The notes under the pieces are model-generated. The model had not been told where the DNA came from and searched no databases. It saw only the letters and a program-made list of their open reading frames with translations. A program made the translations under genes and the position numbers. DNA of 64,000 nucleotides from Vitreimonas sp. (GTDB taxonomy: Bacteria; Patescibacteriota; Microgenomatia; UBA1400; PJMF01), in the NCBI GenBank assembly GCA_035627515.1, contig DASPLQ010000012.1, positions 327,269 through 391,268 on the forward strand, written 5' to 3'. Positions 1-64,000 of the stretch are shown in pieces (positions within the stretch are counted from its first letter, which is position 1; every line of letters starts with the position of its first letter).

Positions 1-343
1 CATCATCAACTCCCCAGCCAGCTAAATCTCGGCCGACAAAAGTGACGATGGAGGTTTTATCAAGTTGGAAAGGGACGTCTTCGACAGCGTCAAAAAATGG
101 GTCAGTATCTAGAACTAAAGGCGGATGTTCAATCTTAATGATTAAACTAAAGTTACCGGCCAAGGCCAAACCTTTTTCTATATCAGGCAGTTCTTTAGGC
201 AGCTCTCTAGTTAAGAACTGATAAACATATGCCGCTCTGAGGATAAATTCATCTTCAGCAGTACTGATGTCACCGATGTGAGCATCTCTAAACAAATGCC
301 CCACCACCATCTCAGCAGTTTTATACGCTTCATTACTATGCAT
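1..343 (-). CDS. hypothetical protein, N-terminal ~114 codons only (3' end of gene lies beyond window start)
   Basis: Open-ended, so absent from ORF track. Reverse complement of 1-343 reads ATG (343-341) MHSNEAYKTAEMVVGHLFRDAHIGDISTAEDEF... with no stop to position 1. No family recognised. Confidence 0.35.
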   Translation of the reverse strand, partial: MHSNEAYKTAEMVVGHLFRDAHIGDISTAEDEFILRAAYVYQFLTRELPKELPDIEKGLALAGNFSLIIKIEHPPLVLDTDPFFDAVEDVPFQLDKTSIVTFVGRDLAGWGVDD

Positions 344-446
344 AGAGCAGCACCAAGGAAAATTAATAAAAATTTAACCTATATTGTTATACAACGCTTA
401 CATATAGGCTTCAACCAGAGGAAAGTCAGGCTGTAAGGAGCTTTTT

Positions 447-2255
447 TTACATTTGGTCTACGGTTTGAATTCCCAGTAACCCTAAGCCATGCTGAAGGAT
501 CATGCTCACCGCTTGGGTCAAGGCCAACCTGAAGTAAACCTGGTTTGTAACCTGGTCAGTGGTGATATCTTTGGGCAGAATGATCTCATGGTTATAAAAG
601 GTGTTATACGTTTGCGCTAAATTAAAGAGATACGTCGCCAAATGATGCGGAGCATACTCATCAGCGGCCTTTTCCACTATCTCAGAATAGATATAGATAT
701 TTCTTAAGATATCTTTTTCTGTCGGTGCCAACTCGTAACTCTCGCCCAATTGCATCACATTATTAAATAATGAATCTTTATCTATATTAATAGCTTTTTC
801 TGCCTTACTTAAAACGCTCTGAGCACGGACATAGGTATATTGAAGATAGGGGCCTGAATTGCCTTGAATGTTAGTGATTTCGTCAAAATCAAAGGCAATA
901 TCCTTGGCAGACTCACGCCGTAGATCATTCCATTTGACAGCACCCACTGCGATTTTCCAGAGGCTTTGCTCATCCAGCGGTGTTTTAGCCTGGGCTTGGA
1001 CTCGATTAAAGGCTTCTTGCAACACGTCTTCTAACCAAATCACATTCCCCTTCCGAGTGGACATCTTGCCATCTTTAAAACGGTACATACCATGCTTAAC
1101 ATGGATGCGTTGCCCAGGCTGGTACCAACCCGCCAGCTGCTCAGCCGCAAATAATTGTTGGAAATACAGCGCTTGCTCTCCCCCAACTTCATTGACAATC
1201 AAGATATCGTGTCCATAGTGGTGCAAACGGAAATAGTCAGTCGCTAAATCGCGAGTCGCGTATAAGGTCGCACCATCTTTTTTCATCACCATTAGGGGTG
1301 GGTACTGTTCATTGGGGAAGAAAATTAACTTGGCTCCCTCACTTTCTTTAATTAAACCTTTAGCTTCTAGCTCCGCAATGACGGGCGCCATCTTGTCTTC
1401 AAAAAAAGACTCACCATACCCTTTGCCTTCGTTCTCAGTAAAATTCACATCCAACAACTTATAAATGCGCTTAAATTCCTTCCACGACCACTCAATACAT
1501 TTATGCCATAATCGCCGAGCTTCCTCGTCCCCTGCCTCTAATTTTTTAAACCAAGCCCGCCCTTCATCCTCTAACGCCGGATTTTTCTCGGCTTCCTCAT
1601 GGAATTTGACGTAAAGGGCAACGAGGTCTTTGACTGGCTGAGAAGAATTGTCTAAGGCTGCTTCGTCGCCCCAGGTCTTAATCGCGTAAATTTGCTTCCC
1701 AAACTGTGTGCCCCAATCACCAAGATGATTATCTTTGTAGACTGTCCAGCCCACCGCAGACATTAAATTGGCTACCGCATCACCAATGATCGTGGATCGC
1801 AAATGACCAATCGTAAACGGCTTAGCAATATTAGGTGAGGAATACTCTACAATCGCTTTCTTGCCTTCATTTACCTGCTCAACAATCTCACCTCGTTTTT
1901 CGATCACTCGGCCCATTTCAGCCATCAGAAAGTGTTCAGAAAGGTGAAAATTAATAAAGCCAGGACCGGCTACGGTGACAGTAGTGACTAAGCTCGGCTC
2001 TGAACTTGCTTCCAACTGGTGCTGAATAGACTCTTTGATCGCTTCAGCTAATTGGCGCGGATTTTTATACTGAGGAGTGGCGTCACCAACCGGGAGCTGA
2101 GCTAGTTGCCCGATGCTGACCATCGCCACATTGCTCGCATAATCGCCATGGGTAGGATCGGCGGGGTGTTCTAAATGAATCGTAGCCGGAACAGGCAAAG
2201 TCAGATCGGTGAGTGCTTGTGTGATCAGCGTCGTTAAGTAGGTAGTAATCTTCAT
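447..2255 (-). CDS. argS: arginine--tRNA ligase (class I aaRS)
   Basis: Translation has the ArgS-type HIGH region (SSPNIAKPFTIGHLRSTIIGDAV) and the C-terminal anticodon-binding domain; length ~600 aa. Start taken at internal ATG 2255 (MKITTYL...), which has a GGAGG Shine-Dalgarno 5-10 nt upstream. The ORF-track start at 2297 is probably too long. Confidence 0.9.
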   Translation of the reverse strand: MKITTYLTTLITQALTDLTLPVPATIHLEHPADPTHGDYASNVAMVSIGQLAQLPVGDATPQYKNPRQLAEAIKESIQHQLEASSEPSLVTTVTVAGPGFINFHLSEHFLMAEMGRVIEKRGEIVEQVNEGKKAIVEYSSPNIAKPFTIGHLRSTIIGDAVANLMSAVGWTVYKDNHLGDWGTQFGKQIYAIKTWGDEAALDNSSQPVKDLVALYVKFHEEAEKNPALEDEGRAWFKKLEAGDEEARRLWHKCIEWSWKEFKRIYKLLDVNFTENEGKGYGESFFEDKMAPVIAELEAKGLIKESEGAKLIFFPNEQYPPLMVMKKDGATLYATRDLATDYFRLHHYGHDILIVNEVGGEQALYFQQLFAAEQLAGWYQPGQRIHVKHGMYRFKDGKMSTRKGNVIWLEDVLQEAFNRVQAQAKTPLDEQSLWKIAVGAVKWNDLRRESAKDIAFDFDEITNIQGNSGPYLQYTYVRAQSVLSKAEKAINIDKDSLFNNVMQLGESYELAPTEKDILRNIYIYSEIVEKAADEYAPHHLATYLFNLAQTYNTFYNHEIILPKDITTDQVTNQVYFRLALTQAVSMILQHGLGLLGIQTVDQM

Positions 2256-2299
2256 ATCCTCCTTTATATACAAAAACCCCTCCAGTCTCCAAGTCATAC

Positions 2300-2600
2300 T
2301 TAGAAACTAAAGGGGTTCTTGAGTTAATTGAGCTCAGAACGGTACCACCCTTCTTTTCTTGAATGTTACCACTCAAGACTTTTTATCCGGCGCTGTGCGC
2401 GGGACTACAGCGATGATGGGCTGTTCCCAAACTAGATTATCCCTAGTTAGCGTTCTTAGTGATCTAAGATCCCTTGGTGCGAACAAGGTCTGGACGCTTA
2501 GTAATTAGTATACCAAGGTCGTCAATAATAGGTGAGCACATTTATTTTCCGAAATAAATCCGAATTTAGCCTGGATTAAATGAGTAATTTATGTGTTCGA
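2300..2600 (-). promoter_or_regulatory. T-box riboswitch-like leader upstream of argS
   Basis: Minus-strand RNA contains AAGAAGGGUGGUACCGUUCUGAGCUC (plus 2341-2352 ggtaccaccctt). This matches the conserved T-box sequence AGGGUGGNACCG. It overlaps a terminator hairpin (GUUCUGAG...CUCAAGAAC, plus 2315-2340) followed by CCCCUUUAGUUUC. A GC hairpin (gcgcacagcgc, plus ~2390-2402) sits where Stem III is expected. A longer helix (CCUUGGU...ACCAAGG, plus 2474-2520) is followed by AAGAACGCUAAC, which carries Arg codons AGA/CGC where a specifier loop would be. Confidence 0.5.
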
Positions 2601-3121
2601 TGAATTCAGCCTCTTAGTATTAAAAACAAGATTTATATGACTAATATTTTGTACTCAAAAAGAGGCATCTGCCAGGTTATCTTCGCATTTAATTCGGAAA
2701 AATTGTTTCTCTACCCCAATGGATGACTTATAGTGTGAGTACCGACAGTAAATATGCCACCTTAGCGCTCAGAGTGTATGACAATCTGCTGTTGGAGTCA
2801 CTAAAAGACCGGTTGATGCCACCTAACGCGACTAGCTAAGTAAGCATTTTCTCGCTCGAAAATAACGTCTAGTGATTCGTTACTTGCCCCAACTGAGTAG
2901 CTATTCACTCGATATAAAGGCCCCTAATACTCATTAAATGTGCGTGTAACCAACTACTCACCTCCAGCTATTTGTGCCGCTTATTTTCATTACTCAAATT
3001 GCTAGTAGGTTGATCGCTGCTTTATTTCGTATTTTATTCGCCTTATGTCTTAACTGCCACTTGCAGCCACTTTAAAAATATGAAAAAGTAAAAAGCGATG
3101 TTCTTTAACAGATAAAACCCG

Positions 3122-3146
3122 TAAAAAACTGTGTTGTTTACACAGT
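3122..3146 (-). terminator. intrinsic terminator downstream of comEC
   Basis: Plus strand 3128-3146 actgtg-ttgttta-cacagt forms a 6-bp stem with a 7-nt loop. It is preceded on plus by AAAAAA (3123-3128), giving a U-tract after the hairpin on the minus strand. It lies 33 nt past the comEC stop. Confidence 0.5.
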
Positions 3147-3178
3147 GCTTACTTATTTAAGTGCCTAGTTAGTAGTCA

Positions 3179-4159
3179 TTAAGTATCTGACTGCGATCGC
3201 TGAGTCTCAATCCAATACTTTTCTCCATCACTTATTACTTCAACTTCTCCCTGTTGATCAGTTCTCCAGGTTACTGACCCAATAGCTTCTAAATTTTCTA
3301 AAATACTCTGGTGAGGATGACCATATCGATTGTTTTGACCGCAACTTATAATCGAATTTTCGGGTCGAATCTGTTCTAAAAAAGCTGGTGTTGAGCTAGT
3401 TTTTGATCCATGGTGCCCTACTTTTAGGATATCTATATCTGTTGTCATTCCTGTGGACTGGAGTGCTTCCTCCCCGACCATTTCAAGATCAGCTGTTAAC
3501 AATACTTTAATGTTTTTTATAGTTAATAAAAACACGATTGATCCGTCATTATATCTTTCTTCATCCCCTAGTTGCTTTTTGAGTACGTCCAATAACTGTG
3601 CTTCGGGAAAATCAGGTGAAAAAAGCTTTCGAAAATGGTCTACTGAGCTCACTTCTGCCCCTTCTACTTGAGGAGATACAACTGTTAAAGCAGTATAGGG
3701 ATTTAACCTCGCTTGATGGCCTAAAAACGGAGTTTCTACTCGCATGCTTTCTCTTTGTACTTCACTCGTGATTTTAGAACGAAAACTAACAAATTCATTT
3801 GTAGTTTTTACTTGATTAGTCAACCAAAATTTATTCACTTTATATGCATCCAAAACGTCATCAATACCCCCGATGTGATCGGCATCAGCGTGCGTAGCCA
3901 CCACTAGTTCTAACGTTCTATCCCAAAAGGGCATATTTTCTTCGAGGCAGTTTTTGACCTTGTTATCTACTCCTGCATCAATTAGTACTTGAGTAAAACG
4001 ATAGGAAATAAGAGTTGCGTCCCCTTGGCCTACGTCACAAAATACCAGATGTACATATGAATCTGGCCAGCTTTTCCAAACCACAGCGCCTAAACATACA
4101 CTGCAGAAAGTAATCAATAATAATCCATACCAGAGGAAAGCAGGTTGTTTAAACATCAA
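3179..4159 (-). CDS. comEC: ComEC/Rec2 C-terminal half: TM helix plus metallo-beta-lactamase domain
   Basis: N-terminal TM helix, then the MBL signature (VFCDVGQGDATLI ... HADADHIGG ... VGHHGSKTSS). TTG/ATG start at 4159/4156. Overlaps the upstream ORF by 11 nt in a different frame. Confidence 0.8.
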   Translation of the reverse strand: MMFKQPAFLWYGLLLITFCSVCLGAVVWKSWPDSYVHLVFCDVGQGDATLISYRFTQVLIDAGVDNKVKNCLEENMPFWDRTLELVVATHADADHIGGIDDVLDAYKVNKFWLTNQVKTTNEFVSFRSKITSEVQRESMRVETPFLGHQARLNPYTALTVVSPQVEGAEVSSVDHFRKLFSPDFPEAQLLDVLKKQLGDEERYNDGSIVFLLTIKNIKVLLTADLEMVGEEALQSTGMTTDIDILKVGHHGSKTSSTPAFLEQIRPENSIISCGQNNRYGHPHQSILENLEAIGSVTWRTDQQGEVEVISDGEKYWIETQRSQSDT

Positions 4160-5228
4160 AAAGTGAGAGCCGGGCTCTTCTCCTCTGGCGGCCTCGATAG
4201 TAACAATATCCCAGCCCGCAAATGATGTACCAGGCTAAAAAATGCCAAATGCCAAACCCATTTATTATCCATAAACTGCCCTCATATCTCCCAAGCCAAG
4301 TAGCTCCTCCTATAAAGAGTTGTAATCCTAGCCACAAAGGAATAAAAACGAGCCAATGACAGATAATCTCCACGATTGGAACGAAGTTAATAAAACTGAG
4401 GAGCATAAAGACTAAGCCGCCAATTGTTAACAGCGGAGTTAGCCATAGTAATACAGTATTGCTCACTAAACTTAAGGTGCTCAGTTCGCCAAAGTGATAA
4501 AGCACAATCGGGAGGGTCAACATTTGTGCGGCACAGGTTGTGACAAAGGCTTCGCTAAAAATAGAGCGAAGATATGAGCTCGTAGATAATAATGAAGGTG
4601 ACAATGTCTGGCCGGTACTAAGAGCCGTATACCACTGAGCACTGACTTCATTTTTGTTATTCGCCAGCGAAGTAAAAAAAATGATCCCCACACATGCTGC
4701 TGCTGAAAGTTGGTAGGAAATACTACTTATCGTTGTCCAATCACTAAGTGCTCCTACTAGTGTCACTAGTCCCAATGCCCGTAGGGGTGAGTATTGGCGT
4801 AATAAGAGTTGTCTATTAAGTAAGCTAATGATTGCCATAGTGCTAGCCCGAATAATTGAAGGTGTGAGATCAGCCATAAGGGCATAAACAGTCACTACCC
4901 CACACAAGATAACAAGCTCATAAAACCGTTCAAAACGGGTAGTAACCATACTACCGAGACTAACCATTAGGCCCACATTGAAGCCTGAAGCCGACGTCAC
5001 ATGCTGCATCCCAATAACTTTTAATGAGTGATTCAACTCTGTTTCATCTTCTCCGCTTCCGCCAAAAACCATACCATGTAAGAGCTGAGATTCAGTCGTA
5101 GAAAAGTAGCCTATAAGCGACTTGAGAAAGCGGTTTTTGATGGCGATAAGGGGATATTCGCAAATGGTTTTCCAATCATTTACCAAAAGTGTTATTAAAT
5201 ATGTATGGTTTAATAATTGATTTATCAT
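4149..5228 (-). CDS. comEC: ComEC/Rec2 N-terminal half: polytopic membrane competence domain
   Basis: Multi-TM protein with a Competence-domain-like core (GMQHVTSASGFNVGLMVSLG). Ends 11 nt inside the next ORF, which carries the MBL domain. Confidence 0.75.
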   Translation of the reverse strand: MINQLLNHTYLITLLVNDWKTICEYPLIAIKNRFLKSLIGYFSTTESQLLHGMVFGGSGEDETELNHSLKVIGMQHVTSASGFNVGLMVSLGSMVTTRFERFYELVILCGVVTVYALMADLTPSIIRASTMAIISLLNRQLLLRQYSPLRALGLVTLVGALSDWTTISSISYQLSAAACVGIIFFTSLANNKNEVSAQWYTALSTGQTLSPSLLSTSSYLRSIFSEAFVTTCAAQMLTLPIVLYHFGELSTLSLVSNTVLLWLTPLLTIGGLVFMLLSFINFVPIVEIICHWLVFIPLWLGLQLFIGGATWLGRYEGSLWIINGFGIWHFLAWYIICGLGYCYYRGRQRRRARLSLFDV

Positions 5229-5657
5229 ACTTTTTTTACTTACATTTCTCTTATCAAATTCTTGCTCTTTTCCGCCAAAAAAGGCCCAAAAGCCTTAATA
5301 TTAGAATAATTTTGATATCTTTGTGCGTAGCGGCTACTTAGAAAAAGTAGGTATGATGCCTGGAAAGCACTTTGCTTATTACCTTTTTTGTCGTTTCTTA
5401 CATTTCAAAGACATTCGGTGAACGCATCATTAACGCAAATAAAGTGATCTATATTAATAAATCATTTTCTATCAAAATACCTATTAATATCATGGTTTTT
5501 GCTTTGAAAATTTTAATTTCTAAAGATGCGAAAAGCATAGACTTATATTTATTTTGTTATTTTTTAACCTCTTCGAGACTATAATAAGCTACTACATTCG
5601 ATCTTGTACAAATAAACTCAAAAATATTAAGCCTATATTAATTACCTATAGTTTTAT

Positions 5658-6308
5658 CTATAGAGTTATTATATTTTTTATGTCATTAAAAATCCCCTCC
5701 GTTACAACCTCATTACTTAGCAATTGATTTACATCTGTGTATGGACGGTGGTCAATAATCGTCTGAGCCCGTTTTTCACCAATGCCTGGCAAAGCGTCGA
5801 GTTCATCAAGAGTAGCCGAGTTGATAGAAACAGCGCCTCCAACTGTCTTGGAAAGCGATGCATGAGGTTCTGCTGAAGTAGTTAGAGATTTTTCCTCGAG
5901 GAAAGGTATGAAAAACTTTTCCCCATCGGTGAGCTTGGTGGATAAATTTAATTTCTCGGCTACGTAACCAGTATCAGCTTGGCTACTGAAGCCACCTGCC
6001 TGGTAAATAAGCTGAGCAACCCGTGCTCCTATCTCAAGTTCATAAACACCAGGGCGCTGAACGGCACCTGAGACATCAACCCAAATTTTGCCGATCTCAC
6101 CGCGCAAAAAAACACCTTCAGATTCTGTGGGCTCAAAAGCGGCTACTACGGGAAGAGGTTGATAATTAATGCCATAAATTAAATGTAACCACCCCCCAAT
6201 AATCAGCACTAAGCCTACTATATCGAGAATGATTAAATTCCAAATCTTTTTGTCAAATTTCTTGACAATTATTAGAACTCTATTGAGTGTAGGTAGTTCA
6301 TTAAACAT
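5658..6308 (-). CDS. comEA: ComEA-like DNA-binding competence protein (N-terminal TM anchor, C-terminal helix-hairpin-helix)
   Basis: C-terminus INSATLDELDALPGIGEKRAQTIIDHRPYTDVNQL is a typical ComEA HhH motif. An N-terminal hydrophobic anchor is present. Confidence 0.75.
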   Translation of the reverse strand: MFNELPTLNRVLIIVKKFDKKIWNLIILDIVGLVLIIGGWLHLIYGINYQPLPVVAAFEPTESEGVFLRGEIGKIWVDVSGAVQRPGVYELEIGARVAQLIYQAGGFSSQADTGYVAEKLNLSTKLTDGEKFFIPFLEEKSLTTSAEPHASLSKTVGGAVSINSATLDELDALPGIGEKRAQTIIDHRPYTDVNQLLSNEVVTEGIFNDIKNIITL

Positions 6309-6376
6309 GAAGCTACTCTACCCCACCAACCTTGCATAAACTGTAGCGCGGGAGAAAGTTAACAATGTGTGAGGAA

Positions 6377-7162
6377 TTACTTATCTAGAGCACTAATCTG
6401 CTGATCACCTTCATCTCTATTTACTTCGTCTTGTGAATAAACCCGGTAAGTATTCCAGCCTTGATCACGCGGAAAGAGAGCGCTTATATCAAGTTCACGT
6501 AGAGCATTTCGAATATCAGGAATATACGTTTGAGCAATTGTCTGACGACTAACGTTAAATTCTTGACAAAGTTCCATAGGCGAAGATGAGAGAGGGTGCT
6601 TATCAATCAAAAATTTAAGCACCTTGCCAGAGGCTGGAAGCAGGTTTAATTTTTCTCCACCATAAATAAAAGCTGATAAAGATTTCCCCCGTGACAGGTA
6701 CTCAACATACACAAGACCGTAGAAAAATGGTGATAAATTTTCAACCTTTTTAACTTGACTGTTTTCTGGCAAAAAATTGGCTACATCAAGTATTTCATCA
6801 TCACTCTCGCCTACTTCATCTTCTATATCAGAAAAAAGAGTCATCTCGCTCCCTATGACTAATAAATAGAGATTGAGAGCTAAACAGACTTCGTATTCTG
6901 CCTTAAAATCAGCTTCACTCATGCGATCGATATTTCTTTTGAGAGTAATTAGACGTTGCTTAAGGTTGCTTGCGATACTTAATAACTCATCGCTACTAAC
7001 ATCTGAAAAATCACTTACATCATAAACATCACCCACATCACCTAAAAAAGCCTTTGCTACTCGAGAACTTAGTTTCAGGAGCGGCTCATTACTGATCATG
7101 CCCTCTAAAAAAGTGGTGTAATGGCGTTCAAGATATTCGTGGTGTTCAGGTAAAAAAGACAT
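6377..7162 (-). CDS. hypothetical acidic protein; C-terminal region resembles an OmpR/PhoB-type winged helix (Trans_reg_C-like)
   Basis: Tightly packed between leuS and comEA on the same strand. C-terminus ...LLPASGKVLKFLIDKHP...SRQTIAQTYIPDIRNALREL...GWNTYRVY follows the winged-helix pattern ending G-[WY]-x-Y-R-[LV]. No receiver domain. Confidence 0.5.
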   Translation of the reverse strand: MSFLPEHHEYLERHYTTFLEGMISNEPLLKLSSRVAKAFLGDVGDVYDVSDFSDVSSDELLSIASNLKQRLITLKRNIDRMSEADFKAEYEVCLALNLYLLVIGSEMTLFSDIEDEVGESDDEILDVANFLPENSQVKKVENLSPFFYGLVYVEYLSRGKSLSAFIYGGEKLNLLPASGKVLKFLIDKHPLSSSPMELCQEFNVSRQTIAQTYIPDIRNALRELDISALFPRDQGWNTYRVYSQDEVNRDEGDQQISALDK

Positions 7163-7169
7163 ACACTGG

Positions 7170-7889
7170 TTATAGAGAATCCTGATTTGGCGTTATTTTT
7201 TGCAATCGATAGCCACCGTTATGCCCCGGGCGTGGTTCATGAAAAACGAGCTCCAAATTGATCTGGGATAAGATGCGATTAAAGCGGGTAGCAAACTCCT
7301 CAAGACTTTCTTCATGGCCTAATAGACTGGGATAGTTTTCAAATTGGCTGAGAAAAAACATGCTGGTGGGAAATAACAGGTAATCAGTTAACTCAAATAG
7401 CAGCGCATGCTCTTGGATGGTCAAACTTAATCGATCTTCTCCTAGATAAAAAGCTTGTTCGCGCTGATGGTAACGCAAACTTGGATGAATCTGCTCAAAA
7501 CTAATCCAGGCGTTATAAGCCCTGACTTGCTGCTCCCAATTTTTTGTTTCTCTTGACTTATCAGCTAAGACATATGAGCGGCTCCGACCAGGTTTGATAA
7601 CTAACGACACGTTCATGAGTTCAAAGAGCTTGTTTAAACTTGTTACCACATCTCTCAATATTGTCTTCCCCTCTATCAAGGCTGTCAGGTCTTTATCGGG
7701 CAAGGTCTTTTTGCTCATGAGACTCAACAAAACTCGCTCTTGATCAGGGGTTAAACGGAAAGTTTTGGCTTCATAAGAATAGGTGCGGCTGGCTAGTTCA
7801 TAGTTCCAACCGGCAAACTGTTCTAAAATAGCTTGCGGATACTCTGGGTATGATTTTTTTTCGGTTTCCATAGTCCTATATTCTACCAT
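7170..7889 (-). CDS. hypothetical protein; central region resembles an OmpR/PhoB-type winged helix
   Basis: FRLTPDQERVLLSLMSKKTLPDKDLTALIEGKT...RDVVTSLNKLFELMNVSLVIKPGRSRSYVL resembles the Trans_reg_C pattern. The C-terminus has a second RPGHNGGYRL motif. Sits 8 nt from the downstream paralog-like ORF. Confidence 0.5.
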   Translation of the reverse strand: MVEYRTMETEKKSYPEYPQAILEQFAGWNYELASRTYSYEAKTFRLTPDQERVLLSLMSKKTLPDKDLTALIEGKTILRDVVTSLNKLFELMNVSLVIKPGRSRSYVLADKSRETKNWEQQVRAYNAWISFEQIHPSLRYHQREQAFYLGEDRLSLTIQEHALLFELTDYLLFPTSMFFLSQFENYPSLLGHEESLEEFATRFNRILSQINLELVFHEPRPGHNGGYRLQKITPNQDSL

Positions 7890-7995
7890 ACTTACTCATT
7901 AAATGTGTATGTATCATGCGTCGTGGAAGTGTTCTGACCACTAAAAAGGAGGGCATTCGGCCCTCCTTTAAGCGTTGTCTCGATAAATGGGACTG

Positions 7996-10497
7996 CTACC
8001 CGACGACTAGGTTCACAATCTTCCCTGGCACATAAATTTCTTTCTTGAGCGTACCTTGAGACAGCCACTGTTGGACTTTGGCTTCAGCCTTGGCTTTGGC
8101 TAAGATAGCGGCTTGGTCTTGGGCTTCGGTCGGGGTAACGCTCAACTGTTCACGAACTTTGCCATTCACCTGCACCGGAATAATCACTTGCTCTTCTTGA
8201 GCTAGAGCTTCGTCCCAAGTTGGCCAACTGCCGGTGTGAACTGAAACTTGTGGTTGATCGCTCGTACTATTCACAGTTTGCCACAACTCCTCTGCCATAA
8301 ATGGCGCAAACGGAGCCAACATCTGGATCACCATTTTAATTTCATCTGATGATAACGCGCCTTGACCAGCACTTTTATTGGCTTCTTCCCAGACATTCAT
8401 AAACTCCATCATCGAGGCAATAGCGGTGTTGAACTTGAGAGCTGGGATGTCTTGTGTCACTTTACGAATCGTTTGGTGTAACTTGCGGCGAGCGCGAGTC
8501 GCGGTTTCACCCTCGGCTGAGGTAGAGAGTGGTTGAGCGATAGCCTCACTCACTTGTTTATGCACCCGGCTTAAAAAGCGATAGACACCCGCCACGGCCG
8601 TGACACTCCAGGGCTTGTCGGCTTCTAACGGTCCCATGAACATTTCATAGACCCGCAGCGTATCCGCCCCAAATTTCTCGATGACTTCGTCGGGGTTAAT
8701 GACATTACCCTTACTCTTACTCATCTTCTTGCCGTCTGGACCCATGATCATGCCTTGATGGCGCATCTTCATAAATGGCTCATTGAAACTCAGATACCCT
8801 TCATCTCGCAAGAACTTAGTGAAAAAGCGCGAGTATAACAAGTGCAACACAATGTGCTCCGGCCCAATCATATACAAATCAACTGGCAACCATTTCTTAG
8901 CCTGGTCCTTATCCATGAAGGTTTTTTCATTACGCGCACTGACATAGCGCAAGAAGTACCAGCTTGAATCCACAAACGTGTCCATAGTGTCAAACTCTGG
9001 GCGCCAGCCTTTACCGTACAGTTTTTCGGTTCGCTCGATGAATTCTTTCGAGTGGGTCAGCGGCGACTCGCCGGTGGGCTTAAACTCCACGTCGGTAGGG
9101 AGTGTCCATGGCAAGTGTTCTTCCTTGACTGGGTGCGGCTGACCTTCAGGATCATACACAATGGGGATTGGTGCGCCCCAGTAGCGTTGGCGGGAAATCA
9201 ACCAATCGCGAAGTTTGTAGGTGGTTTGCCACTCACCCCATCCCTGTTTAATCATCCAATCGGCCATGTTTTTCTTACCTTTACCCCAAGCGTCCTGCCC
9301 ATCAAACTGCCCTGAGTTGACCAATACACCTTCGCCTTCGAAAGATATCTCGCTAGCAGCGACTTTTTTGTCAATTTCTTTGTCAGAATATGAAACTACT
9401 TGACGCACAGGTAAGTCAAACTTTTTGGCAAACGCAAAATCTCGTTCATCGTGAGCAGGCACGCCCATCACAATCGCGGTCCCGACACCCATCAAAACGT
9501 AATCAGCAATAAATAAGGGCACAGCTTCACCATTGACGGGGTTAACAGCATGTAAACCAGTATCGACACCAGTTTTATCTTTTTGACCAATTTTGCGTTC
9601 TTCTTCAGTTTTATGTTTGGCGGCTTCTAAGTAGTCAGACACAGCTTGCTGACGATCACTTGGCACTAAACCCGTCAATCCTAGTGATTCAAATTTTTCT
9701 GGAGCAATAACTACAAAGGTCGTTCCAAATACCGTTTCCCAAAACTTAGTCCAGATTGTTAAATCGATGGCTTTTTCTTGGAGCTGGAAGGTAATATTCA
9801 GGCCTTGAGCTTTTCCAATCCAATGAAGTTGATGTTGCTTGGTCGCCTCTGGCCAATCGACTTCATTCAAGCCACTAATTAATTCATCCTTATATTGAGT
9901 GATTTTAAAGTACCATTGCTCGAGGTCTTTCTGGACGACAGCGGTACCACAGCGTTCACAAGTACCATCCACGACTTGTTCGTTAGCCAACACCGTCTGG
10001 CAGGATGGGCACCAATTGACCATCCCCTTCCCGCGGTAGGCTAAACCTTTGTTATACATTTGGATAAAGAGCCATTGAGTCCATTGGTAATAATCAGGAT
10101 GGCTGGTAGCTAATTCATTAGCCCAGTCATAAGAAACACCAATGCGTTTGATTTGGCGACGAAAGGTATTAATGGCGCTCTTAGTAGTTTCAGCGGGATG
10201 GATACCTGTTTTAATGGCGTAATTTTCAGCCGGCAGTCCAAAGGCGTCCCACCCGACTGGGAAAAAGACTTGTTTACCATTCATCCGGTAATAACGAGCC
10301 ATGATATCCAGCGCCGTTTTTGATTCGACGTGACCAACATGTAAACCAGATCCAGAAGGATACGCAAAAGCAAATAACAAGTACATTTTGTCCTCAGGAC
10401 TGCCTGCCTGGTTTTCACTCTGCTGGAAAAGACCTTTTTCCTCCCACCATGCTTGCCAGCGTTCTTCGATTGCGGTTGGATTGTAGGTTGTACTCAT
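7996..10497 (-). CDS. leuS: leucine--tRNA ligase
   Basis: 833 aa with HVGHVESKTALD (HIGH), KMSKSKGN (KMSKS), a CP1 editing region and a Zn-like CxxC segment (CPSCQ...CERCG). AAGGAG Shine-Dalgarno 6 nt upstream of the ATG. Confidence 0.92.
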   Translation of the reverse strand: MSTTYNPTAIEERWQAWWEEKGLFQQSENQAGSPEDKMYLLFAFAYPSGSGLHVGHVESKTALDIMARYYRMNGKQVFFPVGWDAFGLPAENYAIKTGIHPAETTKSAINTFRRQIKRIGVSYDWANELATSHPDYYQWTQWLFIQMYNKGLAYRGKGMVNWCPSCQTVLANEQVVDGTCERCGTAVVQKDLEQWYFKITQYKDELISGLNEVDWPEATKQHQLHWIGKAQGLNITFQLQEKAIDLTIWTKFWETVFGTTFVVIAPEKFESLGLTGLVPSDRQQAVSDYLEAAKHKTEEERKIGQKDKTGVDTGLHAVNPVNGEAVPLFIADYVLMGVGTAIVMGVPAHDERDFAFAKKFDLPVRQVVSYSDKEIDKKVAASEISFEGEGVLVNSGQFDGQDAWGKGKKNMADWMIKQGWGEWQTTYKLRDWLISRQRYWGAPIPIVYDPEGQPHPVKEEHLPWTLPTDVEFKPTGESPLTHSKEFIERTEKLYGKGWRPEFDTMDTFVDSSWYFLRYVSARNEKTFMDKDQAKKWLPVDLYMIGPEHIVLHLLYSRFFTKFLRDEGYLSFNEPFMKMRHQGMIMGPDGKKMSKSKGNVINPDEVIEKFGADTLRVYEMFMGPLEADKPWSVTAVAGVYRFLSRVHKQVSEAIAQPLSTSAEGETATRARRKLHQTIRKVTQDIPALKFNTAIASMMEFMNVWEEANKSAGQGALSSDEIKMVIQMLAPFAPFMAEELWQTVNSTSDQPQVSVHTGSWPTWDEALAQEEQVIIPVQVNGKVREQLSVTPTEAQDQAAILAKAKAEAKVQQWLSQGTLKKEIYVPGKIVNLVVG

Positions 10498-10540
10498 TTA
10501 AGCTCCTTTTGATCTCGGAATTACTTCCATAAACTATTTT

Positions 10541-10588
10541 AAAACAAAAAATCCCCTAACGGGGAATTGCACACGACTCACTTCCCCT
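10541..10588 (-). promoter_or_regulatory. leuS 5' leader with mutually exclusive hairpins (terminator/antiterminator-like)
   Basis: Minus-strand RNA reads GGGGAA-N14-UUCCCC-GUUA-GGGGA-UUUUUUGUUUU, ending 40 nt before the leuS AUG. The central UUCCCC can pair with either flanking G-run, and the downstream option is followed by a U-tract. No T-box consensus seen here. Confidence 0.3.
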
Positions 10589-10682
10589 AGGCACTAGCGG
10601 CTAAGAAGGAGAAGTTGAGTTGGGTAATGAGACTTCATAACTTGAGTAGTATACCACTAAAATTGTGTGATATAACACGCAT

Positions 10683-10937
10683 ATGTCAGAAAGATACACA
10701 GTGGATAAGCAACATGCCTACTTAACCTGCGGTGCCGTCGGGCCGGCAGTAGCCACCGCCATCTTCACGGCTTTGATGGTGGCACCTCCAGAGGTGAGAG
10801 CAGCCTTATGGCACTCGAAAGAGCTAGTAACCAAAGAGATTGTAACCACACTCTGCTGTTGTGGAGTGCCCACTGTAGCGGGAGTCACTGGACTAGTGAG
10901 TTACTTGAAACATCGAGCGCACTGGACAGTCAACTAA
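10683..10937 (+). CDS. small hypothetical protein (84 aa, hydrophobic, CCC motif), first gene of plus-strand surface operon
   Basis: ORF track only. Position at the head of a tightly packed operon supports it being real. Confidence 0.35.
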   Translation: MSERYTVDKQHAYLTCGAVGPAVATAIFTALMVAPPEVRAALWHSKELVTKEIVTTLCCCGVPTVAGVTGLVSYLKHRAHWTVN

Positions 10938-10982
10938 ACCTCGATCATTACTCCCCGCCTTAAATCCTGCTATACTGATGTA

Positions 10983-11681
10983 ATGTCTGCCCTAGTTCAC
11001 AGCTTGTCTGTTTTGGTGGCTATCGCCTTAGCCTTTGTGTGGATACAAATCCCTTTCCTGAGTATTTATTCCTTACAAGTTTTTGCGGCTACGATGGCGC
11101 TCTACTTCATCATTAAGCGCCTTAGCCAAGCTAAACTGTGGCACGTGGCTCCTACCTTGTCATCGGTGGAAATGCCGATTCTTACTTTTGGTTTCCAAAT
11201 GCTAATTGGAGCTACTGGCAACTTTCACTCCTTATTTTTTCCCCTGACATTTGTACATTTATTTTTCTTGGTCTTAGCCACTGAAACCACCACTGCGATT
11301 GTTGCTAGTTTAGGCATCATGTTTTTTCACTACCTAATGACTCCAGAACTGTCTGTAGCCATGGTCAGTCAAGCCGCCACTATTCCCATCGTGATGGTCT
11401 TTTTTCTGTTTGCTAAACACCAATATCAAGAAGTTCAGCACGAAACTGCCCTCCTCAATACTCAGGAACAAGCCTTGGTGTCGTGCACCTACCAAGAACA
11501 CGAGTGGCGACAGTTTATGGCAGAGTTCTTGTTGCCAAAGTTGGTGGTTTTAGAAGAACTTGCCCACTCTGCTCAAGAAAATCAGCATACACTCCAGGGA
11601 CAACTCGCCTTACTCCAATCTGAAATCAAAAAAATGTTAGACAAAGTCAAGCACAATGAACTCGACAACCCTCAAGCTTAA
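10983..11681 (+). CDS. polytopic membrane protein (~5 TM) with C-terminal cytoplasmic coiled coil
   Basis: Hydrophobic segments followed by a Q/E-rich helix. The HEWRQFMAEF segment faintly resembles a histidine-kinase H-box, but no ATPase domain follows. Confidence 0.55.
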   Translation: MSALVHSLSVLVAIALAFVWIQIPFLSIYSLQVFAATMALYFIIKRLSQAKLWHVAPTLSSVEMPILTFGFQMLIGATGNFHSLFFPLTFVHLFFLVLATETTTAIVASLGIMFFHYLMTPELSVAMVSQAATIPIVMVFFLFAKHQYQEVQHETALLNTQEQALVSCTYQEHEWRQFMAEFLLPKLVVLEELAHSAQENQHTLQGQLALLQSEIKKMLDKVKHNELDNPQA

Positions 11682-12456
11682 CCAGCCTTTTCTTAAACGC
11701 CACTCGCTAGGCCAGTTTTTTTCTCGATCGGGAGTGGTAATGATGTTGGCTGCAGCTTGGTGGACCGCTCTCCAGCTCCCAGCCCGGCTCAGGGCTGAGC
11801 GCCTCGAATCAGACTCTTACGTCATCCAGTTTGGTAACTTCAATGTCACCAGTGGCGAAAAAGACAGTGCCTCCTACAACGTCACCGACACGGTGGGACA
11901 AACTGGTGCCGGACCGTATGGCCAATATGGCAGCAGCGGCTACTTCGTGGGCTCAGGCTTTCAATATATCTATCAAATTGATGACTTCAACTTCAAAATT
12001 TCCCAAGTGGCCTTGGATTTTGGTGAGCTCATCATTGGCACGCACAAGACAGCTTCGCATACGCTGACGATTACCACCAAAGGCGCTGGGGGCTACACCG
12101 TTTATGCCTATGAACTCCATCCTCTCCGCAGTCCTGCCAACGATACTATTGCTGACACTACCTGTGATGCCGGAACGTGTTCACAAACTACAGCTGGGGT
12201 CTGGAGTAATCAGAGTATTCCGGGCTTAGGGTATAACATGAGTGGGCATGATATTCCCGCTGCTTTTGTGAACAGTACTTACTTCAAGCAATTTGCTGAT
12301 CTTAGTCTGGGCGAAACGATGCAAGCCGTGATGAGTTCCACCAATATCGCTAATCAGCGCCAATCCACTGTTACTTACAAACTCGGTATCAATAGCACCC
12401 AAGCCTCGGGCAAGTATCAAACAGGAGTCGTCTATGTGGCGGTACCAGGGTATTAA
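11656..12456 (+). CDS. secreted surface protein with WxL-like C-terminal domain (CscB/CscC-like)
   Basis: The true start is probably the internal MMLAAAWWTALQLPARLRA signal-like segment near 11737. C-terminal ~150 aa (ALDFGELIIGTHKTASHTLTITTKGAGGYTV...C..GTC...WSN...GLGYNMSG...KQFAD...TYKL...SGKYQTGVVYVAV) is paralogous to the C-terminus of ORF 13425. It starts with the xFGE(L/I) motif typical of WxL domains. Confidence 0.55.
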   Translation: MNSTTLKLNQPFLKRHSLGQFFSRSGVVMMLAAAWWTALQLPARLRAERLESDSYVIQFGNFNVTSGEKDSASYNVTDTVGQTGAGPYGQYGSSGYFVGSGFQYIYQIDDFNFKISQVALDFGELIIGTHKTASHTLTITTKGAGGYTVYAYELHPLRSPANDTIADTTCDAGTCSQTTAGVWSNQSIPGLGYNMSGHDIPAAFVNSTYFKQFADLSLGETMQAVMSSTNIANQRQSTVTYKLGINSTQASGKYQTGVVYVAVPGY

Positions 12457-13450
12457 GCTCTCTCGTCCACCCTTGTTTAAGCGCTGGCTTCAGATTGCTG
12501 TGATGGCCGTGGGCGTGGCACTCGGCTTCACTCTGACCACCACCTCCATTACAGCCCAAACTGCCCCCCTAGAACTATCGATCAACCCCCCGGTGGCTTA
12601 TCTCCATGTCAAGCCTGGTTCCAATCAAACTCACACCCTCACCCTACAGCATCATGGCACTGTACCTCTCGAGGCGATAATAAAAGTCGTCGATTTTGTC
12701 CCGGACGGCGAAACTGGCCAACCAATTTTAACTGATGTCAGCACCTTTCCTTACTTAACATTGCTCAATCCTAACGAACGCCTCGGCGAGCCATTTCCTT
12801 TAGTGCCAGGCAAGGCAAAAAAATTAAGCTTTAATATTGATGTACCAAACTCAGCGACGCAAAAAGAGTACCCTTTGACCATCTTGATTAATACGCAACC
12901 AAACAGTCAGTATTCAGTGGTCCAAACTGGTTCTCAGCTGGGTGGGACCATCGCTAGCAATGTGATTATTCTGGTCTCTGAGTCAGATCGGCTTCCTCGT
13001 CGCTTGACGATTGACTCACTTACCGGACCGCGCTTTCTAGATAGCTTTAGTACCCTCAAGTTTGATCTAAAATTAAAGAATGTGAGTTTACAAGCGGCTC
13101 CCGCTTCTGGGAGCGCCCGACTCAAAAATTGGCAAGGTAAAACGCTCAAGGAATGGCAGCTTTATCCTGATATGGTGCTGGGTTCCGCCACCCGCTTCGC
13201 TCGTGGCCTCGATCCCACTGCCGCCGAACCCACCCCAGTGGAGTTTACCTATCGTGGTTTCTTAATCGGGCCTTATAGCATCGAGGCTCAGCTCAATAAT
13301 CAAGGTGGCCAGCAAGAGCTGCTGACCGTCAAAATGATTGCTTTACCATGGTCACTCGGGTTACTACTTATCATCGGTGTAATCCTACTTGGGTTAGGCA
13401 AATATTTCAGTCAAAAAGATCATCTTGATAAAACTCCAAAAAGTGTTTAA
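12434..13450 (+). CDS. DUF916-like cell-surface protein with signal peptide and C-terminal TM anchor (CscA-like)
   Basis: Signal peptide, then LSINPPVAYLHVKPGSNQTHTLTLQHHGTVPLEAIIKV. A C-terminal TM (LGLLLIIGVILLGLG) is followed by a basic tail. This matches the DUF916 N-terminal pattern (V.P.LPENQ...L.VKPGQ.Q.L.V.V.N). Confidence 0.6.
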   Translation: MWRYQGIKLSRPPLFKRWLQIAVMAVGVALGFTLTTTSITAQTAPLELSINPPVAYLHVKPGSNQTHTLTLQHHGTVPLEAIIKVVDFVPDGETGQPILTDVSTFPYLTLLNPNERLGEPFPLVPGKAKKLSFNIDVPNSATQKEYPLTILINTQPNSQYSVVQTGSQLGGTIASNVIILVSESDRLPRRLTIDSLTGPRFLDSFSTLKFDLKLKNVSLQAAPASGSARLKNWQGKTLKEWQLYPDMVLGSATRFARGLDPTAAEPTPVEFTYRGFLIGPYSIEAQLNNQGGQQELLTVKMIALPWSLGLLLIIGVILLGLGKYFSQKDHLDKTPKSV

Positions 13451-14966
13451 CGTTATAGCTACGTCGTTTTTTTTCGACTATGCTCGCTGTGAACTGCCTA
13501 TGAAAAAAGCCCATCTTCAAAAAGCTCTTGTATTAGTAGGCGTCCTGACCTCATTTTTTGTGGTTGCTCACGTCAACGAACAACTCCGCTCTGCTAGTTT
13601 GACCTCCGTCTCGGTCACCATGTCTAATCCTCGCCCTTCCTTCCGTGGCGCTTTAACCAGTGGCAACACCGTCGGTTCCTCGACTGTCATCATCAACACC
13701 ACCGCTGGTAGTTATCCATCTACATCTTCAGCACAATTGGTCGAAGGTGATGTGGTCCGGATTGGCAGTGCTGGCACGATGGGCACTCATACCGTGGCCA
13801 GTACCAGTTCATTATCTACCTTTACCGTTACCAGCGCCTTGGGCTCCGGTAATGCCGATTCTGGTGATGATGTCATCTCGACTCAATCTGCGACTCACAC
13901 TGTGCGTTTTACTACCGCCAATGCTATTGCCAATGGCCGCTTCCGAGTTTTGGTCCCAGCTTTAACAGACAACGGCGCTTCATCTGATGGTATCCCTGAT
14001 GGCGGCTTCTTTGATTTCAGCACCACTCCCGCGACTATGACCTGTCCTTCAGACGTGGGCTCCACGTATGACTTTGTCTCTGGTGTCGCTTCCGCTTCTT
14101 CTGTGACTGTTAATAACGTCGATTACCACGTGTTCGAGTGTGCTTATTCAGGCACCGGTGGTGTAGGTACCATTTTCGATGGAGGTGGTGGTAACCAAGG
14201 CGTGTTTACTCTGGCTGGTTTAATTAACCCAGCTCCTAAAACCGCTCACACTACGGGCACAGCCGATGCACACAACATCATTGTTCAACACTTGGATAGT
14301 TCCTTCAACGCCATCGATCAAACTACTGTCCAGGTAGGTGTGATTGAAGCTGTTAAATTAACCGCCTCAGTTCCTCCTCAAATTACCTTCCAAATTATTG
14401 GTACTGCGACCGGCACCTCAGCATGTGGTCAAACCACTGACGTGGCCACTACCCCAGCTAGTGTGCCATTTGGAGAAATCTCGATCTCTGCCTTTACCGA
14501 AGCCGCTCATAGCTTGACCGTCTCCACCAACGCGACTGGTGGTTATAGCGTCACAGCCATTGCTAACGACCAAATGGGCCGCAATGGCGGTGTCTGTACT
14601 GGTGATAATACCGGTGTGAACTGTATTCGCGATACGATTGGTAATGGCGGCACGATCACACATACTACCAGTGGTGAGTGGACAAACGTCAGCGCTAAAG
14701 GTTTAGGGTACTCACTTCATGACGTGAATAGTTCGATTACTAACCTACCAGCTGAGGCGTTTTCTTATAATGAGAGTAGTCGCACCTTCTCCACTAAACA
14801 ATTTGCCGATGCTGAAGACGGCCAAGCCGCCCAAGCTATTTTTGGCAGTGGCACCGTGGCTGATAACGAAAACTTATATGTCTGTTACCGGATTGTGGCC
14901 GCCAGTACTACCGCCGCTGGTAACTATGAAAATTACGTCACCTACAATGCGACATCAACCTTTTAA
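13425..14966 (+). CDS. large secreted Thr/Ser/Gly-rich surface protein with WxL-like C-terminal domain
   Basis: Signal-like N-terminus. C-terminal domain (VPFGEISISAFTEAAHSLTVSTNATGGYSV...C..GVNC...WTN...GLGYSLHD...KQFAD...YVCYRI...AGNYENYVTYNATSTF) is paralogous to ORF 11656. Confidence 0.6.
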   Translation: MIKLQKVFNVIATSFFFDYARCELPMKKAHLQKALVLVGVLTSFFVVAHVNEQLRSASLTSVSVTMSNPRPSFRGALTSGNTVGSSTVIINTTAGSYPSTSSAQLVEGDVVRIGSAGTMGTHTVASTSSLSTFTVTSALGSGNADSGDDVISTQSATHTVRFTTANAIANGRFRVLVPALTDNGASSDGIPDGGFFDFSTTPATMTCPSDVGSTYDFVSGVASASSVTVNNVDYHVFECAYSGTGGVGTIFDGGGGNQGVFTLAGLINPAPKTAHTTGTADAHNIIVQHLDSSFNAIDQTTVQVGVIEAVKLTASVPPQITFQIIGTATGTSACGQTTDVATTPASVPFGEISISAFTEAAHSLTVSTNATGGYSVTAIANDQMGRNGGVCTGDNTGVNCIRDTIGNGGTITHTTSGEWTNVSAKGLGYSLHDVNSSITNLPAEAFSYNESSRTFSTKQFADAEDGQAAQAIFGSGTVADNENLYVCYRIVAASTTAAGNYENYVTYNATSTF

Positions 14967-14987
14967 TAACTAACGCTGACACCATTT

Positions 14988-16103
14988 ATGATAACTGCCC
15001 ACCCCACCCCCAAATCTCTTGTTGCTGTGAGCTGTGGTTTACTCATCGCTAGTGTGGTGGCCGGAACATTTGTCAATTCATTTGGTCTTAAAACGAGTTG
15101 GGCTCAGGTGGCTGAACCCACCCCAATTGCTGTCCCTACCACTACTGAAGTACCTGGTATGGCTGATCCTACTGACGTCCATAGCCTGACCGCAATTCCT
15201 CCCCGGTTGGGTGAAAACCGCGAACTCAAAGCCAAGCCTGGTGAGACGATTCAAGCCGTAGTCCGTGTCCGTAACGGCAGTAACAAACCCATTTTTATTA
15301 AAACCAGTGCCCAAGATTTTATCTTGAGTGAAGATGGCCAAACTCCTATTCCTGTCCAAGATAATGTTTCTAACCGCTGGAGTTTAGCTTCATGGATGAC
15401 ATTGTCGACCACTTCACAGCGCTTAGGCCCTAACCAATCAGGGAATGTTAACGTCGTCATCACCGTACCCGCCGATGCCCTGCCTGGTGGTCACTACGCG
15501 ATGGTGATGCACGAGCCCACCACTGCTCCTGCACCAGCTGGAAGCGAAGAAGCGACTGCTAAATCTGCAGCTTTAGTTTCACAACGCGTCGGTACGCTGC
15601 TCTATTTCGAAGTTGAAGGCCCGATCAATGAAGCTGCTTTTGTACGCAACTTCTCGATGCCCAAATTTACTGAGTATGGTCCAGTGCCTTTCAAGTTTAC
15701 CGTCGAAAATATGTCTGATATCCACATCCGACCTCAGGTGGGGGTAGAAATTTATAATATTTTTAATCGTAAAGTCGATACTATCGTGATCGAACCTAAG
15801 AATGTCTTCCCGTTTGTGGCCCGTGAGTTTGAGGGCAAATGGGATCGCGTCTGGGGTATTGGTCCCTATAGAGCTAAGTTAACCATGAGCTACGGCCAAG
15901 CTGGTGCAGTAGTGGTAGCTAAAACCAGTTTTTGGTTAATTCCTATTAAATTAGTCTTGGCTATAACTACTATCTTCATGTCACTGTTAGTAGTCATTAT
16001 TGCCGTCCGCCGTCACCTCTTGCATCGTCAAGATGCTGCTCAAGCCCGCATTGAGATGCTGGAAAAGAAACTTCAAGATCTTGAACACGAGCACGAGCTC
16101 TAG
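14988..16103 (+). CDS. DUF916-like cell-surface protein with C-terminal TM anchor and coiled-coil tail (second CscA-like)
   Basis: AIPPRLGENRELKAKPGETIQAVVRVRNGSNKPIFIKTS closely matches the DUF916 N-terminal pattern. C-terminal TM helix, then a charged helical tail. Confidence 0.6.
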   Translation: MITAHPTPKSLVAVSCGLLIASVVAGTFVNSFGLKTSWAQVAEPTPIAVPTTTEVPGMADPTDVHSLTAIPPRLGENRELKAKPGETIQAVVRVRNGSNKPIFIKTSAQDFILSEDGQTPIPVQDNVSNRWSLASWMTLSTTSQRLGPNQSGNVNVVITVPADALPGGHYAMVMHEPTTAPAPAGSEEATAKSAALVSQRVGTLLYFEVEGPINEAAFVRNFSMPKFTEYGPVPFKFTVENMSDIHIRPQVGVEIYNIFNRKVDTIVIEPKNVFPFVAREFEGKWDRVWGIGPYRAKLTMSYGQAGAVVVAKTSFWLIPIKLVLAITTIFMSLLVVIIAVRRHLLHRQDAAQARIEMLEKKLQDLEHEHEL

Positions 16104-16113
16104 GAGCTAGGCT

Positions 16114-18213
16114 ATGTCAGCTCGTCACCCTCGGACAGCTGCTCACCGAGTTGGCACTCTCACCACTCACTTACTTTTTGTGTTCTTTTCAGTTTTTTTT
16201 GGCTTAGGATCAGGCTTTTTAGGATTTTCTGTCCAAGCTCAAGATGGAGGGATTGGTCCAGGTGAAGATTTTTTAACTAACCCCAAAATAAGAGAAGTAA
16301 ATGTCACGGCGACTGTACCTGATAACTTGCCACCGACAGCTCCGGTCTTGATCTCCCCCAACAACAATTCCTATGTCACCATCAATAAGCCAAGTTTTGT
16401 TTGGCAAGCCTCGAGTGATGACAATGGCATTAGCCACTATAAAATGTCGCTTGATGGCGTCGATTACATCGATAACATTCCTACTACCGCGACTGATAAT
16501 GCGACGTATACGCTGACCTATAACGCCGTTTCTGATGAGTATACGCTGACGCCTAAAACTGGCCTGAGTGAAGGTACTCACACCTGGAAAATTCGCGGCA
16601 CCGATACGCTCGGCAATGGCAGTGATTCTGCTACCTGGACCTTCACCATTGATACCCAGGCTCCAGCTTTTGTGATTACCCAGCTGGGAACCGCCACCAC
16701 CAGTATTTCTAGCCAAGATATCAGTACTATTCCTAGTACACCTCTGGAACTGAGCGCAAATGAACCACTACTGGTGGGCACAGGTGAGGCCAATAGTAGC
16801 GTCCAGCTGACGGTGAGTATTCCAGATGATCCAACTCAAAATTTTAGTTTCAGCATCACAGGCAGTAGTACTTGGGAACAGCAGTTGGGGATCTTGCCTC
16901 GCGACGTCACCATCTTGCTTGATTTTGTGATCACTGACCTAGCTGGCAACGTCTCTATCTTGAGTAATGTGCCGTTTACTATTCCCAGCCCAGTGATCAT
17001 TTTCCCACCTGCCAGTGCTTCTCCTTCTCCATCCCCTACCCCCAGCCCCGCTGCCTCCACCGAGCCAGGAGCTAGCCCTTCACCCACACCAGAGGTTTTT
17101 CCTAATCCCAGTCCTTCACCTTCACCGTTGATTGTGATTCCATACATTCCGCCGCGGGAAGTGGCACACTCTTTTACTCAAGAATTAGCGGAAAACTTAA
17201 GCTTTTTGACCGATGCTGTGCCAGCTCCTATCCGAGAAACCGTAGCTGAAGTGGCTAATACCATTGCACCTACCTCTGGGCTGATTGTGGCCACCTCGAT
17301 TCCGCTAATCTCCACGGTGGCAGTGGCCTCGCAATTTGGCTGGAGTGTCTCTCCAGATCTAATCATTAAAATTCTCCAAGCGTTGGGTCTCTTACCAGCC
17401 GGAAAACCTCAAGGTTTGGTCTATGACAGTGAAACGCGCCAACCAATAGCCTTTGTAGTCTTAACTATCACTAGTCAAGATCCTGAGCACTTAATTAAAG
17501 AGACCGTGGTCACAGATGCCGATGGCGTCTATCGCGGCTTTAAGTTACCACCGGGTAAATATATCCTCGAAGCCAATCAACAAGAATATCGCTTCCCTAC
17601 CCGGCTAGCTCGCCCCCCTTACTTGAGTATGAACGACTTTTACAAAGGTGAGGTCTTTACCGTCACTCAAAATAACCAAGATCAGTTATTCTTAATTCCA
17701 ATGGATCGCCTGACAGAGTTGCCTAATGGGACGTGGAAATCAAAGGGACGAATTTTCTTAGCCCAAATTAATCGTCGTCTGCAGTTTTTAGCTCTGCCTC
17801 TGTTTCTATTCTCGGGTTTCTTGGCCTTGCTCTACCCTTCGATCTGGAATTGGCTGGTGTTTGGCTTTTATTGTTTCTTACTGGGGCGGACAGTCTTGGA
17901 TTGGTTTAAAACTCCCCAGATTACGGGCACTGCTATCGATGAGTTTGGAACCGGGGTGAAAGACGCCGTGATCCGGATTGGGTGGCCAGAAACTAACGAG
18001 CTGGTCAAGATCTTGCTGACAGATAAGAATGGCAACTTCAAAGCCTTCCTGGCGCCTGGGGAGTATCAAATGACAATCATTAAGCTGGGTTACGTCTGGT
18101 ATGAAAAAGACGCTCCGATGAGTTTGTACCAAGTCAAAGCATCTGACAAACCAGTCAACATAGTAGCAGCTCTCCGCTCCACTGAGAGCTTATATAAAGA
18201 GTTGTTTGGGTAG
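16114..18213 (+). CDS. large surface protein: signal peptide, Ig/FN3-like domain, Pro/Ser-rich linker, two TM segments, two CarboxypepD_reg-like beta-sandwich domains
   Basis: Ig/FN3-like domain (PTAPVLISPNNNSYVTINKPSFVWQASSDDNGISHYKMSLDG...) resembles the FN3-like repeats of giant protein 2. PSPSPTPSP linker. GLVYDSETRQPIAFVVLTITS...TDADGVYRGFKLPPGKYILEA and ...TDKNGNFKAFLAPGEYQMTI resemble carboxypeptidase regulatory-like domains. Confidence 0.65.
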   Translation: MSARHPRTAAHRVGTLTTHLLFVFFSVFFGLGSGFLGFSVQAQDGGIGPGEDFLTNPKIREVNVTATVPDNLPPTAPVLISPNNNSYVTINKPSFVWQASSDDNGISHYKMSLDGVDYIDNIPTTATDNATYTLTYNAVSDEYTLTPKTGLSEGTHTWKIRGTDTLGNGSDSATWTFTIDTQAPAFVITQLGTATTSISSQDISTIPSTPLELSANEPLLVGTGEANSSVQLTVSIPDDPTQNFSFSITGSSTWEQQLGILPRDVTILLDFVITDLAGNVSILSNVPFTIPSPVIIFPPASASPSPSPTPSPAASTEPGASPSPTPEVFPNPSPSPSPLIVIPYIPPREVAHSFTQELAENLSFLTDAVPAPIRETVAEVANTIAPTSGLIVATSIPLISTVAVASQFGWSVSPDLIIKILQALGLLPAGKPQGLVYDSETRQPIAFVVLTITSQDPEHLIKETVVTDADGVYRGFKLPPGKYILEANQQEYRFPTRLARPPYLSMNDFYKGEVFTVTQNNQDQLFLIPMDRLTELPNGTWKSKGRIFLAQINRRLQFLALPLFLFSGFLALLYPSIWNWLVFGFYCFLLGRTVLDWFKTPQITGTAIDEFGTGVKDAVIRIGWPETNELVKILLTDKNGNFKAFLAPGEYQMTIIKLGYVWYEKDAPMSLYQVKASDKPVNIVAALRSTESLYKELFG

Positions 18214-19212
18214 GGCTGGTTAAAGGCTTCTTAAGGCTGAGCGGCTGAGAACCGGTACTTATCAGTCACGACTCGGTCTTTCATCTTAAAGTATCCTTCA
18301 ATTGCATGACACTTTTTTGGCTTGTATGATTTTTGCCAATATTCATACAAGTAAAAATTTGGCCACATTTAGGAACATTCCTCCGGGATGCTTTATCATG
18401 GTTAGTGATGTTACTGCAAAAGCTAGCCTGGACACACGTCAAAATGTACGTTTTGTACATAGCCCAGGGGAACTTCTGAAGTAAGTGCTCATGATGTAAG
18501 GCCTTTAAGACGGATTCTTAAGGGGCGCTAAAAAAGAGCCTTATCTTTTTTTGTTTGACAGTGGTTGTTCAAAAAGTGAACTTTGTGAAGGTTGTGCTAT
18601 TTTTGTTAATAATCGCACAAGTCTTATGAATGCGTGTTAATTGTGGTCCAATTCCCCGCCGCTTTTTGTAATGAGCATTACAACTATGAAGCTTTAACCT
18701 ATTTAACGAATGGGTTTAATACCAACCATTCATTTTTTTAAAAGTTACTAATCCTTATTCGCACATTGAACAGCCGGCTAAAAGCCTTTTAAATGGCATG
18801 GATATTTAGAGCCTATATTAATTAAGAAACCCTCTCTCTTCACTCCCTAAAATATAGAGTTTTTCAGTTGGTGATGATTCTCTCCACTAACTGCCTATGG
18901 GTCACTAAAATCACAAAAATCCTCACTTTTGCATCTTTTTCGCACCAATTTAAAGCGAATTTTAACTTAAAATTTAAACATGTTTATTAACGCATGATTA
19001 ATGCTTTATTGTTGCAAGATCTGGTATTTAATACCCGCAAATAAATAATTTAAGTTATTAAGCTATCTTTAGGTATATTTTTGGTTGTCAGTTTTTTATA
19101 AAATCCAATACCCGAAGCAAACAAAACAAATTAACTCTCTACACACATTGTTTAACTAGCTGGGGATAAAAAGTGTTCAGCTTGAGGACGTAAGAAAAAC
19201 GTAAGCGATTTT

Positions 19213-19968
19213 CTATTTTTGTCCTATAAGTATGAGGAGTTCGCGCCATTTACTAAGTATCGCGATTGGTGACTCTTCTTGAGAAACACTTGAGGCAGCA
19301 AGACCCACGTCTTCGTTAAATAAGAAGTAAAAACGATCGTAGATCAGGGCGATTTGCTCTTTTTGCTTGCCGGTCAATTCTTTTTTGTTCTTACAATTCT
19401 CTATCAGAGTTCTTACATCTCTGCTAACTCCAGAGTATCCATTTTTAAGGGTTTGTAAACCAATTAAGCGGTCTAAAAGTAACTGTTGGTCCCCTACTTC
19501 CCAACTCGCAATTTTAAAAATGACAATGGCATTCCCGTATAAGAGCTTACTTTCCTGGAGCACTCTTGAGGGGAACTCTCCCGGATAAAGGTATGCGCCT
19601 CGAGAAAGAGAGATCGCAGTATGCTCAATTAACAACCGTCGCAAATAACGAAAGTTAGGATCGGATTTAGGAGGCTGCAAAAACAACATACATGACCACT
19701 CCCCCTGCCAAGTTAGCCAGTGAGGCTGCAAAGCCGGAAATAAGCTTTCCACTATGTGTTTACCGTGTAGTCCCAGCTTTACACACGGTCCAAGATCGGT
19801 TTTCTCGATGATGATCAAGCCTTCCTTGGTTAATAAATGCAACACTGATCTGAAACCAGGCGCAGTTATTTCGGGAACCAGGAGTGACCAGGTAGTGATC
19901 GGCACAAGATTTGGGTTTTCTTTAGGTGAATACAGAGCGAGCAGGAGCTTTTTTGAAGTACTTTTCAT
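19213..19968 (-). CDS. PaaX-family-like transcriptional regulator (winged helix plus PaaX_C-like domain)
   Basis: W..QGEWSCMLFLQPPKSDPNFRYLRRLLIEHTAISLSRGAYLYP matches the PaaX_C pattern (WDG.WHLV.F..PE...R...R..L...GFG.L..G.W..P). The N-terminus is winged-helix-like (VLHLLTKEGLI). The gene sits in a low-GC island. Confidence 0.45.
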   Translation of the reverse strand: MKSTSKKLLLALYSPKENPNLVPITTWSLLVPEITAPGFRSVLHLLTKEGLIIIEKTDLGPCVKLGLHGKHIVESLFPALQPHWLTWQGEWSCMLFLQPPKSDPNFRYLRRLLIEHTAISLSRGAYLYPGEFPSRVLQESKLLYGNAIVIFKIASWEVGDQQLLLDRLIGLQTLKNGYSGVSRDVRTLIENCKNKKELTGKQKEQIALIYDRFYFLFNEDVGLAASSVSQEESPIAILSKWRELLILIGQK

Positions 19969-20371
19969 CTTTAACGCAAAATAAGTCTAAATATATCTAT
20001 ATTAAAAAGTATCATTTAATTCTTTAATCAATATTCGAGCTACCGAAACTGCTTTTTAAGACTCATTTGTGAATTTAAAAGTAATAATTTTAAATATTAG
20101 CCTGGTAAACAACATTAGAATTATTAAATTTTAGTTTTCTGTTCATAAAGTATACATTTTTTAAACAAATCACAAAAGGGAGACATCGGGTCAGAGTGTG
20201 AGCAAATGTCTGCCCACCTTTTCTAGATTTATTTGGATGATCTCTTTTGTATGAATTTGGTAAGCATGAAAAATCGTGAAAATTAACGCAATTTACGGCC
20301 AGTTTTCGGTTTTTAACAGGCTGTATATACTCTTACGCGCGCACGAAGTTTCCAGGCTAAACTTGAGGGAT

Positions 20372-20400
20372 TGACCTGCCTCCTCGAGTTCCCTAAACTT
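20372..20400 (+). promoter_or_regulatory. candidate sigma70-type promoter for giant gene 1
   Basis: TTGACC (20372-20377), 17-nt spacer, TAAACT (20395-20400), ~60 nt upstream of the ATG at 20462. The -10 is weak. Purely a sequence match. Confidence 0.2.
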
Positions 20401-20461
20401 ATTGAGTGACTTCTAAAGCGTCTAACAAATCTGGATTAGACACTCCCTAACTCACAAACTC

Positions 20462-23400
20462 ATGTCTGCCCCCCTCACTGCCCCTACGAGCTTGCCTGCC
20501 CTTTGGCTGTCTTTTGTCCAAAAACAGGCCGTGAGCGAAAGCGACCAACACTTGCTCATCGGTTATGTATCTAAATTTGCCAGTAGTTTAGCCACCCCCG
20601 CCGATTGGTCTGTTGAATCTCTTACCGAGTTCTTAGCAAAAAACAATTTCAGTGAGTTATCTTTGACACAGCGTCGTACGTGGCTGAGCGAGTTTGTCCG
20701 CTCAATTTCTTCACGCCAGATTGGCGTCACCCTCTACCTTTTCGAATTAGCACTCATCAAAGGTAACTGCTCAAAAGCAACCGTCCGGAATTATCGCAGT
20801 GATATCAATCAATTTTTTGATTTCTGCCAAACTACCGAAGTCTCCGAAGCACTCACCAAACCCAAACTCCAGGCTTTTGAACAGCACCAAAGCCTGAAAG
20901 GTCTTCAACCTTCCAGTATCAAACGCAAAGTTTCTAGTATCACCCAGTTTGGCCAATGGCTGCACAAGGCTGGCTACCCCATCGAACTGGTGGTTGAGAA
21001 CCTTACCGCCGCAGAAGTTATTTCTACTCCGGTAGCAGAGGAAAAAATTGAACACGAAATTTCCTCAAGTCAACTTGAGACAGATAAATTAGCTGAGTTA
21101 TCCCTGCGCGAAGAAGTCGCTGATCTGAAAGCTCAAGTCAAAAGACAAGCCCGTGCCTGGTTCTTACCCTACTTGACCTTAGCCACCCTGATCTTGTTCT
21201 TTGCTGGTCTGGCAGTGTTTGGGTATCGCCAGTTCTTCCGCGACGTGCCTACCCCCTTGGCCTACCCCAGTAGTCCAGTCCGTGCTGATCGAGTGCTGTC
21301 CTTCCAAGGCCGCCTAACTGACACCGCTCAAAACCCGATCACCACCGCCACTAACATGACCTTCAAGCTCTTCGATTCTGGCCCTTCCATCGTGAGCGGC
21401 ACTGAGCTGTGGTCATCCGGCACTTGTAGCGTTACTCCTGATCAAGACGGTATCTTCAACGCCGGGCTTGGTGACGACTGTGGCAGCGAGATCCCTGATG
21501 ACGTTTTCACTGAGAACGCCAATGTCTGGCTCCAAGTCCAGGTGGCAGCTGAAACCCTGTCACCTCGCCAACCGATCCGGACCGTGGCCTACGCCATTAA
21601 CTCTGAGACGGTTCAGGGCTATCCTGTCACCGCCTCCGGATCAGCTACCGTCAATACCTTGCTGACTATGGACTCATCGGGTAACGTGATTTTGGGCGAA
21701 ACCTCACCGAAGCTCAAATCAGTTTCGGGTACTTTTACCCTAGAAGGCCAGACTATTAAGCTTCAAACCACTTCGGGTGGTAATGGCAATATCATCATCG
21801 ATGCCGATGGTACTGGCGGCACCTTCATCAACGATTACCTGAAGGCTCCAGGAGCTACCCTCAGTGCCACTTACGCTGGGGGCGTGCCATTGACGGTCCT
21901 CGGTGGACCAAGTGGTATGGGGAACTTAGCTAACTTCCAAAACAATGGTGGCACCAATTTACTGACCGTCGATGCCTCTGGTAATCTGAGTACAATTGGT
22001 GGGATTGGTCATTCTTTCGGAAACGTGGGTGGTAACCTGACTTTGAACTCAGCTGGGACCATCGAACTGCTTGATGCTACTAACGTCACCGGCGCGTTGT
22101 CAGCTACTGGCAACATCAACTCTTCCGGCGGCAGCTTACAAACGGGCGGCACTTCCCGCATCGACAACTCCGGAAACTTAACCAACATCGGCACCACCCA
22201 ACTCAACGGCATCACCTACACTTGGCCAGGTTCTCAAAACTCAAATTATATTCTTCAAACCAACGGCTCCGGCACTCTCACCTGGGCTGACCCAGCTGCC
22301 TTAGCTGGTGCCTCCACCTTCTGGCTTCAAAACAACGGCGCCCTCTACCCCAAGAACTCGACTGTCGATTTCTTACTCGGCGGCCAAGCTACCTCAAGTG
22401 CCAAGTTCGCTGTCTTGAACTTGAACTCTGGCACGCCAACTGCCACCTTGTCTGGAACCACCACTGGTGCTGCTTTGTACATGACTGGTGAAGGAACGTT
22501 GGCCACCACCCAGAATCGCTCACTGTTGCTTAACCCGACTGGTGGCTTTGTGGGAATTGGGACCAGCAATCCAGCGGCAAAACTGGATGTAGTCGACACT
22601 TTACGAGTAACTTCACTTGATGGCACTAACTGGAGCTCAATAAACACCACTAACGCTGGAAATAGCCGGTGGTCGTATGAGGGAAGCAGCACCTATTTAG
22701 ATTTGAACCAAAACGGGGCGATTACTGCTGGATCCAGATTTATTGTCGGCACAGCTGGAGGCACCGGCGATACCGGTGATTTGGCAGCGGGTGCAAACGG
22801 TGGCTCCCGAATAGCCTGGTTAAGAAGAGTTTCCACGAATAGACCAACTTTGGATTTTTACAACTTGAGCAACGTCCTGGTAAACAGTATTTCTGCCAAT
22901 ACAACTGATCCCACCTACTTCACCGGTGCCCTGTTTGGTATCGGGACTTCAACTCCTACCGCCTTCACTCACATCAACGGCGGCTATGGGGCTAACGATG
23001 CTTTGACTGTCAATCAAACTTTGGGTGGCAACATCTTGAGTGCGTCTTCCTCAGGGACCACACGCTTAATCCTCACCAACGGTGGACAATTGCAAGCTTC
23101 AGCAGGGACTTCTTCTGCTCCAGGCTATTCCTTCCTGAATGCCTCTGGACTTGGTTTCTACTTGACCGGGGGTAATGAAGTTTCCTTGAGTCCAGGTGGC
23201 CACGCTAATCGCCAGATCAGATTTGGTGGCGTTTCAGGCAGTAATTGGGCTGGTACCTACTTCACAAACGATAACTTTGCCACTCACGCTGGTATTGGGC
23301 GAGCCCAAGTCAGCACCACAATTAATGACGGCTTATTCATTGGTGACATTGGGGCTACTGCTACTTTACGAGGTCTAGCTATGTCCTATCTGGCTTTGGG

Positions 23401-26400
23401 CACCCAAGCTGGCAACACTGACGTCTATCTCCAACGCGACGCGGCTCAAACTTTTGGCCAACGTAATAGCACGAATGCTCAGCAATTTAATATTTACAAC
23501 ACGTACACCTCAGCTACCAACTACGAGCGAGCTGAGTTTAACTGGATTGCTAACTCCAATGTCTTCACCATTCAAACTGGTAGAGGTTCGTTGGGTGGCT
23601 CTACTCGTGACATTGCTTTACAACCGACAAGCGGAAAAGTTGGAATCGGTACGATTGCTCCGACAGCGCTACTTCATATCAACGGCGGCTATGGTGCCAA
23701 TGATGCGTTGACTGTCAATCAAACTTTGAGTGGTAATATCTTCAGTGCGAGTGCAAGCGGAACGACCAGAATGGTGCTGACGAACTCGGGTAACCTGGGT
23801 ATTGGAACTACTACTCCAAATCAGCAACTTGAAATTCAGGGTACTACTACCCCAGGCGGAGCTCTCCGTTTATCAAGCGCTGATACCACAGTCTTTACTG
23901 ACGAACATATTGGTCAAATTGATTTCTATTCTAACGATGCCTCGCTTAATGGAGTCGGAGTGGGAGCCTTTGTCAAAGCTATCGCCGAAGATAATGGCAC
24001 CCTGTATGGCTTATCATTTGGAACTGGTCAAGCTTTAGCAGGCGCTACAGAAAAACTTCGGCTGACCAATGATGGCAACTTAGGCATAATGGCTCAAGGG
24101 GACCTCCGCTTGTACGATACAGACTCAAGCAATTACTTGGCTTTCCAAGCTCCAAGTACTGTCGGCAGTAACTTAACCTACACCTTCCCTGGCAGCGTCA
24201 CCAACGGCTACGTCTTACAAACTGATGGTTCCGGTACGCTCACTTGGGCTGATCCAGCTGTTCTGGCTGGCGCCACTGACTACTGGGCTTCCAGCTTAGG
24301 CACTCTTTACCCTAAGAACTCTACGCTCGACTTCTTGTTGGGTGGGCAGGCTACGAGTAGTGCCAAGTTTGCCGTGTTGAATTTAAACTCTGGTACACCA
24401 ACTGCCACTCTCTCTGGCACCACCACCGGGGCTGCCTTGTACATGACTGGTGAAGGCACATTGGCAACCACCCGAAATCGCTCGCTGCTACTTAACCCTA
24501 CTGGCGGCAATGTCGGAATTGGGACAAGCAACCCTAGTTATAAACTTGAGGTAAATGGTCAGACAGCAATTACGCCAACTACTGGAACAGTTTTAAAACT
24601 TGGGGCAAATGTTGATTCATCTACAGCCACCCCGGTTAGTATCGATATGGGGGGAACATATAGCAATACAGCCGGACAAAACCCTAAAATCATGTTATAT
24701 AAAGCCGGGGTATTAGAATTGGGCTTTGGTTTCTCACTGAATGAGTTTGATTATATCGCGCATTCAGCGGGCACACATGTGTTTTGGTCTGGTACCACTA
24801 GAGATGCTAGAATCTATACCGATGGAGTCAGAGTACCCTCAACTAGTGGGTATATCTTCACCAGTGATACTGGTCTAGCTACACCTGATACCGGCATTGC
24901 TCGATCATCGGCAGGAGTTATTAAACTCACAAATGGTAGCTCAGGAGATGGTTCATTATATGCCGGCGGCAGCGCCAATAACTACTTTGCTGGCAACGTT
25001 GGCATCGGTACCACCGGCCCTGACGCCAAGCTCGACTCTCTCTCCACCACCGGTGAACAACTTCGCTTAACGTACACTGATGGCTCAGCTTACACAGGCT
25101 TCACTACTAACTCAGGTGGTGACTTAACCATCGTTCCATCTGGCGGCGATGTAAACATCACAGGAAACTTAGCGTTAACGGGCACTACTACTCTCAACTC
25201 TCAAACCTACACTTGGCCAGGTTCACAAACTGCTAACTACGTCTTACAAACCAATGGTTCGGGAACCTTGAGTTGGGCTGACCCAACTTCATTCGGTTTA
25301 TGGCGCCAAAGTTTGGGTGCCATCTCGCCTATCAACAACACCTTTGATTTATTAGTTGGTTCTAACGCTACCAGCTCAGCCAAGTTTGCCGTCTTGAATG
25401 TGAACAACGGTACGCCAGTGGCTTCCGTGTCATCTGGTGTTAGTGGCACAGCTCTGTCAATGTCTGCAGACGGCACACTGACTACTAGTAGTAACCGCCC
25501 ATTAGCTATCAATCCAACTGGCGGTAACGTGGGCATCGGGACAAGTACTCCAGGGGACAAATTAACTGTTCAAGATGGCAACCTTCGTTTACAACGTTCT
25601 GATACTACCAATACTCGGCTCACTAATTATTGGGGTGGCAGTACTTCATATGGAATGAGTATCGAATCTAATATTAGTTCTGCAACTGCATATTCCAATA
25701 GCTATGGCATTAGATTAGGCACCATTTTTAGTAGTTTGCCTACTTCAGGAACTTATGATCAAGTAAGAATTATTGACAGCTTTGCACCTACCTCTGGAAC
25801 AGCAATTAGTAATGCCTTCACCGTTATGCCAACCATCAACCAAACTGGTGGAGCCAATGGCATTTCTCGAGGTATTTATATTAATCCTACGTTAACTGCT
25901 GCTGCCGATTTTAGAGGTCTGGAAATTGCTAATAATAGTGGCTATGGGATTTATCAAAGTGGAGCCAGTGCAACAAATTACTTCAATGGCACCAGCGGTT
26001 TTGGCACCACCGGACCTGATGCTAAGATTGACTCCCTCTCCACCACCGGTGAACAACTTCGCTTAACCTATACTGATGGCTCAGCTTATACAGGCTTCAC
26101 TACTAGTAGTGGTGGTGACTTAACTGTCGCTCCTTCTGGCAGTGATACTAACATCACCGGCAACCTGGATGTTTCCGGCACCTTCGCCAGTGGCACCGCC
26201 AACGCCCTTACTATAGATGCATCAGGTAATGTGGTTACCACCGGCACTCTCACCGCCAACACCGATGAAACCATCAACGGTATCGATATCAACGCCGGCG
26301 CTGTCTCTGATATCACCACCTTAGCTGCCTCTGGTCAGATTACCTTCTCTACCTTCACTACTAACGGCGGTATCTTATATACCAATGGTTCCGGTGTCTT

Positions 26401-29400
26401 AGCTCAAACCAGTGTCGGCTCTTCTGGCGAGTGTCTCCAATCCAACGGTGGCGGCGCTCCAACCTGGGGTTCGTGTAACGCTACTGCCGTCAATTACTGG
26501 CGCTTAACCAATGGCGCCTTCTCCCCAGTCAATGACACAGCTGATGTGTTGATTGGCTCCACTGCTACTAGTAGTGCAAAATTTGCCTTCTTAAATGTGA
26601 ACAGTGGCACGCCAACTGCTTCAGTCTCTGCTGGCACCACCGGCGCCACCTACATCACTGCTGCCGGGTCATTACAAACCACCGCCCGCCAATCCCTCAA
26701 CTTAGGCGGCACCACCACTGGTAACACTAATGTTCTCAACACTGCTGGCACTGCCATCGCTACCTTTGATGCTACTAATAGTCGGCTTGGTTTAGGTACC
26801 ACCGCTCCTGCTAGTAAATTAGAGGTGGTTGGTGATGATATTCGCGTCAGTAGTGAAGTTGATGCCAATGATGAACAAGGAGCTGGCATTGAGTTCTATA
26901 ACACTCTAGCCCATGCCAATGCTCAAAAAGTCGTGGCTAGTATTACTCCTTCCCGCATGCATAACACTTTCGGTGGCGGTGCGTTACTCTTTAACACAAC
27001 TAATGATGGCGTGGGCGGCACTCCCACTACGCGAATGATTATTGGTACTTCTGGTAACGTGGGTATTGGTGCTACTTCCGATAGCTCTATCAACACTCGC
27101 TCCAAACTAAATGTCTTTGTGGGCAGTGGTGACGGAGTCAGAATTATTAATAGTTCCGGATCAGGTGTGGACTGGTTACTGACTCCAGGTGTGGGCGGCG
27201 TAGACCACGATCGCTTTGGCCTCTACAATGCCGATAGTTCCACTTTCATCTGGAATGCCAAACATACTGGTGACATGGGTATTGGTACTACCGGTCAAGA
27301 TGCCCGCCTTGATGTCTTAACCACCTCTGGCGAACAACTCCGCTTAACCTACACTGATGGTACTGTTTATACCGGCTTTACTACTAATAGTGGTGGAGAC
27401 TTAACCATCGTGCCATCTGGCGGTGACGTCAACATTACTGGTAACTTGGCTTTGACCGGTACCACCACTCTCAATTCACAAACCTACACTTGGCCAGGTT
27501 CACAAACTGCTAACTACGTCCTGCAAACTAATGGTAGTGGTACCTTAAGCTGGACTAACCCTCAAAACTTTGGTCTCTGGAGACAATCACTCGGCGCTCT
27601 CTCCCCAATCAATGACACTATGGATCTCTTGGTTGGTTCCAATGCCTCTAGTTCAGCCAAGTTTGCGGTGTTAAACGTCAACTCAGGCACACCAGTGGCT
27701 TCGATTTCTGCTAACTCTGGAAATATTAATACCTATCTAACAGGTAACGGCACATTAGCGACCACTAATCGTCAAAGTTTAACGATTGGTAACTCAAGCA
27801 CCTATAACACCACTGGTAATGTTTTAATTAATTCTAATGGCCAAGGCTCCGTGGGTATTGGCACTACTACTCCTTCAGAAGAGCTGCATGTGGTGGGCGA
27901 TATTTTAGCTGGAACTAGTTTCAAAATTGGTAGCACCAATACACAAATTGATAAATATGGCGGTTGGTTCAGAATTAATACCACTGGTAGTTATGGTTTA
28001 GTGATTGATAATGCTGCTGCTAGTTTGTCATATAACAGTAATTTAAATAGCACTGGCTTAGCGGGTCTCAAAGTCACTCATGCTGATACTGCTGCTTTCG
28101 CCAATATCGGAGCTTTGAATGCAGTTATTACCAATAACGCCTATATTTCAGGACGAGCCGGTGTCGGCACTACTTCACCTACTGCTGTTTTACACGTCAG
28201 TGGTGGATATGGTGCCAACGATGCGTTCACGGTCAATCAAACTAACTCAGGTAATATCTTTAGTGCGTCTGCTTCTGGCACTACTCGTTTGACGTTAAGT
28301 AACGCTGGCAACTTAATCTTCAATCAAGCTAGTACCATTCAAACCTCCACTGGTAACTTAACTTTGGATAGTACTGGCGGCACCATCGAGTTAATCGACA
28401 ACACCAACATCACTGGCAACTTGGACGTGTCAGGTACCTTTGCCGCTGGCACTGCTGATGCTCTCACCATCGATGCCTCTGGTAACGTCGTCACCTCTGG
28501 CATTTTGACTGCAGCCACCAATGAAACCATCAATGGCATCGATATTAACGCGGGTGCGGTCAGTGACATTACCACCTTAGATGCTTCAAGTACTGTCACC
28601 TTCTCCTCCTTCACCACTGATGGTGGCGTCCTCTACACCAATGGTTCGGGTGTTTTGGCTCAAACGGCGGTTGGCTCATCTGGTCAATGTCTGCAATCAA
28701 ATGGTGGCGGCGCTCCCACTTGGGGTAGTTGTACTGGTGGCGGTAGCTTCAGTAACTGGCGCTTAACTAATGGTGCCTTCTCACCTGTCAATGACACCGC
28801 TGATGTCTTGATCGGTAGCAATGCCACCTCAAGTGCCAAGTTTGCTTTCATGAATGTGAATTCTGGGACGCCAACGGCTTCTATCTCGGCTGGAACTACT
28901 GGTGCCACTTATATCACTGCTGATGGCAAACTCCAAACTACAGCTCGCCAAAACTTGAGTCTCGGTGGCACCACCACTGGTAATACTCAAGTCTTGAACA
29001 CCGCTGGCAGCGCCTTCGCTACCTTTGATGCCACCAACAGTCGCTTAGGCATTGGCACTGCTGCTCCTCTAGCTAAACTTTCTGTGGGCCCAGGAGTAGG
29101 TGAAAAACTTCATCTGTATGATGATGGAGCGGGCACCATCTATGGTATGGGTATTCAAGCTAGCTTGATGCAACTCTATGCCCCTGCTGGCTCTCGCGTT
29201 GGAATCGGTAATGGCAGTAGCGGCAGCTTTACGGAAGCTTTATCTGTAATTGATGGCAAAGTTGGTATTGGCAATACCAGTCCCAACGCTCCATTATCAT
29301 TTGCCAACGCTGTTGGTGAAAAAGTTGTGTTGTTTGACGGTGGTTCAGCTGCTACTCGCATTGGTTCTGCTATCCAGACTAATGACTTCCAACAATATGT

Positions 29401-32400
29401 GGGAGCTTCAACTAATAACTTTACCTTCCGCCAAGGTGGCCAAAATGGGACTGAGTTAATGAGATTATTAGGCACAGGTAACTTAGGAGTGGGAACCACT
29501 GGACCAGATGCTCGTATCGATTCCCTCGCTACCTCTGGTGAACAACTCCGCTTAACGTACACTGATGGCTCTGCCTACACCGGATTCACTACCAATAGTG
29601 GTGGAGACTTAACCATCGTGCCATCTGGCGGCGATGTTAACATCACGGGTAACTTGAGCTTAACTGGCACCACTACCTTCAACTCACAAACCTACACTTG
29701 GCCAGGTTCACAAACTGCTAACTACGTCCTGCAAACCAATGGTACAGGCACCTTGAGTTGGGCTGATCCTACTCAATTTGGTCTGTGGCGACAATCTTTG
29801 GGTGCCATCTCACCGATCAATAACACCTTCGATTTACTAGTCGGTTCCAATGCTACAAGTAGTGCCAAGTTTGCAGTCTTAAATGTGAACTCAGGCACAC
29901 CAACCGCCTCAGTTTCAGCCGGAACCTCTGGAGCTGCTTACCTGACTGCGGCTGGTGCGTTACAAACCACCGCTCGCCAAACCTTAAGTCTAGGTGGCTC
30001 CACCACTGGCAACACGAATGTGCTCAATACTGCTGGCACTGCCTTCACTACCTTTGACGCTACTAACAGTCGTGTGGGCATTGGCACCGCAGCACCTGGG
30101 TTCAACCTCGAAATCGCTGATGCTACTGATCCACAAATGGTGGTGACTGATACTACCAATACCGTGAGAACTCGAGTTCAATCACAAAATACGGTCGGTG
30201 TTCTTGGTACTTCTTCCAATCACGCCTTGCGCATCCAAACTGGATCAACTAACGCCATTTCTATTGATACTAGCCAATTAGTAGGTATTGGCACCACTGC
30301 ACCAGATGCCAGACTTGATTCACTTTCTACCTCCGGTGAGCAGCTCCGCTTAACCTACACCGATGGTTCAGTTTATACGGGCTTTACCACCAACTCGAGT
30401 GGTGACTTAACAGTTGCTCCTTCTGGCAGTGATGCTAACATCACCGGTAACCTCGACGTCTCTGGTACCTTCGCCTCTGGCACTGCCGATGCCCTTACTA
30501 TCGACGCCTCTGGTAACTTAGTTACTACTGGTACCTTAACTGCTAACACCAACGAAACCATTAATGGTATCGATATCAACGCTGGCGCTGTCAGTGACAT
30601 CACTACCCTCTCTGCCTCGAGTACTATCACCTTCTCAAGTTTCACCACCAACGGTGGTGTGCTCTACACCAATGGCTCTGGCGTCTTGGCACAAACTGCT
30701 GTGGGTAGTTCGGGAGAGTGTTTGAAATCAGCTGGTGCTGGCGCTCCAACCTGGGGTAGCTGTACAGCTGGGGCAGGTTCCAGTAACTGGCGCTTAACCA
30801 ATGGTGCCTTCTCACCTATCAACGACACCGCTGACGTCTTGATCGGAAGTACGGCTACTTCGAGTGCTAAGTTTGCCTTCATCAACGTCAATTCTGGTAC
30901 ACCAACTGCCTCTATCTCCGCTGGCACTTCTGGTGCTACCTACATCGCCGCTTCTGGTTTGATCCAAACCACCGCTAACCAAAACTTAACCATCGGCGGT
31001 AACACCACTGGTAACATCACCTTGGCTCCGCTCAATGGCGCTGGCACAGTCAATGTCACCGGCAACGCCGACGTCTCTGGCACGTTCGCTTCTGGCACTG
31101 GCAACGCCTTCACCATCGATGCCACTGGGAACACTGTCACTTCTGGTACTGTCACTGCTGCTACTAACGAAACTATCAACGGAGTCGATATTAACAATGG
31201 CGCCATCAGTGACGTCACTACCCTCAGTGCCTCAAGTACCATCAACACGACAGGCGGTACCATCCAAACTAACTCTACGAGTCGCATCGATAACTCGGGT
31301 AACTTGACTAACATTGGCACCACTCAATTGAACGGTCAAACCTACACTTGGCCAGGTTCTATTACTGCTGGTGGCGTCTTACAAACCTCAGGTGGTGGCG
31401 CCTTGAGTTGGGCTGATCCAGCAGGCTTCGGTCAATGGCGCTATGGCAATGGTGCCATCTCCCCAATCAACAATACTTACGATCTCTTAGTTGGTTCCAA
31501 TGCTTCCAGCTCAGCCAAGTTTGCTGTCTTGAACGTCAACTCTGGCACACCTACAGCCTCAGTCTCAGCCGGTACAGCTGGCGGTGCCTATATCACTGCC
31601 GATGGTAAATTAGCCACTACTGCCAAACAAACCTTAACGCTCGGTGACACCAATACTGGCAATGTAGTCATCCCTAGCTCCAACTTAGGCATTGGTAACA
31701 CTCAACCTTTCGCTCAATTACACTTGACCGCTACTGGAGAAAGCGGCGTTGCCCGAGGCTTACAAGTTAATGCCAACGATTTAAATACTAATGCTACCAT
31801 TACCAAATATGGCAACAATGGTGGCCTTGATCTCCGCACAGCTTGGACTGGTAACAGTAATATTACTTCTGGCATTACTCTGGGTGAAGGCAATGCCTGG
31901 AGTCCTGACATTCGCTTCTACACCGCCTTCCAAGGTGCGACCCGCAGTGAGCGAATGAGAATTACTGATATTGGTAATATTGGTATCGGAACCACTACAC
32001 CTACTTCCTTGTTCCACGTTAACGGTGGTTACGCCAACAACGCTCTCGCCACCTTCAATCAACTTAACTCCGGTGATATCCTGACCGCTTCAGCATCTGG
32101 TGCGACTCGCATGCGCTTGACCAACAACGGCAACATGATCATTGGTCCTTCCACAGCGGCTATTAACTACAACATGATCTCTCAAAGTGGCACGGCTTCC
32201 TTTGCTAGCACCAACAACGACCTCTATATCGAGGATATCCTCGAGGTCGGCGGCAGTATCGTGTTGGGTGGCAACCAATTGATGGCTAATGCCCTCTGGC
32301 AAAATAATGGTAATGTTTACTCACCAATTGGTGCTTACGGCAGCGTGGCTGACCTGGCTATCGGTGGCACTGCGACCTCGAGTGCTAAGTTCCAAATCTT

Positions 32401-35218
32401 TGGTAACAGTGGTGTGGCCAGTTCCTCTGGAACACTCACCTTCCGTGGCACTACTGATCCTAAGATCGATATCTTAAACGGTGAAAACTTCGGCATTCGC
32501 TTCAGCCCCGGTGGTGACGCCGGCGTGAGTGAGAAGTTCACTATCTTAGCCAACGGCAACGTCGGTATTGGCGACACTAACCCTGCTTCCCGCTTGAGTA
32601 TTGGTGGCTCCACCTCTAGTATCACTAACACCTCTGGAGACATCACGATTGATGCCACCAGCAACACCATCAGTTTTGCCGGTGACTTGATCACCAACTT
32701 CTCAGCTGCTCAAGGCACCAATGGTTCGACTAGCGCACCGACCTTCTCGTTCACCTCTGATACTGATACCGGTATGTACATGCCGACGATTGGTGAGTTT
32801 GGCTTCGTGACTGCTGGTGGTGAGCGAATGAGAATTGATAGTGCTGGCAAAGTCGCGATTGGCCTGACCAGTCCTACTGGTTTATTCCACGTCTCGGGTA
32901 AAGTGACGGGTAAAGCCCTAGCTATCTTCAATGAAACTGGCAATCAAGACATTATCGTCGCCTCTGCCTCTGGCACTACTCGTTTCCGCGTCGCCAATGA
33001 CGGTCACGTCTACGCTCAACGCTTCGTCGATACCAGTAGTAATAGTTTCTATCTGGACCCAGCTGATGGCACCACCAGTTTAGCCATTGCCGGTGACATC
33101 ACGCTCGATTCGGGTGGCACGATTGAATCAACGGGCAACAACAATATTGACATCGATGCTGGCTCAGGCAACGTCTTGATCGGTGGCGGTACCGGTAAAC
33201 TCGATGCCGGTACCATCGACCCTCCATACTGGATTGAAGGTAAAGGCTACGCTACCTACGTGGCTAGTATGGTGGGCTTAAATGAAGAAATTGCTTCAAC
33301 TGTGACCTTGCAACCAAGTGGTACTCCAGGCTTATACAAGTATGTGATCGATTTCCCGAACTTAAATAAAGACACTCAAACTGACTTATGGTTGTTTGGT
33401 CGTATCATCGATATGGGTGACAACATGGAGAACTTAGTGGTCTTGCTCTCTCAACACGGTTCTGGCCAAGTCATGTACAAAAAAGATGCCGCTAAACAAC
33501 AATTAATCATCTACGGCGCCGCTCCGACTGAAGTATCATTCCGCTTGACCGCGCCTCGCTTCAACCACGAGCAGTTTGGCACTGTCCGCTCTCGCCAAGA
33601 TGGCCGCGGCTTCCAACCAGTTAATCCTAATTACCAGGCTACTGGCACCGGCAGTTCCGACACTGATCTCTTAGCTAGCTTGACACAAAACCCAACTGTT
33701 TCCTTCACTGACCTAGGAACCGTGGTCATCGGTGATGCTGGCACTACAGTCACCACTGCTGATAACACAGCCGTAACTCGAGTGGAAGCATTCTGGGGAG
33801 CAGTGATTGGTCGCTTACGAGCTGGCTTAGTGGACGCACAACAATTAGTAGCCAGCATGATCGTGATCTCACCAGAGGTGAAGACTGATGTGATCACCCC
33901 GATGAACAGTGGTGACTTAGAAATTAACTTGACAGCTCCAAATGGTATCGAATCTGGTGAACTAGCGATCGTCAATCACGCTGGCGAAAAAGCTATTACG
34001 CTCGATGGTGATGGTAATATCTCAGCTTTAGGTGACTTGATTGCTCAAGACGCTTCATTCTCAGGTGAAGTAGTCGCTGAAGGCATCACCGCCACCTCTG
34101 CTCGCTTAGATCAACTCGAGTCCAAACTGGCTGAACTAGAAAGTGTCCGCGCTCAAACTGCCGAGATCATCACCGCCACTATCTCTGGCACACTCTACGC
34201 TGATAATATCGATGGCTTTGATTCCAAAGTAGCTAACGCCTTACAGCAACCAAGCTTACTCGAGCAATTGATGGGTGACGATCCAGCTGAGGCCAGCTTA
34301 TCAGCCTCGATGGCTTCTCTCTTCAACGTCATCGATGAAGCCGGCTTCACCGCCAGCGGCTCGGGTAGTTTGAACCGCTCTCTCGAGGATCTGGCTTTGG
34401 CTACCGATGACTTGAGCTTGGGCGCCACCGCCGTCTTCGTCAACAAATACTTCGAGGTCAACGGCACTGGTTACATTTCTGAGTCATTAGGAGTGGGTGA
34501 AGAAATCTTGATTGGTGAAGGTATGCGCGTCGCTGATGGTTTCATCAACTACACCTCACCAACTAACCCTGCTGCCAGTGTCTTACACTTACAACCTTCT
34601 GGCCAAGGCTCAGTCTCGATCTTGGCTGGCGCTTTGACCATCAATCAAGGTGGTCAGGTCATCGTCACTGGCGACCTGACAGTGGCCGGTAACTTGAGAG
34701 TGGAAAACACCTTGTTAGCCAGCTTGATCCAACCTACTGACTTCGCTAACCCGTTACAAGTTAAGTTAGCTACCAGATCAGGTGAGGTCAATGGTGACGC
34801 CACTGAATCAGCTCAGGTGACTGAGTCCCGCTTCGAGATCGTCAACGAGCTGGGTGTCCCAGTCGCCACCATCTCTGGCCAAGGCCGAGCCGAGTTTGCA
34901 GGTGGCTTAGGCATTGGCGCTGAAGACTTATCCGCTGCTGCTGCCAGCACCACCAGTGGCGAAGTTGCTACCCAACGTACATCTGGTAAAGCTTTGATCC
35001 CAGCTGGCTCAACTGAGATCATGATCCGCGCCACTCAAGTCACCGCTGAGTCCTTGATCCAAGTTACTCCTCAAGGCTCCACCAACAACCAAGTCATGTA
35101 CGTCAAAGCTCAAGTGGCTGATGATATTTCTACCCCAGAAAATGAAGCTCACTTCGTGGTCGGCTTCGACGCACCGTTGGCCACCGATGCCAACTTCAAC
35201 TGGTGGATCGTGAATTAG
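20462..35218 (+). CDS. giant (4918 aa) membrane-anchored surface protein: N-terminal tyrosine-recombinase core-binding (Phage_int_SAM-like) domain, one TM helix, ~4500 aa of Gly/Thr/Ser/Asn-rich beta-repeat modules, C-terminal coiled coil
   Basis: Uninterrupted 14.7-kb ORF. N-terminal ~180 aa (KATVRNYRSDINQFFDFC ... SSIKRKVSSITQFGQWLHKAGY) resembles the XerD N-terminal SAM-like core-binding domain. TM helix WFLPYLTLATLILFFAGLAVFGY. Recurrent modules follow: IGTTGPDAKLDSLSTTGEQLRLTYTDG..., TYTWPGSQTANYVLQTNGSGTLSWADP, GIGT..P...LH[VI].GGYGANDA.TVNQT..GNI.SASASGTTR. C-terminal coiled coil SARLDQLESKLAELESVRAQTAEI. Confidence 0.85.
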   Translation: MSAPLTAPTSLPALWLSFVQKQAVSESDQHLLIGYVSKFASSLATPADWSVESLTEFLAKNNFSELSLTQRRTWLSEFVRSISSRQIGVTLYLFELALIKGNCSKATVRNYRSDINQFFDFCQTTEVSEALTKPKLQAFEQHQSLKGLQPSSIKRKVSSITQFGQWLHKAGYPIELVVENLTAAEVISTPVAEEKIEHEISSSQLETDKLAELSLREEVADLKAQVKRQARAWFLPYLTLATLILFFAGLAVFGYRQFFRDVPTPLAYPSSPVRADRVLSFQGRLTDTAQNPITTATNMTFKLFDSGPSIVSGTELWSSGTCSVTPDQDGIFNAGLGDDCGSEIPDDVFTENANVWLQVQVAAETLSPRQPIRTVAYAINSETVQGYPVTASGSATVNTLLTMDSSGNVILGETSPKLKSVSGTFTLEGQTIKLQTTSGGNGNIIIDADGTGGTFINDYLKAPGATLSATYAGGVPLTVLGGPSGMGNLANFQNNGGTNLLTVDASGNLSTIGGIGHSFGNVGGNLTLNSAGTIELLDATNVTGALSATGNINSSGGSLQTGGTSRIDNSGNLTNIGTTQLNGITYTWPGSQNSNYILQTNGSGTLTWADPAALAGASTFWLQNNGALYPKNSTVDFLLGGQATSSAKFAVLNLNSGTPTATLSGTTTGAALYMTGEGTLATTQNRSLLLNPTGGFVGIGTSNPAAKLDVVDTLRVTSLDGTNWSSINTTNAGNSRWSYEGSSTYLDLNQNGAITAGSRFIVGTAGGTGDTGDLAAGANGGSRIAWLRRVSTNRPTLDFYNLSNVLVNSISANTTDPTYFTGALFGIGTSTPTAFTHINGGYGANDALTVNQTLGGNILSASSSGTTRLILTNGGQLQASAGTSSAPGYSFLNASGLGFYLTGGNEVSLSPGGHANRQIRFGGVSGSNWAGTYFTNDNFATHAGIGRAQVSTTINDGLFIGDIGATATLRGLAMSYLALGTQAGNTDVYLQRDAAQTFGQRNSTNAQQFNIYNTYTSATNYERAEFNWIANSNVFTIQTGRGSLGGSTRDIALQPTSGKVGIGTIAPTALLHINGGYGANDALTVNQTLSGNIFSASASGTTRMVLTNSGNLGIGTTTPNQQLEIQGTTTPGGALRLSSADTTVFTDEHIGQIDFYSNDASLNGVGVGAFVKAIAEDNGTLYGLSFGTGQALAGATEKLRLTNDGNLGIMAQGDLRLYDTDSSNYLAFQAPSTVGSNLTYTFPGSVTNGYVLQTDGSGTLTWADPAVLAGATDYWASSLGTLYPKNSTLDFLLGGQATSSAKFAVLNLNSGTPTATLSGTTTGAALYMTGEGTLATTRNRSLLLNPTGGNVGIGTSNPSYKLEVNGQTAITPTTGTVLKLGANVDSSTATPVSIDMGGTYSNTAGQNPKIMLYKAGVLELGFGFSLNEFDYIAHSAGTHVFWSGTTRDARIYTDGVRVPSTSGYIFTSDTGLATPDTGIARSSAGVIKLTNGSSGDGSLYAGGSANNYFAGNVGIGTTGPDAKLDSLSTTGEQLRLTYTDGSAYTGFTTNSGGDLTIVPSGGDVNITGNLALTGTTTLNSQTYTWPGSQTANYVLQTNGSGTLSWADPTSFGLWRQSLGAISPINNTFDLLVGSNATSSAKFAVLNVNNGTPVASVSSGVSGTALSMSADGTLTTSSNRPLAINPTGGNVGIGTSTPGDKLTVQDGNLRLQRSDTTNTRLTNYWGGSTSYGMSIESNISSATAYSNSYGIRLGTIFSSLPTSGTYDQVRIIDSFAPTSGTAISNAFTVMPTINQTGGANGISRGIYINPTLTAAADFRGLEIANNSGYGIYQSGASATNYFNGTSGFGTTGPDAKIDSLSTTGEQLRLTYTDGSAYTGFTTSSGGDLTVAPSGSDTNITGNLDVSGTFASGTANALTIDASGNVVTTGTLTANTDETINGIDINAGAVSDITTLAASGQITFSTFTTNGGILYTNGSGVLAQTSVGSSGECLQSNGGGAPTWGSCNATAVNYWRLTNGAFSPVNDTADVLIGSTATSSAKFAFLNVNSGTPTASVSAGTTGATYITAAGSLQTTARQSLNLGGTTTGNTNVLNTAGTAIATFDATNSRLGLGTTAPASKLEVVGDDIRVSSEVDANDEQGAGIEFYNTLAHANAQKVVASITPSRMHNTFGGGALLFNTTNDGVGGTPTTRMIIGTSGNVGIGATSDSSINTRSKLNVFVGSGDGVRIINSSGSGVDWLLTPGVGGVDHDRFGLYNADSSTFIWNAKHTGDMGIGTTGQDARLDVLTTSGEQLRLTYTDGTVYTGFTTNSGGDLTIVPSGGDVNITGNLALTGTTTLNSQTYTWPGSQTANYVLQTNGSGTLSWTNPQNFGLWRQSLGALSPINDTMDLLVGSNASSSAKFAVLNVNSGTPVASISANSGNINTYLTGNGTLATTNRQSLTIGNSSTYNTTGNVLINSNGQGSVGIGTTTPSEELHVVGDILAGTSFKIGSTNTQIDKYGGWFRINTTGSYGLVIDNAAASLSYNSNLNSTGLAGLKVTHADTAAFANIGALNAVITNNAYISGRAGVGTTSPTAVLHVSGGYGANDAFTVNQTNSGNIFSASASGTTRLTLSNAGNLIFNQASTIQTSTGNLTLDSTGGTIELIDNTNITGNLDVSGTFAAGTADALTIDASGNVVTSGILTAATNETINGIDINAGAVSDITTLDASSTVTFSSFTTDGGVLYTNGSGVLAQTAVGSSGQCLQSNGGGAPTWGSCTGGGSFSNWRLTNGAFSPVNDTADVLIGSNATSSAKFAFMNVNSGTPTASISAGTTGATYITADGKLQTTARQNLSLGGTTTGNTQVLNTAGSAFATFDATNSRLGIGTAAPLAKLSVGPGVGEKLHLYDDGAGTIYGMGIQASLMQLYAPAGSRVGIGNGSSGSFTEALSVIDGKVGIGNTSPNAPLSFANAVGEKVVLFDGGSAATRIGSAIQTNDFQQYVGASTNNFTFRQGGQNGTELMRLLGTGNLGVGTTGPDARIDSLATSGEQLRLTYTDGSAYTGFTTNSGGDLTIVPSGGDVNITGNLSLTGTTTFNSQTYTWPGSQTANYVLQTNGTGTLSWADPTQFGLWRQSLGAISPINNTFDLLVGSNATSSAKFAVLNVNSGTPTASVSAGTSGAAYLTAAGALQTTARQTLSLGGSTTGNTNVLNTAGTAFTTFDATNSRVGIGTAAPGFNLEIADATDPQMVVTDTTNTVRTRVQSQNTVGVLGTSSNHALRIQTGSTNAISIDTSQLVGIGTTAPDARLDSLSTSGEQLRLTYTDGSVYTGFTTNSSGDLTVAPSGSDANITGNLDVSGTFASGTADALTIDASGNLVTTGTLTANTNETINGIDINAGAVSDITTLSASSTITFSSFTTNGGVLYTNGSGVLAQTAVGSSGECLKSAGAGAPTWGSCTAGAGSSNWRLTNGAFSPINDTADVLIGSTATSSAKFAFINVNSGTPTASISAGTSGATYIAASGLIQTTANQNLTIGGNTTGNITLAPLNGAGTVNVTGNADVSGTFASGTGNAFTIDATGNTVTSGTVTAATNETINGVDINNGAISDVTTLSASSTINTTGGTIQTNSTSRIDNSGNLTNIGTTQLNGQTYTWPGSITAGGVLQTSGGGALSWADPAGFGQWRYGNGAISPINNTYDLLVGSNASSSAKFAVLNVNSGTPTASVSAGTAGGAYITADGKLATTAKQTLTLGDTNTGNVVIPSSNLGIGNTQPFAQLHLTATGESGVARGLQVNANDLNTNATITKYGNNGGLDLRTAWTGNSNITSGITLGEGNAWSPDIRFYTAFQGATRSERMRITDIGNIGIGTTTPTSLFHVNGGYANNALATFNQLNSGDILTASASGATRMRLTNNGNMIIGPSTAAINYNMISQSGTASFASTNNDLYIEDILEVGGSIVLGGNQLMANALWQNNGNVYSPIGAYGSVADLAIGGTATSSAKFQIFGNSGVASSSGTLTFRGTTDPKIDILNGENFGIRFSPGGDAGVSEKFTILANGNVGIGDTNPASRLSIGGSTSSITNTSGDITIDATSNTISFAGDLITNFSAAQGTNGSTSAPTFSFTSDTDTGMYMPTIGEFGFVTAGGERMRIDSAGKVAIGLTSPTGLFHVSGKVTGKALAIFNETGNQDIIVASASGTTRFRVANDGHVYAQRFVDTSSNSFYLDPADGTTSLAIAGDITLDSGGTIESTGNNNIDIDAGSGNVLIGGGTGKLDAGTIDPPYWIEGKGYATYVASMVGLNEEIASTVTLQPSGTPGLYKYVIDFPNLNKDTQTDLWLFGRIIDMGDNMENLVVLLSQHGSGQVMYKKDAAKQQLIIYGAAPTEVSFRLTAPRFNHEQFGTVRSRQDGRGFQPVNPNYQATGTGSSDTDLLASLTQNPTVSFTDLGTVVIGDAGTTVTTADNTAVTRVEAFWGAVIGRLRAGLVDAQQLVASMIVISPEVKTDVITPMNSGDLEINLTAPNGIESGELAIVNHAGEKAITLDGDGNISALGDLIAQDASFSGEVVAEGITATSARLDQLESKLAELESVRAQTAEIITATISGTLYADNIDGFDSKVANALQQPSLLEQLMGDDPAEASLSASMASLFNVIDEAGFTASGSGSLNRSLEDLALATDDLSLGATAVFVNKYFEVNGTGYISESLGVGEEILIGEGMRVADGFINYTSPTNPAASVLHLQPSGQGSVSILAGALTINQGGQVIVTGDLTVAGNLRVENTLLASLIQPTDFANPLQVKLATRSGEVNGDATESAQVTESRFEIVNELGVPVATISGQGRAEFAGGLGIGAEDLSAAAASTTSGEVATQRTSGKALIPAGSTEIMIRATQVTAESLIQVTPQGSTNNQVMYVKAQVADDISTPENEAHFVVGFDAPLATDANFNWWIVN
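22215..24540 (+). repeat. pair of ~330-nt near-identical direct repeats inside giant gene 1 (22215-22570 and 24180-24540)
   Basis: Both encode YT[WF]PGS...YVLQT[ND]GSGTLTWADPA[AV]LAGA...LYPKNST.DFLLGGQATSSAKFAVLNLNSGTPTATLSGTTTGAALYMTGEGTLATT.NRSLLLNPTGG with long identical nucleotide runs. Confidence 0.75.
24950..31500 (+). repeat. array of ~1.0-1.3 kb near-identical tandem coding repeats inside giant gene 1
   Basis: Five copies of ggtgaacaacttcgcttaac[c/g]ta[ct]actgatgg at ~25050, 26045, 27335, 29540 and 30335. Three copies of tacacttggccaggttcacaaactgctaactacgtc at ~25211, 27487 and 29693. Two module types alternate: A with TYTWPGS...LSWADP, B with TGNLDVSGTFASGTA.ALTIDASGN...ILYTNGSGVLAQT...GGGAPTWGSC. 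Confidence 0.8.
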
Positions 35219-35300
35219 CCTGGAAAAACAAAAAGATCTCTAATGATAGAGTATGAGAAATTTAAAAAAGTATTGAAACTAGGTAAGATTAAAGAAGCGC

Positions 35301-38300
35301 ATGTTGCAGTCGTTGTTAGCAAAACTAGCTCAAAAAATCGCCCCCCACCGCACGGCTTGGGACCGGGCTGTGAGGTTGGTGCAGCACACGACCCGGCCGG
35401 CCCGGCACGAGGCTCGGCGGCGGCTGAGCTATGCGTGGGCTTCTACCTATAATCGCGTCCATCACCGCTGGCACATTTTTTCGCAGACCCCCCGGGGCAA
35501 AAAAGTGAAAAAACTGCTGGAAAAACTGCCATTTGTAACGCCTCAAAAACGGGCTTTTATTCATCAGCACCCACAGTTAGTCAGCGTCGGCACCGGTTTA
35601 GCACTGGCCGTGTTGGTCCTTAGTGGCCTCTACTATCGCTGGTGGTACTCTCCTTCTCCTCGCTTTAAGCCTAACTTCTTCAATCCGGGTACTTTCTCAG
35701 GGCAAAACCCTACCAGTCCTCTGGTGGCTAACATCGCTAAAACCAAGACCGGCGCCCAAGTTCAGATTCTGAATGGTAATTCGGGGATCGAGTTTATCAC
35801 CCCAATTATCAAAGCCGAGATGAAGATAGCTCAAGACAAGGCTATTTTTAAAGACAAAAACCAAGCTCAAGAGGTGCGATACCAATTAATTGATAAAGGT
35901 ATCAAAGAAGAAATCATTCTTCATACTGATCCGCAAACCAATACCTTCACCAGCGGTCTCCAAACTAAAGACGCCACTCCGGCCTTGACTGCTGATCAAC
36001 AAATTATTTTCCTTAATGACCAAAACGAGTACGTTTTTCACCTCGAGAAACCCTGGGCTAAAGATGCTAATGGGGACATAACGTATGCAGTTTCATACAA
36101 ATTGGTTCCAAAAGAAAAACCTGGACTATTCAATCTAAATAAGCAGACTGAACAAAATACTGCTCTTTCACCTCTTGGCCAACTCAATGCCAGTACGGTT
36201 GATTTAATGGGTGGTGTCTCACAGTTAGCCAGCCCTACCTCGGCCGCTATCACACCTGATGGCGCTTATGACTTAGTGATGGAGATCGATCCCCGGTGGA
36301 TGAGCGCTCCCGAGCGCGTTTACCCGATTACTATTGATCCAACGGTAATTTATGAGGTCAGCTCAGAGTATGCAAGTGGAGAGTATAACCGCGCATATGA
36401 TGCTGGGTACAACCGCACTCCAGATTCTAACAATAACAATCGTGAACTGTCTGCCGACACTAATACGATCGGTCTGTGGCATTTGAATGAAATTGGGGCA
36501 GCCACCCACATTGATTCTTCAGGTAACGGCAACACCGGCACTTCAAGCAATGCCACGGTGGTAGATGCTCAAATTAATAAAGGTTTGAGCTTTAATGGCT
36601 CCAGCACTATCGTCTCAGTAGCCGACTCAACTTCTCTCGATTCCATCACCAACAACATGACTATTGAGATGTGGATTAATCCTGGTTCCACGCAAAATGC
36701 CTTCTCAACCATTATGAGTAAACATAGTACGGGAACCGGAGTCTTTTCTCTGGAGCAAAATAATACCAGTACTAATGTTTACAACATGTGGTTTAGTGGG
36801 AATACCTGTACTGACATCCTGACACTGACTGCTAATAAATGGCAACATATTGCCGTAGTCAAAAATGGCACCAGTGTTAATAGTTATATTGATGGTCATT
36901 TTCATCGGAGTTGTACGCTAGCTTCCTCCACTATCACTCCTAATAATGACCTTCTCTACTTTGGCCGCTGGTCTTCTGGCGGCGGTCGGTTTTTTACTGG
37001 CCGGATGGACGAAATTCGGCTCTCCAACTCTGCCCGGACTCAAATCGAAATCAAAGAAGCTGCCCAAAAAGGCCCCAGCATTGAAAGCTTCTATCAAGAA
37101 CTTCCCGCTGATGAACACACCTTGGGTTTATGGCACATGAATGAGGGCACAGATAATACTTGTAGTGGTGGTCAAGACCTGTGTGATGTTTCTGGCAATA
37201 GTCTGCACGCTACATTTAATGGTAATGCGGCTTTTACTACCAATGGCCGACTGGGAACCTATGGTATGAATCTCGATGGTAATGCTGATTATGCAGAGTT
37301 TCCGGATAGTTCATTACTCGATTTAGGCACCAGTGATTTTACTCTGGAAACGTGGGCGTATGCCAATAGCTTTACCACCAATAATACCTATATGGAGCTT
37401 GGTTCTTGGCCAAGCGCTATGATATTTCGGCAAGATAGTGCCAGTGTGCTCGGCTTCTATACCATGAGTGGATCATATACCTTTTCCTACTCCCCACCTA
37501 CTAAACAGTGGTATCACGTAGCATTAGTGAGAAACAAAGGTGTTTTGACACTTTATGCTGATGGCAAGTTTGTGGGCAATCAACTGAGCGATGCCACGAT
37601 CACCGTAGCTGGTGTTAATCGCTTTGGTTCTTCTGTTCATACCACTGCCCAGTACTTCAATGGTTCTCTTGATGAAATTCGCATTTCAGGAGTAGCGCGC
37701 AGTGCTGATGAAATTAAACTCAATGCCCAGCGCCGGCCGTACGCTATCTATACTTCACCTGTTATCGATTTGACTCAAAATTTAGATGATGGCTCAAAAG
37801 GAGAGCTGCTCATGGATAACACTAGTTTAGTCGCCCAATGGAACTTCAATGAAACTTCTGGTACGAATGTTAATAGTTTAGCTGGCTCATGTGGTAATAA
37901 CTGTAACGGGACTTTGTATAACGCAGCAGACACCAGCGGACAGGATAAAGTGGTTGGTAGTGGCTGGACTAATACCAATAAAAAATGGGGGCAAAGTAGT
38001 TTGATGCTCGATGGAAGTAATGATTATGTGAGTATGGGTGTGAACTCAAATCTGAACTTCACCACTCAAAATTTCACTATGGAAGGGTGGTTTAAATTTG
38101 ATAGTTTAGCTAGTACTCAAGTTCTGATGGGTAATGGAACTGGTAACCAAAATGGTTATTTCCTATATTGGGAATCTTCTTCAGGAACCTTGTCTTTTGC
38201 TACGGCACAAAGTGGTACAACACAAGTTAGTTTCTCAACAGCTTCTCCCATAACAACAGGCCAGTGGTACCATCTTGCAGTAAGCAGAAATGGCTCAACA

Positions 38301-41300
38301 GGGAAAATATATGTTAATGGAACGGATGTAACTAGCTTTAGTGGTAATCATATTAACCCCACTTCCTCTACCTATCCATTTGCAATTGGTGTCTCTTCGT
38401 TTAATCTAATTACGTTTCCTATGGATGGCGCAGTGGATTCGGTCCGCGTGTACACCCGCGTCCTCTCCGCCAGCGAACTCCTCACCAACTACCAAGCCAA
38501 CGCCAATCGCAACATCGTGGATTGGGGCGGAAATGGCGAAAGTTTAAATAGTACTACTGGCTTAGTGGCTCAGTGGGATTTTAATGAAACCTCAGGGACC
38601 ACCGCGTCAGTGACAGCTGGTTCATGTGGAGTTAGTTGCAACGCCACTTTGACTAGTTTTGCCAATACATCAGGCCAAGACGTGGTAGCTAACTCAGGAT
38701 GGACAGCAACCAATAAACGCTGGGGTACTGGGGCGGTGATGCTGGATGGTAGTGATGATTATTTGACCGATGCTTCGCCAGGTACCTTACCTACTGGAGC
38801 TACTGCACGCACTATCGAGATGTGGGTTAAACCCTCTAATTTATCAACCGGTGGAGCGTTATTTCACTACGGGAATGGCGCTACAGCCGGGCAAGAATTT
38901 ATTCTGCAATTCACTAATCTTTCGGGGGATCTTTATTTGTTTACTGATGGCACTAATGCTGCCAATAATATTGCCGTCCAACCAAGTGAAGCTCCCGCTA
39001 TTGGCGAGTGGAACCATGTAGTCTTTACTTTAGATGGCGCTAATAACTGGGTCTATTATCTCAATGGTGTCCGGCGACTATCTGGTACTTTCAGTGTAGC
39101 CATTAATACAGTAACGCCGACTGTGATGAACATTGGCGACCGCACTGATGTAGCAAACACTAATTTCCCAGGAGTGATTGATAGTACACGTGTCTATTCT
39201 CGGGCTCTTACTCCAGCTGAAATCATTGAAAACTACAAAGTCAGTGAGTTAGCTTGGCTCGAACGTGGTGTAGCTACTGGTGATGGTGAAACCCCAGCTA
39301 ACTCGAGTGGGCTAACTGCCGAATGGTATTTCAATCAAACCTCTGGCACTACTGCCAATGCTGGTGGCAGTTGTGGTGCTACTTGTAATGGCACACTTAC
39401 CAACTTTGCTTCTACCGGCTCTCAGGATGCTGCTGCAGGGACTGGTTGGACCGCCGCCAATCGCCGCTGGGGTGCCGGTGCTATTGCCTTTGATGGCACA
39501 GATGATTATGTGAGCGTGCCAGATAGTTCTGTGTATGAAACCTCTACCGGCAGTATTGAGTTATGGTTTAAGACCTCCACTAGCCAAGGGCCTCGCTATA
39601 TATTCAGCAAAAGCCAAACTGTTAACCAAGCCTTTAACTTCTATCAAGACACCTCTAACCGGTTGGCATTTTGGATCCGCAATACTGCCGGGACCAGCAG
39701 TATCACTATTACCTCTCAAAACGCCATTCATGATGGCGAGTGGCATCACGCAGTAGGAATTTGGGGCAGTAGTGGCATGAGGTTATACCTAGACGGTAAG
39801 CTGCAAAGCTCTAACACTTACACCGGGTGGTGGGATGGGACTACCGCTGCTTTGCAGTTTGGGCGTGAAGCCACTACACCTGGCTTCTATTGGAAAGGGA
39901 GCATGGATGCGGTACGGATGTACTCACGTGTGTTAACGCCTGAAGAGATTTTGTCCAACTACAATGCTGGTAACATCGAGTTACAAACCCGGACCAGCAG
40001 CGATGGCTCTACTTGGGGGGCTTGGTCACCGGTCAGTAGTGAGACAGCAATTGAAAGTTTTGATACCAATACTAGTGTGGCAACACCGAGCGCTCAGACC
40101 AATCTGACTTGGTATAAATACGATAATACACTCCCTCCTCAGACTTCAGATAGTGACAGTACCAATGGCCGGATTTTCTTAGGTAGTGCTGGCCGTGGTG
40201 ATGCAAGTGGAACGCTCGTTCCCCGAGTAATCTATGATGGCGGTGTCTACAAAATGTGGTATGCAGCTCTTAGTGGCAGTGGGTGGATGGGCTATCACGC
40301 TACCTCCCCCGATGGTTTGACTTGGACCAAATATGACAACGTTATTCCCACTACATCCAACACCACCGGCACCGGTGGGCGTTTACCATTAGGTGTAGGC
40401 GGTACTGGTGATGATGGTGGCGTTTATCCAGGGCCCGTGATCAAAGATGGTAATGAGTACAAAATGTGGTATCAAGGCGACGATGGAGCTAATTCTCGTG
40501 GATATATGGCCACATCAACAGACGGCATTAATTGGAATAAAGTCAATAATGGCATACCTGGCACTTCTAATACCACCGGCAGCAATGGCCAGCTTCCTTT
40601 GGGTGCTAGTAATGGTGATATCACTCATACTGTACCTGGTAGTGTCATTAAAGAAGGCTCCACTTTAAGGATGTGGTACAGCGGGTACAACGCTGCTTGG
40701 CGCATCTTCTATGCTGAGTCAACTGATGGTGGATATACCTGGACTAAGCAAGGTAATACGGCAGCTGGCACTTGTGATACAGTCTGTACTGAGGGGGCCG
40801 GCCGGCTGGGTCTGGGAACTAGTGGTAAGGGTGATGATAACGGTGTCTATGCTCCAATGGTGATTAAAGATGGCTCTACGTATAAGATGTGGTATGCGGG
40901 TCATGATGGCAGTACCGGTTGGCGCATTTTCTATGCTACCTCGCCCGATGGTTTGATTTGGACCAAGTACGACAATAATCTTCCGGGCCGTTCTGATAGT
41001 ATGGGCACTAACGGACGAATTGGCCATGGGAACACTGGTAAAAGTGATAATGGTACTGAACTCTATGGCATCAGTGTAGTGGATACCGGGACCCAGCTTA
41101 AAGCCTGGTATCACACCTATTACTCCGATGGCGTGAGCGTTAACACTCACTACATCAATCATGCCTACATGGATAAAGCAAACTCGCCGACTATCACCAA
41201 AGCGGACAGTAGCGCCATCAAAATGGAAGGTAGTAACGCCCTCAAACTCAATACTGCCACACCTCAGATTGACTCAAGCACTGTGGGTTATTGGAGCTTT

Positions 41301-44300
41301 GATGAAACGGGTGGCACCGGGGCTTATCTCCGAGACCAATCATATACCGCACCAGCAACTCCTGATGTCGGCGACGGTGCCGATGGCGCTATTACCGTTA
41401 GTGCCAATCGTAATATCAATACAGATAACATGATTAGTGGTCGCAGTTGTGCTGATGGTGGTGATGCTGTTAATTATTCTTCTACAGTTAATACAGCCAC
41501 AGGGTCAGCTTCAATTACGCTCTCCTCTACTCCTTCTACGGGCTGTTTAGCGGTTGGTGATGAGGTCCTGATTATTAATCAACAACTGATTGGGAGTCCC
41601 ATTGATTATGATCAGGTGGGGCAATGGGAAACTAAAACCATTCAATCTATTTCAACTAACACTCTCAACTTCGCTACTGGTTTAAGTAATGAGTACCGCG
41701 GGGCCACCCAAAGAATTATGGTGCAGCGAGTTCCCAACTATACCAATGTCACCATTAACTCTACCTTTACTTTGACTGCTAATGCCTGGAACGGCGTCAA
41801 GGGTGGAGTCCTTTTCTTCCGCGCTAATGGCACGGTTAGCAATAGTGGCACGATTGATATGAATGGCAAAGGGTACCGTGGGGCACCTAGAAGACAAGTA
41901 GGCGTTGATTATACATATGGCTGGATGGGCGAATCGGAAGCCGTGGGTTATCAGGCAATAGCTCAAGCAGCCAGCATTGCTTCAGGGGGTGGGGGTGGAA
42001 ATGGACAAGGCGGCGGTGCTGGTGGTAGTTACGGAACATTGGGTGTGGATGGTGTAGCTGCTGGTTGTACGGTGGGCGCACCTTTTACTACCGGTCGCAT
42101 TAAAGGTGATGCTGCATTAACCAAACTTCACTTTGGCGGAAGTGGTGGCGCCGCTGGCTCACATAATGGTGGCGGTCGTGATGGTGCTATCGGTGGAGCT
42201 AGTGGTGGCATTCTAGGCATTGCGGCTACCACTTTAACTAATAGTGGTACGATCCGAGCCAATGGTAGTGCCGGTGAAAATGGTTACTTCGCCGCTGGCG
42301 CCAACCAACCTATGGGTGGTGGTGGTGGTGGTGCCGGCGGTAGTGTGCTGATTCAAACTACAACTTTAACCACCGGCACTATTACTGCTAGTGGAGGTGC
42401 CGGTGGTTCGGCTTCTGCTACCGGAGCTGGCTGTACTCCTAGTGGTGCTGGCGGTGCCGGTGGCCAAGGTCGAATTAAAGTTGATACCACTTCAGCTCTC
42501 GGTGGGACAACTACACACCCTCTAACCTCTTCTTCTCCAGATCATGCTACTCCTACCGGCACTACCGTAGTAGACGGTGTAGTCGGCAAAGCTCGCAGCT
42601 TCAATGGCACTAGTGATTACTTGGAAATTCCTGACAGTGGCCAAATCAGAGTTGGTGAACCTCATTTTACGTTTGAAGGCTGGATTAATCCGAGCTCGTA
42701 CTCAGGTTGTGGGACAGATGGATCAGGCGCAACATGCATGATCGCCAACAAAGAAAACGTGTATGAGTTTGCTATGGCTAGTAACGGCAACGTTAACTGG
42801 GCTATTAATAATACCAGCCCTGGCTGGGCCTGGATTAGCACAGGAGCGAACCTTCCTCTAAATACTTGGACCCACATTGCCATTGTGTATGACGGTCAAT
42901 TCGTCTACACCTATAAAAATGGCCAACAAGTTCATATGAATGCCGCCAGTGGTGTTATCAATCACCAAACGGCTCGGGCGGCTCTCAGAATAGGGGCTCG
43001 TAATGCTCCGCTGGCAGCCAACTCATTTTTCCCAGGCAAAATGGATGAAATTAGTTTGTCATCTAGAGCCAAAACCAAAGAAGAAATTGACATGAGCTAC
43101 CGCCTGGGAGCAAATCAAACTGTCACTAAAACTATCTCCACTACTGATCTCTCAGGTAAAACTCAACTACCTTTTTATGTGGCTGCCGACCGACCTGGCA
43201 CCTACCTTCAGCCCACCCTCGGTGAAAATAGTTATGTTAACTATGACCCTGATTCAACCACGATTGCGCATTGGAAGTTTGAAGAGAATCTTAACTCATG
43301 GGGTGATTACTTCTTTGGCACCACTCTTGATAGTTCAAAGTGGATTGAGATTGATCCTGGAGGTAAGCTCGCCCAAAGCAATGGTATGATTCTTAGCGCA
43401 GGTTCAACTGGGGCCAACTGGGATGCGGGTTTAATTTCTAAACAGAAGTTTACTCGAGATCAAACTACTGTCTTGTATGCCAGATTCATAACTGGCTCCA
43501 CTGTGGCTTCACCCAATCATATGATGATCGGTTTTGCCCAAGATCAAACCGCGAGTGGTGCTTTTGGTACTATTTCTCATGCACTTTATTTTAATGCTGG
43601 AACTTTTTATATGTTCCAAGATGGAGCTAACGTAGGTGGCCCTCTCGGTAGTGGCTACGTCGCCAACACATTGTATGAGATTTCCGTTCAACTTAATTCA
43701 AATGGGACCGCCACCTATTATGTAAAAGGTGGGGTCTATACCAACTGGACAGCGTTAGGTACTGACACTGCCAAAACCAACTCTCCACTTAGAGTTCAAA
43801 TCTCTAACTATCAACACACAGGGTATTTTAGTGAAATTGCAGTAGGTGTCCCTGATCGATTAGTGACCGATAGCAGTGGCTATGACAATCATGGCCAAGT
43901 CTATAATGCCAAAACTTTTCCGGGTAAATTGGGTTCGGGCCGCAATTTTAATGGCATGGATAGTTTTATCTGGGTTCCTCCGTCTAATATTAGATACAAT
44001 TTTTTTCAATCCGATCCTTTTACTATAGAAGCCTGGGTAAGGCCAACTGCTGTGAGTAGCACCGACCGGTACATCTTTAACAAACAACAAAATGTCACTA
44101 ATGAATTCGTTTTCGCCCTTAATTTAACTTCAGGTAATAAATTTAACCTGGCTCTATCAAAACAAAATATTAGCGGACAAAACATCACTGGAACCAGTAC
44201 ACCTGTAGCTGGCCAGTGGTACCATGTAGTAGGCGTCAGCAACGGCACGACTGCCTCTTTATATGTAAATGGGCAGCTAGAGGCCAGTAGTGCTATTAGC

Positions 44301-46442
44301 ATTACGAGCACTACTCAATCTAAAGCAGATATCCAAATTGGTCGTTTATACACCGGAGCAAATTACTTTGCCGGCGAAATGGATGAAATTCGCATCTCCA
44401 ACATCGCCCGCACTGCGGATGAGATTCGCCAAGCTTATGAAGTTGGTAAACGCTCTTACCCTATTACCATTGATTTCACTGCCGATCTTGATTCAGGAAA
44501 TTTGATCACTAATTCGGGCGATACTTCATTTACAGTTGATGGCACTGCTTGGGGTATGGGTAGCAAGGGCAACAACCTGTACGTAGGTGAGAAAGTCATC
44601 ATCAAAGAAAATTACGATGGTACTGAGTACATTGCTCAGGGTATAGTAACCACTGTCAATGCTTCTACGGGTGCAGTTAATGTGAGTAGCTGGGATGCCG
44701 GTTCTACTTTCCCTTCCGGCGGCTTCACCACCAATGCCATTGTTTTCAAATGGCAACGAGAGTATTGGGACATTACAGGAGCGTTTGATTCGCATCTCAA
44801 TGCCACTACCGATCTCAGTTTACGCGTCACTAATGGTCTGGAAGGCCGCACCATTTGGATCGATGATCTCAAATCAAACGCCGGTTATATGAGCACTGCT
44901 ACTGGTACTGATGTTACCTCTTCACCAAATCGTTACATTCAATACCGAGCCATTATTTCCAGTAGCGATACAAATGTCTCTCCTGCTATGCGGACTGTAG
45001 CTATGACATATGAGGAAAATGTCGCTCCCAACACACCCACATTAGATTCACCTGCTAATGCGGCCACTGGCGTCACCACCAGTCCAACTCTACAAACCAC
45101 CGCTACCGATACTGAAAGTGATTACTTGCGCTATAAGATCGAGCTTTGTACTGATTTAGCTATGACCACTGGCTGCCAAACCTTTGACCAAACCAGCTCC
45201 CAAACGGGATGGAGTGGTCAGAATGCCCAAACCAGTACCGCTTATAATTCTGGGTCTCAAGCTAGTTACACCCTACAAACACCACTCACCTCCAACACTA
45301 CCTATTACTGGCGCTCCTACGCCATCGATCCCGGCGGCCGCTATGCGTGGAGCAGCACCCAAGGTACGCCGTACTCCTTTACCACCAATAAAGCTCCCAA
45401 TGTGCCCACGCTCGACGCGCCTACCGACACTGCCACTAATCAACTGCTACTGCCGCTCTTGCACACCACTGCCACCGATGACAACAGTGATTACCTACGC
45501 TATAAAATCGAACTCTGTACCAATGTCGGTATGACCACGAGCTGCCAAACTTTTGATCAAACCAGTTCCCAAACGGGTTGGAGCGGTCAAAATGCCCAAA
45601 CCAGTACTGCCTATACTTCGGGCACTCAGGCAACGTACACCATTCAGTCTGCCCTCAGTCCCAACACCACCTACTATTGGCGCTCTTACGCCATTGATCC
45701 AGGCGGGTCTAATAGTTGGGGAGCTACACAAGGTACCCCCTACTCCTTTACCACTTCGGCAGTACCTACCGCTCCTAATCTACTAGAAGCTGAAGCCACC
45801 ACTAATCCCACTGGCGTCACCGACATTACACCAGAATTCACGGCTATTTATAACGATCCCAATAGTGGTGACTTAGCCAATAAATATCAAATTCAAGTCG
45901 CCACCGCGGCGGATTTTAGTGGCACGTTGATGTGGGACTCAGGGTCAGTATCAATGTCTAATCTCACTCAAGGCACTCGCTCAACCGCTGTCTCGTATGC
46001 AGGTACAGCCTTAACCTACAACGGCGCCACGTATTACTGGCGAATCCGTTTCACCGATGTGGCTGGCAATGTAGGAGCCTGGAGCAACGAAACTGCCACC
46101 TTTACCATGTACAACTTATTGACTCCGTCTTCCTGTACTCTGGCGAAAACTATCCCCAACACGCAAATCACCGTCAGCTGGAATGATCCTAATAGTGGTG
46201 AAGATGGCTATGAGGTGCAAAAGAGTCTCAATGGGGGGGCTTTTGGTGCTTTGACCACTACTGCTGCTAACGCTACTTCCTATCCAGATAACACTACGAG
46301 CGATGGTAATACCTACCAATACCGCGTCCGCGCCACCATGAACAGTCAAACCTCGAACTGGTGCACAACTGCTACATTGTCACTTGATACTGACTACTTA
46401 AGATTGGAAGGCGTCAAGCTCGATGGTTTACAACTCAATTAA
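35301..46442 (+). CDS. giant (3713 aa) membrane-anchored multidomain surface protein: at least 7 LamG/ConA-like lectin modules, 5 beta-propeller-blade-like repeats, glycine-rich beta-helix-like block, 4 C-terminal FN3-like domains
   Basis: Uninterrupted 11.1-kb ORF starting 83 nt after giant gene 1. Basic N-terminal tail and TM (LVSVGTGLALAVLVLSGLYY). LamG-type C-terminal motifs recur (GRMDEIRLSNSARTQIEIKEA, GSLDEIRISGVARSADEI, MDGAVDSVRVYTRVLSASELLTNY, GVIDSTRVYSRALTPAEIIENY, GSMDAVRMYSRVLTPEEILSNY, GKMDEISLSSRAKTKEEI, GEMDEIRISNIARTADEIRQAYE). ~55-aa repeats with ...DGG.YKMWY... occur five times between 40100 and 41150. Poly-Gly/Ala/Ser block at 41950-42480. FN3-like repeats at 45000-46400. 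Confidence 0.85.
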   Translation: MLQSLLAKLAQKIAPHRTAWDRAVRLVQHTTRPARHEARRRLSYAWASTYNRVHHRWHIFSQTPRGKKVKKLLEKLPFVTPQKRAFIHQHPQLVSVGTGLALAVLVLSGLYYRWWYSPSPRFKPNFFNPGTFSGQNPTSPLVANIAKTKTGAQVQILNGNSGIEFITPIIKAEMKIAQDKAIFKDKNQAQEVRYQLIDKGIKEEIILHTDPQTNTFTSGLQTKDATPALTADQQIIFLNDQNEYVFHLEKPWAKDANGDITYAVSYKLVPKEKPGLFNLNKQTEQNTALSPLGQLNASTVDLMGGVSQLASPTSAAITPDGAYDLVMEIDPRWMSAPERVYPITIDPTVIYEVSSEYASGEYNRAYDAGYNRTPDSNNNNRELSADTNTIGLWHLNEIGAATHIDSSGNGNTGTSSNATVVDAQINKGLSFNGSSTIVSVADSTSLDSITNNMTIEMWINPGSTQNAFSTIMSKHSTGTGVFSLEQNNTSTNVYNMWFSGNTCTDILTLTANKWQHIAVVKNGTSVNSYIDGHFHRSCTLASSTITPNNDLLYFGRWSSGGGRFFTGRMDEIRLSNSARTQIEIKEAAQKGPSIESFYQELPADEHTLGLWHMNEGTDNTCSGGQDLCDVSGNSLHATFNGNAAFTTNGRLGTYGMNLDGNADYAEFPDSSLLDLGTSDFTLETWAYANSFTTNNTYMELGSWPSAMIFRQDSASVLGFYTMSGSYTFSYSPPTKQWYHVALVRNKGVLTLYADGKFVGNQLSDATITVAGVNRFGSSVHTTAQYFNGSLDEIRISGVARSADEIKLNAQRRPYAIYTSPVIDLTQNLDDGSKGELLMDNTSLVAQWNFNETSGTNVNSLAGSCGNNCNGTLYNAADTSGQDKVVGSGWTNTNKKWGQSSLMLDGSNDYVSMGVNSNLNFTTQNFTMEGWFKFDSLASTQVLMGNGTGNQNGYFLYWESSSGTLSFATAQSGTTQVSFSTASPITTGQWYHLAVSRNGSTGKIYVNGTDVTSFSGNHINPTSSTYPFAIGVSSFNLITFPMDGAVDSVRVYTRVLSASELLTNYQANANRNIVDWGGNGESLNSTTGLVAQWDFNETSGTTASVTAGSCGVSCNATLTSFANTSGQDVVANSGWTATNKRWGTGAVMLDGSDDYLTDASPGTLPTGATARTIEMWVKPSNLSTGGALFHYGNGATAGQEFILQFTNLSGDLYLFTDGTNAANNIAVQPSEAPAIGEWNHVVFTLDGANNWVYYLNGVRRLSGTFSVAINTVTPTVMNIGDRTDVANTNFPGVIDSTRVYSRALTPAEIIENYKVSELAWLERGVATGDGETPANSSGLTAEWYFNQTSGTTANAGGSCGATCNGTLTNFASTGSQDAAAGTGWTAANRRWGAGAIAFDGTDDYVSVPDSSVYETSTGSIELWFKTSTSQGPRYIFSKSQTVNQAFNFYQDTSNRLAFWIRNTAGTSSITITSQNAIHDGEWHHAVGIWGSSGMRLYLDGKLQSSNTYTGWWDGTTAALQFGREATTPGFYWKGSMDAVRMYSRVLTPEEILSNYNAGNIELQTRTSSDGSTWGAWSPVSSETAIESFDTNTSVATPSAQTNLTWYKYDNTLPPQTSDSDSTNGRIFLGSAGRGDASGTLVPRVIYDGGVYKMWYAALSGSGWMGYHATSPDGLTWTKYDNVIPTTSNTTGTGGRLPLGVGGTGDDGGVYPGPVIKDGNEYKMWYQGDDGANSRGYMATSTDGINWNKVNNGIPGTSNTTGSNGQLPLGASNGDITHTVPGSVIKEGSTLRMWYSGYNAAWRIFYAESTDGGYTWTKQGNTAAGTCDTVCTEGAGRLGLGTSGKGDDNGVYAPMVIKDGSTYKMWYAGHDGSTGWRIFYATSPDGLIWTKYDNNLPGRSDSMGTNGRIGHGNTGKSDNGTELYGISVVDTGTQLKAWYHTYYSDGVSVNTHYINHAYMDKANSPTITKADSSAIKMEGSNALKLNTATPQIDSSTVGYWSFDETGGTGAYLRDQSYTAPATPDVGDGADGAITVSANRNINTDNMISGRSCADGGDAVNYSSTVNTATGSASITLSSTPSTGCLAVGDEVLIINQQLIGSPIDYDQVGQWETKTIQSISTNTLNFATGLSNEYRGATQRIMVQRVPNYTNVTINSTFTLTANAWNGVKGGVLFFRANGTVSNSGTIDMNGKGYRGAPRRQVGVDYTYGWMGESEAVGYQAIAQAASIASGGGGGNGQGGGAGGSYGTLGVDGVAAGCTVGAPFTTGRIKGDAALTKLHFGGSGGAAGSHNGGGRDGAIGGASGGILGIAATTLTNSGTIRANGSAGENGYFAAGANQPMGGGGGGAGGSVLIQTTTLTTGTITASGGAGGSASATGAGCTPSGAGGAGGQGRIKVDTTSALGGTTTHPLTSSSPDHATPTGTTVVDGVVGKARSFNGTSDYLEIPDSGQIRVGEPHFTFEGWINPSSYSGCGTDGSGATCMIANKENVYEFAMASNGNVNWAINNTSPGWAWISTGANLPLNTWTHIAIVYDGQFVYTYKNGQQVHMNAASGVINHQTARAALRIGARNAPLAANSFFPGKMDEISLSSRAKTKEEIDMSYRLGANQTVTKTISTTDLSGKTQLPFYVAADRPGTYLQPTLGENSYVNYDPDSTTIAHWKFEENLNSWGDYFFGTTLDSSKWIEIDPGGKLAQSNGMILSAGSTGANWDAGLISKQKFTRDQTTVLYARFITGSTVASPNHMMIGFAQDQTASGAFGTISHALYFNAGTFYMFQDGANVGGPLGSGYVANTLYEISVQLNSNGTATYYVKGGVYTNWTALGTDTAKTNSPLRVQISNYQHTGYFSEIAVGVPDRLVTDSSGYDNHGQVYNAKTFPGKLGSGRNFNGMDSFIWVPPSNIRYNFFQSDPFTIEAWVRPTAVSSTDRYIFNKQQNVTNEFVFALNLTSGNKFNLALSKQNISGQNITGTSTPVAGQWYHVVGVSNGTTASLYVNGQLEASSAISITSTTQSKADIQIGRLYTGANYFAGEMDEIRISNIARTADEIRQAYEVGKRSYPITIDFTADLDSGNLITNSGDTSFTVDGTAWGMGSKGNNLYVGEKVIIKENYDGTEYIAQGIVTTVNASTGAVNVSSWDAGSTFPSGGFTTNAIVFKWQREYWDITGAFDSHLNATTDLSLRVTNGLEGRTIWIDDLKSNAGYMSTATGTDVTSSPNRYIQYRAIISSSDTNVSPAMRTVAMTYEENVAPNTPTLDSPANAATGVTTSPTLQTTATDTESDYLRYKIELCTDLAMTTGCQTFDQTSSQTGWSGQNAQTSTAYNSGSQASYTLQTPLTSNTTYYWRSYAIDPGGRYAWSSTQGTPYSFTTNKAPNVPTLDAPTDTATNQLLLPLLHTTATDDNSDYLRYKIELCTNVGMTTSCQTFDQTSSQTGWSGQNAQTSTAYTSGTQATYTIQSALSPNTTYYWRSYAIDPGGSNSWGATQGTPYSFTTSAVPTAPNLLEAEATTNPTGVTDITPEFTAIYNDPNSGDLANKYQIQVATAADFSGTLMWDSGSVSMSNLTQGTRSTAVSYAGTALTYNGATYYWRIRFTDVAGNVGAWSNETATFTMYNLLTPSSCTLAKTIPNTQITVSWNDPNSGEDGYEVQKSLNGGAFGALTTTAANATSYPDNTTSDGNTYQYRVRATMNSQTSNWCTTATLSLDTDYLRLEGVKLDGLQLN
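45010..45760 (+). repeat. tandem duplicated ~375-nt FN3-like coding repeat near the 3' end of giant gene 2
   Basis: Two adjacent copies (NVAPNTPTLDSPAN...DYLRYKIELCTDLAMTTGCQTFDQTSSQTGWSGQNAQTSTAYNSGSQASYTLQ...TTYYWRSYAIDPGG and KAPNVPTLDAPTD...DYLRYKIELCTNVGMTTSCQTFDQTSSQTGWSGQNAQTSTAYTSGTQATYTIQ...TTYYWRSYAIDPGG) with long identical nucleotide runs, e.g. cagtgattac[ct]t[gc]cgctata[ak]a[ag]atcga[ga]ct[tc]tgtac. Confidence 0.7.
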
Positions 46443-46514
46443 CCACCGGACAAAAGCCCTGCTTGCAGGAGGTTTAAAAAATACCGTATTATTACTACTA
46501 TACATCTGATTGCC

Positions 46515-47270
46515 ATGCACACTTCTCGGCATACAAAAAAGAAACATCCAACTAAAGTTTCTTCTCATAGGAGCACGCTTCGTATGTCTACATCCACCTC
46601 ATCTCGAGGCTTAATTTCTTTTCAACAAGTCCGCTTAGTAGTGCTGATACTCATTTTGGTACTATTGCTTGGCTTATGCGCCTTTTTATGGAAGATGTAC
46701 ACTACTCCCGCTCAAGTACGAATGTTACGCGGCAATGACCTCGCTCATTCAAATCCTACTGAAACCCAACCTACCATTGATAGTTTTATTAAGCAGCCTG
46801 AAGGTTCGCAACCTGCTCCCGGTGAGTTAAACAGCTTATTGGCTGCCCCCTCTGCCGCACCTACCACTACTAATCCTCCTTCACCTACAACTGCGGCACC
46901 TTCTGCAAAACCTATTGTTACTCCCTTAGCTAAAGGCCCCCAAACGTACTTTGTGCGCAGTGGCAACACGGTTGGTCCCCAAATTCTGCAAGTTGATATT
47001 AGTGAGTTTGACCCTGCTCCCAATACCATGCAGAGTTTTACCGTCAAATTACGTAACCTCAGTCCCCAACCTATCACTAAAGTCTCGATTGAATTAAGTA
47101 CTGATAATGGCACTAAAACATACCCTCTATCGCTTAGTGAAGGTAGCGCTGAAGCTGGTATCTGGAAAGGCAGCTGGTCCACGACTGATACACATAATCG
47201 TATTTATACAGCTAAAGTGGTGGCAGCGGATGGCAATAATAGCGGAAGTGTTGTCTTGACATTCAGATAA
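46515..47270 (+). CDS. membrane-anchored secreted protein with Pro/Thr/Ala-rich linker and C-terminal beta-rich domain
   Basis: Basic N-terminus, TM (LVVLILILVLLLGLCAFLW), APSAAPTTTNPPSPTTAAPS linker. No family recognised. Confidence 0.5.
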   Translation: MHTSRHTKKKHPTKVSSHRSTLRMSTSTSSRGLISFQQVRLVVLILILVLLLGLCAFLWKMYTTPAQVRMLRGNDLAHSNPTETQPTIDSFIKQPEGSQPAPGELNSLLAAPSAAPTTTNPPSPTTAAPSAKPIVTPLAKGPQTYFVRSGNTVGPQILQVDISEFDPAPNTMQSFTVKLRNLSPQPITKVSIELSTDNGTKTYPLSLSEGSAEAGIWKGSWSTTDTHNRIYTAKVVAADGNNSGSVVLTFR

Positions 47271-47300
47271 AAAACAGCCATCCTTATAGGAGCTTCACTC

Positions 47301-48320
47301 ATGAAAATTACCTCATTCACCAAAATTTTAAGCTCTAGTCTTATATTATTCAGTTTGTTACTCATTCTTCCCACTTCTGTCCAGGCTGTGGCTTGTGAAC
47401 CACAGCAACGTGGCAACACCACGTTTAATTCGAGCTGTGCTTTTGATGGCGAAGTCCATGGTGTGTATGAAGGTGATTTAATCTTATCTGAAGGTGCCAC
47501 ATTGACTATTAATGCTGGCCAAACGATTTACTGGGGAGCCACCAATAAAATTGATTTGACCCCGGGTGGAGCAATTGCTATTAACGCCACTGGCCAAATG
47601 AAACAAGGCGATTTACAAGAATTCAATATGGCTCGCTTTGGTTTCGATACCTATGGCGCAGCCTTGCCCGTACGCATTTTTGAAAATAACATGTTCGTTT
47701 GTACAGGTACTTCTTGTCAAGCTACCGCCCCTAGCGCCGCTGGTAACTTGATTGTGGAAGGTGTCATCAAAATGACCGGTGGCACTCCTGGTGCCGGTAA
47801 AGTCTTAACCTCCGATGCCAATGGCGTCGCTAGTTGGCAAACCGTTTCAGGAATTCCTTCTGGTTTAATTGCAGCTTTCGCCTCAGCCTGCCCTTCTGGC
47901 TGGACAGAGTACACTGCCGCTCGAGGTCGCTATGTGGTCGGTGTCGTTAATGGCGGAACTGTAGAAGCCACGGTAGGAACTGCTTTTACCACCAACCAAG
48001 AAAGCCGACCCGTGGGTCAACATAATCATTCAATTGACCCTCCTAATACAGTTACAGATAACCAAGGCTCACATGCTCATAACGTTTATACTCGTAAAGA
48101 AGAAGACAACGGCACCTGGGGTTTTGATTGGGCACAAGGTGGCTATGATTACTACACTTGCTGCCGCTTTGGCCGACCTGGTGTATTCTTCGGCACTACT
48201 GATTCCCAAGGCTTACATGGTCATAACTTAAATATTGCTGCCTTTAACAGTGCGGATTCTGGTGCTGTAGCTGGCACCAATGCTCCCTATATCCAACTTC
48301 GTTACTGTAAAAAAGATTAG
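47301..48320 (+). CDS. secreted phage tail-collar domain protein (MdpB / Phage_T4_gp36-like)
   Basis: Signal peptide MKITSFTKILSSSLILFSLLLILPTSVQA. C-terminal GIPSGLIAAFASACPSGWTEYTAARGRYVVGVVNGG...GQHNHSIDPP...GSHAHN matches the tail-collar pattern (PSGW..CDG......RGRF.VG, then H.H motifs). Confidence 0.6.
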   Translation: MKITSFTKILSSSLILFSLLLILPTSVQAVACEPQQRGNTTFNSSCAFDGEVHGVYEGDLILSEGATLTINAGQTIYWGATNKIDLTPGGAIAINATGQMKQGDLQEFNMARFGFDTYGAALPVRIFENNMFVCTGTSCQATAPSAAGNLIVEGVIKMTGGTPGAGKVLTSDANGVASWQTVSGIPSGLIAAFASACPSGWTEYTAARGRYVVGVVNGGTVEATVGTAFTTNQESRPVGQHNHSIDPPNTVTDNQGSHAHNVYTRKEEDNGTWGFDWAQGGYDYYTCCRFGRPGVFFGTTDSQGLHGHNLNIAAFNSADSGAVAGTNAPYIQLRYCKKD

Positions 48321-48331
48321 TTAGGCTGGTT

Positions 48332-48958
48332 GTGAAAACTCTATTTTCATCGCAAGGTTTAATGGTGACTGCAGTCTGCTTAGTTGTTATCTTGGTAGGC
48401 AGCGCTTTTATTCTCGGCAGAGATTCAAGACAAAGCGTTTCGTCAGTGGTTGACCCACTTTCCCTTACCCAACAGTTATCACGCCACATTGTGCTTCCAG
48501 CCGAACTACCGGAAGTGATTAAAATTGACGATCCACGAGCTTACATGAATGAAAATGCCACTTTTTTTGGAGAAGCTAAAGTAGGAGAGGTATGGTTCAA
48601 ATATCCCGAAATGGACATTTTATTTGACCCAGAGCGCGATAAAATCACCAAAATTGCTCTCAGTTCACGGTCTCGCCCACCACTCAAAATCGCCCTGCGC
48701 TATAACGAAAATGAAAAGAACCGTGTAGATGAGTTTGCAACTCAATTAAGCTCTGTATCAAGTTTGTATAGCATTGTGGAATCAGCCCCAGAAAAAACTC
48801 GCTATGATGGTGATTATGTGATTGTGAATAATCAAAATCGCTTAGAAGAAATTAAAATCTTGGGAGCGGTGTTACAAAGCCCCGTCCTTCCCACCAAACC
48901 ACCTATGGTCGCCTCCACCAGCGCGGATGTGATTCTGACGTTTGGCACTCCTCAGTAA
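48332..48958 (+). CDS. hypothetical N-terminally anchored protein
   Basis: ORF track; N-terminal TM helix; last gene of the plus-strand giant-gene block. Confidence 0.45.
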   Translation: MKTLFSSQGLMVTAVCLVVILVGSAFILGRDSRQSVSSVVDPLSLTQQLSRHIVLPAELPEVIKIDDPRAYMNENATFFGEAKVGEVWFKYPEMDILFDPERDKITKIALSSRSRPPLKIALRYNENEKNRVDEFATQLSSVSSLYSIVESAPEKTRYDGDYVIVNNQNRLEEIKILGAVLQSPVLPTKPPMVASTSADVILTFGTPQ

Positions 48959-48965
48959 CCATTCA

Positions 48966-49595
48966 CTAAAGTGAGCTCAAGTAAACTTGCTGCAAGATAG
49001 TGCTCCATTCTTGATTTTGGGCTAACACTCGAGTAGTAAGCTTTTGCTGAATCGGATCGTTACCGGTATTCAAAAAGACATACAAGGCAATTTCTTTGTT
49101 GGCAAGTTCACCATTGTTGAGCATATCCACTATCACAGCTTGACCTACACTTGAAGTTAAATCCATCTGAGCGGTGACGGTATAACCATTCCCCACTTTC
49201 TCTACCTGGGCATCTCCCATCGAAAAAAGCCAAGGAGTCTCTAGCTCAGTGGTGCCAGTTTTTTGAGGAAAACCCAAACCTACTTTCGGCTCTACAAATA
49301 ATCGTCTTTGAGGTTCATCGCTGGTTACACTCAGCATCACAGAATATTTATATTTATTATTTGTACCTGGAAGTAACTCTAAGTTCTCATCTACGACCTC
49401 GATGTGAGGCAGACTCACCGGAGTAGGAGCCAAAAATGACAGCCAACCGGTTTTCGGCAAAGCCGCAATCACTAAGCCTACTCCCCCAATAACTGCTATC
49501 CCAGCTACTATGCCCAAGCTCCAAATCACCTTTTTGTACTGACTCAAAAAAGTAGGTGAAGTAGTAGCGGTATCAGTGGGTTGCTCGGGTGGCAT
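48966..49595 (-). CDS. bitopic membrane protein encoded downstream of the pilin genes (possible pilus-associated protein)
   Basis: Single TM (VIWSLGIVAGIAVIGGVGLVIAAL) then a periplasmic/extracellular beta-rich domain. Same strand as the three pilins, 12 nt from the upstream gene. Confidence 0.5.
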   Translation of the reverse strand: MPPEQPTDTATTSPTFLSQYKKVIWSLGIVAGIAVIGGVGLVIAALPKTGWLSFLAPTPVSLPHIEVVDENLELLPGTNNKYKYSVMLSVTSDEPQRRLFVEPKVGLGFPQKTGTTELETPWLFSMGDAQVEKVGNGYTVTAQMDLTSSVGQAVIVDMLNNGELANKEIALYVFLNTGNDPIQQKLTTRVLAQNQEWSTILQQVYLSSL

Positions 49596-49607
49596 AGCTT
49601 CCTCCTT

Positions 49608-50135
49608 CTAATCCTCACACATAAAATAATCTAACGAACTCGGCGTCCCAGTGTATTGGCCGTACCCATGGCCACTTGGTACGCATCGTTGTTGGCTCTT
49701 GATAATATCCTCATCAGAAGCATTTTCTAGTTGTGTCCGTAATAAAAATTTATTACCGACATAGGGATTTTCCGTGTAATACGAAAACGTGCCTGTGGTG
49801 GGTAATTCTTTCATATAAACAGTTGGGCCACTGCCAGCACTAAAAGTAATGGCACAATTGCCACTCGGTGTACAAGTACATTGAGTGACCCCCAAGAGGC
49901 CACAGCCTACAATAGCGGTATTTGCACCGGCTGAAGCTGGATACTTCTGATAATCGTTGTAGTACAAGCGCAAAGCGGTTTTTAAGTTGCGCAGATCACT
50001 CTTTTTCTTCGCGTCAGCGGCGCGGCTGCGGACTCCCACAAAGTTGGGCAGCAGCATGGCAGCCAACACCCCAATTACCGAGATGACAACCAATAACTCG
50101 ATTAAAGTAAACCCTCGCCGTGACCATGTTTTCAT
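49608..50135 (-). CDS. type IV pilin/pseudopilin (class III signal peptide)
   Basis: MKTWSRRG-FTLIELLVVISVIGVLAAML: prepilin cleavage motif G/FTLIE with Glu at +5. Cys pairs in the C-terminal domain. Confidence 0.8.
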   Translation of the reverse strand: MKTWSRRGFTLIELLVVISVIGVLAAMLLPNFVGVRSRAADAKKKSDLRNLKTALRLYYNDYQKYPASAGANTAIVGCGLLGVTQCTCTPSGNCAITFSAGSGPTVYMKELPTTGTFSYYTENPYVGNKFLLRTQLENASDEDIIKSQQRCVPSGHGYGQYTGTPSSLDYFMCED

Positions 50136-50144
50136 TACTACTCC

Positions 50145-50708
50145 TTACAAACTCGTATTGGTGCTAGTGACTACGTAGTTGCACTCATAAGCGCCACAGT
50201 CGTAACCACTATCCTCCGCGTTAATATCGGTATCCAGATCGTTTTCTAAATATGCATAGAGATGAAAGATTTTGCGTGAGCCATCAGTATAATAATAATA
50301 GGTGTACGTCGACCGAGGATCTTCAGGCAGCTTCACCATATAAATGGTTCTAGCTGTCACTCCGGTTACGGTTTCTTCGAAGGCCTCTCCCCACTCGCAT
50401 ACCGTTTTGCCAGTGTCATTGGTAGATTTGGTACCACAACCATAAATTTTGCCTGAATCGGAACCATCATCGGGATATTTACTTTTGTCGTTATAGTACA
50501 CCTCGAGAGCACTGGCTATATTTTTCAAATCTGACTTGCGGCGAGCATCACGGCTTTTTTGCTGGGTAGAACGATAACTCCCTACCCCAATAGTGGACAG
50601 CACCCCAATAATCACCATCACAATCATGATTTCCATCAAGGTAAAACCTGCTTGCGCGACGCGATGCCGATAAGTATGAGAGCTGTGAGAGGGGAAAATA
50701 CTAAGCAT
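50145..50708 (-). CDS. type IV pilin/pseudopilin
   Basis: AQAG-FTLMEIMIVMVIIGVLSTIG prepilin motif; four Cys in the C-terminal globular domain. Confidence 0.8.
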   Translation of the reverse strand: MLSIFPSHSSHTYRHRVAQAGFTLMEIMIVMVIIGVLSTIGVGSYRSTQQKSRDARRKSDLKNIASALEVYYNDKSKYPDDGSDSGKIYGCGTKSTNDTGKTVCEWGEAFEETVTGVTARTIYMVKLPEDPRSTYTYYYYTDGSRKIFHLYAYLENDLDTDINAEDSGYDCGAYECNYVVTSTNTSL

Positions 50709-50713
50709 AATTA

Positions 50714-51420
50714 TTATTCGTCACACCTAAATTCTGAGTAAATACACATATTCTGACAGTTACTTTCGGAAAAGCTTTGGGGACAGCCTTTATCAGCCGC
50801 GTTTTGAGGGTCTCCATAGTTATTGCAGGCTCCAGAAGTACCAGGTGCACACGCCCAGACACCGTTATATTCGCCATTAGGTTGGGTGGGAGCGGCACTA
50901 GCCGGCGGTGTATAAGAACCATCATTGGGTACTGGTATCCCTGCCGAGATACCGTAATTCAAACCCTCTCCATAGCCACACCCTTCTGGTCCACTACATC
51001 CCACCGCACTAATAGAGTGATCATTGCCATCTTCTAAAATAGCCAAAACCCGATAACTCTTCTTGCAGACTGACTCATCCACTTGAATGTACCGATACGG
51101 ATCTTTAGTCAATGGATCACAAGGAATTGAAGCTAAGTAAGGAGCAAAATCAGCGCTATTGCAGTTATCAAGACTGTTTTCCTCTGGATAACAGCGATTG
51201 TCGTTGTAGTAATCCTCAAACGCAACTCGAATTCTCTCCAGATCAGCTTTGCGGCGAGCATCTCGAGCACGCGCGAGTTGTAACTGCAGAGCCAAAAATA
51301 ACACCACAGCCAATACCCCAATAATAGCAGCTACTATCAGCAACTCGATCATGGTGATACCAGAGCTGGATTGACGACGAGGTCGGATGAGGCTCAACAG
51401 TCGAGTGATCATAACTACTA
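50714..51420 (-). CDS. type IV pilin/pseudopilin (larger, Cys-rich C-terminal domain)
   Basis: RPRRQSSSG-ITMIELLIVAAIIGVLAVVL prepilin motif with Glu at +5. Start taken at ATG 51420 (MITRLL...) rather than the ORF-track TTG at 51481. At least 8 Cys in the C-terminal half. Confidence 0.7.
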
Positions 51421-51537
51421 CTATACCAACTTTTTGACCTGCAAGGCAATCAATAACCTGTTGCGCCGATGGTATGTACAACAGAGACCTAGTGAGTCAC
51501 CCTTCCCAAACCTCTCAAAATTTGTTTCAATAGAGGT

Positions 51538-53682
51538 ATGTCCCATTTCGAAGATACTCACTCCTCTGTTTCTGTACTGCCCGCAGGGGTAACCGCTTTC
51601 GCGGAAAAGGCTCTCTTGAGTCTCGGTGTGTTGACGCTCCTCTTAGTCATCCCTTTCTTCGTTAACTTCATGATTACAACTAAAGTTTTAGTCCTGTTAG
51701 TCGGAGCAATTGTGCTGATGGCGTTATTTGTGTTTTCGAGCATTTCTTCTCGGAGCTTACGTTTACCTACTCATCCATTCTTGCTGCCTTTGTTGCTGTT
51801 CGGGATTAGTTCGATTATTTCCAGTTTAACTACCAATAGTTACCCCATTGAAAATTTATTAGGTTTCGGTGGCGTATACATTAGTTTTGTCGTGATTGCC
51901 TTTTGTGGTGGTTTAGTTCTGACTCCCCGCAGTAGTACTACTTTAGTGAATTACCTCAGTGTTGGTTTGATCATTCTGGCTGTCAGCACCATGTTACAGT
52001 TCGTTGGTTTTGGGCCCTCTCGCCTCCTCAATTTAATATCCACCAATAGTACTCCTGACGTTAATATCTTTAACCTCAGTGGCTCAGTCTTTATTGCTGC
52101 CCAAGTGTTTGGCTTAGGTGTACTGATGCTCGGCTATGAAGCCCTTCGTCACCGCAAACTCAATAGTCTTGAAGTAGCAGCCTTAGTAATGAGTGCGATT
52201 GGTCTGGCACTGAGTGTTTATCTATCTTTACCAGGTCAAGACGGAGCACCTTTAATTTTACCGCTCAGTATCAGTTGGTCGATGGCACTCGATGCCTTAC
52301 ATAACTTGCGCACCGCTATCGTCGGCGTCGGCCCTGAGCAATATATCTCGGTTTACTCTCAGTTCCGACCTCTGTGGACGAATGATCAAACCTGGTGGAA
52401 TGTTTTGTTCTCACAAGGCAGTAACTTACCACTGACATTGATGGTCACTCACGGTTTGGTGGGCTTGGCAGCGTGGGGTTTCTTAGCCGTACGGATGGTG
52501 TTACAAGCTCGAACTCGGGCAGGAGTCATTACACCAGTCATGACCTTGAGTTTAGGTATCTTAGTATTGCAGCTCATCTTCCCTAATAACATTGTCTTGA
52601 TCACCCTCCAAGCTTTAGGGCTGGCCGCGTGGATCGCTAGTGAGAAAGCTGAGTACCCAGAAGTTGATTTGCGCTTACTCCATATCATTAAAAGACCTCA
52701 CCGCGAAGAAACAGCTGGGAATCCTTCACAGCTCAGTGGCTTAATCGCGATCGTGGTAGCAGTCCTTATTGGTGGCAGTGGTTTGTACTTTGTCGGTCGC
52801 GCCTATGCTGCTTCTGTCGCCTTTTATCGTGCTTCAGTTGCTCTTCAGAATAACGACGGCGCCGAAGGCTACCGCCTCCAACAGCAAGCTGTTAACCTCA
52901 ATCCTTACATTAGTAGTTACCGCAACAGTTATGCGCTGACTAACTTAGCCATTGCTGCTGCTCTCTCTAATAAAGCTGACTTAACCGCAGAAGAGCGCTC
53001 TCAAGTCGCTCAGCTCCTCCAACAAGCCGTGAGAGAAGGCCGAGCTGCTACCGTTTTACGCCCTGATCTGAGTAATAACTGGCAGGTCTTAGGCCAAATC
53101 TATCGCAACTTAATTGGCTCAGCTGAAGGTGCCGAAGACTGGACTATCACCTCCTACTCCACCGCCGCTCAGACAGCTCCTACTGATCCGCAAATCCGGG
53201 TGGAACTAGGATTAATTATGTTCCAACTCCAACGCTACCAAGAAGCAGGCTTGCTGTTCCAACAAGCAGCCGAACTAAAACCCGACTTAGCTAGTGCTTA
53301 CTACAACTTAGCTCGGGTTTACAAAGAACTGAAACAATGGGAATTAGCCCAAGCCGCCTACCAACAAACCCTGACACTAATCGAGCCCAATACTGATGCC
53401 TATACCGTGACAACTGCTGAGTTGGAAGAAGTAGAAAAAGAAGTGGCTAAGCTGCCACCAGCTCAAGGCCAAGGTTCACAACAAGGCAGCAGTACTGGTC
53501 AAAATCGCCAGCCAAGTAGCTCACCTACTCCGTCCGCAGCACCCGCTGCCAGTCCCGCTGCTGATTTACCACCCATTACCCAACAAAACCTGACTAACTC
53601 AGATGCCGACGTGGTTAATCAACCCGGTGAACAACCATTAACTGTCCAACCACCGAGCTCGCTACCCCAAACCGATCTCTAA
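51538..53682 (+). CDS. polytopic membrane protein of the O-antigen ligase/Wzy_C-like type fused to C-terminal TPR repeats
   Basis: At least 10 predicted TM helices with one large extracytoplasmic loop, then TPR-like helices (AYYNLARVYKELKQWELAQAAYQQTLTLIEP) and a Pro/Ser/Ala-rich tail. Divergently transcribed from the pilin operon, with only 117 bp between starts. Confidence 0.5.
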   Translation: MSHFEDTHSSVSVLPAGVTAFAEKALLSLGVLTLLLVIPFFVNFMITTKVLVLLVGAIVLMALFVFSSISSRSLRLPTHPFLLPLLLFGISSIISSLTTNSYPIENLLGFGGVYISFVVIAFCGGLVLTPRSSTTLVNYLSVGLIILAVSTMLQFVGFGPSRLLNLISTNSTPDVNIFNLSGSVFIAAQVFGLGVLMLGYEALRHRKLNSLEVAALVMSAIGLALSVYLSLPGQDGAPLILPLSISWSMALDALHNLRTAIVGVGPEQYISVYSQFRPLWTNDQTWWNVLFSQGSNLPLTLMVTHGLVGLAAWGFLAVRMVLQARTRAGVITPVMTLSLGILVLQLIFPNNIVLITLQALGLAAWIASEKAEYPEVDLRLLHIIKRPHREETAGNPSQLSGLIAIVVAVLIGGSGLYFVGRAYAASVAFYRASVALQNNDGAEGYRLQQQAVNLNPYISSYRNSYALTNLAIAAALSNKADLTAEERSQVAQLLQQAVREGRAATVLRPDLSNNWQVLGQIYRNLIGSAEGAEDWTITSYSTAAQTAPTDPQIRVELGLIMFQLQRYQEAGLLFQQAAELKPDLASAYYNLARVYKELKQWELAQAAYQQTLTLIEPNTDAYTVTTAELEEVEKEVAKLPPAQGQGSQQGSSTGQNRQPSSSPTPSAAPAASPAADLPPITQQNLTNSDADVVNQPGEQPLTVQPPSSLPQTDL

Positions 53683-53854
53683 ACTCACTTCGGTCTTACG
53701 TTCTCACACTATCACTCATTACCACCGCGGGTCTTTGGTTGCTGTTTTTCCAAACGCACATCATTGCCCATGGTAATAGAGGAAATGCTATAAAAAGCAT
53801 CAATTTATATAAAATGTTAGACAATGTAAGCAAAAATAAGCTTTAAAGATCAAA

Positions 53855-55120
53855 CTATGCTTTATTAATAATAAAGGCTATTTTTTGTCTCAATTTTTCA
53901 AGACCTTGTTGAGTAGCAGCGCTTAAAAAGAGCAATTGGTCTGGAGAGCTGGGCCATAATTGTCTAATAGCTGTTTCCAGCTCTGGCGTCAATAAATCTG
54001 CTTTATTAATCACCATCACTGCTTCTTTTTCTAGTAACGCCGGTGAGTACGTTTCTAGCTCATGTTGCAAACTCTCCAATTGAGAGAGGAGCTGTTGGGC
54101 TTTGTCTTGATCACTCAGTTCGGTATTAAAGATAGTCACTTCATCGAGAGCCAAGAGATATACCAACACCCGACAGGCCTCGACGTGGCGCAAGAACTGT
54201 AATCCCAGTCCTTTTCCTTGACTGGCCCCTTCAATTAATCCGGGGATGTCAGCCATCACGGCATCGAGGTCTTTCATCACGCCTAAGTGAGGTTCCAAGG
54301 TCGTAAAAGGGTAATTAGCGATTTTGGGTTGTGCGTTAGTCATTCGCGAGAGAAGCGTGCTTTTACCGGCATTAGGAAAGCCCACCAGGCCCACATCGGC
54401 TAATAGTCTCAGCTCAAAAATGACATGCTTAATCTCACCAAACGTGCCGTACTCAGCTAACAACGGCGTGGTTCGCTCTGAGCCTTTGAACGCTTCATTC
54501 CCTCGCCCACCAAAGCCGCCCTGAGCAATAATAACTTCTTGGCCATCCTGAGTAATATCAATCAGCTTCAATTTAGGTACCTCACGGATATCAAAATCAC
54601 TGGCTTCAGGTTTCAGTGCTGACAAAGACTCTGCCTCGAACTCCTCCAGGCTTTCTTCTCTGTCTTGGCCACGCGGATCACGAATGGGCTCAGCCTCATC
54701 ACTTTCTCGCTCGGGAATTCGTTGGCCCTCTTGCTCCAAGTAATATTGTTCAAACTCGACGTCACCTTTACCCAACGTTTGATCCAAACCCACCCGGCGA
54801 TGTCGCCGACGACTAATCCTGTTCTCTTCGACCAGCCAAATAGTGGTGCCAACTGGCACCTCAATCACTACACTCTCACCTTTGGCGCCAAAGCGACGCT
54901 GCTTCCCACCGGCCTGGCCGGGTGGAGCCACAATTTCTTTGATACCAGCTAAGTGTTTGAGGGTACTGAGAGCCGAACTCCCACGGATGATAATACTGCC
55001 GCCATCCCCACCTTTGCCACCATCGGGGCCACCTTTGGGTACAAATTTTTCGCGCCGAAACGAGACGCGGCCATGTCCACCATCGCCGGCTTTAAGAAGT
55101 AAGGAAACAAGATCGATCAT
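53855..55120 (-). CDS. obg: GTPase Obg, with a large insertion in the N-terminal Obg fold
   Basis: Gly-rich Obg fold (AGDGGHGRVSFRREKFVPKGGPDGGKGGDGG), G1 motif GFPNAGKST, DIPG (G3), NKAD (G4). About 85 extra acidic residues lie between VPVGTTIWLVEEN and GGFGGRGN. Confidence 0.85.
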   Translation of the reverse strand: MIDLVSLLLKAGDGGHGRVSFRREKFVPKGGPDGGKGGDGGSIIIRGSSALSTLKHLAGIKEIVAPPGQAGGKQRRFGAKGESVVIEVPVGTTIWLVEENRISRRRHRRVGLDQTLGKGDVEFEQYYLEQEGQRIPERESDEAEPIRDPRGQDREESLEEFEAESLSALKPEASDFDIREVPKLKLIDITQDGQEVIIAQGGFGGRGNEAFKGSERTTPLLAEYGTFGEIKHVIFELRLLADVGLVGFPNAGKSTLLSRMTNAQPKIANYPFTTLEPHLGVMKDLDAVMADIPGLIEGASQGKGLGLQFLRHVEACRVLVYLLALDEVTIFNTELSDQDKAQQLLSQLESLQHELETYSPALLEKEAVMVINKADLLTPELETAIRQLWPSSPDQLLFLSAATQQGLEKLRQKIAFIINKA

Positions 55121-55187
55121 ATAAGTAACTAAGTCTTTAAGTAATTAAGTAATTGAGTCCCTGAATGTGACTCATAAATTAAGCACT

Positions 55188-56315
55188 CTACCTCAAGAAG
55201 TTCCCTGGATTCAATAAATTACCACCCTGGCGAACTTCAAAGTGTAAGTGTGTACCCGTCGACCGACCGGTGCTACCCATTTGGCCGAGCAGATCACCAC
55301 GGTTGACGCGTTGCCCACTCTGCACTTGGACCACGCTCATGTGAGCATAGAGTGTAACATAGCCATTGCCATGGTCTACCATCACTCGGTTACCATAGCC
55401 ACTGTTATCAATCCACCCAGCTACGACCACAGTGCCACTGTCGGCGGCCAAGATAGGACCGCCACCTTTGTTAGCGATATCAAATGCTTTGTGGTAAAAC
55501 TGGTAACCCTGCGTAATCCGACCCGCAGCTGGCCAGACAAACGACCCCGTCGCCGCCACTGAGCCAGCATCTGGCGTAAAGCGTGTCGCCACCCGCGAGA
55601 CTGGTCGGGCCACAGGATCATCAGGTTTCACACCTTCAGGCACCACCAAAAATTGGCCGGTGGCTAACTCAAAGGTTTCATCATTAGAAAACTCGTTGAA
55701 TGGATAGTCGACAATGCTCTGCAACTCGGCTTCATCTTCTAAGCCGTATTTTTTACCAATCGATTGGATGGTTTCACCGCGCTGCACTTTGTGACGGACA
55801 CCGTTGACGGGTAAAATTCGCAACTCTTGTCCAGGCTTTAGTTTAGGATTTTTGTCTAAGTTGTTTTCCCACTGGATGGTAGAGATATCGAGGCCATAAC
55901 GCTCAGCAATTGAACTCAAGGTCTCCCCTTCTTGGACCACATGGGTGACGATTTCTCCGCCGCGGTATTGGCGAACTTGCTCAGCTTGGACGGTTTGAAA
56001 GTTTTCGCCATAGGCATTGGCCGTCAACACACCACCTTTGATTTCAGCTTGGGTGTTCTCTTCAGCCTGTCGCAAAATAAAGGGGCCAAAGGTAATCACA
56101 AAAAAGACTAAGCCAATGGTGCCAAAGTGGAGAAAAGGCCGGGTGTACTTCCCGCGCTGTTTGTACAGCAAATCAACTAAGGCGTCCTTGAGGATTTCAA
56201 AGCGAGAAAACCAGCGATACCCTCGAGTCCGAATATAGCGCCGCACAAAAACACCAAACTGTCCAAAATCGGAGACCACAGCCGGAGTTTTGATTTCAAA
56301 TTGAATGCGCGGCAT
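55188..56315 (-). CDS. cell-wall peptidase: N-terminal TM, two LysM domains, C-terminal M23 (LytM-type) metallopeptidase
   Basis: LysM motifs HVVQEGETLSSIAERYGLD and HKVQRGETIQSIGKKYGLE. M23 signature GNRVMVDHGNGYVTLYAHM...GSTGRSTGTHLHFEV. Confidence 0.8.
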   Translation of the reverse strand: MPRIQFEIKTPAVVSDFGQFGVFVRRYIRTRGYRWFSRFEILKDALVDLLYKQRGKYTRPFLHFGTIGLVFFVITFGPFILRQAEENTQAEIKGGVLTANAYGENFQTVQAEQVRQYRGGEIVTHVVQEGETLSSIAERYGLDISTIQWENNLDKNPKLKPGQELRILPVNGVRHKVQRGETIQSIGKKYGLEDEAELQSIVDYPFNEFSNDETFELATGQFLVVPEGVKPDDPVARPVSRVATRFTPDAGSVAATGSFVWPAAGRITQGYQFYHKAFDIANKGGGPILAADSGTVVVAGWIDNSGYGNRVMVDHGNGYVTLYAHMSVVQVQSGQRVNRGDLLGQMGSTGRSTGTHLHFEVRQGGNLLNPGNFLR

Positions 56316-56461
56316 GAGTTGAGTAATCGAGTAATTTAGTAATTGAGTAATTAAGACGACGAGAATTGAGTATACACCACTTTTACCTCAAGAGCCAATT
56401 GCGCCCTGGATAATAAGTTACTCATCCGCCAGCTGGCGGACTTAATTACTTATTTACTTCC

Positions 56462-57994
56462 TTACGCTGCTTTCAGTGAAGCCAAGAATTCTTTGTTGGA
56501 TTTGCTGCGTTTGAGTTGGTCCACAAAGGTGCTGGTCCGCTCTTCTTTATCGAGGGTGTCCAACATCCGTTGTAAGGTCATGACTGATTGATACGTCATG
56601 GAATCCATCAGTAAGTCATCGCGGCGGGTGCCAGAACGTTGCACATCAATAGCTGGATAGATACGGCGTTCAGCCAAGCGACGATCAAGGTGTACTTCTT
56701 GGTTACCAGTGCCCTTGAACTCCTCATAAACCAAGTCATCCATCCGTGAGCCAGTATCAACTAGAGCGGTACCGACAATTGTCAGTGAACCATTAACTTC
56801 GAAGTTACGCGCAGCTCCGAAAAACTTCTTAGGTGGGAACAAGGCTGCAGGGTCGAAACCACCAGACAAGGTTCTTCCAGAAGTGGGAATCGATAAGTTA
56901 TACGCCCGAGCCAAACGAGTAATTGAGTCTAATAAAATGACCACGTCCTTGCCCATCTCCACTAAGCGTTTAGCACGCTCGAGAGCGAGTTCAGCTACAC
57001 GACATTGATCTTCAGCGGGCTCATCGAAGTTACTGGCGGCCACTTCACCGGTGCCTTTAGTAATTCTCTCGATATGACGACGAATATCAGTCACCTCTTC
57101 AGGCCGCTCGCCTACCAACACAGCCATCAAATGCACCTCTGGGTGATTGGCGGCAATACCAGTGGCAATATCTTTGAGCAAGGTTGTTTTACCAGCTTTA
57201 GGTGGTGAGACGATTAAACTCCGTTGACCTTTACCAATCGGCGCAATCAAATCAATGATGCGTAAGGATAATGGTTCATCACCATTTTCTAAATTAATTT
57301 GCGAATCAGGATAGACTGGAGTTAAGCTATGAAACTTGACACGGTCACTGTTCATGACCTCTTCAACTGGTCGGCCATTGACGGTGTCAACTTTCAATAA
57401 GCCCCAATACCGTTCGTTTTCTTTAGGTTCACGGCCTGGCCCTTCCACTACGTCACCAGGACGCAGCTTGAAACGGCGAATTTGTGAGGTGGAGATATAT
57501 GCGTCTTTTTCTTCGGTGGAAGTTAAACTGACGCGCAACACACCATGACCATCTTTGGAGGTATCGAGGATACCCCGGATCGTATGGGTAGGTACATCGC
57601 GTAAACTGGCTTCGTTGTACTCTTGGTAATCTTGATCATCATTATTATTATTGCGAGGTGATTTGTGATTAAAGTTGGGGCGGCGGCGGTCGCGATCGCC
57701 ATCACCATTAGAACGACGCATGGTGTTCATACCATTGGAGCGTGCAGCTGGGCGAGGAGGTGCTGAGCGAGGGCGTAAGGGCTCGACAGGAATATCTTTG
57801 ACGGCAGCGACAGGAGCGGGAGCAACGGGAGCTTCGGCCACAGGTGCCTCTGCAACAGAACCACCACTGACAAAATCAGCGGCAGCTTTCTTACTACTCT
57901 CAGTGGGAGCAGCTTTAGATGATGATTCTTCAGAAGTTGCTTCAGCAACAGTTCCGACTAATTCCTCGACAGCCTTGGTGGAGGTACGGGGCAT
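56462..57994 (-). CDS. rho: transcription termination factor Rho with ~130-aa low-complexity N-terminal extension
   Basis: Rho RNA-binding and RecA-like domains (DLIAPIGKGQRSLIVSPPKAGKTTLL, SGGFDPAALFPPKKFFGAARNFE, RRDDLLMD). N-terminus is A/P/S/R/N/D-rich. Confidence 0.9.
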   Translation of the reverse strand: MPRTSTKAVEELVGTVAEATSEESSSKAAPTESSKKAAADFVSGGSVAEAPVAEAPVAPAPVAAVKDIPVEPLRPRSAPPRPAARSNGMNTMRRSNGDGDRDRRRPNFNHKSPRNNNNDDQDYQEYNEASLRDVPTHTIRGILDTSKDGHGVLRVSLTSTEEKDAYISTSQIRRFKLRPGDVVEGPGREPKENERYWGLLKVDTVNGRPVEEVMNSDRVKFHSLTPVYPDSQINLENGDEPLSLRIIDLIAPIGKGQRSLIVSPPKAGKTTLLKDIATGIAANHPEVHLMAVLVGERPEEVTDIRRHIERITKGTGEVAASNFDEPAEDQCRVAELALERAKRLVEMGKDVVILLDSITRLARAYNLSIPTSGRTLSGGFDPAALFPPKKFFGAARNFEVNGSLTIVGTALVDTGSRMDDLVYEEFKGTGNQEVHLDRRLAERRIYPAIDVQRSGTRRDDLLMDSMTYQSVMTLQRMLDTLDKEERTSTFVDQLKRSKSNKEFLASLKAA

Positions 57995-58174
57995 AAAAAC
58001 CTTTAGGTAAATGAAGTGATTAATACTAATTGATACTGCAACATGAAAAAGGTGTGGTTATTACGAATCTCGTCTGCAATTCAGCGGAAACCGATTTGTG
58101 TGTGGAAACACTGAAGTAGCCACTATTATACAAAAAAAGCTAAAAATGTCAAAATGGTCTGGTGATGAGCGTGC

Positions 58175-59170
58175 TTAAACCTGAATTAACTGTCGACGAA
58201 AAATCCAACCTTTTTTGCCTGATTTAGAATCAATCGTCCTCTCAAGCTTAAAAACAACTGGATTTTCCCAACCCAGTGACACATAATCCCCTTCGCATAC
58301 CAAGTGTTTATCTCCTGGTGTGAGACGAAAATATCCTCTCATTTGATTTGCTGAAGGATAAATATAGGTACCATACTCAGAGTTCATATCTACTACCTGA
58401 ATCTGATCTGCTGCTGTAACTTTAAAAGCGAAATGAGGATTAGAAACCTGACTTTCCTGTTGCTTACTGGCCGTGTCTTTTAACTCAATAGACCAACAAT
58501 TTTTAACTTCAACTTGCCCAAGTTCGCTAGCCGCTGCGCCAACTGCAACCTGGCCTTCAAAGCCAGGGTCGAGAATAATATTATTGAGTTTATCTGCTTT
58601 TACTGGCACTTCTTTGATCTTATGTTCTTGTCGAAGTCTTTCATAAGCCTCAACTCTAAAAGTTTCTACAAAACGAGGCAAAGATAACCTGGTCTCTGCT
58701 GTCATGAGATCAGGTGTCCTCTGAGTAATTAATCGATTGCTCTTTATTCCTACCCATAAATCTTTGAGCACAACTCGTAACTTTATATATGGCAACTCTC
58801 GATCTTGCTCATCAGCAACTTCTAATAAATTATCGATGAAATAAATGCCCACAATTCCTTCTAGAGCACTTTTAATCACACGATTAACCTGAGTAGCTGA
58901 TGCTAGATCAGCACGCCACCTACCTCGAAAATCATAGAGTGGAACCATCATCGGTTCTTGGATAATCCTTTGAACAGTTTCGATGTCATCAGTGCCATCT
59001 AGACGTTCTTGTTTAGATTTAAAGCTTGTGGCTAAGCCTTCCAAAGTAAATTTAACTGCTGGGTCAGGATGCTCCCAAACTCCGCCTAGGCTTTGAATAA
59101 CTACTGAACGTAAATTAGCCATCGCTAAGCGATGTTCTTCAATAGTAATTGGGGCAATGCTTTCAACCAT
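58175..59170 (-). CDS. hypothetical protein, possible FHA-like C-terminal domain
   Basis: C-terminus FAFKVTAADQIQVVDMNSEYGTYIYPSANQ...LTPGDKHLVCEGDYVSLGWENPVVFKLE loosely follows the FHA pattern (G-x-x-N-G-T-x-V/I ... GD-x-I-x-LG). Confidence 0.45.
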   Translation of the reverse strand: MVESIAPITIEEHRLAMANLRSVVIQSLGGVWEHPDPAVKFTLEGLATSFKSKQERLDGTDDIETVQRIIQEPMMVPLYDFRGRWRADLASATQVNRVIKSALEGIVGIYFIDNLLEVADEQDRELPYIKLRVVLKDLWVGIKSNRLITQRTPDLMTAETRLSLPRFVETFRVEAYERLRQEHKIKEVPVKADKLNNIILDPGFEGQVAVGAAASELGQVEVKNCWSIELKDTASKQQESQVSNPHFAFKVTAADQIQVVDMNSEYGTYIYPSANQMRGYFRLTPGDKHLVCEGDYVSLGWENPVVFKLERTIDSKSGKKGWIFRRQLIQV

Positions 59171-59182
59171 GATGTTTAATCT

Positions 59183-60052
59183 TTACTGCGTATTCTTAGT
59201 TGGGTCGATCAACCGCGCATAGCGGAAGTGACGGACTGATGAGTTTAAAAATTTACAGGTGTACATGATCATGTCGGCATCGTAATCAGAGATCTCTGTC
59301 CCCTCTTCACCGGCATAGATTTCATAGACCCATTTCTTTTGGTCGGCAATGATTTCGACAGTATCGCCAGGCTCTAGCTCAGGTAATAGATAAAAAGTGT
59401 TGTACTTCCAGTACTCGTTTTGCCACATCCAGTCCCAGCCATACCGGTGAGCAGCCACAATCATCGGCTGTTTTTTGTCACCAGGTTGACCGTACCCTGG
59501 CACCATCCATACACCTTTATTCAAAGCTTCATCAGGATTTTCTGTTTCTCTCAGCTCAGTGCGGACCCCAATGCGAGGAATCACGATCCAGCGGCCTTGC
59601 GGCAATGTTGGATCAGTAGGCGGCTCATAAGCAGGGGCTGTCACTTCTGGTGCCGTTTGAGCTTGGTCAAAGTTGCCACCTAAGGGTGTTCCACCTTCAG
59701 CAGGCAACGCCACTACTTCTGCCGGAAAGACTGTGTAGTACAGCGCTGGCACCACCACTGCACTGGCAATAATCAACGATAACGCAATAATGGTGTTTAA
59801 CACGCCATTTTTCAGCGTGGACCACACACTGGATTTGGTTTTAGTTTTAGCTACGAAAGGTTGAGCACTCACTGATGAACTGGAATTTGGTCCGCCAGCC
59901 GGCGGATGAGATTTGGGATTTTCAATAGTTTGAGGGTACAGCTGCTCGACAGGTTCTCCGTCCCCCACCAATGCCCGACGAGTATAAGCCTGAGAGATTC
60001 TCAAGAAACTCGGCAGGGTCATCAATTGATATTTTCTAACAACACTCGACAT
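59183..60052 (-). CDS. sortase-family transpeptidase (membrane-anchored)
   Basis: N-terminal TM (LNTIIALSLIIASAVVVPALYY). Candidate catalytic His in IVAAHRYG. Cys in IMYTCKF matches the TLxTC box position, with Arg 8-11 residues downstream (VRHFRYARL). Confidence 0.5.
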   Translation of the reverse strand: MSSVVRKYQLMTLPSFLRISQAYTRRALVGDGEPVEQLYPQTIENPKSHPPAGGPNSSSSVSAQPFVAKTKTKSSVWSTLKNGVLNTIIALSLIIASAVVVPALYYTVFPAEVVALPAEGGTPLGGNFDQAQTAPEVTAPAYEPPTDPTLPQGRWIVIPRIGVRTELRETENPDEALNKGVWMVPGYGQPGDKKQPMIVAAHRYGWDWMWQNEYWKYNTFYLLPELEPGDTVEIIADQKKWVYEIYAGEEGTEISDYDADMIMYTCKFLNSSVRHFRYARLIDPTKNTQ

Positions 60053-60362
60053 AATTAGCTCATATTATATCTTATAATGAGCAAAATATCAAGTTATAGG
60101 CTGTTTGGGTGTTAATAACCCCGAGGCCAAAAGGTATAAAAAAAGGGCAAAAAGTGGAGTAAAGGCCTGCCCAACCCCTACCCCACTTTCCACCCTTTTT
60201 AAAAATGACCCAATTTACACTTCTTAATAGCAGTAAGATATAATTTACTTTGGGCTATTTCCGCGTAAACTTATGTACTATTGAGTTGTTCATTCAAGAA
60301 TCTTAAGGAATGAACCTATTCACCTAAACAGTGAACTAAAAAAAACTCAACATTAAGAAAAA

Positions 60363-60407
60363 AGCATTGTTACTCGTGGTCTGTCCAGCGGTAATAATGC
60401 TTTTTTT
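60363..60407. terminator. orphan bidirectional intrinsic-terminator-like hairpin in the sortase / virD4-like divergent intergenic region
   Basis: agcattgttac (60363-60373) pairs with gtaataatgct (60391-60401): 11 bp with one G-U and a 17-nt loop. TTTTTTGTTT follows on plus. AAGAAAAAA precedes on plus, which gives a U-tract on the minus strand as well. No annotated gene ends nearby. Confidence 0.45.
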
Positions 60408-60691
60408 GTTTATACTCCCTTTTCCGACTTTTGTAAAAAAAATATCAACAAGTTCCTTAACGCAACTTGAAGTATAACGGCGGATGTTTTTGACGTCAAC
60501 CTATAATTTATTGTTAACAAGCATTATCTAAGTCTTATAACAATAATTTTGTTCAATTTAAAGACTAAGAACTTAATTTTATTAACAGTGTTAAATTCTG
60601 AAATAGTCGCTGTGGATAACTTGTGCGCTTCTGGCTTGCCTGGGGTTTCTTCTCTAGTCGACGCCCAGTTAGATAGCTATACTATAAGAGT

Positions 60692-62896
60692 ATGTCCAGT
60701 CCCCATGTGGTTCTCGATATCAGAACTGCCCGCAATTCCGAAACAACTGCTGAAGCACTGACTCAATTTTTTGCGACTCTCCCCTATTTATATGATCAAC
60801 CCTGGTACACGGCTCTAGGACAAGATGAACACTTGTCGCTAGAAATTGTGGTCCTCAACCAAACTATTTATTTTTTAGCGTATGTCCCGGTCCGAGTTCA
60901 AAATTACTTCACCTCTTTGATTCAGGCTACTTACCCCGAGTCTTTAATTACTCCCCTCGATTTTGATCCTCTAGTCAGTTACCTAGTAGAAGGGGCACCA
61001 CTCACGCCTGAAGCTACTCCCACACATCTGGAAATTGGTCATTTAACTCTCAGTGAACACAATCATTATCCTCTGAAAACGATTCACCAGTTTAAAGACA
61101 CTGATTCTTTGTCTCACGTCTTGTCCCTGTTATCTAAGACTGACCCCCAGGATATGATCGGCATCCAAATTGTCCTTCGAGATAGTGGTGAACGCTGGAA
61201 AAATGGGGCACCTCTTTCTCTGTCTAGCCTCGCCCAAGCTACTCTGGCTACAGCGCCAGCTGAAGGCAACACAGCCGAAAAAAGTTCTGGTACCTCTGAT
61301 CAAAAACTTGCCAGTACTGCTTGGCAAACTAGCATCAAACTCTTAGTCCGCTCCAGTAACTATGATCAAGCTTACCTACTACTCGAGACGATTGCTTCGG
61401 CTTACCAATCAACTTCGCATAGTGAGGGGAATACCTTAGTCCTTAAACAACCTTGGTTTTTTAAAAACTGGTTCCTTAACCGAGTCAAAAACCGGACAAT
61501 TGGGTGGGGACCGCGACAACCGCTGACGCTTGAGGAAATGGCTGCTATTTACCATTTCCCTAACAAAAAATTGACCCCCATTCACAACATCGCTTGGGGG
61601 AAACTGCTGCTCGGCGAACCTCCGGAAAACTTGCCGGTGGTCACGAAAGATATGGCAGAAAATCTAAAACGAGATATTAACCCTTTTGCTCGAGTCCTTT
61701 ATAAAAACTCCCATGTGGTCTATGGCCTCAAGCGCGCTGATCGTCGCCGCCACATGTATGTCATCGGAAAAACCGGCACTGGTAAGTCTACCCTTTTGGC
61801 TAACATGGCAATTAATGATCTGAAGAATGATGAGGGGTTGTGTGTCATCGACCCCCATGGTGATTTAGTGGAAACATTACTCAATTACATCCCTTCGCGC
61901 CGGATCAATGATGTGGTGTACTTCGATCCTTCAGACCCTGACCGAACAGTCAAAATTAACCTCTTTGAAGGGCAAAATGTGGTACATCGAGAATTAATTG
62001 CTTCCGGCATTGTCTCGGTCTTCCAGAAGTTGTACTCATACTCATGGGGGCCACGACTTGAGTACATTTTGCGTAATGCGCTGCTGACACTGCTCAAAAC
62101 AGAGAATGCCCGCATGTCGGATATCGTAGATTTATTAGTGGATGATAAATTCCGTGCCAAAACTATCGAAAATCTCGACGACCCCATCTTGCAAACCTTC
62201 TGGACTAAAGAGTTTGATCAAATGCCACCTCGGCTGCGGAGCGAGGCCATCGCTCCGATTCTAAATAAAGTGGGACAATTTGTCTCCTCTCCCCTAGTAC
62301 GCAACGTAGTGAATGCTCACAAAAGTTCTTTTAGCATCGAAGATATTATGGATCAAGGTAAGATCTTATTAGTTAATCTTTCTCAAGGTCGCTTGGGTGA
62401 GGATAATGCTACCCTGCTTGGGGCGATGCTGATCACCAAAATTCAGTTAGCCGCCATGAGCCGCGTCAATGTTGCCGAGGAAGAACGCAAAGATTTTTAC
62501 CTGTATGTGGACGAGTTCCAAAACTTCGCTACACAATCTTTCAACAAAATTCTCTCTGAAGCTCGTAAATACCGTCTTAATTTAACACTGGCTAATCAAT
62601 ACATTGCCCAAATTCCTGAAGATGTGCAGAAAGCTATCTTTGGTAACTGCGGCAGTATTATTAGTTTTGTAATGGGCGCTGATGACGCAGCGGTATTCGA
62701 AAAAGAGTATGGCGAAAAATACAGCAAAGAAGACCTCGTCACGCTCAGTCGCTATCAAATCATCAATAAAATCACTGTCGATGACATCGTCTCACTCCCC
62801 TTCCCTGCTTTGACGTTACCAATTGCTAAGAGTAGCAACCACAATCGCGACAAAGTGGTCAAAGTCAGTCGAGAGCGGTGGGCGACGAAGAAGTAA
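60692..62896 (+). CDS. VirD4/TraG/TrwB-like (TrwB_AAD_bind-type) P-loop ATPase
   Basis: Walker A YVIGKTGTGKSTLL, then CVIDPHGDL. Walker B-like LYVDEFQNF. All-alpha insertion between the motifs. ~730 aa, typical for coupling-protein-like ATPases. Confidence 0.55.
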   Translation: MSSPHVVLDIRTARNSETTAEALTQFFATLPYLYDQPWYTALGQDEHLSLEIVVLNQTIYFLAYVPVRVQNYFTSLIQATYPESLITPLDFDPLVSYLVEGAPLTPEATPTHLEIGHLTLSEHNHYPLKTIHQFKDTDSLSHVLSLLSKTDPQDMIGIQIVLRDSGERWKNGAPLSLSSLAQATLATAPAEGNTAEKSSGTSDQKLASTAWQTSIKLLVRSSNYDQAYLLLETIASAYQSTSHSEGNTLVLKQPWFFKNWFLNRVKNRTIGWGPRQPLTLEEMAAIYHFPNKKLTPIHNIAWGKLLLGEPPENLPVVTKDMAENLKRDINPFARVLYKNSHVVYGLKRADRRRHMYVIGKTGTGKSTLLANMAINDLKNDEGLCVIDPHGDLVETLLNYIPSRRINDVVYFDPSDPDRTVKINLFEGQNVVHRELIASGIVSVFQKLYSYSWGPRLEYILRNALLTLLKTENARMSDIVDLLVDDKFRAKTIENLDDPILQTFWTKEFDQMPPRLRSEAIAPILNKVGQFVSSPLVRNVVNAHKSSFSIEDIMDQGKILLVNLSQGRLGEDNATLLGAMLITKIQLAAMSRVNVAEEERKDFYLYVDEFQNFATQSFNKILSEARKYRLNLTLANQYIAQIPEDVQKAIFGNCGSIISFVMGADDAAVFEKEYGEKYSKEDLVTLSRYQIINKITVDDIVSLPFPALTLPIAKSSNHNRDKVVKVSRERWATKK

Positions 62897-62904
62897 AAAA
62901 TCAC

Positions 62905-62928
62905 AAATTCCAAATTACAAATTTCAAA
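62905..62928. repeat. left arm of 24-bp perfect inverted repeat flanking the four-helix-bundle gene
   Basis: aaattccaaattacaaatttcaaa at 62905-62928. Its exact reverse complement is at 63456-63479. Similarity extends to ~30 bp with 2 mismatches. Starts 9 nt after the virD4-like stop. Confidence 0.7.
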
Positions 62929-62962
62929 TCCCAAACTCAAAACTAGAAATCTTATGCACACA

Positions 62963-63331
62963 TTACTTGTGACTACTTCTTTGTGCCTGCCGCACTCTAG
63001 ACATACTAGCTAGAATAAGTAAAATTTCGTGCGTTTCCTTCCAAAGTTCTCTTAAGTCACTAGACTTTTCAGGATTAGTTTGGGCTAATAGATTTAGCCA
63101 ATACTTTGTTTCCCGAGCTTCTTTTCGGCACACATAAATTTTATGAACAAAGTCTTTTCGACTTTCTGATTCACTAGCTTCACAATAATTAGCTCCAATC
63201 GATGTGCTAGATCTAAGTAACTGTGAAATAATAGCCCGGTTAAGCAGGGTTATATTAATAGTCTTAATAAGCTCAATAATACTAATTGAAAAGTTTCTTG
63301 TTCGTAATTCTAGTGATAGGTAATGAGTCAC
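62963..63331 (-). CDS. four-helix-bundle protein (TIGR02436-like, the family often encoded in 23S rRNA intervening sequences)
   Basis: ...TSIGANYCEASESESRKDFVHKIYVCRKEARETKYWLNLL... is the hallmark motif of this family. 122 aa. Confidence 0.7.
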   Translation of the reverse strand: MTHYLSLELRTRNFSISIIELIKTINITLLNRAIISQLLRSSTSIGANYCEASESESRKDFVHKIYVCRKEARETKYWLNLLAQTNPEKSSDLRELWKETHEILLILASMSRVRQAQRSSHK

Positions 63332-63455
63332 ATTTTAATTTTGCAACTAAAACCTTTACTTTAGCTTTACTTAGGTCTTTTGAGTGTGTCTGGTGAAAGT
63401 TAAAATTGTGGCCTTTGTGATTTGAAACTCTGATAAGCCAGCTGGTAAATTGGAT

Positions 63456-63479
63456 TTTGAAATTTGTAATTTGGAATTT
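63456..63479. repeat. right arm of the 24-bp inverted repeat
   Basis: tttgaaatttgtaatttggaattt at 63456-63479. Ends 4 nt before the radA stop codon (63484-63486). Confidence 0.7.
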
Positions 63480-63483
63480 AGAC

Positions 63484-64000
63484 TCAAATCAACCCCAGTT
63501 CCTTCAACACTTCCCTCACTCGCCCATGAGTTTTTCGGGAAATGATTTTGGTAAAGCCGAGGCGCTGGGCTTCTTTGACTCGCTGCTCGAGGTAACTAAC
63601 CGAACGGATCTCCCCGAGTAAACCAACTTCGCCGATAAATACCGTTTTATCCGACAGCGGTTTATTTTTAAGTGAGCTGGCTACAGCTACCGCCAGTCCC
63701 AAATCGACAGCTGGTTCCCGAATCGTGAAGCCACCTGCAGCAGAGAGAAAAATGTCAGTTGTGCCCAGAGGTAAACCACAATGTTTTTGCAAGACAGCGG
63801 CTAACACTTGAATCCGGTTGAGTTCTATCCCCCGCCCCACCCGTCGTGGCATAGCCAGTTGAGAGCTGACAACTAAGGCTTGAACCTCAGCTAATAAAGG
63901 CCGAGTGCCTTCCATCACACACACCGTGGAGGAACCTGGCACGGGTTTGTCAGTATGTTCCAAAAATAATTCACTGGGATTAGCGACCTCCTCTAAGCCA
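63484..64000 (-). CDS. radA: DNA repair protein RadA/Sms, C-terminal part (gene start lies beyond the window end)
   Basis: ...DKPVPGSSTVCVMEGTRPLLAEVQALVVSS...PRRVGRGIELNRIQVLAAVLQKH...LPLGTTDIFLSAAGGFTIREPAVDLGLAVAVASS is the RadA ATPase-to-Lon-like-domain junction and Lon-like C-terminal domain. The reading frame stays open through position 64000. Confidence 0.7.
   Translation of the reverse strand, partial: GLEEVANPSELFLEHTDKPVPGSSTVCVMEGTRPLLAEVQALVVSSQLAMPRRVGRGIELNRIQVLAAVLQKHCGLPLGTTDIFLSAAGGFTIREPAVDLGLAVAVASSLKNKPLSDKTVFIGEVGLLGEIRSVSYLEQRVKEAQRLGFTKIISRKTHGRVREVLKELGLI

Follow-up and report, generated by a model that had tools for sequence, protein, structure and literature searches.

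Introduction

Giant proteins are enriched in the membrane proteomes of CPR bacteria and are thought to mediate attachment to the host, as described in the passages of PMC8080830 that deal with these proteins. The same passages give the ten longest proteins of Vampirococcus lugosii a length of 1392 to 4163 aa, name WD40, TPR (printed as 'TRP') and PKD among the domains, and propose a role for the giant proteins in host recognition or attachment (PMC8080830). In the Saccharibacteria, Tn-seq of Southlakia epibionticum identified essential envelope proteins carrying lectin-like VCBS, dockerin or FN3 domains, on which epibiotic growth depends genetically; their proposed targets are the glycans of the host, either in adhesion or in degradation (PMC10633639). 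Host recognition and attachment by ultrasmall Patescibacteria are known mainly from a few cultured Saccharibacteria.

Large adhesins can hold their ligand-binding modules off the cell by means of long chains of β-sandwich spacers, as in the RTX adhesins MpIBP and SiiE, and in Ebh. Adhesins of this type depend on type 1 secretion and an N-terminal retention plug, or on a C-terminal anchor.

Here we describe a pair of giant genes, g1 and g2, beside pilin genes in an uncultured member of the Microgenomates group, and concentrate on g2. The DNA analysed is a contiguous stretch of 64,000 nucleotides, referred to as the window. g2 is from the same phylum-level group as the V. lugosii proteins and falls in their size range; like them it is predicted to sit in the membrane and strings together interaction domains. 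A comparable role is proposed for it, whereas its domains are LamG, propeller, AgmC_N-like and FN3 rather than those named for V. lugosii. g2 and the Southlakia proteins are alike in being Patescibacteria surface proteins composed of glycan-binding-type and FN3 modules. This is a likeness of domain type: Southlakia belongs to the class Saccharibacteria and its domain families are different. In contrast to the RTX adhesins and Ebh, g2 has a transmembrane (TM) signal-anchor near its N-terminus and ends in a conserved tail that is novel, and it carries no RTX, LPXTG or YSIRK signal. We think it probable, with moderate confidence, that g2 is a long adhesin or host-recognition fibre on the Patescibacteria surface, multivalent and without enzymatic activity. 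A protein of this kind is what specialists would expect in a CPR genome.

The g2 gene and its membrane anchor

The gene and its N-terminal features are as follows.

35301 to 46442, forward strand: g2 (giant gene 2), complete open reading frame of 3713 aa plus stop, with an ATG start and a stop-free translation
35301 to 35570, forward strand: basic N-terminal segment, aa 1–90, predicted cytoplasmic (R12/K8/H8 within the first 100 residues)
35571 to 35636, forward strand: single TM helix, aa 91–112, signal-anchor (the only place where the Kyte–Doolittle window exceeds 1.6)

The analysis confirms that g2 is a real protein-coding gene. The frame is not a chance one, because it keeps 3713 codons open at a GC content of ~47%. 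Its product (NCBI HYD34823.1) occurs in identical copies in an ENA contig (1.41 Mb; ERZ27252484 k141_237778) and in a separately assembled Logan contig, and there is therefore no sign of an assembly frameshift.

The single N-terminal TM helix that had been proposed as the anchor is located by hydropathy at aa 91–112, and nearly all full-length g2 orthologues have one N-terminal TM. By the positive-inside rule aa 1–90 would lie in the cytoplasm, and the likely topology is type II (N-in, C-out). A hydropathy scan found no C-terminal hydrophobic segment. No sorting or anchoring signal (LPXTG, -CTERM families) was matched in NCBIfam, where AgmC_N was the sole match, and Pfam and NCBIfam scans of the whole of g2 gave no match to a toxin, a protease or any other family with a catalytic function. 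The idea that g2 is a polymorphic toxin or delivers one was rejected: Rhs, toxin and peptidase domains are all absent from it, and its C-terminus consists of FN3 modules and a short tail.

Gene neighbourhood and the g2 family

Two further genes belong to the conserved neighbourhood.

20462 to 35218, forward strand: g1 (giant gene 1), 4918 aa, conserved upstream partner of g2, probably in the same operon
46515 to 47270, forward strand: d1, 251-aa single-pass membrane protein (TM at aa 31–65; the C-terminal ~115 aa are conserved)

The gap between g1 and g2 is 82 nt (35219–35300), one less than previously given (83 nt), and a sequence scan of it found no promoter-like or terminator-like site. Homologues of the C-terminal third of g1 are found directly upstream of g2 homologues in nine other loci (L004, L008, L009, L012, L015, L017, L018, L019, and L021). 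The co-transcription suggested for the pair is plausible on these grounds, the site-free gap being compatible with an operon rather than proof of one. g1 and g2 were also considered as paralogues; this was rejected, as the best BLASTP match between them has an E of only 0.5. In L004, L005, L008, and L009 the tblastn match to d1 is immediately downstream from the g2 homologue, and in L012 and L018 it lies between the g1-like and g2-like genes. Several loci keep both d1 and three pilin genes next to the g2 homologue, and in several the same pilin genes follow it.

The Rho protein of the window is 81–82% identical to those of L011 (Ca. Pacebacteria UBA6180) and L019, with which the window also shares synteny. 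Both observations argue that the database label 'Vitreimonas sp.', which is at odds with Patescibacteria, is wrong. The g2 family belongs to the Patescibacteria (Microgenomates group) and is common there, and g2 is a fairly ordinary member. Across more than 20 Patescibacteria loci the ends of the protein are conserved and the middle is variable, in the order TM, N-domain, LamG array, variable cassette, LamG, U3, FN3 modules and 14-aa tail.

Across the group, the neighbours of the g1–g2 pair include the housekeeping genes for Obg, Rho and an M23 peptidase. This would fit a core envelope function, in which g1 and g2 would make up a constitutive coat of fibres or a matrix like an S-layer that protects or shapes the cell, and the lectin modules would hold on to polymers of its own wall and not to a host. 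An upstream operon also codes for cell-surface complex-like proteins, which points the same way. However, cassette swapping makes the middle of g2 highly variable in close relatives, which fits diversifying recognition better, and neither an SLH domain nor any other domain known to bind walls was detected in g2 by Pfam and NCBIfam scans. We regard a structural coat as rather unlikely, and prefer the adhesin or host-recognition fibre.

The LamG array

A BLAST search of whole g2 against itself gave only the diagonal, and the repeats were mapped instead by jackhmmer and HMMs. The Pfam model Laminin_G_3 (PF13385) matches g2 in seven stretches, with 584.8 bits against a threshold of 27.6 and an E of 8e-178. 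This is in agreement with the initial annotation, which called at least seven LamG/ConA-like modules. The boundaries of all seven were delimited by jackhmmer.

36552 to 37076, forward strand: LamG module 1, aa 418–592 (Pfam, jackhmmer, motif)
37230 to 37736, forward strand: LamG module 2, aa 644–812 (Pfam, jackhmmer, motif)
37968 to 38501, forward strand: LamG module 3, aa 890–1067 (Pfam, jackhmmer; sequence match to PDB 4qvs, E 2.4e-13)
38703 to 39248, forward strand: LamG module 4, aa 1135–1316 (Pfam, jackhmmer; sequence match to PDB 5hon, E 1.8e-5)
39453 to 39974, forward strand: LamG module 5, aa 1385–1558 (Pfam, jackhmmer)
42561 to 43112, forward strand: LamG module 6, aa 2421–2604 (Pfam, jackhmmer)
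43908 to 44450, forward strand: LamG module 7, aa 2870–3050 (Pfam, jackhmmer)

Modules submitted in isolation matched Laminin_G_3 with E of 5e-28 and 6e-35, the latter being module 7. The recurring motif G.MDE[IV]R[IL]S that had been noted occurs unchanged in modules 1, 2, and 7 and almost unchanged in module 6, but modules 3–5 carry a degenerate form, G.[VIM]D[SA][VT]R[VM]Y. The domain families suggest that g2 binds carbohydrate. The top PDB match of a LamG module, 4qvs, is described as an 'S-layer domain-containing protein', which is a point in favour of the fibrous coat considered above.

A five-bladed β-propeller

40101 to 41195, forward strand: five-bladed β-propeller, aa 1601–1965 (blade HMM, AF2, Foldseek, GH117 profile)

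The five repeats reported here in the initial annotation are present, with a period of ~70 aa in the blade HMM rather than ~55 aa. The blades are at aa 1620–1689, 1690–1759, 1760–1828, 1832–1900, and 1902–1962, and a partial strand at aa 1601–1618 probably closes the ring. The AF2 model (pLDDT 86, pTM 0.84) has its β-strands in five repeated groups, and Foldseek matched it to GH130, GH43, GH32, GH117, and BT_0996 structures with a probability of 1.0 and a target-normalised TM of up to 0.71 (0.6–0.71 for 9gph, 7fip, 5mt2, 4qqs, and 4ak5). The modelling thus confirms the proposed five-bladed GH43/GH32-type propeller, and places its predicted fold in the GH43/GH32/GH117/GH130 class. The 'sialidase-like' option is not supported, because there are five blades and not six, and the top folds are GH130, GH43, GH32, and GH117. 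No sialidase was found among the best 50 Foldseek matches, the matches listed being five-bladed glycosidases and phosphorylases, and the Pfam scan of the segment at E ≤ 1 did not list a BNR family.

Blades 1–4 contain an Asp-box (SxDGxxW) in the forms SPDGLTW, STDGINW, STDGGYTW, and SPDGLIW. In the profile alignment the g2 blade motif, R...G..D...P...Y.MWY, is recognisable in GH117. The fold is one that g2 has in common with GH130, GH43, GH32, GH117, and BT_0996 propellers, but unlike in the glycosidases it is composed of near-equivalent Asp-box blades, inside a giant non-enzyme architecture. The propeller is found in the window protein only, among the more than 20 Patescibacteria family loci.

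Glycoside hydrolases often pair LamG or CBM modules with a catalytic domain, and the propeller of g2 is in the fold class of the GH130, GH43, GH32, and GH117 enzymes. g2 might then be a surface glycan-degrading or phosphorolytic enzyme, with an active GH130/GH43/GH117-type propeller and with LamG and FN3 as binding and spacer modules. A profile match to GH117 (E 6e-9) is consistent with this, as are the label 'predicted GH43/DUF377 family glycosyl hydrolase' given by JGI to homologues and the match of Pfam GH130 (PF04041) to the isolated segment, which at 27.8 bits narrowly passes the cut-off of 26. However, GH130 reaches only 17.9 bits in the full-length scan, and the residues themselves argue against catalysis. 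One consensus runs through all five blades, with variation at the positions that follow the GD motif, and the per-blade consensus has no acidic or other polar residue that is conserved in some blades only. Opposite the catalytic 'HDP' Asp of GH117 the alignment has a g2 position that varies and is not acidic, and a D/E before the conserved Pro is absent in all five blades. This argument is made from sequence-profile alignment and symmetry, not from 3-D superposition. The features conserved in each blade are the GR...GD pair, which is present also in the aligned GH117 blades, the YKMWY strand and the Asp-box, and they are likely to be structural rather than catalytic. A uniform consensus of this kind is what a binding or structural propeller would show, rather than an enzyme with an asymmetric active site. 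In addition, homologues hold 5, 10 or 15 near-identical blades, as is usual in repeat propellers of recent amplification and not in enzymes. The earlier suggestion that g2 is 'possibly glycan-degrading' is not upheld by the uniform blades and the non-acidic position of the catalytic Asp, and we consider an enzymatic function improbable.

The AgmC_N-like domain

41364 to 42527, forward strand: AgmC_N-like domain, aa 2022–2409 (NCBIfam NF047640, AF2, cluster search)

This domain of ~390 aa has a small N-terminal β-barrel followed by a Gly-rich, solenoid-like body, which includes the 'poly-Gly block' of the initial annotation (Gly makes up 29–33% across aa 2201–2400). The AF2 model has a pLDDT of 87.4 and a pTM of 0.87. 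The block is thus present as described, but it is not a 'flexible segment', since it lies inside a folded and conserved domain. The 'beta-helix' option offered for it is weakly supported, by low-TM Foldseek matches to tailspikes.

The NCBIfam model for the AgmC N-terminal domain (NF047640) matches g2 with 102.8 bits and an E of 2e-29, over positions 21–398 of 412, and so the homology to the Myxococcus domain covers nearly the whole model. The curated equivalog_domain cut-off of 275 bits is not reached, and in g2 the domain is internal and single-copy, in an architecture unlike that of AgmC. Judged from its sequence, the region is a homologous domain and not an AgmC equivalog.

As AgmC_N is the sole named family matched by the Gly-rich domain, g2 could in principle be a motility adhesin, moved along the cell for gliding in the manner of Myxococcus AgmC or Flavobacterium SprB. 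SprB is, like g2, giant in size. Against this, 103 bits is far under the equivalog cut-off and only a single domain is in common; thousands of unrelated architectures contain the domain, sponge and virus proteins included; and among the genes of the window none for a gliding machinery was seen. We consider a motility function very unlikely indeed.

A cluster search returned 5,380 representatives of the AgmC_N-like family at E ≤ 1e-30. The domain is often found in 2–7 copies in proteins of 3,000–7,700 aa, and also after collagen repeats, after prepilin N-termini, in sponge proteins, and in giant-virus and phage proteins; the match in BFVD is a Bathycoccus virus protein (query-normalised TM 0.65). 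A portable module that sits on surfaces or at tips would be expected to be distributed in this way. Pilins, collagen-like stalks and virions are recognition contexts, which again argues against a purely structural coat and for the adhesin or host-recognition fibre.

The domain matched no Pfam model and no solved structure. An ALK/LTK glycine-rich domain (PF12810) was considered and rejected: no Pfam family was found at E ≤ 1 in aa 2000–2440, and ALK or LTK chains were absent from the PDB profile search and from the best 50 Foldseek PDB matches listed. Echoes of the Gly-rich region of Obg-family GTPases (E 0.15) and of a phage tail-tube decoration domain (E 0.09, with 88 aligned columns in Foldseek) were not significant. 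A literature search on AgmC function and polyglycine-II domains found nothing usable.

Conserved domains of unassigned fold

35652 to 36551, forward strand: N-domain, aa 118–417, juxtamembrane, ending in YPITIDPT (30–39% identity in 12 Patescibacteria loci, alignment A3)
43287 to 43895, forward strand: U2, ~aa 2663–2865 (50–54% identity in five close relatives, alignment A5)
44451 to 45050, forward strand: U3, aa 3051–3250 (58–69% identity in 12 loci, alignment A4)

U3 is the best conserved part of the family and is present in almost every member. Most of its matches are unnamed, and those that bear organism names are all from Patescibacteria. None of the three domains has a significant match in Pfam, PDB or PHROGs, and the possibility that U2 or U3 is a divergent LamG was rejected (hhalign probability ≤1%). 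Together they amount to ~700 aa without an assignable fold, which could hide an activity. The high conservation of U3 and of the C-terminal tail is as expected for self-assembly and not for recognition of a variable host, and thus favours the fibrous coat.

The FN3 modules and the C-terminal tail

45033 to 45770, forward strand: tandem FN3/Ig-like pair, aa 3245–3367 and 3368–3490 (direct repeat, hhalign)
45771 to 46115, forward strand: Ig_Rha78A_N-like module, aa 3491–3605 (Pfam PF25788, 60.1 bits against a cut-off of 27.4)
46116 to 46385, forward strand: canonical fn3 module, ~aa 3606–3695 (Pfam PF00041, 26.1 bits against a cut-off of 25, marginal)
46398 to 46439, forward strand: C-terminal tail LRLEGVKLDGLQLN, aa 3700–3713 (hydrophobic-x-hydrophobic-x-G repeats to the carboxyl terminus)

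Four FN3 domains had been described in this region. There are indeed four modules that can loosely be called FN3/Ig-like, but only one of them is a canonical fn3, the last, whose PDB sequence match is FN3con (E 0.005). The tandem modules are below every Pfam threshold, and hhalign relates them to the Ig_Rha78A_N-like module with a probability of 89%. They were said to be a recent tandem duplication. The duplication is clear, as a direct repeat of 45093–45337 and 45462–45706 with a period of 369 nt, but at 79% nucleotide identity over 245 nt it is not very recent.

The strict pattern of the tail ends 11 locus ORFs besides that in the window, with looser variants ending several others, and the tail is kept regardless of the domain that precedes it. 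It matched no known sorting signal.

DGR targeting is common for lectin-fold proteins in CPR. g2 was rejected as a DGR target: its only direct repeat is the FN3 duplication, with no second copy in the 64-kb window, and no reverse transcriptase was found among 20 neighbouring ORFs scanned against Pfam.

A model for g2

In the adhesin model, the basic cytoplasmic stub and the one TM helix would hold g2 in the membrane, with ~3,600 residues exported as a string of independently folded, β-rich modules. Going outward, these would be the N-domain, five LamG jelly rolls of lectin type, and a cassette of propeller and AgmC_N-like domain, followed distally by two LamG modules flanking U2, then U3, four FN3/Ig spacers and the 14-residue tail. 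The many lectin-type modules would provide avidity for glycans on the envelope of another cell, and the variable cassette would tune the specificity. The conserved ends (N-domain, U3 and tail) may have roles common to the family, in anchoring, assembly or docking to g1. We infer the glycan binding, the adhesion role and any g1–g2 interaction from the data above, and the epibiont lifestyle of the source organism from its phylum.

A more speculative extension, which we put forward as a doubtful but possible one, is that g1 and g2 are a two-component giant surface-fibre system, conserved in the Microgenomates group and linked to a minor-pilin cluster. U3, the g2 tail and the FNWW[IV]IN-COOH tail of g1 would form an undescribed assembly or docking system, and the cassette (propeller, AgmC_N-like domain and U2) would set the host.

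The locus adds a well-delimited and conserved pair of giant surface proteins beside pilin genes, from the uncultured Microgenomates group. The domain map separates the conserved parts (N-domain, U3 and tail) from the swappable ones (propeller, AgmC_N-like domain and U2), and gives constructs for binding and structural work. The AgmC_N-like domain represents a very large family of surface domains, which counts over 5,000 cluster representatives at the E ≤ 1e-30 threshold, and in the many cases where repeat-type propellers are annotated as 'predicted GH43/DUF377 hydrolase' the function may have been over-called.

Reading frame and domain organization of g2

The g2 gene is a single open reading frame (35301..46442, + strand, 3713 aa) with an ATG start in the ORF listing and no internal stops in its translation. 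Chance cannot produce so long an open frame, and the ORF is real. An identical protein is encoded by a metagenome contig of 1.41 Mb at ENA (ERZ27252484 k141_237778) and by a 46-kb Logan contig (SRR7003767) from a separate assembly. It is also deposited at NCBI as HYD34823.1, 'LamG-like jellyroll fold domain-containing protein', so, judged by public data, the objection that the frame might contain frameshifts falls away. The gap between g2 and the upstream giant gene g1, an ORF of 4918 aa, is 82 nt, in which a site scan found no promoter-like or terminator-like sites.

The domains of g2 were delimited as follows.

Amino acids 118–417, N-domain, family-specific, ending in YPITIDPTV and kept in 12 related loci (alignment A3)
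Amino acids 418–592, 644–812, 890–1067, 1135–1316, 1385–1558, 2421–2604 and 2870–3050, seven LamG modules (Laminin_G_3)
Amino acids 1601–1965, propeller (blade HMM, AlphaFold2, Foldseek)
Amino acids 2022–2409, AgmC_N-like domain, including the Gly-rich block (NCBIfam NF047640)
About amino acids 2663–2865, U2, without Pfam or PDB assignment
Amino acids 3051–3250, U3, without Pfam or PDB assignment
Window 46398–46439, + strand, conserved C-terminal tail of 14 residues, LRLEGVKLDGLQLN in the window

The initial annotation, made from the sequence alone, was essentially right about this protein, except in details and in the option of an enzyme. The first 90 residues are strongly basic and the only hydrophobic segment of the protein is aa 91–112, which implies an uncleaved signal-anchor with the N-terminus inside. 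The N-domain has no match in Pfam or the PDB. At least seven LamG modules had been expected, and seven are found; the C-terminal motif proposed for them is exact in modules 1, 2, and 7 and close in module 6, but degenerate in modules 3–5.

The propeller

Five repeats of about 55 aa had been described here. The blade HMM finds exactly five blades in g2, although with a period of about 70 aa, and a partial blade strand at aa 1601–1618, which probably closes the ring. Homologues contain 5 (58 proteins), 10 (17 proteins), or 15 blades (two proteins), as expected for five-bladed units. An AlphaFold2 model based on alignment A2 (18 homologous units) has a pLDDT of 86 and a pTM of 0.84, with β-strands in five repeated groups. 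The best 50 PDB matches listed by Foldseek for this model comprise GH130 phosphorylases, BT_0996, and GH117, GH43, and GH32 enzymes, with probability 1.0 and target-normalised TM-scores of up to 0.71, and the suggestion of a five-bladed propeller with a GH43/GH32-type fold is thus borne out. At the sequence level, a profile of the propeller unit matches GH117 (E 6e-9), while Pfam GH130 scores 27.8 bits (cut-off 26) on the isolated segment and 17.9 bits in the full-length scan.

This fold is a reason to consider g2 as an enzyme, and a glycan-degrading role had been left as an option. The individual blades of 19 five-blade units (70-aa type) were aligned to the blade model. One consensus is common to all five blades, tnGRiPlG..g.GD......P.VIKDg.tYKMWY.G.dg...RIyyATSpDGltWtKydN, in which the six positions following GD are variable; no residue is conserved in just one or two blades of these units. 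An asymmetric active site would give blade-specific conservation, and its absence suggests that the propeller is probably non-enzymatic. When the unit is aligned with BpGH117 by HMMER, its conserved GD and the Arg upstream of it fall on residues found repeatedly in the blades of GH117. The Asp of the GH117 'HDP' motif, which we take to be the catalytic Asp245 (in a numbering that is offset by the construct), aligns to a variable, non-acidic position, and none of the five g2 blades has D or E before the conserved Pro. From these alignments the g2 propeller is probably not an enzyme, a conclusion that we regard as moderately rather than fully secure, and an enzymatic function for g2 as a whole is improbable.

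In some homologues, P0005 for example, the five blades of 70 aa are almost identical, indicating recent amplification from a single blade, and others, such as P0011 and P0016, have 10–14 blades of about 59 aa; in both types the amplification is very recent. Many propeller homologues carry the label 'predicted GH43/DUF377 glycosyl hydrolase', perhaps an over-annotation for such repeat propellers.

The AgmC_N-like domain

The Gly-rich block lies within a domain with a match to the NCBIfam model for the N-terminal domain of AgmC, a protein of adventurous gliding (NF047640; E 2e-29, model positions 21–398 of 412). The score of 103 bits is far under the 275-bit equivalog cut-off. AlphaFold2, using alignment A1 (58 homologues), gave a model with a pLDDT of 87.4 and a pTM of 0.87. 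In the Gly-rich stretch, the means of 10-residue blocks are 76–98, and the block is therefore predicted to be an ordered part of a folded domain, and not the flexible segment that had been proposed.

Among the best 50 PDB matches listed by Foldseek, none is a global match to this model; there are low-TM (<0.2) matches to phage tailspike β-helices, and a match of about 90 aa between the N-terminal barrel and a phage tail-tube decoration domain. No Pfam model matched the domain in the scans run. A profile search of PDB sequences gave nothing significant, and neither ALK nor LTK was among its matches; an ALK/LTK-type domain for the Gly-rich block is not supported.

When 1.84 billion cluster representatives were searched exhaustively by profile, 5,380 proteins had the domain at E<=1e-30, a number that rises to 16,893 at E<=1e-3. 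Proteins of 3,000–7,700 aa with 2–7 copies of the domain are frequent. In a sponge (Oscarella) it occurs in collagen-like and EGF-containing proteins, C-terminal to the collagen repeats (examples are P0122–P0124, P0131, and P0147), and it is fused directly to a prepilin N-terminus in candidate-phylum proteins P0145, P0152, and P0155. A viral fold search (BFVD) matched a PA14-domain protein of a Bathycoccus virus (query-normalised TM 0.65, E 1e-21), and also places the domain in an Ostreococcus virus, in uncultured tailed phages, and in 'collagen-like' proteins of Orpheovirus and Pandoravirus. It is a very widespread surface module, whose distribution fits a portable head or tip module of fibres. 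The match to AgmC might suggest that g2 is a gliding adhesin, but this distribution argues against a specific link to gliding, and we consider a gliding adhesin very improbable.

The C-terminal region

U2 and U3 were compared with the LamG modules by hhalign, which ruled them out as further copies. U3 is the best conserved part of the g2 family (58–69% identity), and its matches that bear an organism name are Patescibacteria. Four FN3-like domains, two of them duplicated in tandem, had been recognized in this region, and four FN3/Ig-like modules are indeed present. The tandem pair has a 369-nt period (79% nucleotide identity over 245 nt). Profile comparison by hhalign links the pair, with a probability of 89%, to the third module, an Ig_Rha78A_N domain (60 bits). 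The last of the four is a canonical fn3 that only marginally exceeds the cut-off (26.1 bits, cut-off 25).

In the tail, hydrophobic residues alternate and there are two Gly. The strict pattern [LFIVM]x[LFIVM]xG[LFIVMG]x[LFIVM]x[GN][LFIVM]x[LFIVM]x-COOH stands at the end of the window ORF and of 11 other locus ORFs, and several more have looser variants; tailed homologues occur for example in loci L003–L005, L008, L009, L013, L015, L017, L019, L021, and L028. The tail is kept whichever domain or FN3 type precedes it, and has no match among known sorting signals. It could be a docking or sorting element.

The g2 family and its genomic neighbourhood

A scan of one genome per species gave 31 related loci, in which all ORFs were annotated with HMMs made from the domains of the window. 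In architecture, family members run from a TM helix through the N-domain and a LamG array to a variable cassette, which is AgmC_N-like, U2, or absent; LamG, U3, and FN3 modules in varying number follow. The ends are conserved and the middle is swappable. Nearly all full-length orthologues have a single N-terminal TM. Among the related loci scanned, the propeller insertion is found in the window protein only, and the nearest relatives of the propeller lie in other lineages (Lentisphaerae, archaea, and WWE3).

A homologue of the C-terminal third of g1 lies immediately upstream of the g2 homologue in L004, L008, L009, L012, L015, L017, L018, L019, and L021, and g1 homologues end in a conserved tail of their own, FNWW[IV]IN-COOH. 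The C-terminal half of d1, an ORF at 46515–47270, is also conserved: four loci have it directly downstream of g2, and two others have it nearby. Further downstream is a group of small genes.

Window 48966–51481, − strand, four small genes, three of them with prepilin N-methylation motifs

Three pilin genes (49608–51481) are conserved downstream of g2 homologues in L003, L004, L005, L008, L009, L011, and L019. Genes for a TPR protein, Obg, an M23 peptidase, and Rho come next, an order shared by L019 and by L011 (Ca. Pacebacteria UBA6180), where Rho is 81–82% identical. This gene order and identity indicate that the window is probably from a Microgenomates-group patescibacterium, the name 'Vitreimonas sp.' being a probable binning or label error. 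Full-length g2 matches are mostly from MAGs labelled Patescibacteria (Gottesmanbacteria, Collierbacteria, Pacebacteria, Dojkabacteria/WS6, Microgenomates), with proteobacterial labels on a few co-assembly bins. HYD34823.1 is labelled Vitreimonas sp. (Alphaproteobacteria), and several related MAG contigs Gammaproteobacteria or Pseudomonadales; from gene content, synteny, and closest relatives, which point to Patescibacteria, these are probably mislabels.

Possible function

We favour, with some reservation, a role for g2 as an adhesin or host-recognition fibre. A single-pass N-terminal anchor would leave about 3,600 extracellular residues of independently folded, β-rich modules, mostly of lectin or binding families, extending from the membrane as a fibre. 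These could bind glycans on another cell multivalently, with specificity set by the swappable middle cassette, while U3 and the C-terminal tail may serve assembly or docking. No catalytic, toxin, or wall-anchor domain was detected in g2, and its operon-like pairing with g1, near pilin genes, is conserved. The adhesin reading is supported by the finding that lectin-like and FN3 envelope proteins are required for epibiotic growth in Tn-seq of a cultured saccharibacterium (PMC10633639), and by the enrichment, in CPR membrane proteomes, of giant proteins with a proposed role in attachment to the host (PMC8080830). A structural role, as a coat, is unlikely.

Giant surface proteins with many domains are to be expected in CPR genomes, and g2 itself is already public under a generic LamG name. 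What the analysis adds is the picture at the family level, in which a g1–g2–pilin locus and a C-terminal tail are conserved and three family-specific domains have no assignment, together with the re-reading of the propeller as probably non-catalytic.

Other features of the window

Residues ~99–181 of g1 (20462–35218, + strand) match the XerC/XerD core-binding (SAM-like) domain (Pfam E 3e-8, NCBIfam XerC E 2e-9) and are predicted from the sequence to be cytoplasmic; a DNA-binding-type domain on the inner side of a giant surface protein is odd. One TM helix (aa 232–256) is followed by about 4,650 aa without a Pfam match. Within g1, the segment 22150–31600 (+ strand) consists of large repeats, about 2.2 kb in period, with a recurring motif 'TYTWPGSQ..NYVLQTNGSGTLSWADP'. 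The ORF d2 (47301–48320, + strand) encodes a secreted protein of 339 aa, with no match in Pfam or PHROGs. Its C-terminal part has a 'CPSGWTEY...' motif, which we take to be reminiscent of phage tail-collar or microcystin-dependent-protein domains.

The products of a six-gene operon at 10983–18213 (+ strand) are secreted or membrane proteins; one of them combines a C-terminal TM with a weak WxL-interacting-protein peptidoglycan-binding match, and another has Big_13 and CarboxypepD_reg domains. The operon resembles a Csc/WxL-type cell-surface complex cluster of Firmicutes. GC skew is positive (+0.04 to +0.09) only at 38000–44000, in the middle of g2, and negative elsewhere in the window. The Gly-rich (GGN codon) cassette of propeller and AgmC_N lies in this positive region, which may simply be due to amino-acid composition, or to a different origin of the cassette.

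Follow-up and report, generated by a model that had tools for sequence, protein, structure and literature searches.

A four-helix-bundle protein gene enclosed by inverted heptamer arrays: an apparently widespread small mobile cassette resembling rRNA intervening sequences

How did a single small gene, enclosed by a long inverted repeat, come to occupy the entire space between two convergent host genes? The locus lies close to the end of the 64-kb stretch of DNA analyzed here, which we refer to as the window. One of the flanking genes encodes a VirD4-like coupling protein with DUF8128 and TrwB_AAD_bind domains (60692–62896, plus strand). The other is radA, of which the C-terminal part falls within the window (63484–64000, minus strand). 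The 587 nt between their stop codons (62897–63483, minus strand) have a GC content of 33.2%, compared with 45–50% in the flanking genes, and contain one open reading frame (ORF) of 122 amino acids on the minus strand (62963–63331), which converges with the VirD4-like gene and has radA upstream on its own strand. A sequence-only reading had recognized the convergent neighbors, the single TIGR02436-type gene in the gap, and a perfect 24-nt inverted repeat extending to approximately 30 nt, and had proposed a repeat-bounded insertion cassette, possibly MITE-like, or a stem-enclosed gene. The description holds in all of these points, and the empty site reported below bears out the insertion. The heptamer build of the repeat arms, the empty site itself, and the bracketing of homologous genes throughout the family go beyond that reading. 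In our judgment, the region is probably one copy of an inserted, family-typical mobile cassette that resembles the intervening sequences (IVSs) of rRNA genes, and this type of cassette looks like a widespread small mobile unit.

A cassette between the stop codons of two convergent genes

The cassette is a long hairpin with an S23p/Avd-type gene in its loop; each arm is an array of tandem heptamers, and the two arrays face each other in inverted orientation. The array on the 3' side of the ORF (62898–62953, minus strand) is separated from the VirD4-like stop codon by 1 nt and from the stop codon of the ORF by 9 nt. Its eight heptamers, five of which have an AAT core, follow one another in register and read AAATCAC, AAATTCC, AAATTAC, AAATTTC, AAATCCC, AAACTCA, AAACTAG, and AAATCTT on the plus strand; the AAT-anchor detector described below places five AAT-anchored units at 62899–62933. 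The left arm of the inverted repeat (62905–62934, with the perfect 24-nt core at 62905–62928) lies within this array. The right arm, corresponding to the 5' arm of the sense transcript, spans 63450–63479, has the units AAATTCC, AAATTAC, AAATTTC, and AAAATCC, and leaves 4 nt to the RadA stop codon. According to the repeat finder, the two 30-nt arms are 93% complementary, lie 515 nt apart, and form the strongest inverted repeat of the whole window. Both are built of heptamers of the type AAATYNC, and TRF detected a period of 7 at 62904–62935 and 63450–63479.

The start codon is separated from the 5' arm by a spacer of 118 nt (63332–63449, minus strand), which is atypically long, as other loci of the family have 0–40 nt at this position. 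The spacer includes the palindrome CCAGCTGG at 63438–63445 and a relic heptamer stretch (63409–63427) with complementarity to parts of the left array. The GTG start codon of the ORF overlaps with an ATG-TGA in another frame, and nothing in front of it clearly resembles a Shine-Dalgarno sequence. Together with the long spacer, this makes expression of the window copy uncertain. A promoter scan revealed no sigma-70-like promoter on the ORF strand of the cassette.

Comparison with related genomes shows that the block is an insertion. The gene order M23 peptidase, Rho, sortase, VirD4-like protein, RadA, S1 is kept in four relatives. In the closest syntenic relative (L082), the VirD4-like stop codon is followed by the three nucleotides CCT and then by the RadA stop codon. 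The neighboring proteins of the two genomes align to their very ends, with ...RERWATKK* in the window and ...RERWATKKK* in L082 for one protein and ...KELGLI* and ...KELGLL* for the other. It is this 3-nt spacer, together with the alignment of both proteins to their ends, that identifies the block as inserted. The cassette was thus placed precisely at the junction of two conserved, convergent host genes, between their stop codons, and damaged neither, leaving both C-termini intact. The insertion is not datable, because even the genome nearest to that of the host is only distantly related, with a VirD4-like protein that is 66% identical.

The same comparison bears on a rival explanation, namely that an old resident gene happens to be flanked by a fortuitous palindrome. 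The 24-mer AAATTCCAAATTACAAATTTCAAA is indeed not repeated in the window beyond its two arms, which agrees with that view, but its exactly two occurrences, one per strand, compare with zero expected in 100 shuffles. The sequence-only reading had named presence of the insert in all relatives as the mark of such a resident gene; the insert is absent from this junction in all four relatives, and those other than L082 carry different fillers. The same bracketing recurs, moreover, at most of 80 homologous loci. We regard a fortuitous palindrome as barely conceivable, since it is refuted by the empty sites in relatives and by the flank complementarity found family-wide.

The junctions read TAA-A|AAATCAC… and …GGAATTT|AGAC-TCA. 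The sequence-only reading had suggested looking for a target-site duplication just outside the repeats, and we found none that is convincing: the only string common to both junctions is AAATCA, which on the right is displaced by 6 nt and belongs to the stop region of radA. Within the window, there is no second copy of either an arm or the ORF. "MITE-like" is therefore only loosely right. The terminal inverted repeats fit the term, whereas the coding content, the lack of a convincing target-site duplication, and the lack of a second copy in the window do not.

The encoded protein and the comparison with Avd

Profile HMM searches assign the protein to TIGR02436 with 84 bits (cut-off 24) and to PF05635 with 63.4 bits (cut-off 33.8), i.e., to the S23p/IVS-protein family. 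This family is very common in genomes, its structure has been solved since 2006, and it has no known function. The AF2 model of the window protein consists of four helices (pLDDT 92), and its best Foldseek matches are 2rld (TM 0.74–0.83) and 2gsc (TM 0.78–0.85), indicating a fold like that of Xcc0516 and BT_0352. A motif conserved in the family is GxxRxxxSxxxNxxE (PMC3936711). It is present in the window protein as R-SST-S-IGA-N-YC-E (…QLLRSSTSIGANYCEA…), with the leading G being Q across the whole subfamily. Homologues are stated to be pentamers (PMC4990558; bioRxiv 10.1101/2023.10.23.563531), and the structures 2rld, 2gsc, and 4dwl all have chains up to E. From this homology, we infer that the window protein would form a homopentameric ring. 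The family ORF shows dN/dS values of 0.05–0.15. This indicates purifying selection and thus a protein that is useful to something.

The four-helix-bundle fold and the pentameric-ring family are shared with Avd, for which structures of the protein (PDB 4DWL) and of the ribonucleoprotein of a diversity-generating retroelement (DGR; 8UB7/8UBE) are available. Patescibacteria are rich in DGRs. Could the gene therefore be the avd gene of a DGR, or a remnant of one? The fold does match that of Avd (4dwl and 8ube/8ub7, TM 0.6–0.76), but identity in the structural alignments reaches only about 15–17%, and in both sequence and structure the protein has far more in common with 2rld and 2gsc, S23p proteins that do not belong to a DGR. 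A reverse transcriptase and template and variable repeats belong to a DGR; here, the genes called in the 10 kb to each side include no reverse transcriptase, and nowhere in the window, whether close to the cassette or farther away, is there a pair resembling template and variable repeats. PHROGs and PADLOC returned no matches. Bracketing by heptamer arrays is not known for avd genes. With no reverse transcriptase in these 20 kb and no repeat pair in the window, we reject the DGR reading for this locus and rate it as very improbable. The direct repeats that do occur in the window are domain repeats of a large gene at 22–32 kb and 45 kb.

Heptamer arrays around homologous genes

To describe the surroundings of related genes, we used the 80 nearest homologous loci, which represent one subfamily of PF05635. 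Arrays were called with an AAT-anchor detector calibrated on shuffles, as a detector based on identity at lag 7 was too strict and missed the window's own array. An AAT-phased array was found upstream of the ORF at 62 of the 80 loci, an inverted array downstream at 57, and both at 52. The most frequent number of units per arm is five (37 of 77 arrays on the 3' side, 24 of 77 on the 5' side), compared with about one in random segments. In many copies the start codon is embedded in the array. Complementarity between the two arms of a locus scored 17.2 on average versus 9.7 for mismatched pairs, and a flank complementarity score of at least 14 was reached by 61% of the family ORFs, compared with 4% of 295 other ORFs from the same loci (p = 6e-28). 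Arms plus ORF thus form an architecture that surrounds most close homologues in many phyla, with a patchy distribution. Apart from a constant 7-nt period and AAT core, the arm sequences themselves vary widely among copies. None of the 80 loci lies in an rRNA gene, and the window contains neither an rRNA gene nor any other Rfam family.

Where copies in unrelated genomes resemble each other, the resemblance stops at the outer edge of the arms. The loci L028 and L066, for instance, are 83.5% identical over 431 nt, from inside the 5' array to past the 3' array, and at this level of identity (83%) copies are found in separate lineages at positions that do not correspond. When 11 such cassette-limited pairs were tested by tblastx, none of the flanks long enough for the comparison showed any similarity. 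The cassettes fill intergenic space, with gaps of about 51 nt to the upstream and 62 nt to the downstream gene, and they are strongly co-oriented with their neighbors: 66 of 76 upstream and 64 of 74 downstream genes (87%; p about 1e-10) lie on the same strand as the cassette ORF.

These data can be weighed against two further explanations. In the first, the element is a non-autonomous transposon that moves at the DNA level, with the arrays serving as terminal inverted repeats for a transposase encoded elsewhere and the ORF carried as passenger cargo or accessory factor. The arms do act like terminal inverted repeats in that they delimit the similarity between genomes, and the occurrence of opposed arrays without an ORF in the same genomes is also in line with this idea. 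On the other hand, the widely differing arm sequences are unlike the terminal repeats of a transposon family, and a passive MITE would not be expected to show so strong an orientation bias with respect to host genes. At the window copy, no transposase or integrase is present within 10 kb on either side of the cassette, which itself encodes neither of these nor a reverse transcriptase; the junctions lack a convincing target-site duplication; and the ORF has no close paralogue (its nearest homologue is 58% identical) and no second copy in the 64 kb. Altogether, we consider such a transposon unlikely. Opposed arrays without an ORF were seen, for example, at L008 (1236–1377 and 4668–4745), L017, L038, and L045.

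The second explanation treats the gene as a domesticated host gene, whose arrays would be operators or sites of translational control combined with a bidirectional transcript barrier, and which is not, or no longer, mobile after an ancient insertion. Purifying selection on the ORF and the start codon within the array in many copies would fit this explanation, as would three pairs of cassettes at orthologous positions in related genomes (L051/L074, L045/L079, and L028/L046) and the solo heptamer arrays that are common upstream of ordinary genes. However, the nearest relative has an empty site and others have a different filling, the GC content is foreign, copies with 83% identity occur at unrelated sites with similarity ending at the arms, and the distribution across phyla is patchy. 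Domestication therefore appears improbable to us, even more so than the transposon.

Do the arms act as RNA? In the predicted folds of the sense transcript, the MFE structure (-142 kcal/mol, z = -3.4) as well as the centroid, the two arms pair as the closing stem, in agreement with the earlier suggestion of a stem-enclosed gene. Mismatches within arms show no strand-specific wobble bias, with 39 compatible with G:U pairing in the sense and 47 in the antisense RNA (p = 0.45). Selection for pairing in the sense RNA is thus not demonstrated, and symmetry that arises at the DNA level or by copying is equally possible; the lack of a bias would fit the DNA-level symmetry of a transposon. The wobble test neither supports nor excludes an RNA stem under selection. 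Likewise, the mirror order of units exceeds the unit-permutation null only modestly (11.8 versus 10.3), and much of the arm complementarity derives from shared unit types. For this reason, we make no general claim of exact mirror symmetry between the arms, although 24 nt are exact in the window.

Heptamer arrays of the AAATYNC type are not specific to the family and mostly occur solo. In a repeat-first sample, for which metagenomes were scanned with (AAATYNC)3AAA, none of the 80 arrays among the matches listed adjoined a gene of the subfamily, and only 7 of these 80 had an inverted partner; the positive control was recovered in 80 of 80 cases.

A free-standing relative of rRNA intervening sequences

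The best reading of the cassette is that of a free-standing relative of ORF-bearing 23S rRNA IVSs. IVSs with an ORF are known from Coxiella burnetii, Leptospira, Xanthomonas, and Brucella, and they are also reported among insertions in the 16S and 23S rRNA genes of CPR bacteria. Like the cassette, they combine an S23p/PF05635 ORF with a long stem of terminal repeats in an element of about 0.4–0.6 kb. In the Coxiella 23S IVS, the S23p ORF and the terminal inverted repeats are accompanied by tandem heptamers, there GACAGAT at the base of the stem, and RNase III cuts at the first heptamer (PMC4990558; PMC11270868). The differences concern location and state: the IVSs lie inside an rRNA gene, whereas the cassette lies between protein-coding genes and its 80 nearest homologues are all outside rRNA, and the Coxiella ORF is decaying, whereas the ORF of the cassette subfamily is under purifying selection. 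Excision by RNase III is demonstrated for rRNA IVSs (PMC4990558) and is proposed here for the cassette by analogy.

Other small elements share some of these properties. MITEs and REP/BIME hairpins are likewise small, AT-rich, intergenic, and bounded by inverted repeats, and hairpins without an ORF co-occur with the cassettes; the cassette differs in its conserved gene and in having heptamer arms of variable sequence in place of a conserved terminal repeat. Of the further hallmarks of MITEs, neither a target-site duplication, nor a high-copy family of identical elements (sought in the 64-kb window), nor a cognate transposase (sought within 10 kb on either side) was found. Integron cassettes are single-gene units that lack a promoter and are expressed from host transcription, as would hold for the present cassette too; both kinds are co-oriented with host transcription and have imperfect inverted-repeat bounds, but integron cassettes possess a single 3' attC and depend on an integrase/attI platform, whereas the cassettes described here have arrays at both ends, are scattered singly, and, in the window, have no integrase within 10 kb. 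Finally, bacterial heptanucleotide repeats such as STRR and TAACTGA are described as direct-repeat arrays, in contrast to the paired inverted arrays around one gene family. The units in the window may resemble the cyanobacterial STRR consensus. The TAACTGA repeats of Beggiatoaceae are intergenic tandem 7-nt units that often lie right before start codons without a Shine-Dalgarno sequence (PMC4679880).

How might such a cassette work? We think it somewhat more likely than not that it has no own promoter and depends for its transcription on read-through, which at this locus would come from radA. In the transcript, the arms might then pair to a stem of roughly 30–35 bp that is cut by RNase III, a step to which we give nearly an even chance and which is modelled on the cleavage demonstrated for the homologous ORF-bearing 23S rRNA IVSs. 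Cutting would free the loop containing the ORF and insulate the host transcripts. The number of units per arm, five, equals the five-fold symmetry that the protein would have as a pentamer by homology. Tentatively, the pentamer could recognize the five-unit arrays with one protomer per heptamer, in analogy to the DGR ribonucleoprotein, in which five Avd protomers all contact one RNA stem-loop with the same residues (bioRxiv 10.1101/2023.10.23.563531). Recognition of the arrays could autoregulate translation, as suggested by the start codon, which usually lies in the last unit, or mark the ends of the element, or both.

TRAP is a protein that reads triplet repeats. By extension, S23p-type pentameric rings would read five heptamers in sequence register, and the cassettes would constitute an abundant, unrecognized class of mobile elements across phyla, with rRNA IVSs as copies that landed in rRNA and the Avd of DGRs as a recruited offshoot. 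Mobilization would proceed via protein-bound RNA released by RNase III or via a hairpin DNA intermediate, with an enzyme acting in trans, and hairpins without an ORF and some solo arrays would be footprints. We offer this wider scheme as a speculation that is more likely wrong than right by a good margin.

Beyond the heptamers of the Coxiella IVS, we found no description of heptamer arrays bracketing this family in the searchable literature, a scope outside which subscription-only papers fall. Within that literature the heptamer-armed cassette is an undescribed unit, while the protein family and the rRNA IVSs were already known. The repeat grammar of the unit is strict, with arms of about five units that are each 7 nt long and share an AAT core. 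It offers a possible rationale for some of the bacterial heptanucleotide repeats that lack an explanation. For annotation, the consequence is that genes for a "four helix bundle protein" wedged into operons, including cas and restriction-modification loci, are to be read as inserted cassettes and not as parts of these systems. The cassette family also touches on the question of how rRNA intervening sequences originated and spread, and it may be an evolutionary source of the Avd subunit of DGRs. Our data suggest that gene and stem together are one portable unit that lands mostly outside rRNA.

The cassette at the VirD4-like/radA junction

The sequence-only reading had described one TIGR02436-type gene, bracketed by an inverted repeat, between two convergent genes. 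The coordinates and sequences it gave are correct. The stop of the VirD4-like gene lies at 62896 and that of the minus-strand radA at 63484; the only gene between the arms is a minus-strand ORF at 62963-63331 encoding 122 aa (TIGR02436, 84 bits; PF05635, 63 bits). Using a repeat finder, we recovered the arms at 62905-62934 and 63450-63479 as 30-nt segments that are 93% complementary and 515 nt apart, the strongest inverted repeat of the whole 64 kb. The 24-mer core occurs once per strand in a window search with an expectation of 0, and no further copy was found in the 64 kb even with up to 3 mismatches. What had been overlooked is the build of the arms from tandem 7-nt repeats, for which TRF reports a period of 7 on both sides. 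Read on the plus strand, the left array (62898-62953) consists of eight units in perfect register: AAATCAC, AAATTCC, AAATTAC, AAATTTC, AAATCCC, AAACTCA, AAACTAG, and AAATCTT. An Rfam search of the window gave no match to any family.

The closest VirD4-like proteins on record are just 64-66% identical to that of the window, and four relatives keep the gene order M23 peptidase, Rho, sortase, VirD4-like (plus strand), RadA (minus strand), and S1. In the closest of them, L082, 3 nt separate the VirD4-like and RadA stops. Both window proteins align with their L082 orthologues to the last residue (RERWATKK-stop vs RERWATKKK-stop for the VirD4-like protein; KELGLI-stop vs KELGLL-stop for RadA). Because of this 3-nt empty site, the intact protein ends, and a GC content of 33% vs 45-50% in the flanking genes, the 587-nt block 62897-63483 is a clean insert of foreign composition in a spacer of a few nucleotides, as the proposal of an insertion cassette had anticipated. 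No convincing target-site duplication was found at its ends. At this junction the other three relatives have small genes unrelated to the insert, and no heptamers. The junction is a variable spot (L082 6256-6260, L083 6231-6761, L084 6203-6757, L085 6190-6441), holding 3 nt in L082, a Clp_N-domain gene in one relative, and, in the other two, small unrelated ORFs encoding 184 and 83 aa. On the source contig, RadA (L001 8529-9848, mostly past the window end) is called at 439 aa without a zinc-ribbon match, and its orthologues in the four relatives have 489-510 aa and an N-terminal Zn_ribbon_LapB match; the shorter length could be due to the choice of start codon or to truncation at the N terminus.

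Two features make the window copy atypical. A 118-nt spacer separates the 5' arm from the start codon and holds a relic array at 63409-63427, and an ATG-TGA in another reading frame (AAAATGTGACTCAT; region 63316-63345) overlaps the GTG start (63331). Since a 2-nt deletion at the ORF start would restore the family-typical AATGACT (M-T) start, this copy may have been hit by a small indel.

Elsewhere in the window, positions 22100-32700 and 45093-45754 hold many diverged direct-repeat families (60-83% identical, spaced about 1.0-2.3 kb apart). These point to a very long coding region with internal repeats, probably for a giant surface protein. The 1.41-Mb metagenomic source contig has Patescibacteria-type gene content. 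A protein identical to the VirD4-like protein P0121 (60692-62896) is labelled 'Vitreimonas sp.' (Alphaproteobacteria) in one public source; with all close homologues, the synteny, and the contig being Patescibacteria-like, this is probably a mislabelled MAG.

Heptamer arms as a property of the gene family

For a family sample we used a pattern search with one genome per species and took the best 80 loci, whose proteins are 45-58% identical relatives. These come mostly from Patescibacteria, with some MAGs labelled Planctomycetota, Verrucomicrobiota, Desulfobacteraceae, and others, and none of the 80 lies inside an rRNA gene. Arm score was taken as the highest ungapped complementarity of the 200-nt upstream flank of an ORF to its 200-nt downstream flank; it averaged 17.2 for own flanks vs 9.7 when flanks were mismatched. 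A score of 14 or more was reached by 61% of the family ORFs vs 4% of the 295 non-family ORFs in these loci (p = 6e-28). A detector for the AAT trinucleotide every 7 nt found an array immediately upstream of the ORF in 62/80 loci, an inverted one immediately downstream in 57/80, and both in 52/80. The repeat grammar is strict: the unit logo reads A(.97) A(.96) T(.86) T(.58) W N N, and the number of units peaks sharply at five (37/77 downstream arrays, 24/77 upstream), random segments having about one. Often the start codon falls within the last unit (…AATGACnAATGAC… = M-T-N-D), which explains the frequent MTN/MPN N-termini of the family. Heptamer arms are also present at L206, L208, and L209, which encode the nearest relatives of the window protein; like the window copy, L206 lies between convergent genes.

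Arms and ORF form a discrete unit across lineages. In an all-against-all DNA comparison, similarity between cassettes of different genomes typically covers the ORF match plus about 60-70 nt on its upstream side and 45-100 nt on its downstream side, and goes no further. The best pair, L028 and L066, joins two different lineages; its cassettes are 83.5% identical over 431 nt, beginning inside the 5' array and ending just past the 3' array, and tblastx detected no similarity in the flanking kilobases. In the 11 cassette-limited pairs tested, similarity was absent from every flank that had enough length for a comparison; three more pairs represent orthologous sites. The ORF has a dN/dS of 0.05-0.15 in close pairs, and the protein is therefore maintained by purifying selection. 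Cassettes lie on the same strand as the upstream gene in 66/76 cases and as the downstream gene in 64/74 (p about 1e-10), with gaps to these neighbours of about 51 and 62 nt; the intergenic space is thus filled by the arms. Several 6-kb loci (L010, L011, L029, L039, L059, L070) carry two family genes each, 1-2.5 kb apart, so certain genomes hold many cassettes, locally dense. In the source genome, the 64-kb window shows just one.

Several results complicate this picture. Arm mismatches compatible with G:U pairing numbered 39 in the sense and 47 in the antisense reading; with no sense-strand excess, selection on a stem in the sense RNA is not demonstrated. The mirror order of units exceeded a unit-permutation null modestly (11.8 vs 10.3, p = 3e-8) and was individually significant in just 3 of 54 loci. 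Many copies have arms that draw on a similar pool of units and do not mirror each other exactly, and the 24-nt perfect mirror of the window marks the strong end of the range. Starting from the repeat, we collected 80 loci among the listed metagenome matches to (AAATYNC)3AAA (L086-L165). A subfamily gene next to the array was found at 0/80 of these (positive control 80/80), an inverted partner at 7/80, six of the seven with 13-100-nt loops, and the genes downstream were unrelated housekeeping genes. The association is thus one-way, because the family gene comes with inverted arrays, yet arrays do not imply the gene.

Solo arrays of the AAATYNC type occur widely, also in genomes with 55-66% GC, some with more than 10 units and often just upstream of unrelated housekeeping genes. 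Opposed arrays without an ORF, present in family loci too, form 90-160-nt hairpins (L008 1236-1377 and 4668-4745, L017 1003-1110, L038 42-202, L045 975-1065, L124-L126, L148); in L008 the unit series AATGACAAATTTCCAATGACAAATG recurs at a distance of 3.4 kb, and the loop of one of the two copies holds a GC-rich palindrome. At L037 1540-1923, a 127-aa ORF is likewise bracketed by an inverted repeat of short tandem units (…CGCGGAGATCGCGGAGATCGCC…). Judged by eye, we take this ORF to resemble the GxxExxY / PD-(D/E)XK family, and from this case further small gene families may move about in repeat-armed cassettes.

A possible mode of expression and recognition

The confident AlphaFold model of the window protein (pLDDT 92) has four helices and best matches BT_0352 (2rld) and Xcc0516 (2gsc), followed by the accessory protein Avd of diversity-generating retroelements (DGRs; 4dwl, 8ube/8ub7). 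A PDB sequence search returned 2rld alone. Crystal entries 2rld, 2gsc, and 4dwl contain chains up to E, and Xcc0516 and Avd have been described as homopentameric rings (PMC4990558; bioRxiv 10.1101/2023.10.23.563531). In the DGR ribonucleoprotein, one RNA stem-loop is touched by all five Avd protomers, and flipped-out bases are held by the same residues of different protomers (bioRxiv 10.1101/2023.10.23.563531). The locus itself is not a DGR, as the genes called up to 10 kb away on either side include no reverse transcriptase, the window has no template/variable repeat pair, and PHROGs and PADLOC gave no match.

We infer a scheme of three steps whose support falls from read-through expression through RNase III processing to recognition of the arrays by a ring. 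The orientation bias, the arms abutting the neighbours, and the lack of a promoter match for the ORF suggest that the cassette has no promoter of its own and would be expressed by read-through, here from radA. In the read-through transcript the arms may pair into an RNase III substrate, and cleavage would free the loop and insulate the host transcripts; this step is proposed from the predicted closing stem and by analogy with the homologous Coxiella rRNA intervening sequence (IVS), where RNase III cleaves at the first tandem heptamer (PMC4990558). Finally, the five-unit mode, the five-fold symmetry of the homologues, and the Avd-RNA precedent are consistent with a putative pentameric ring recognising five-unit arrays, which could autoregulate translation and/or mark the cassette ends.

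Relation to known elements

The closest likeness in how the element works is the 23S rRNA IVS with an ORF, but the cassette lacks its defining feature, residence in rRNA. The suggested resemblance to a MITE holds for the outline only, as the element is coding, shows no convincing target-site duplication, and has no second copy within the 64-kb window. It resembles integron cassettes as a co-oriented, probably promoter-less single gene, but here there is no integrase platform. In the literature searched in full text, which lay largely outside subscription journals, we came across no account that makes inverted heptamer arrays a family hallmark. The nearest precedents are the heptamers of the Coxiella IVS (PMC4990558) and S23p-family genes wedged in cas operons (PMC3936711) or located in CPR rRNA insertions (PMC11270868). 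We regard the locus as an IVS-type cassette that is free-standing and heptamer-armed, and its interest lies chiefly in the family-level pattern that it exposes.
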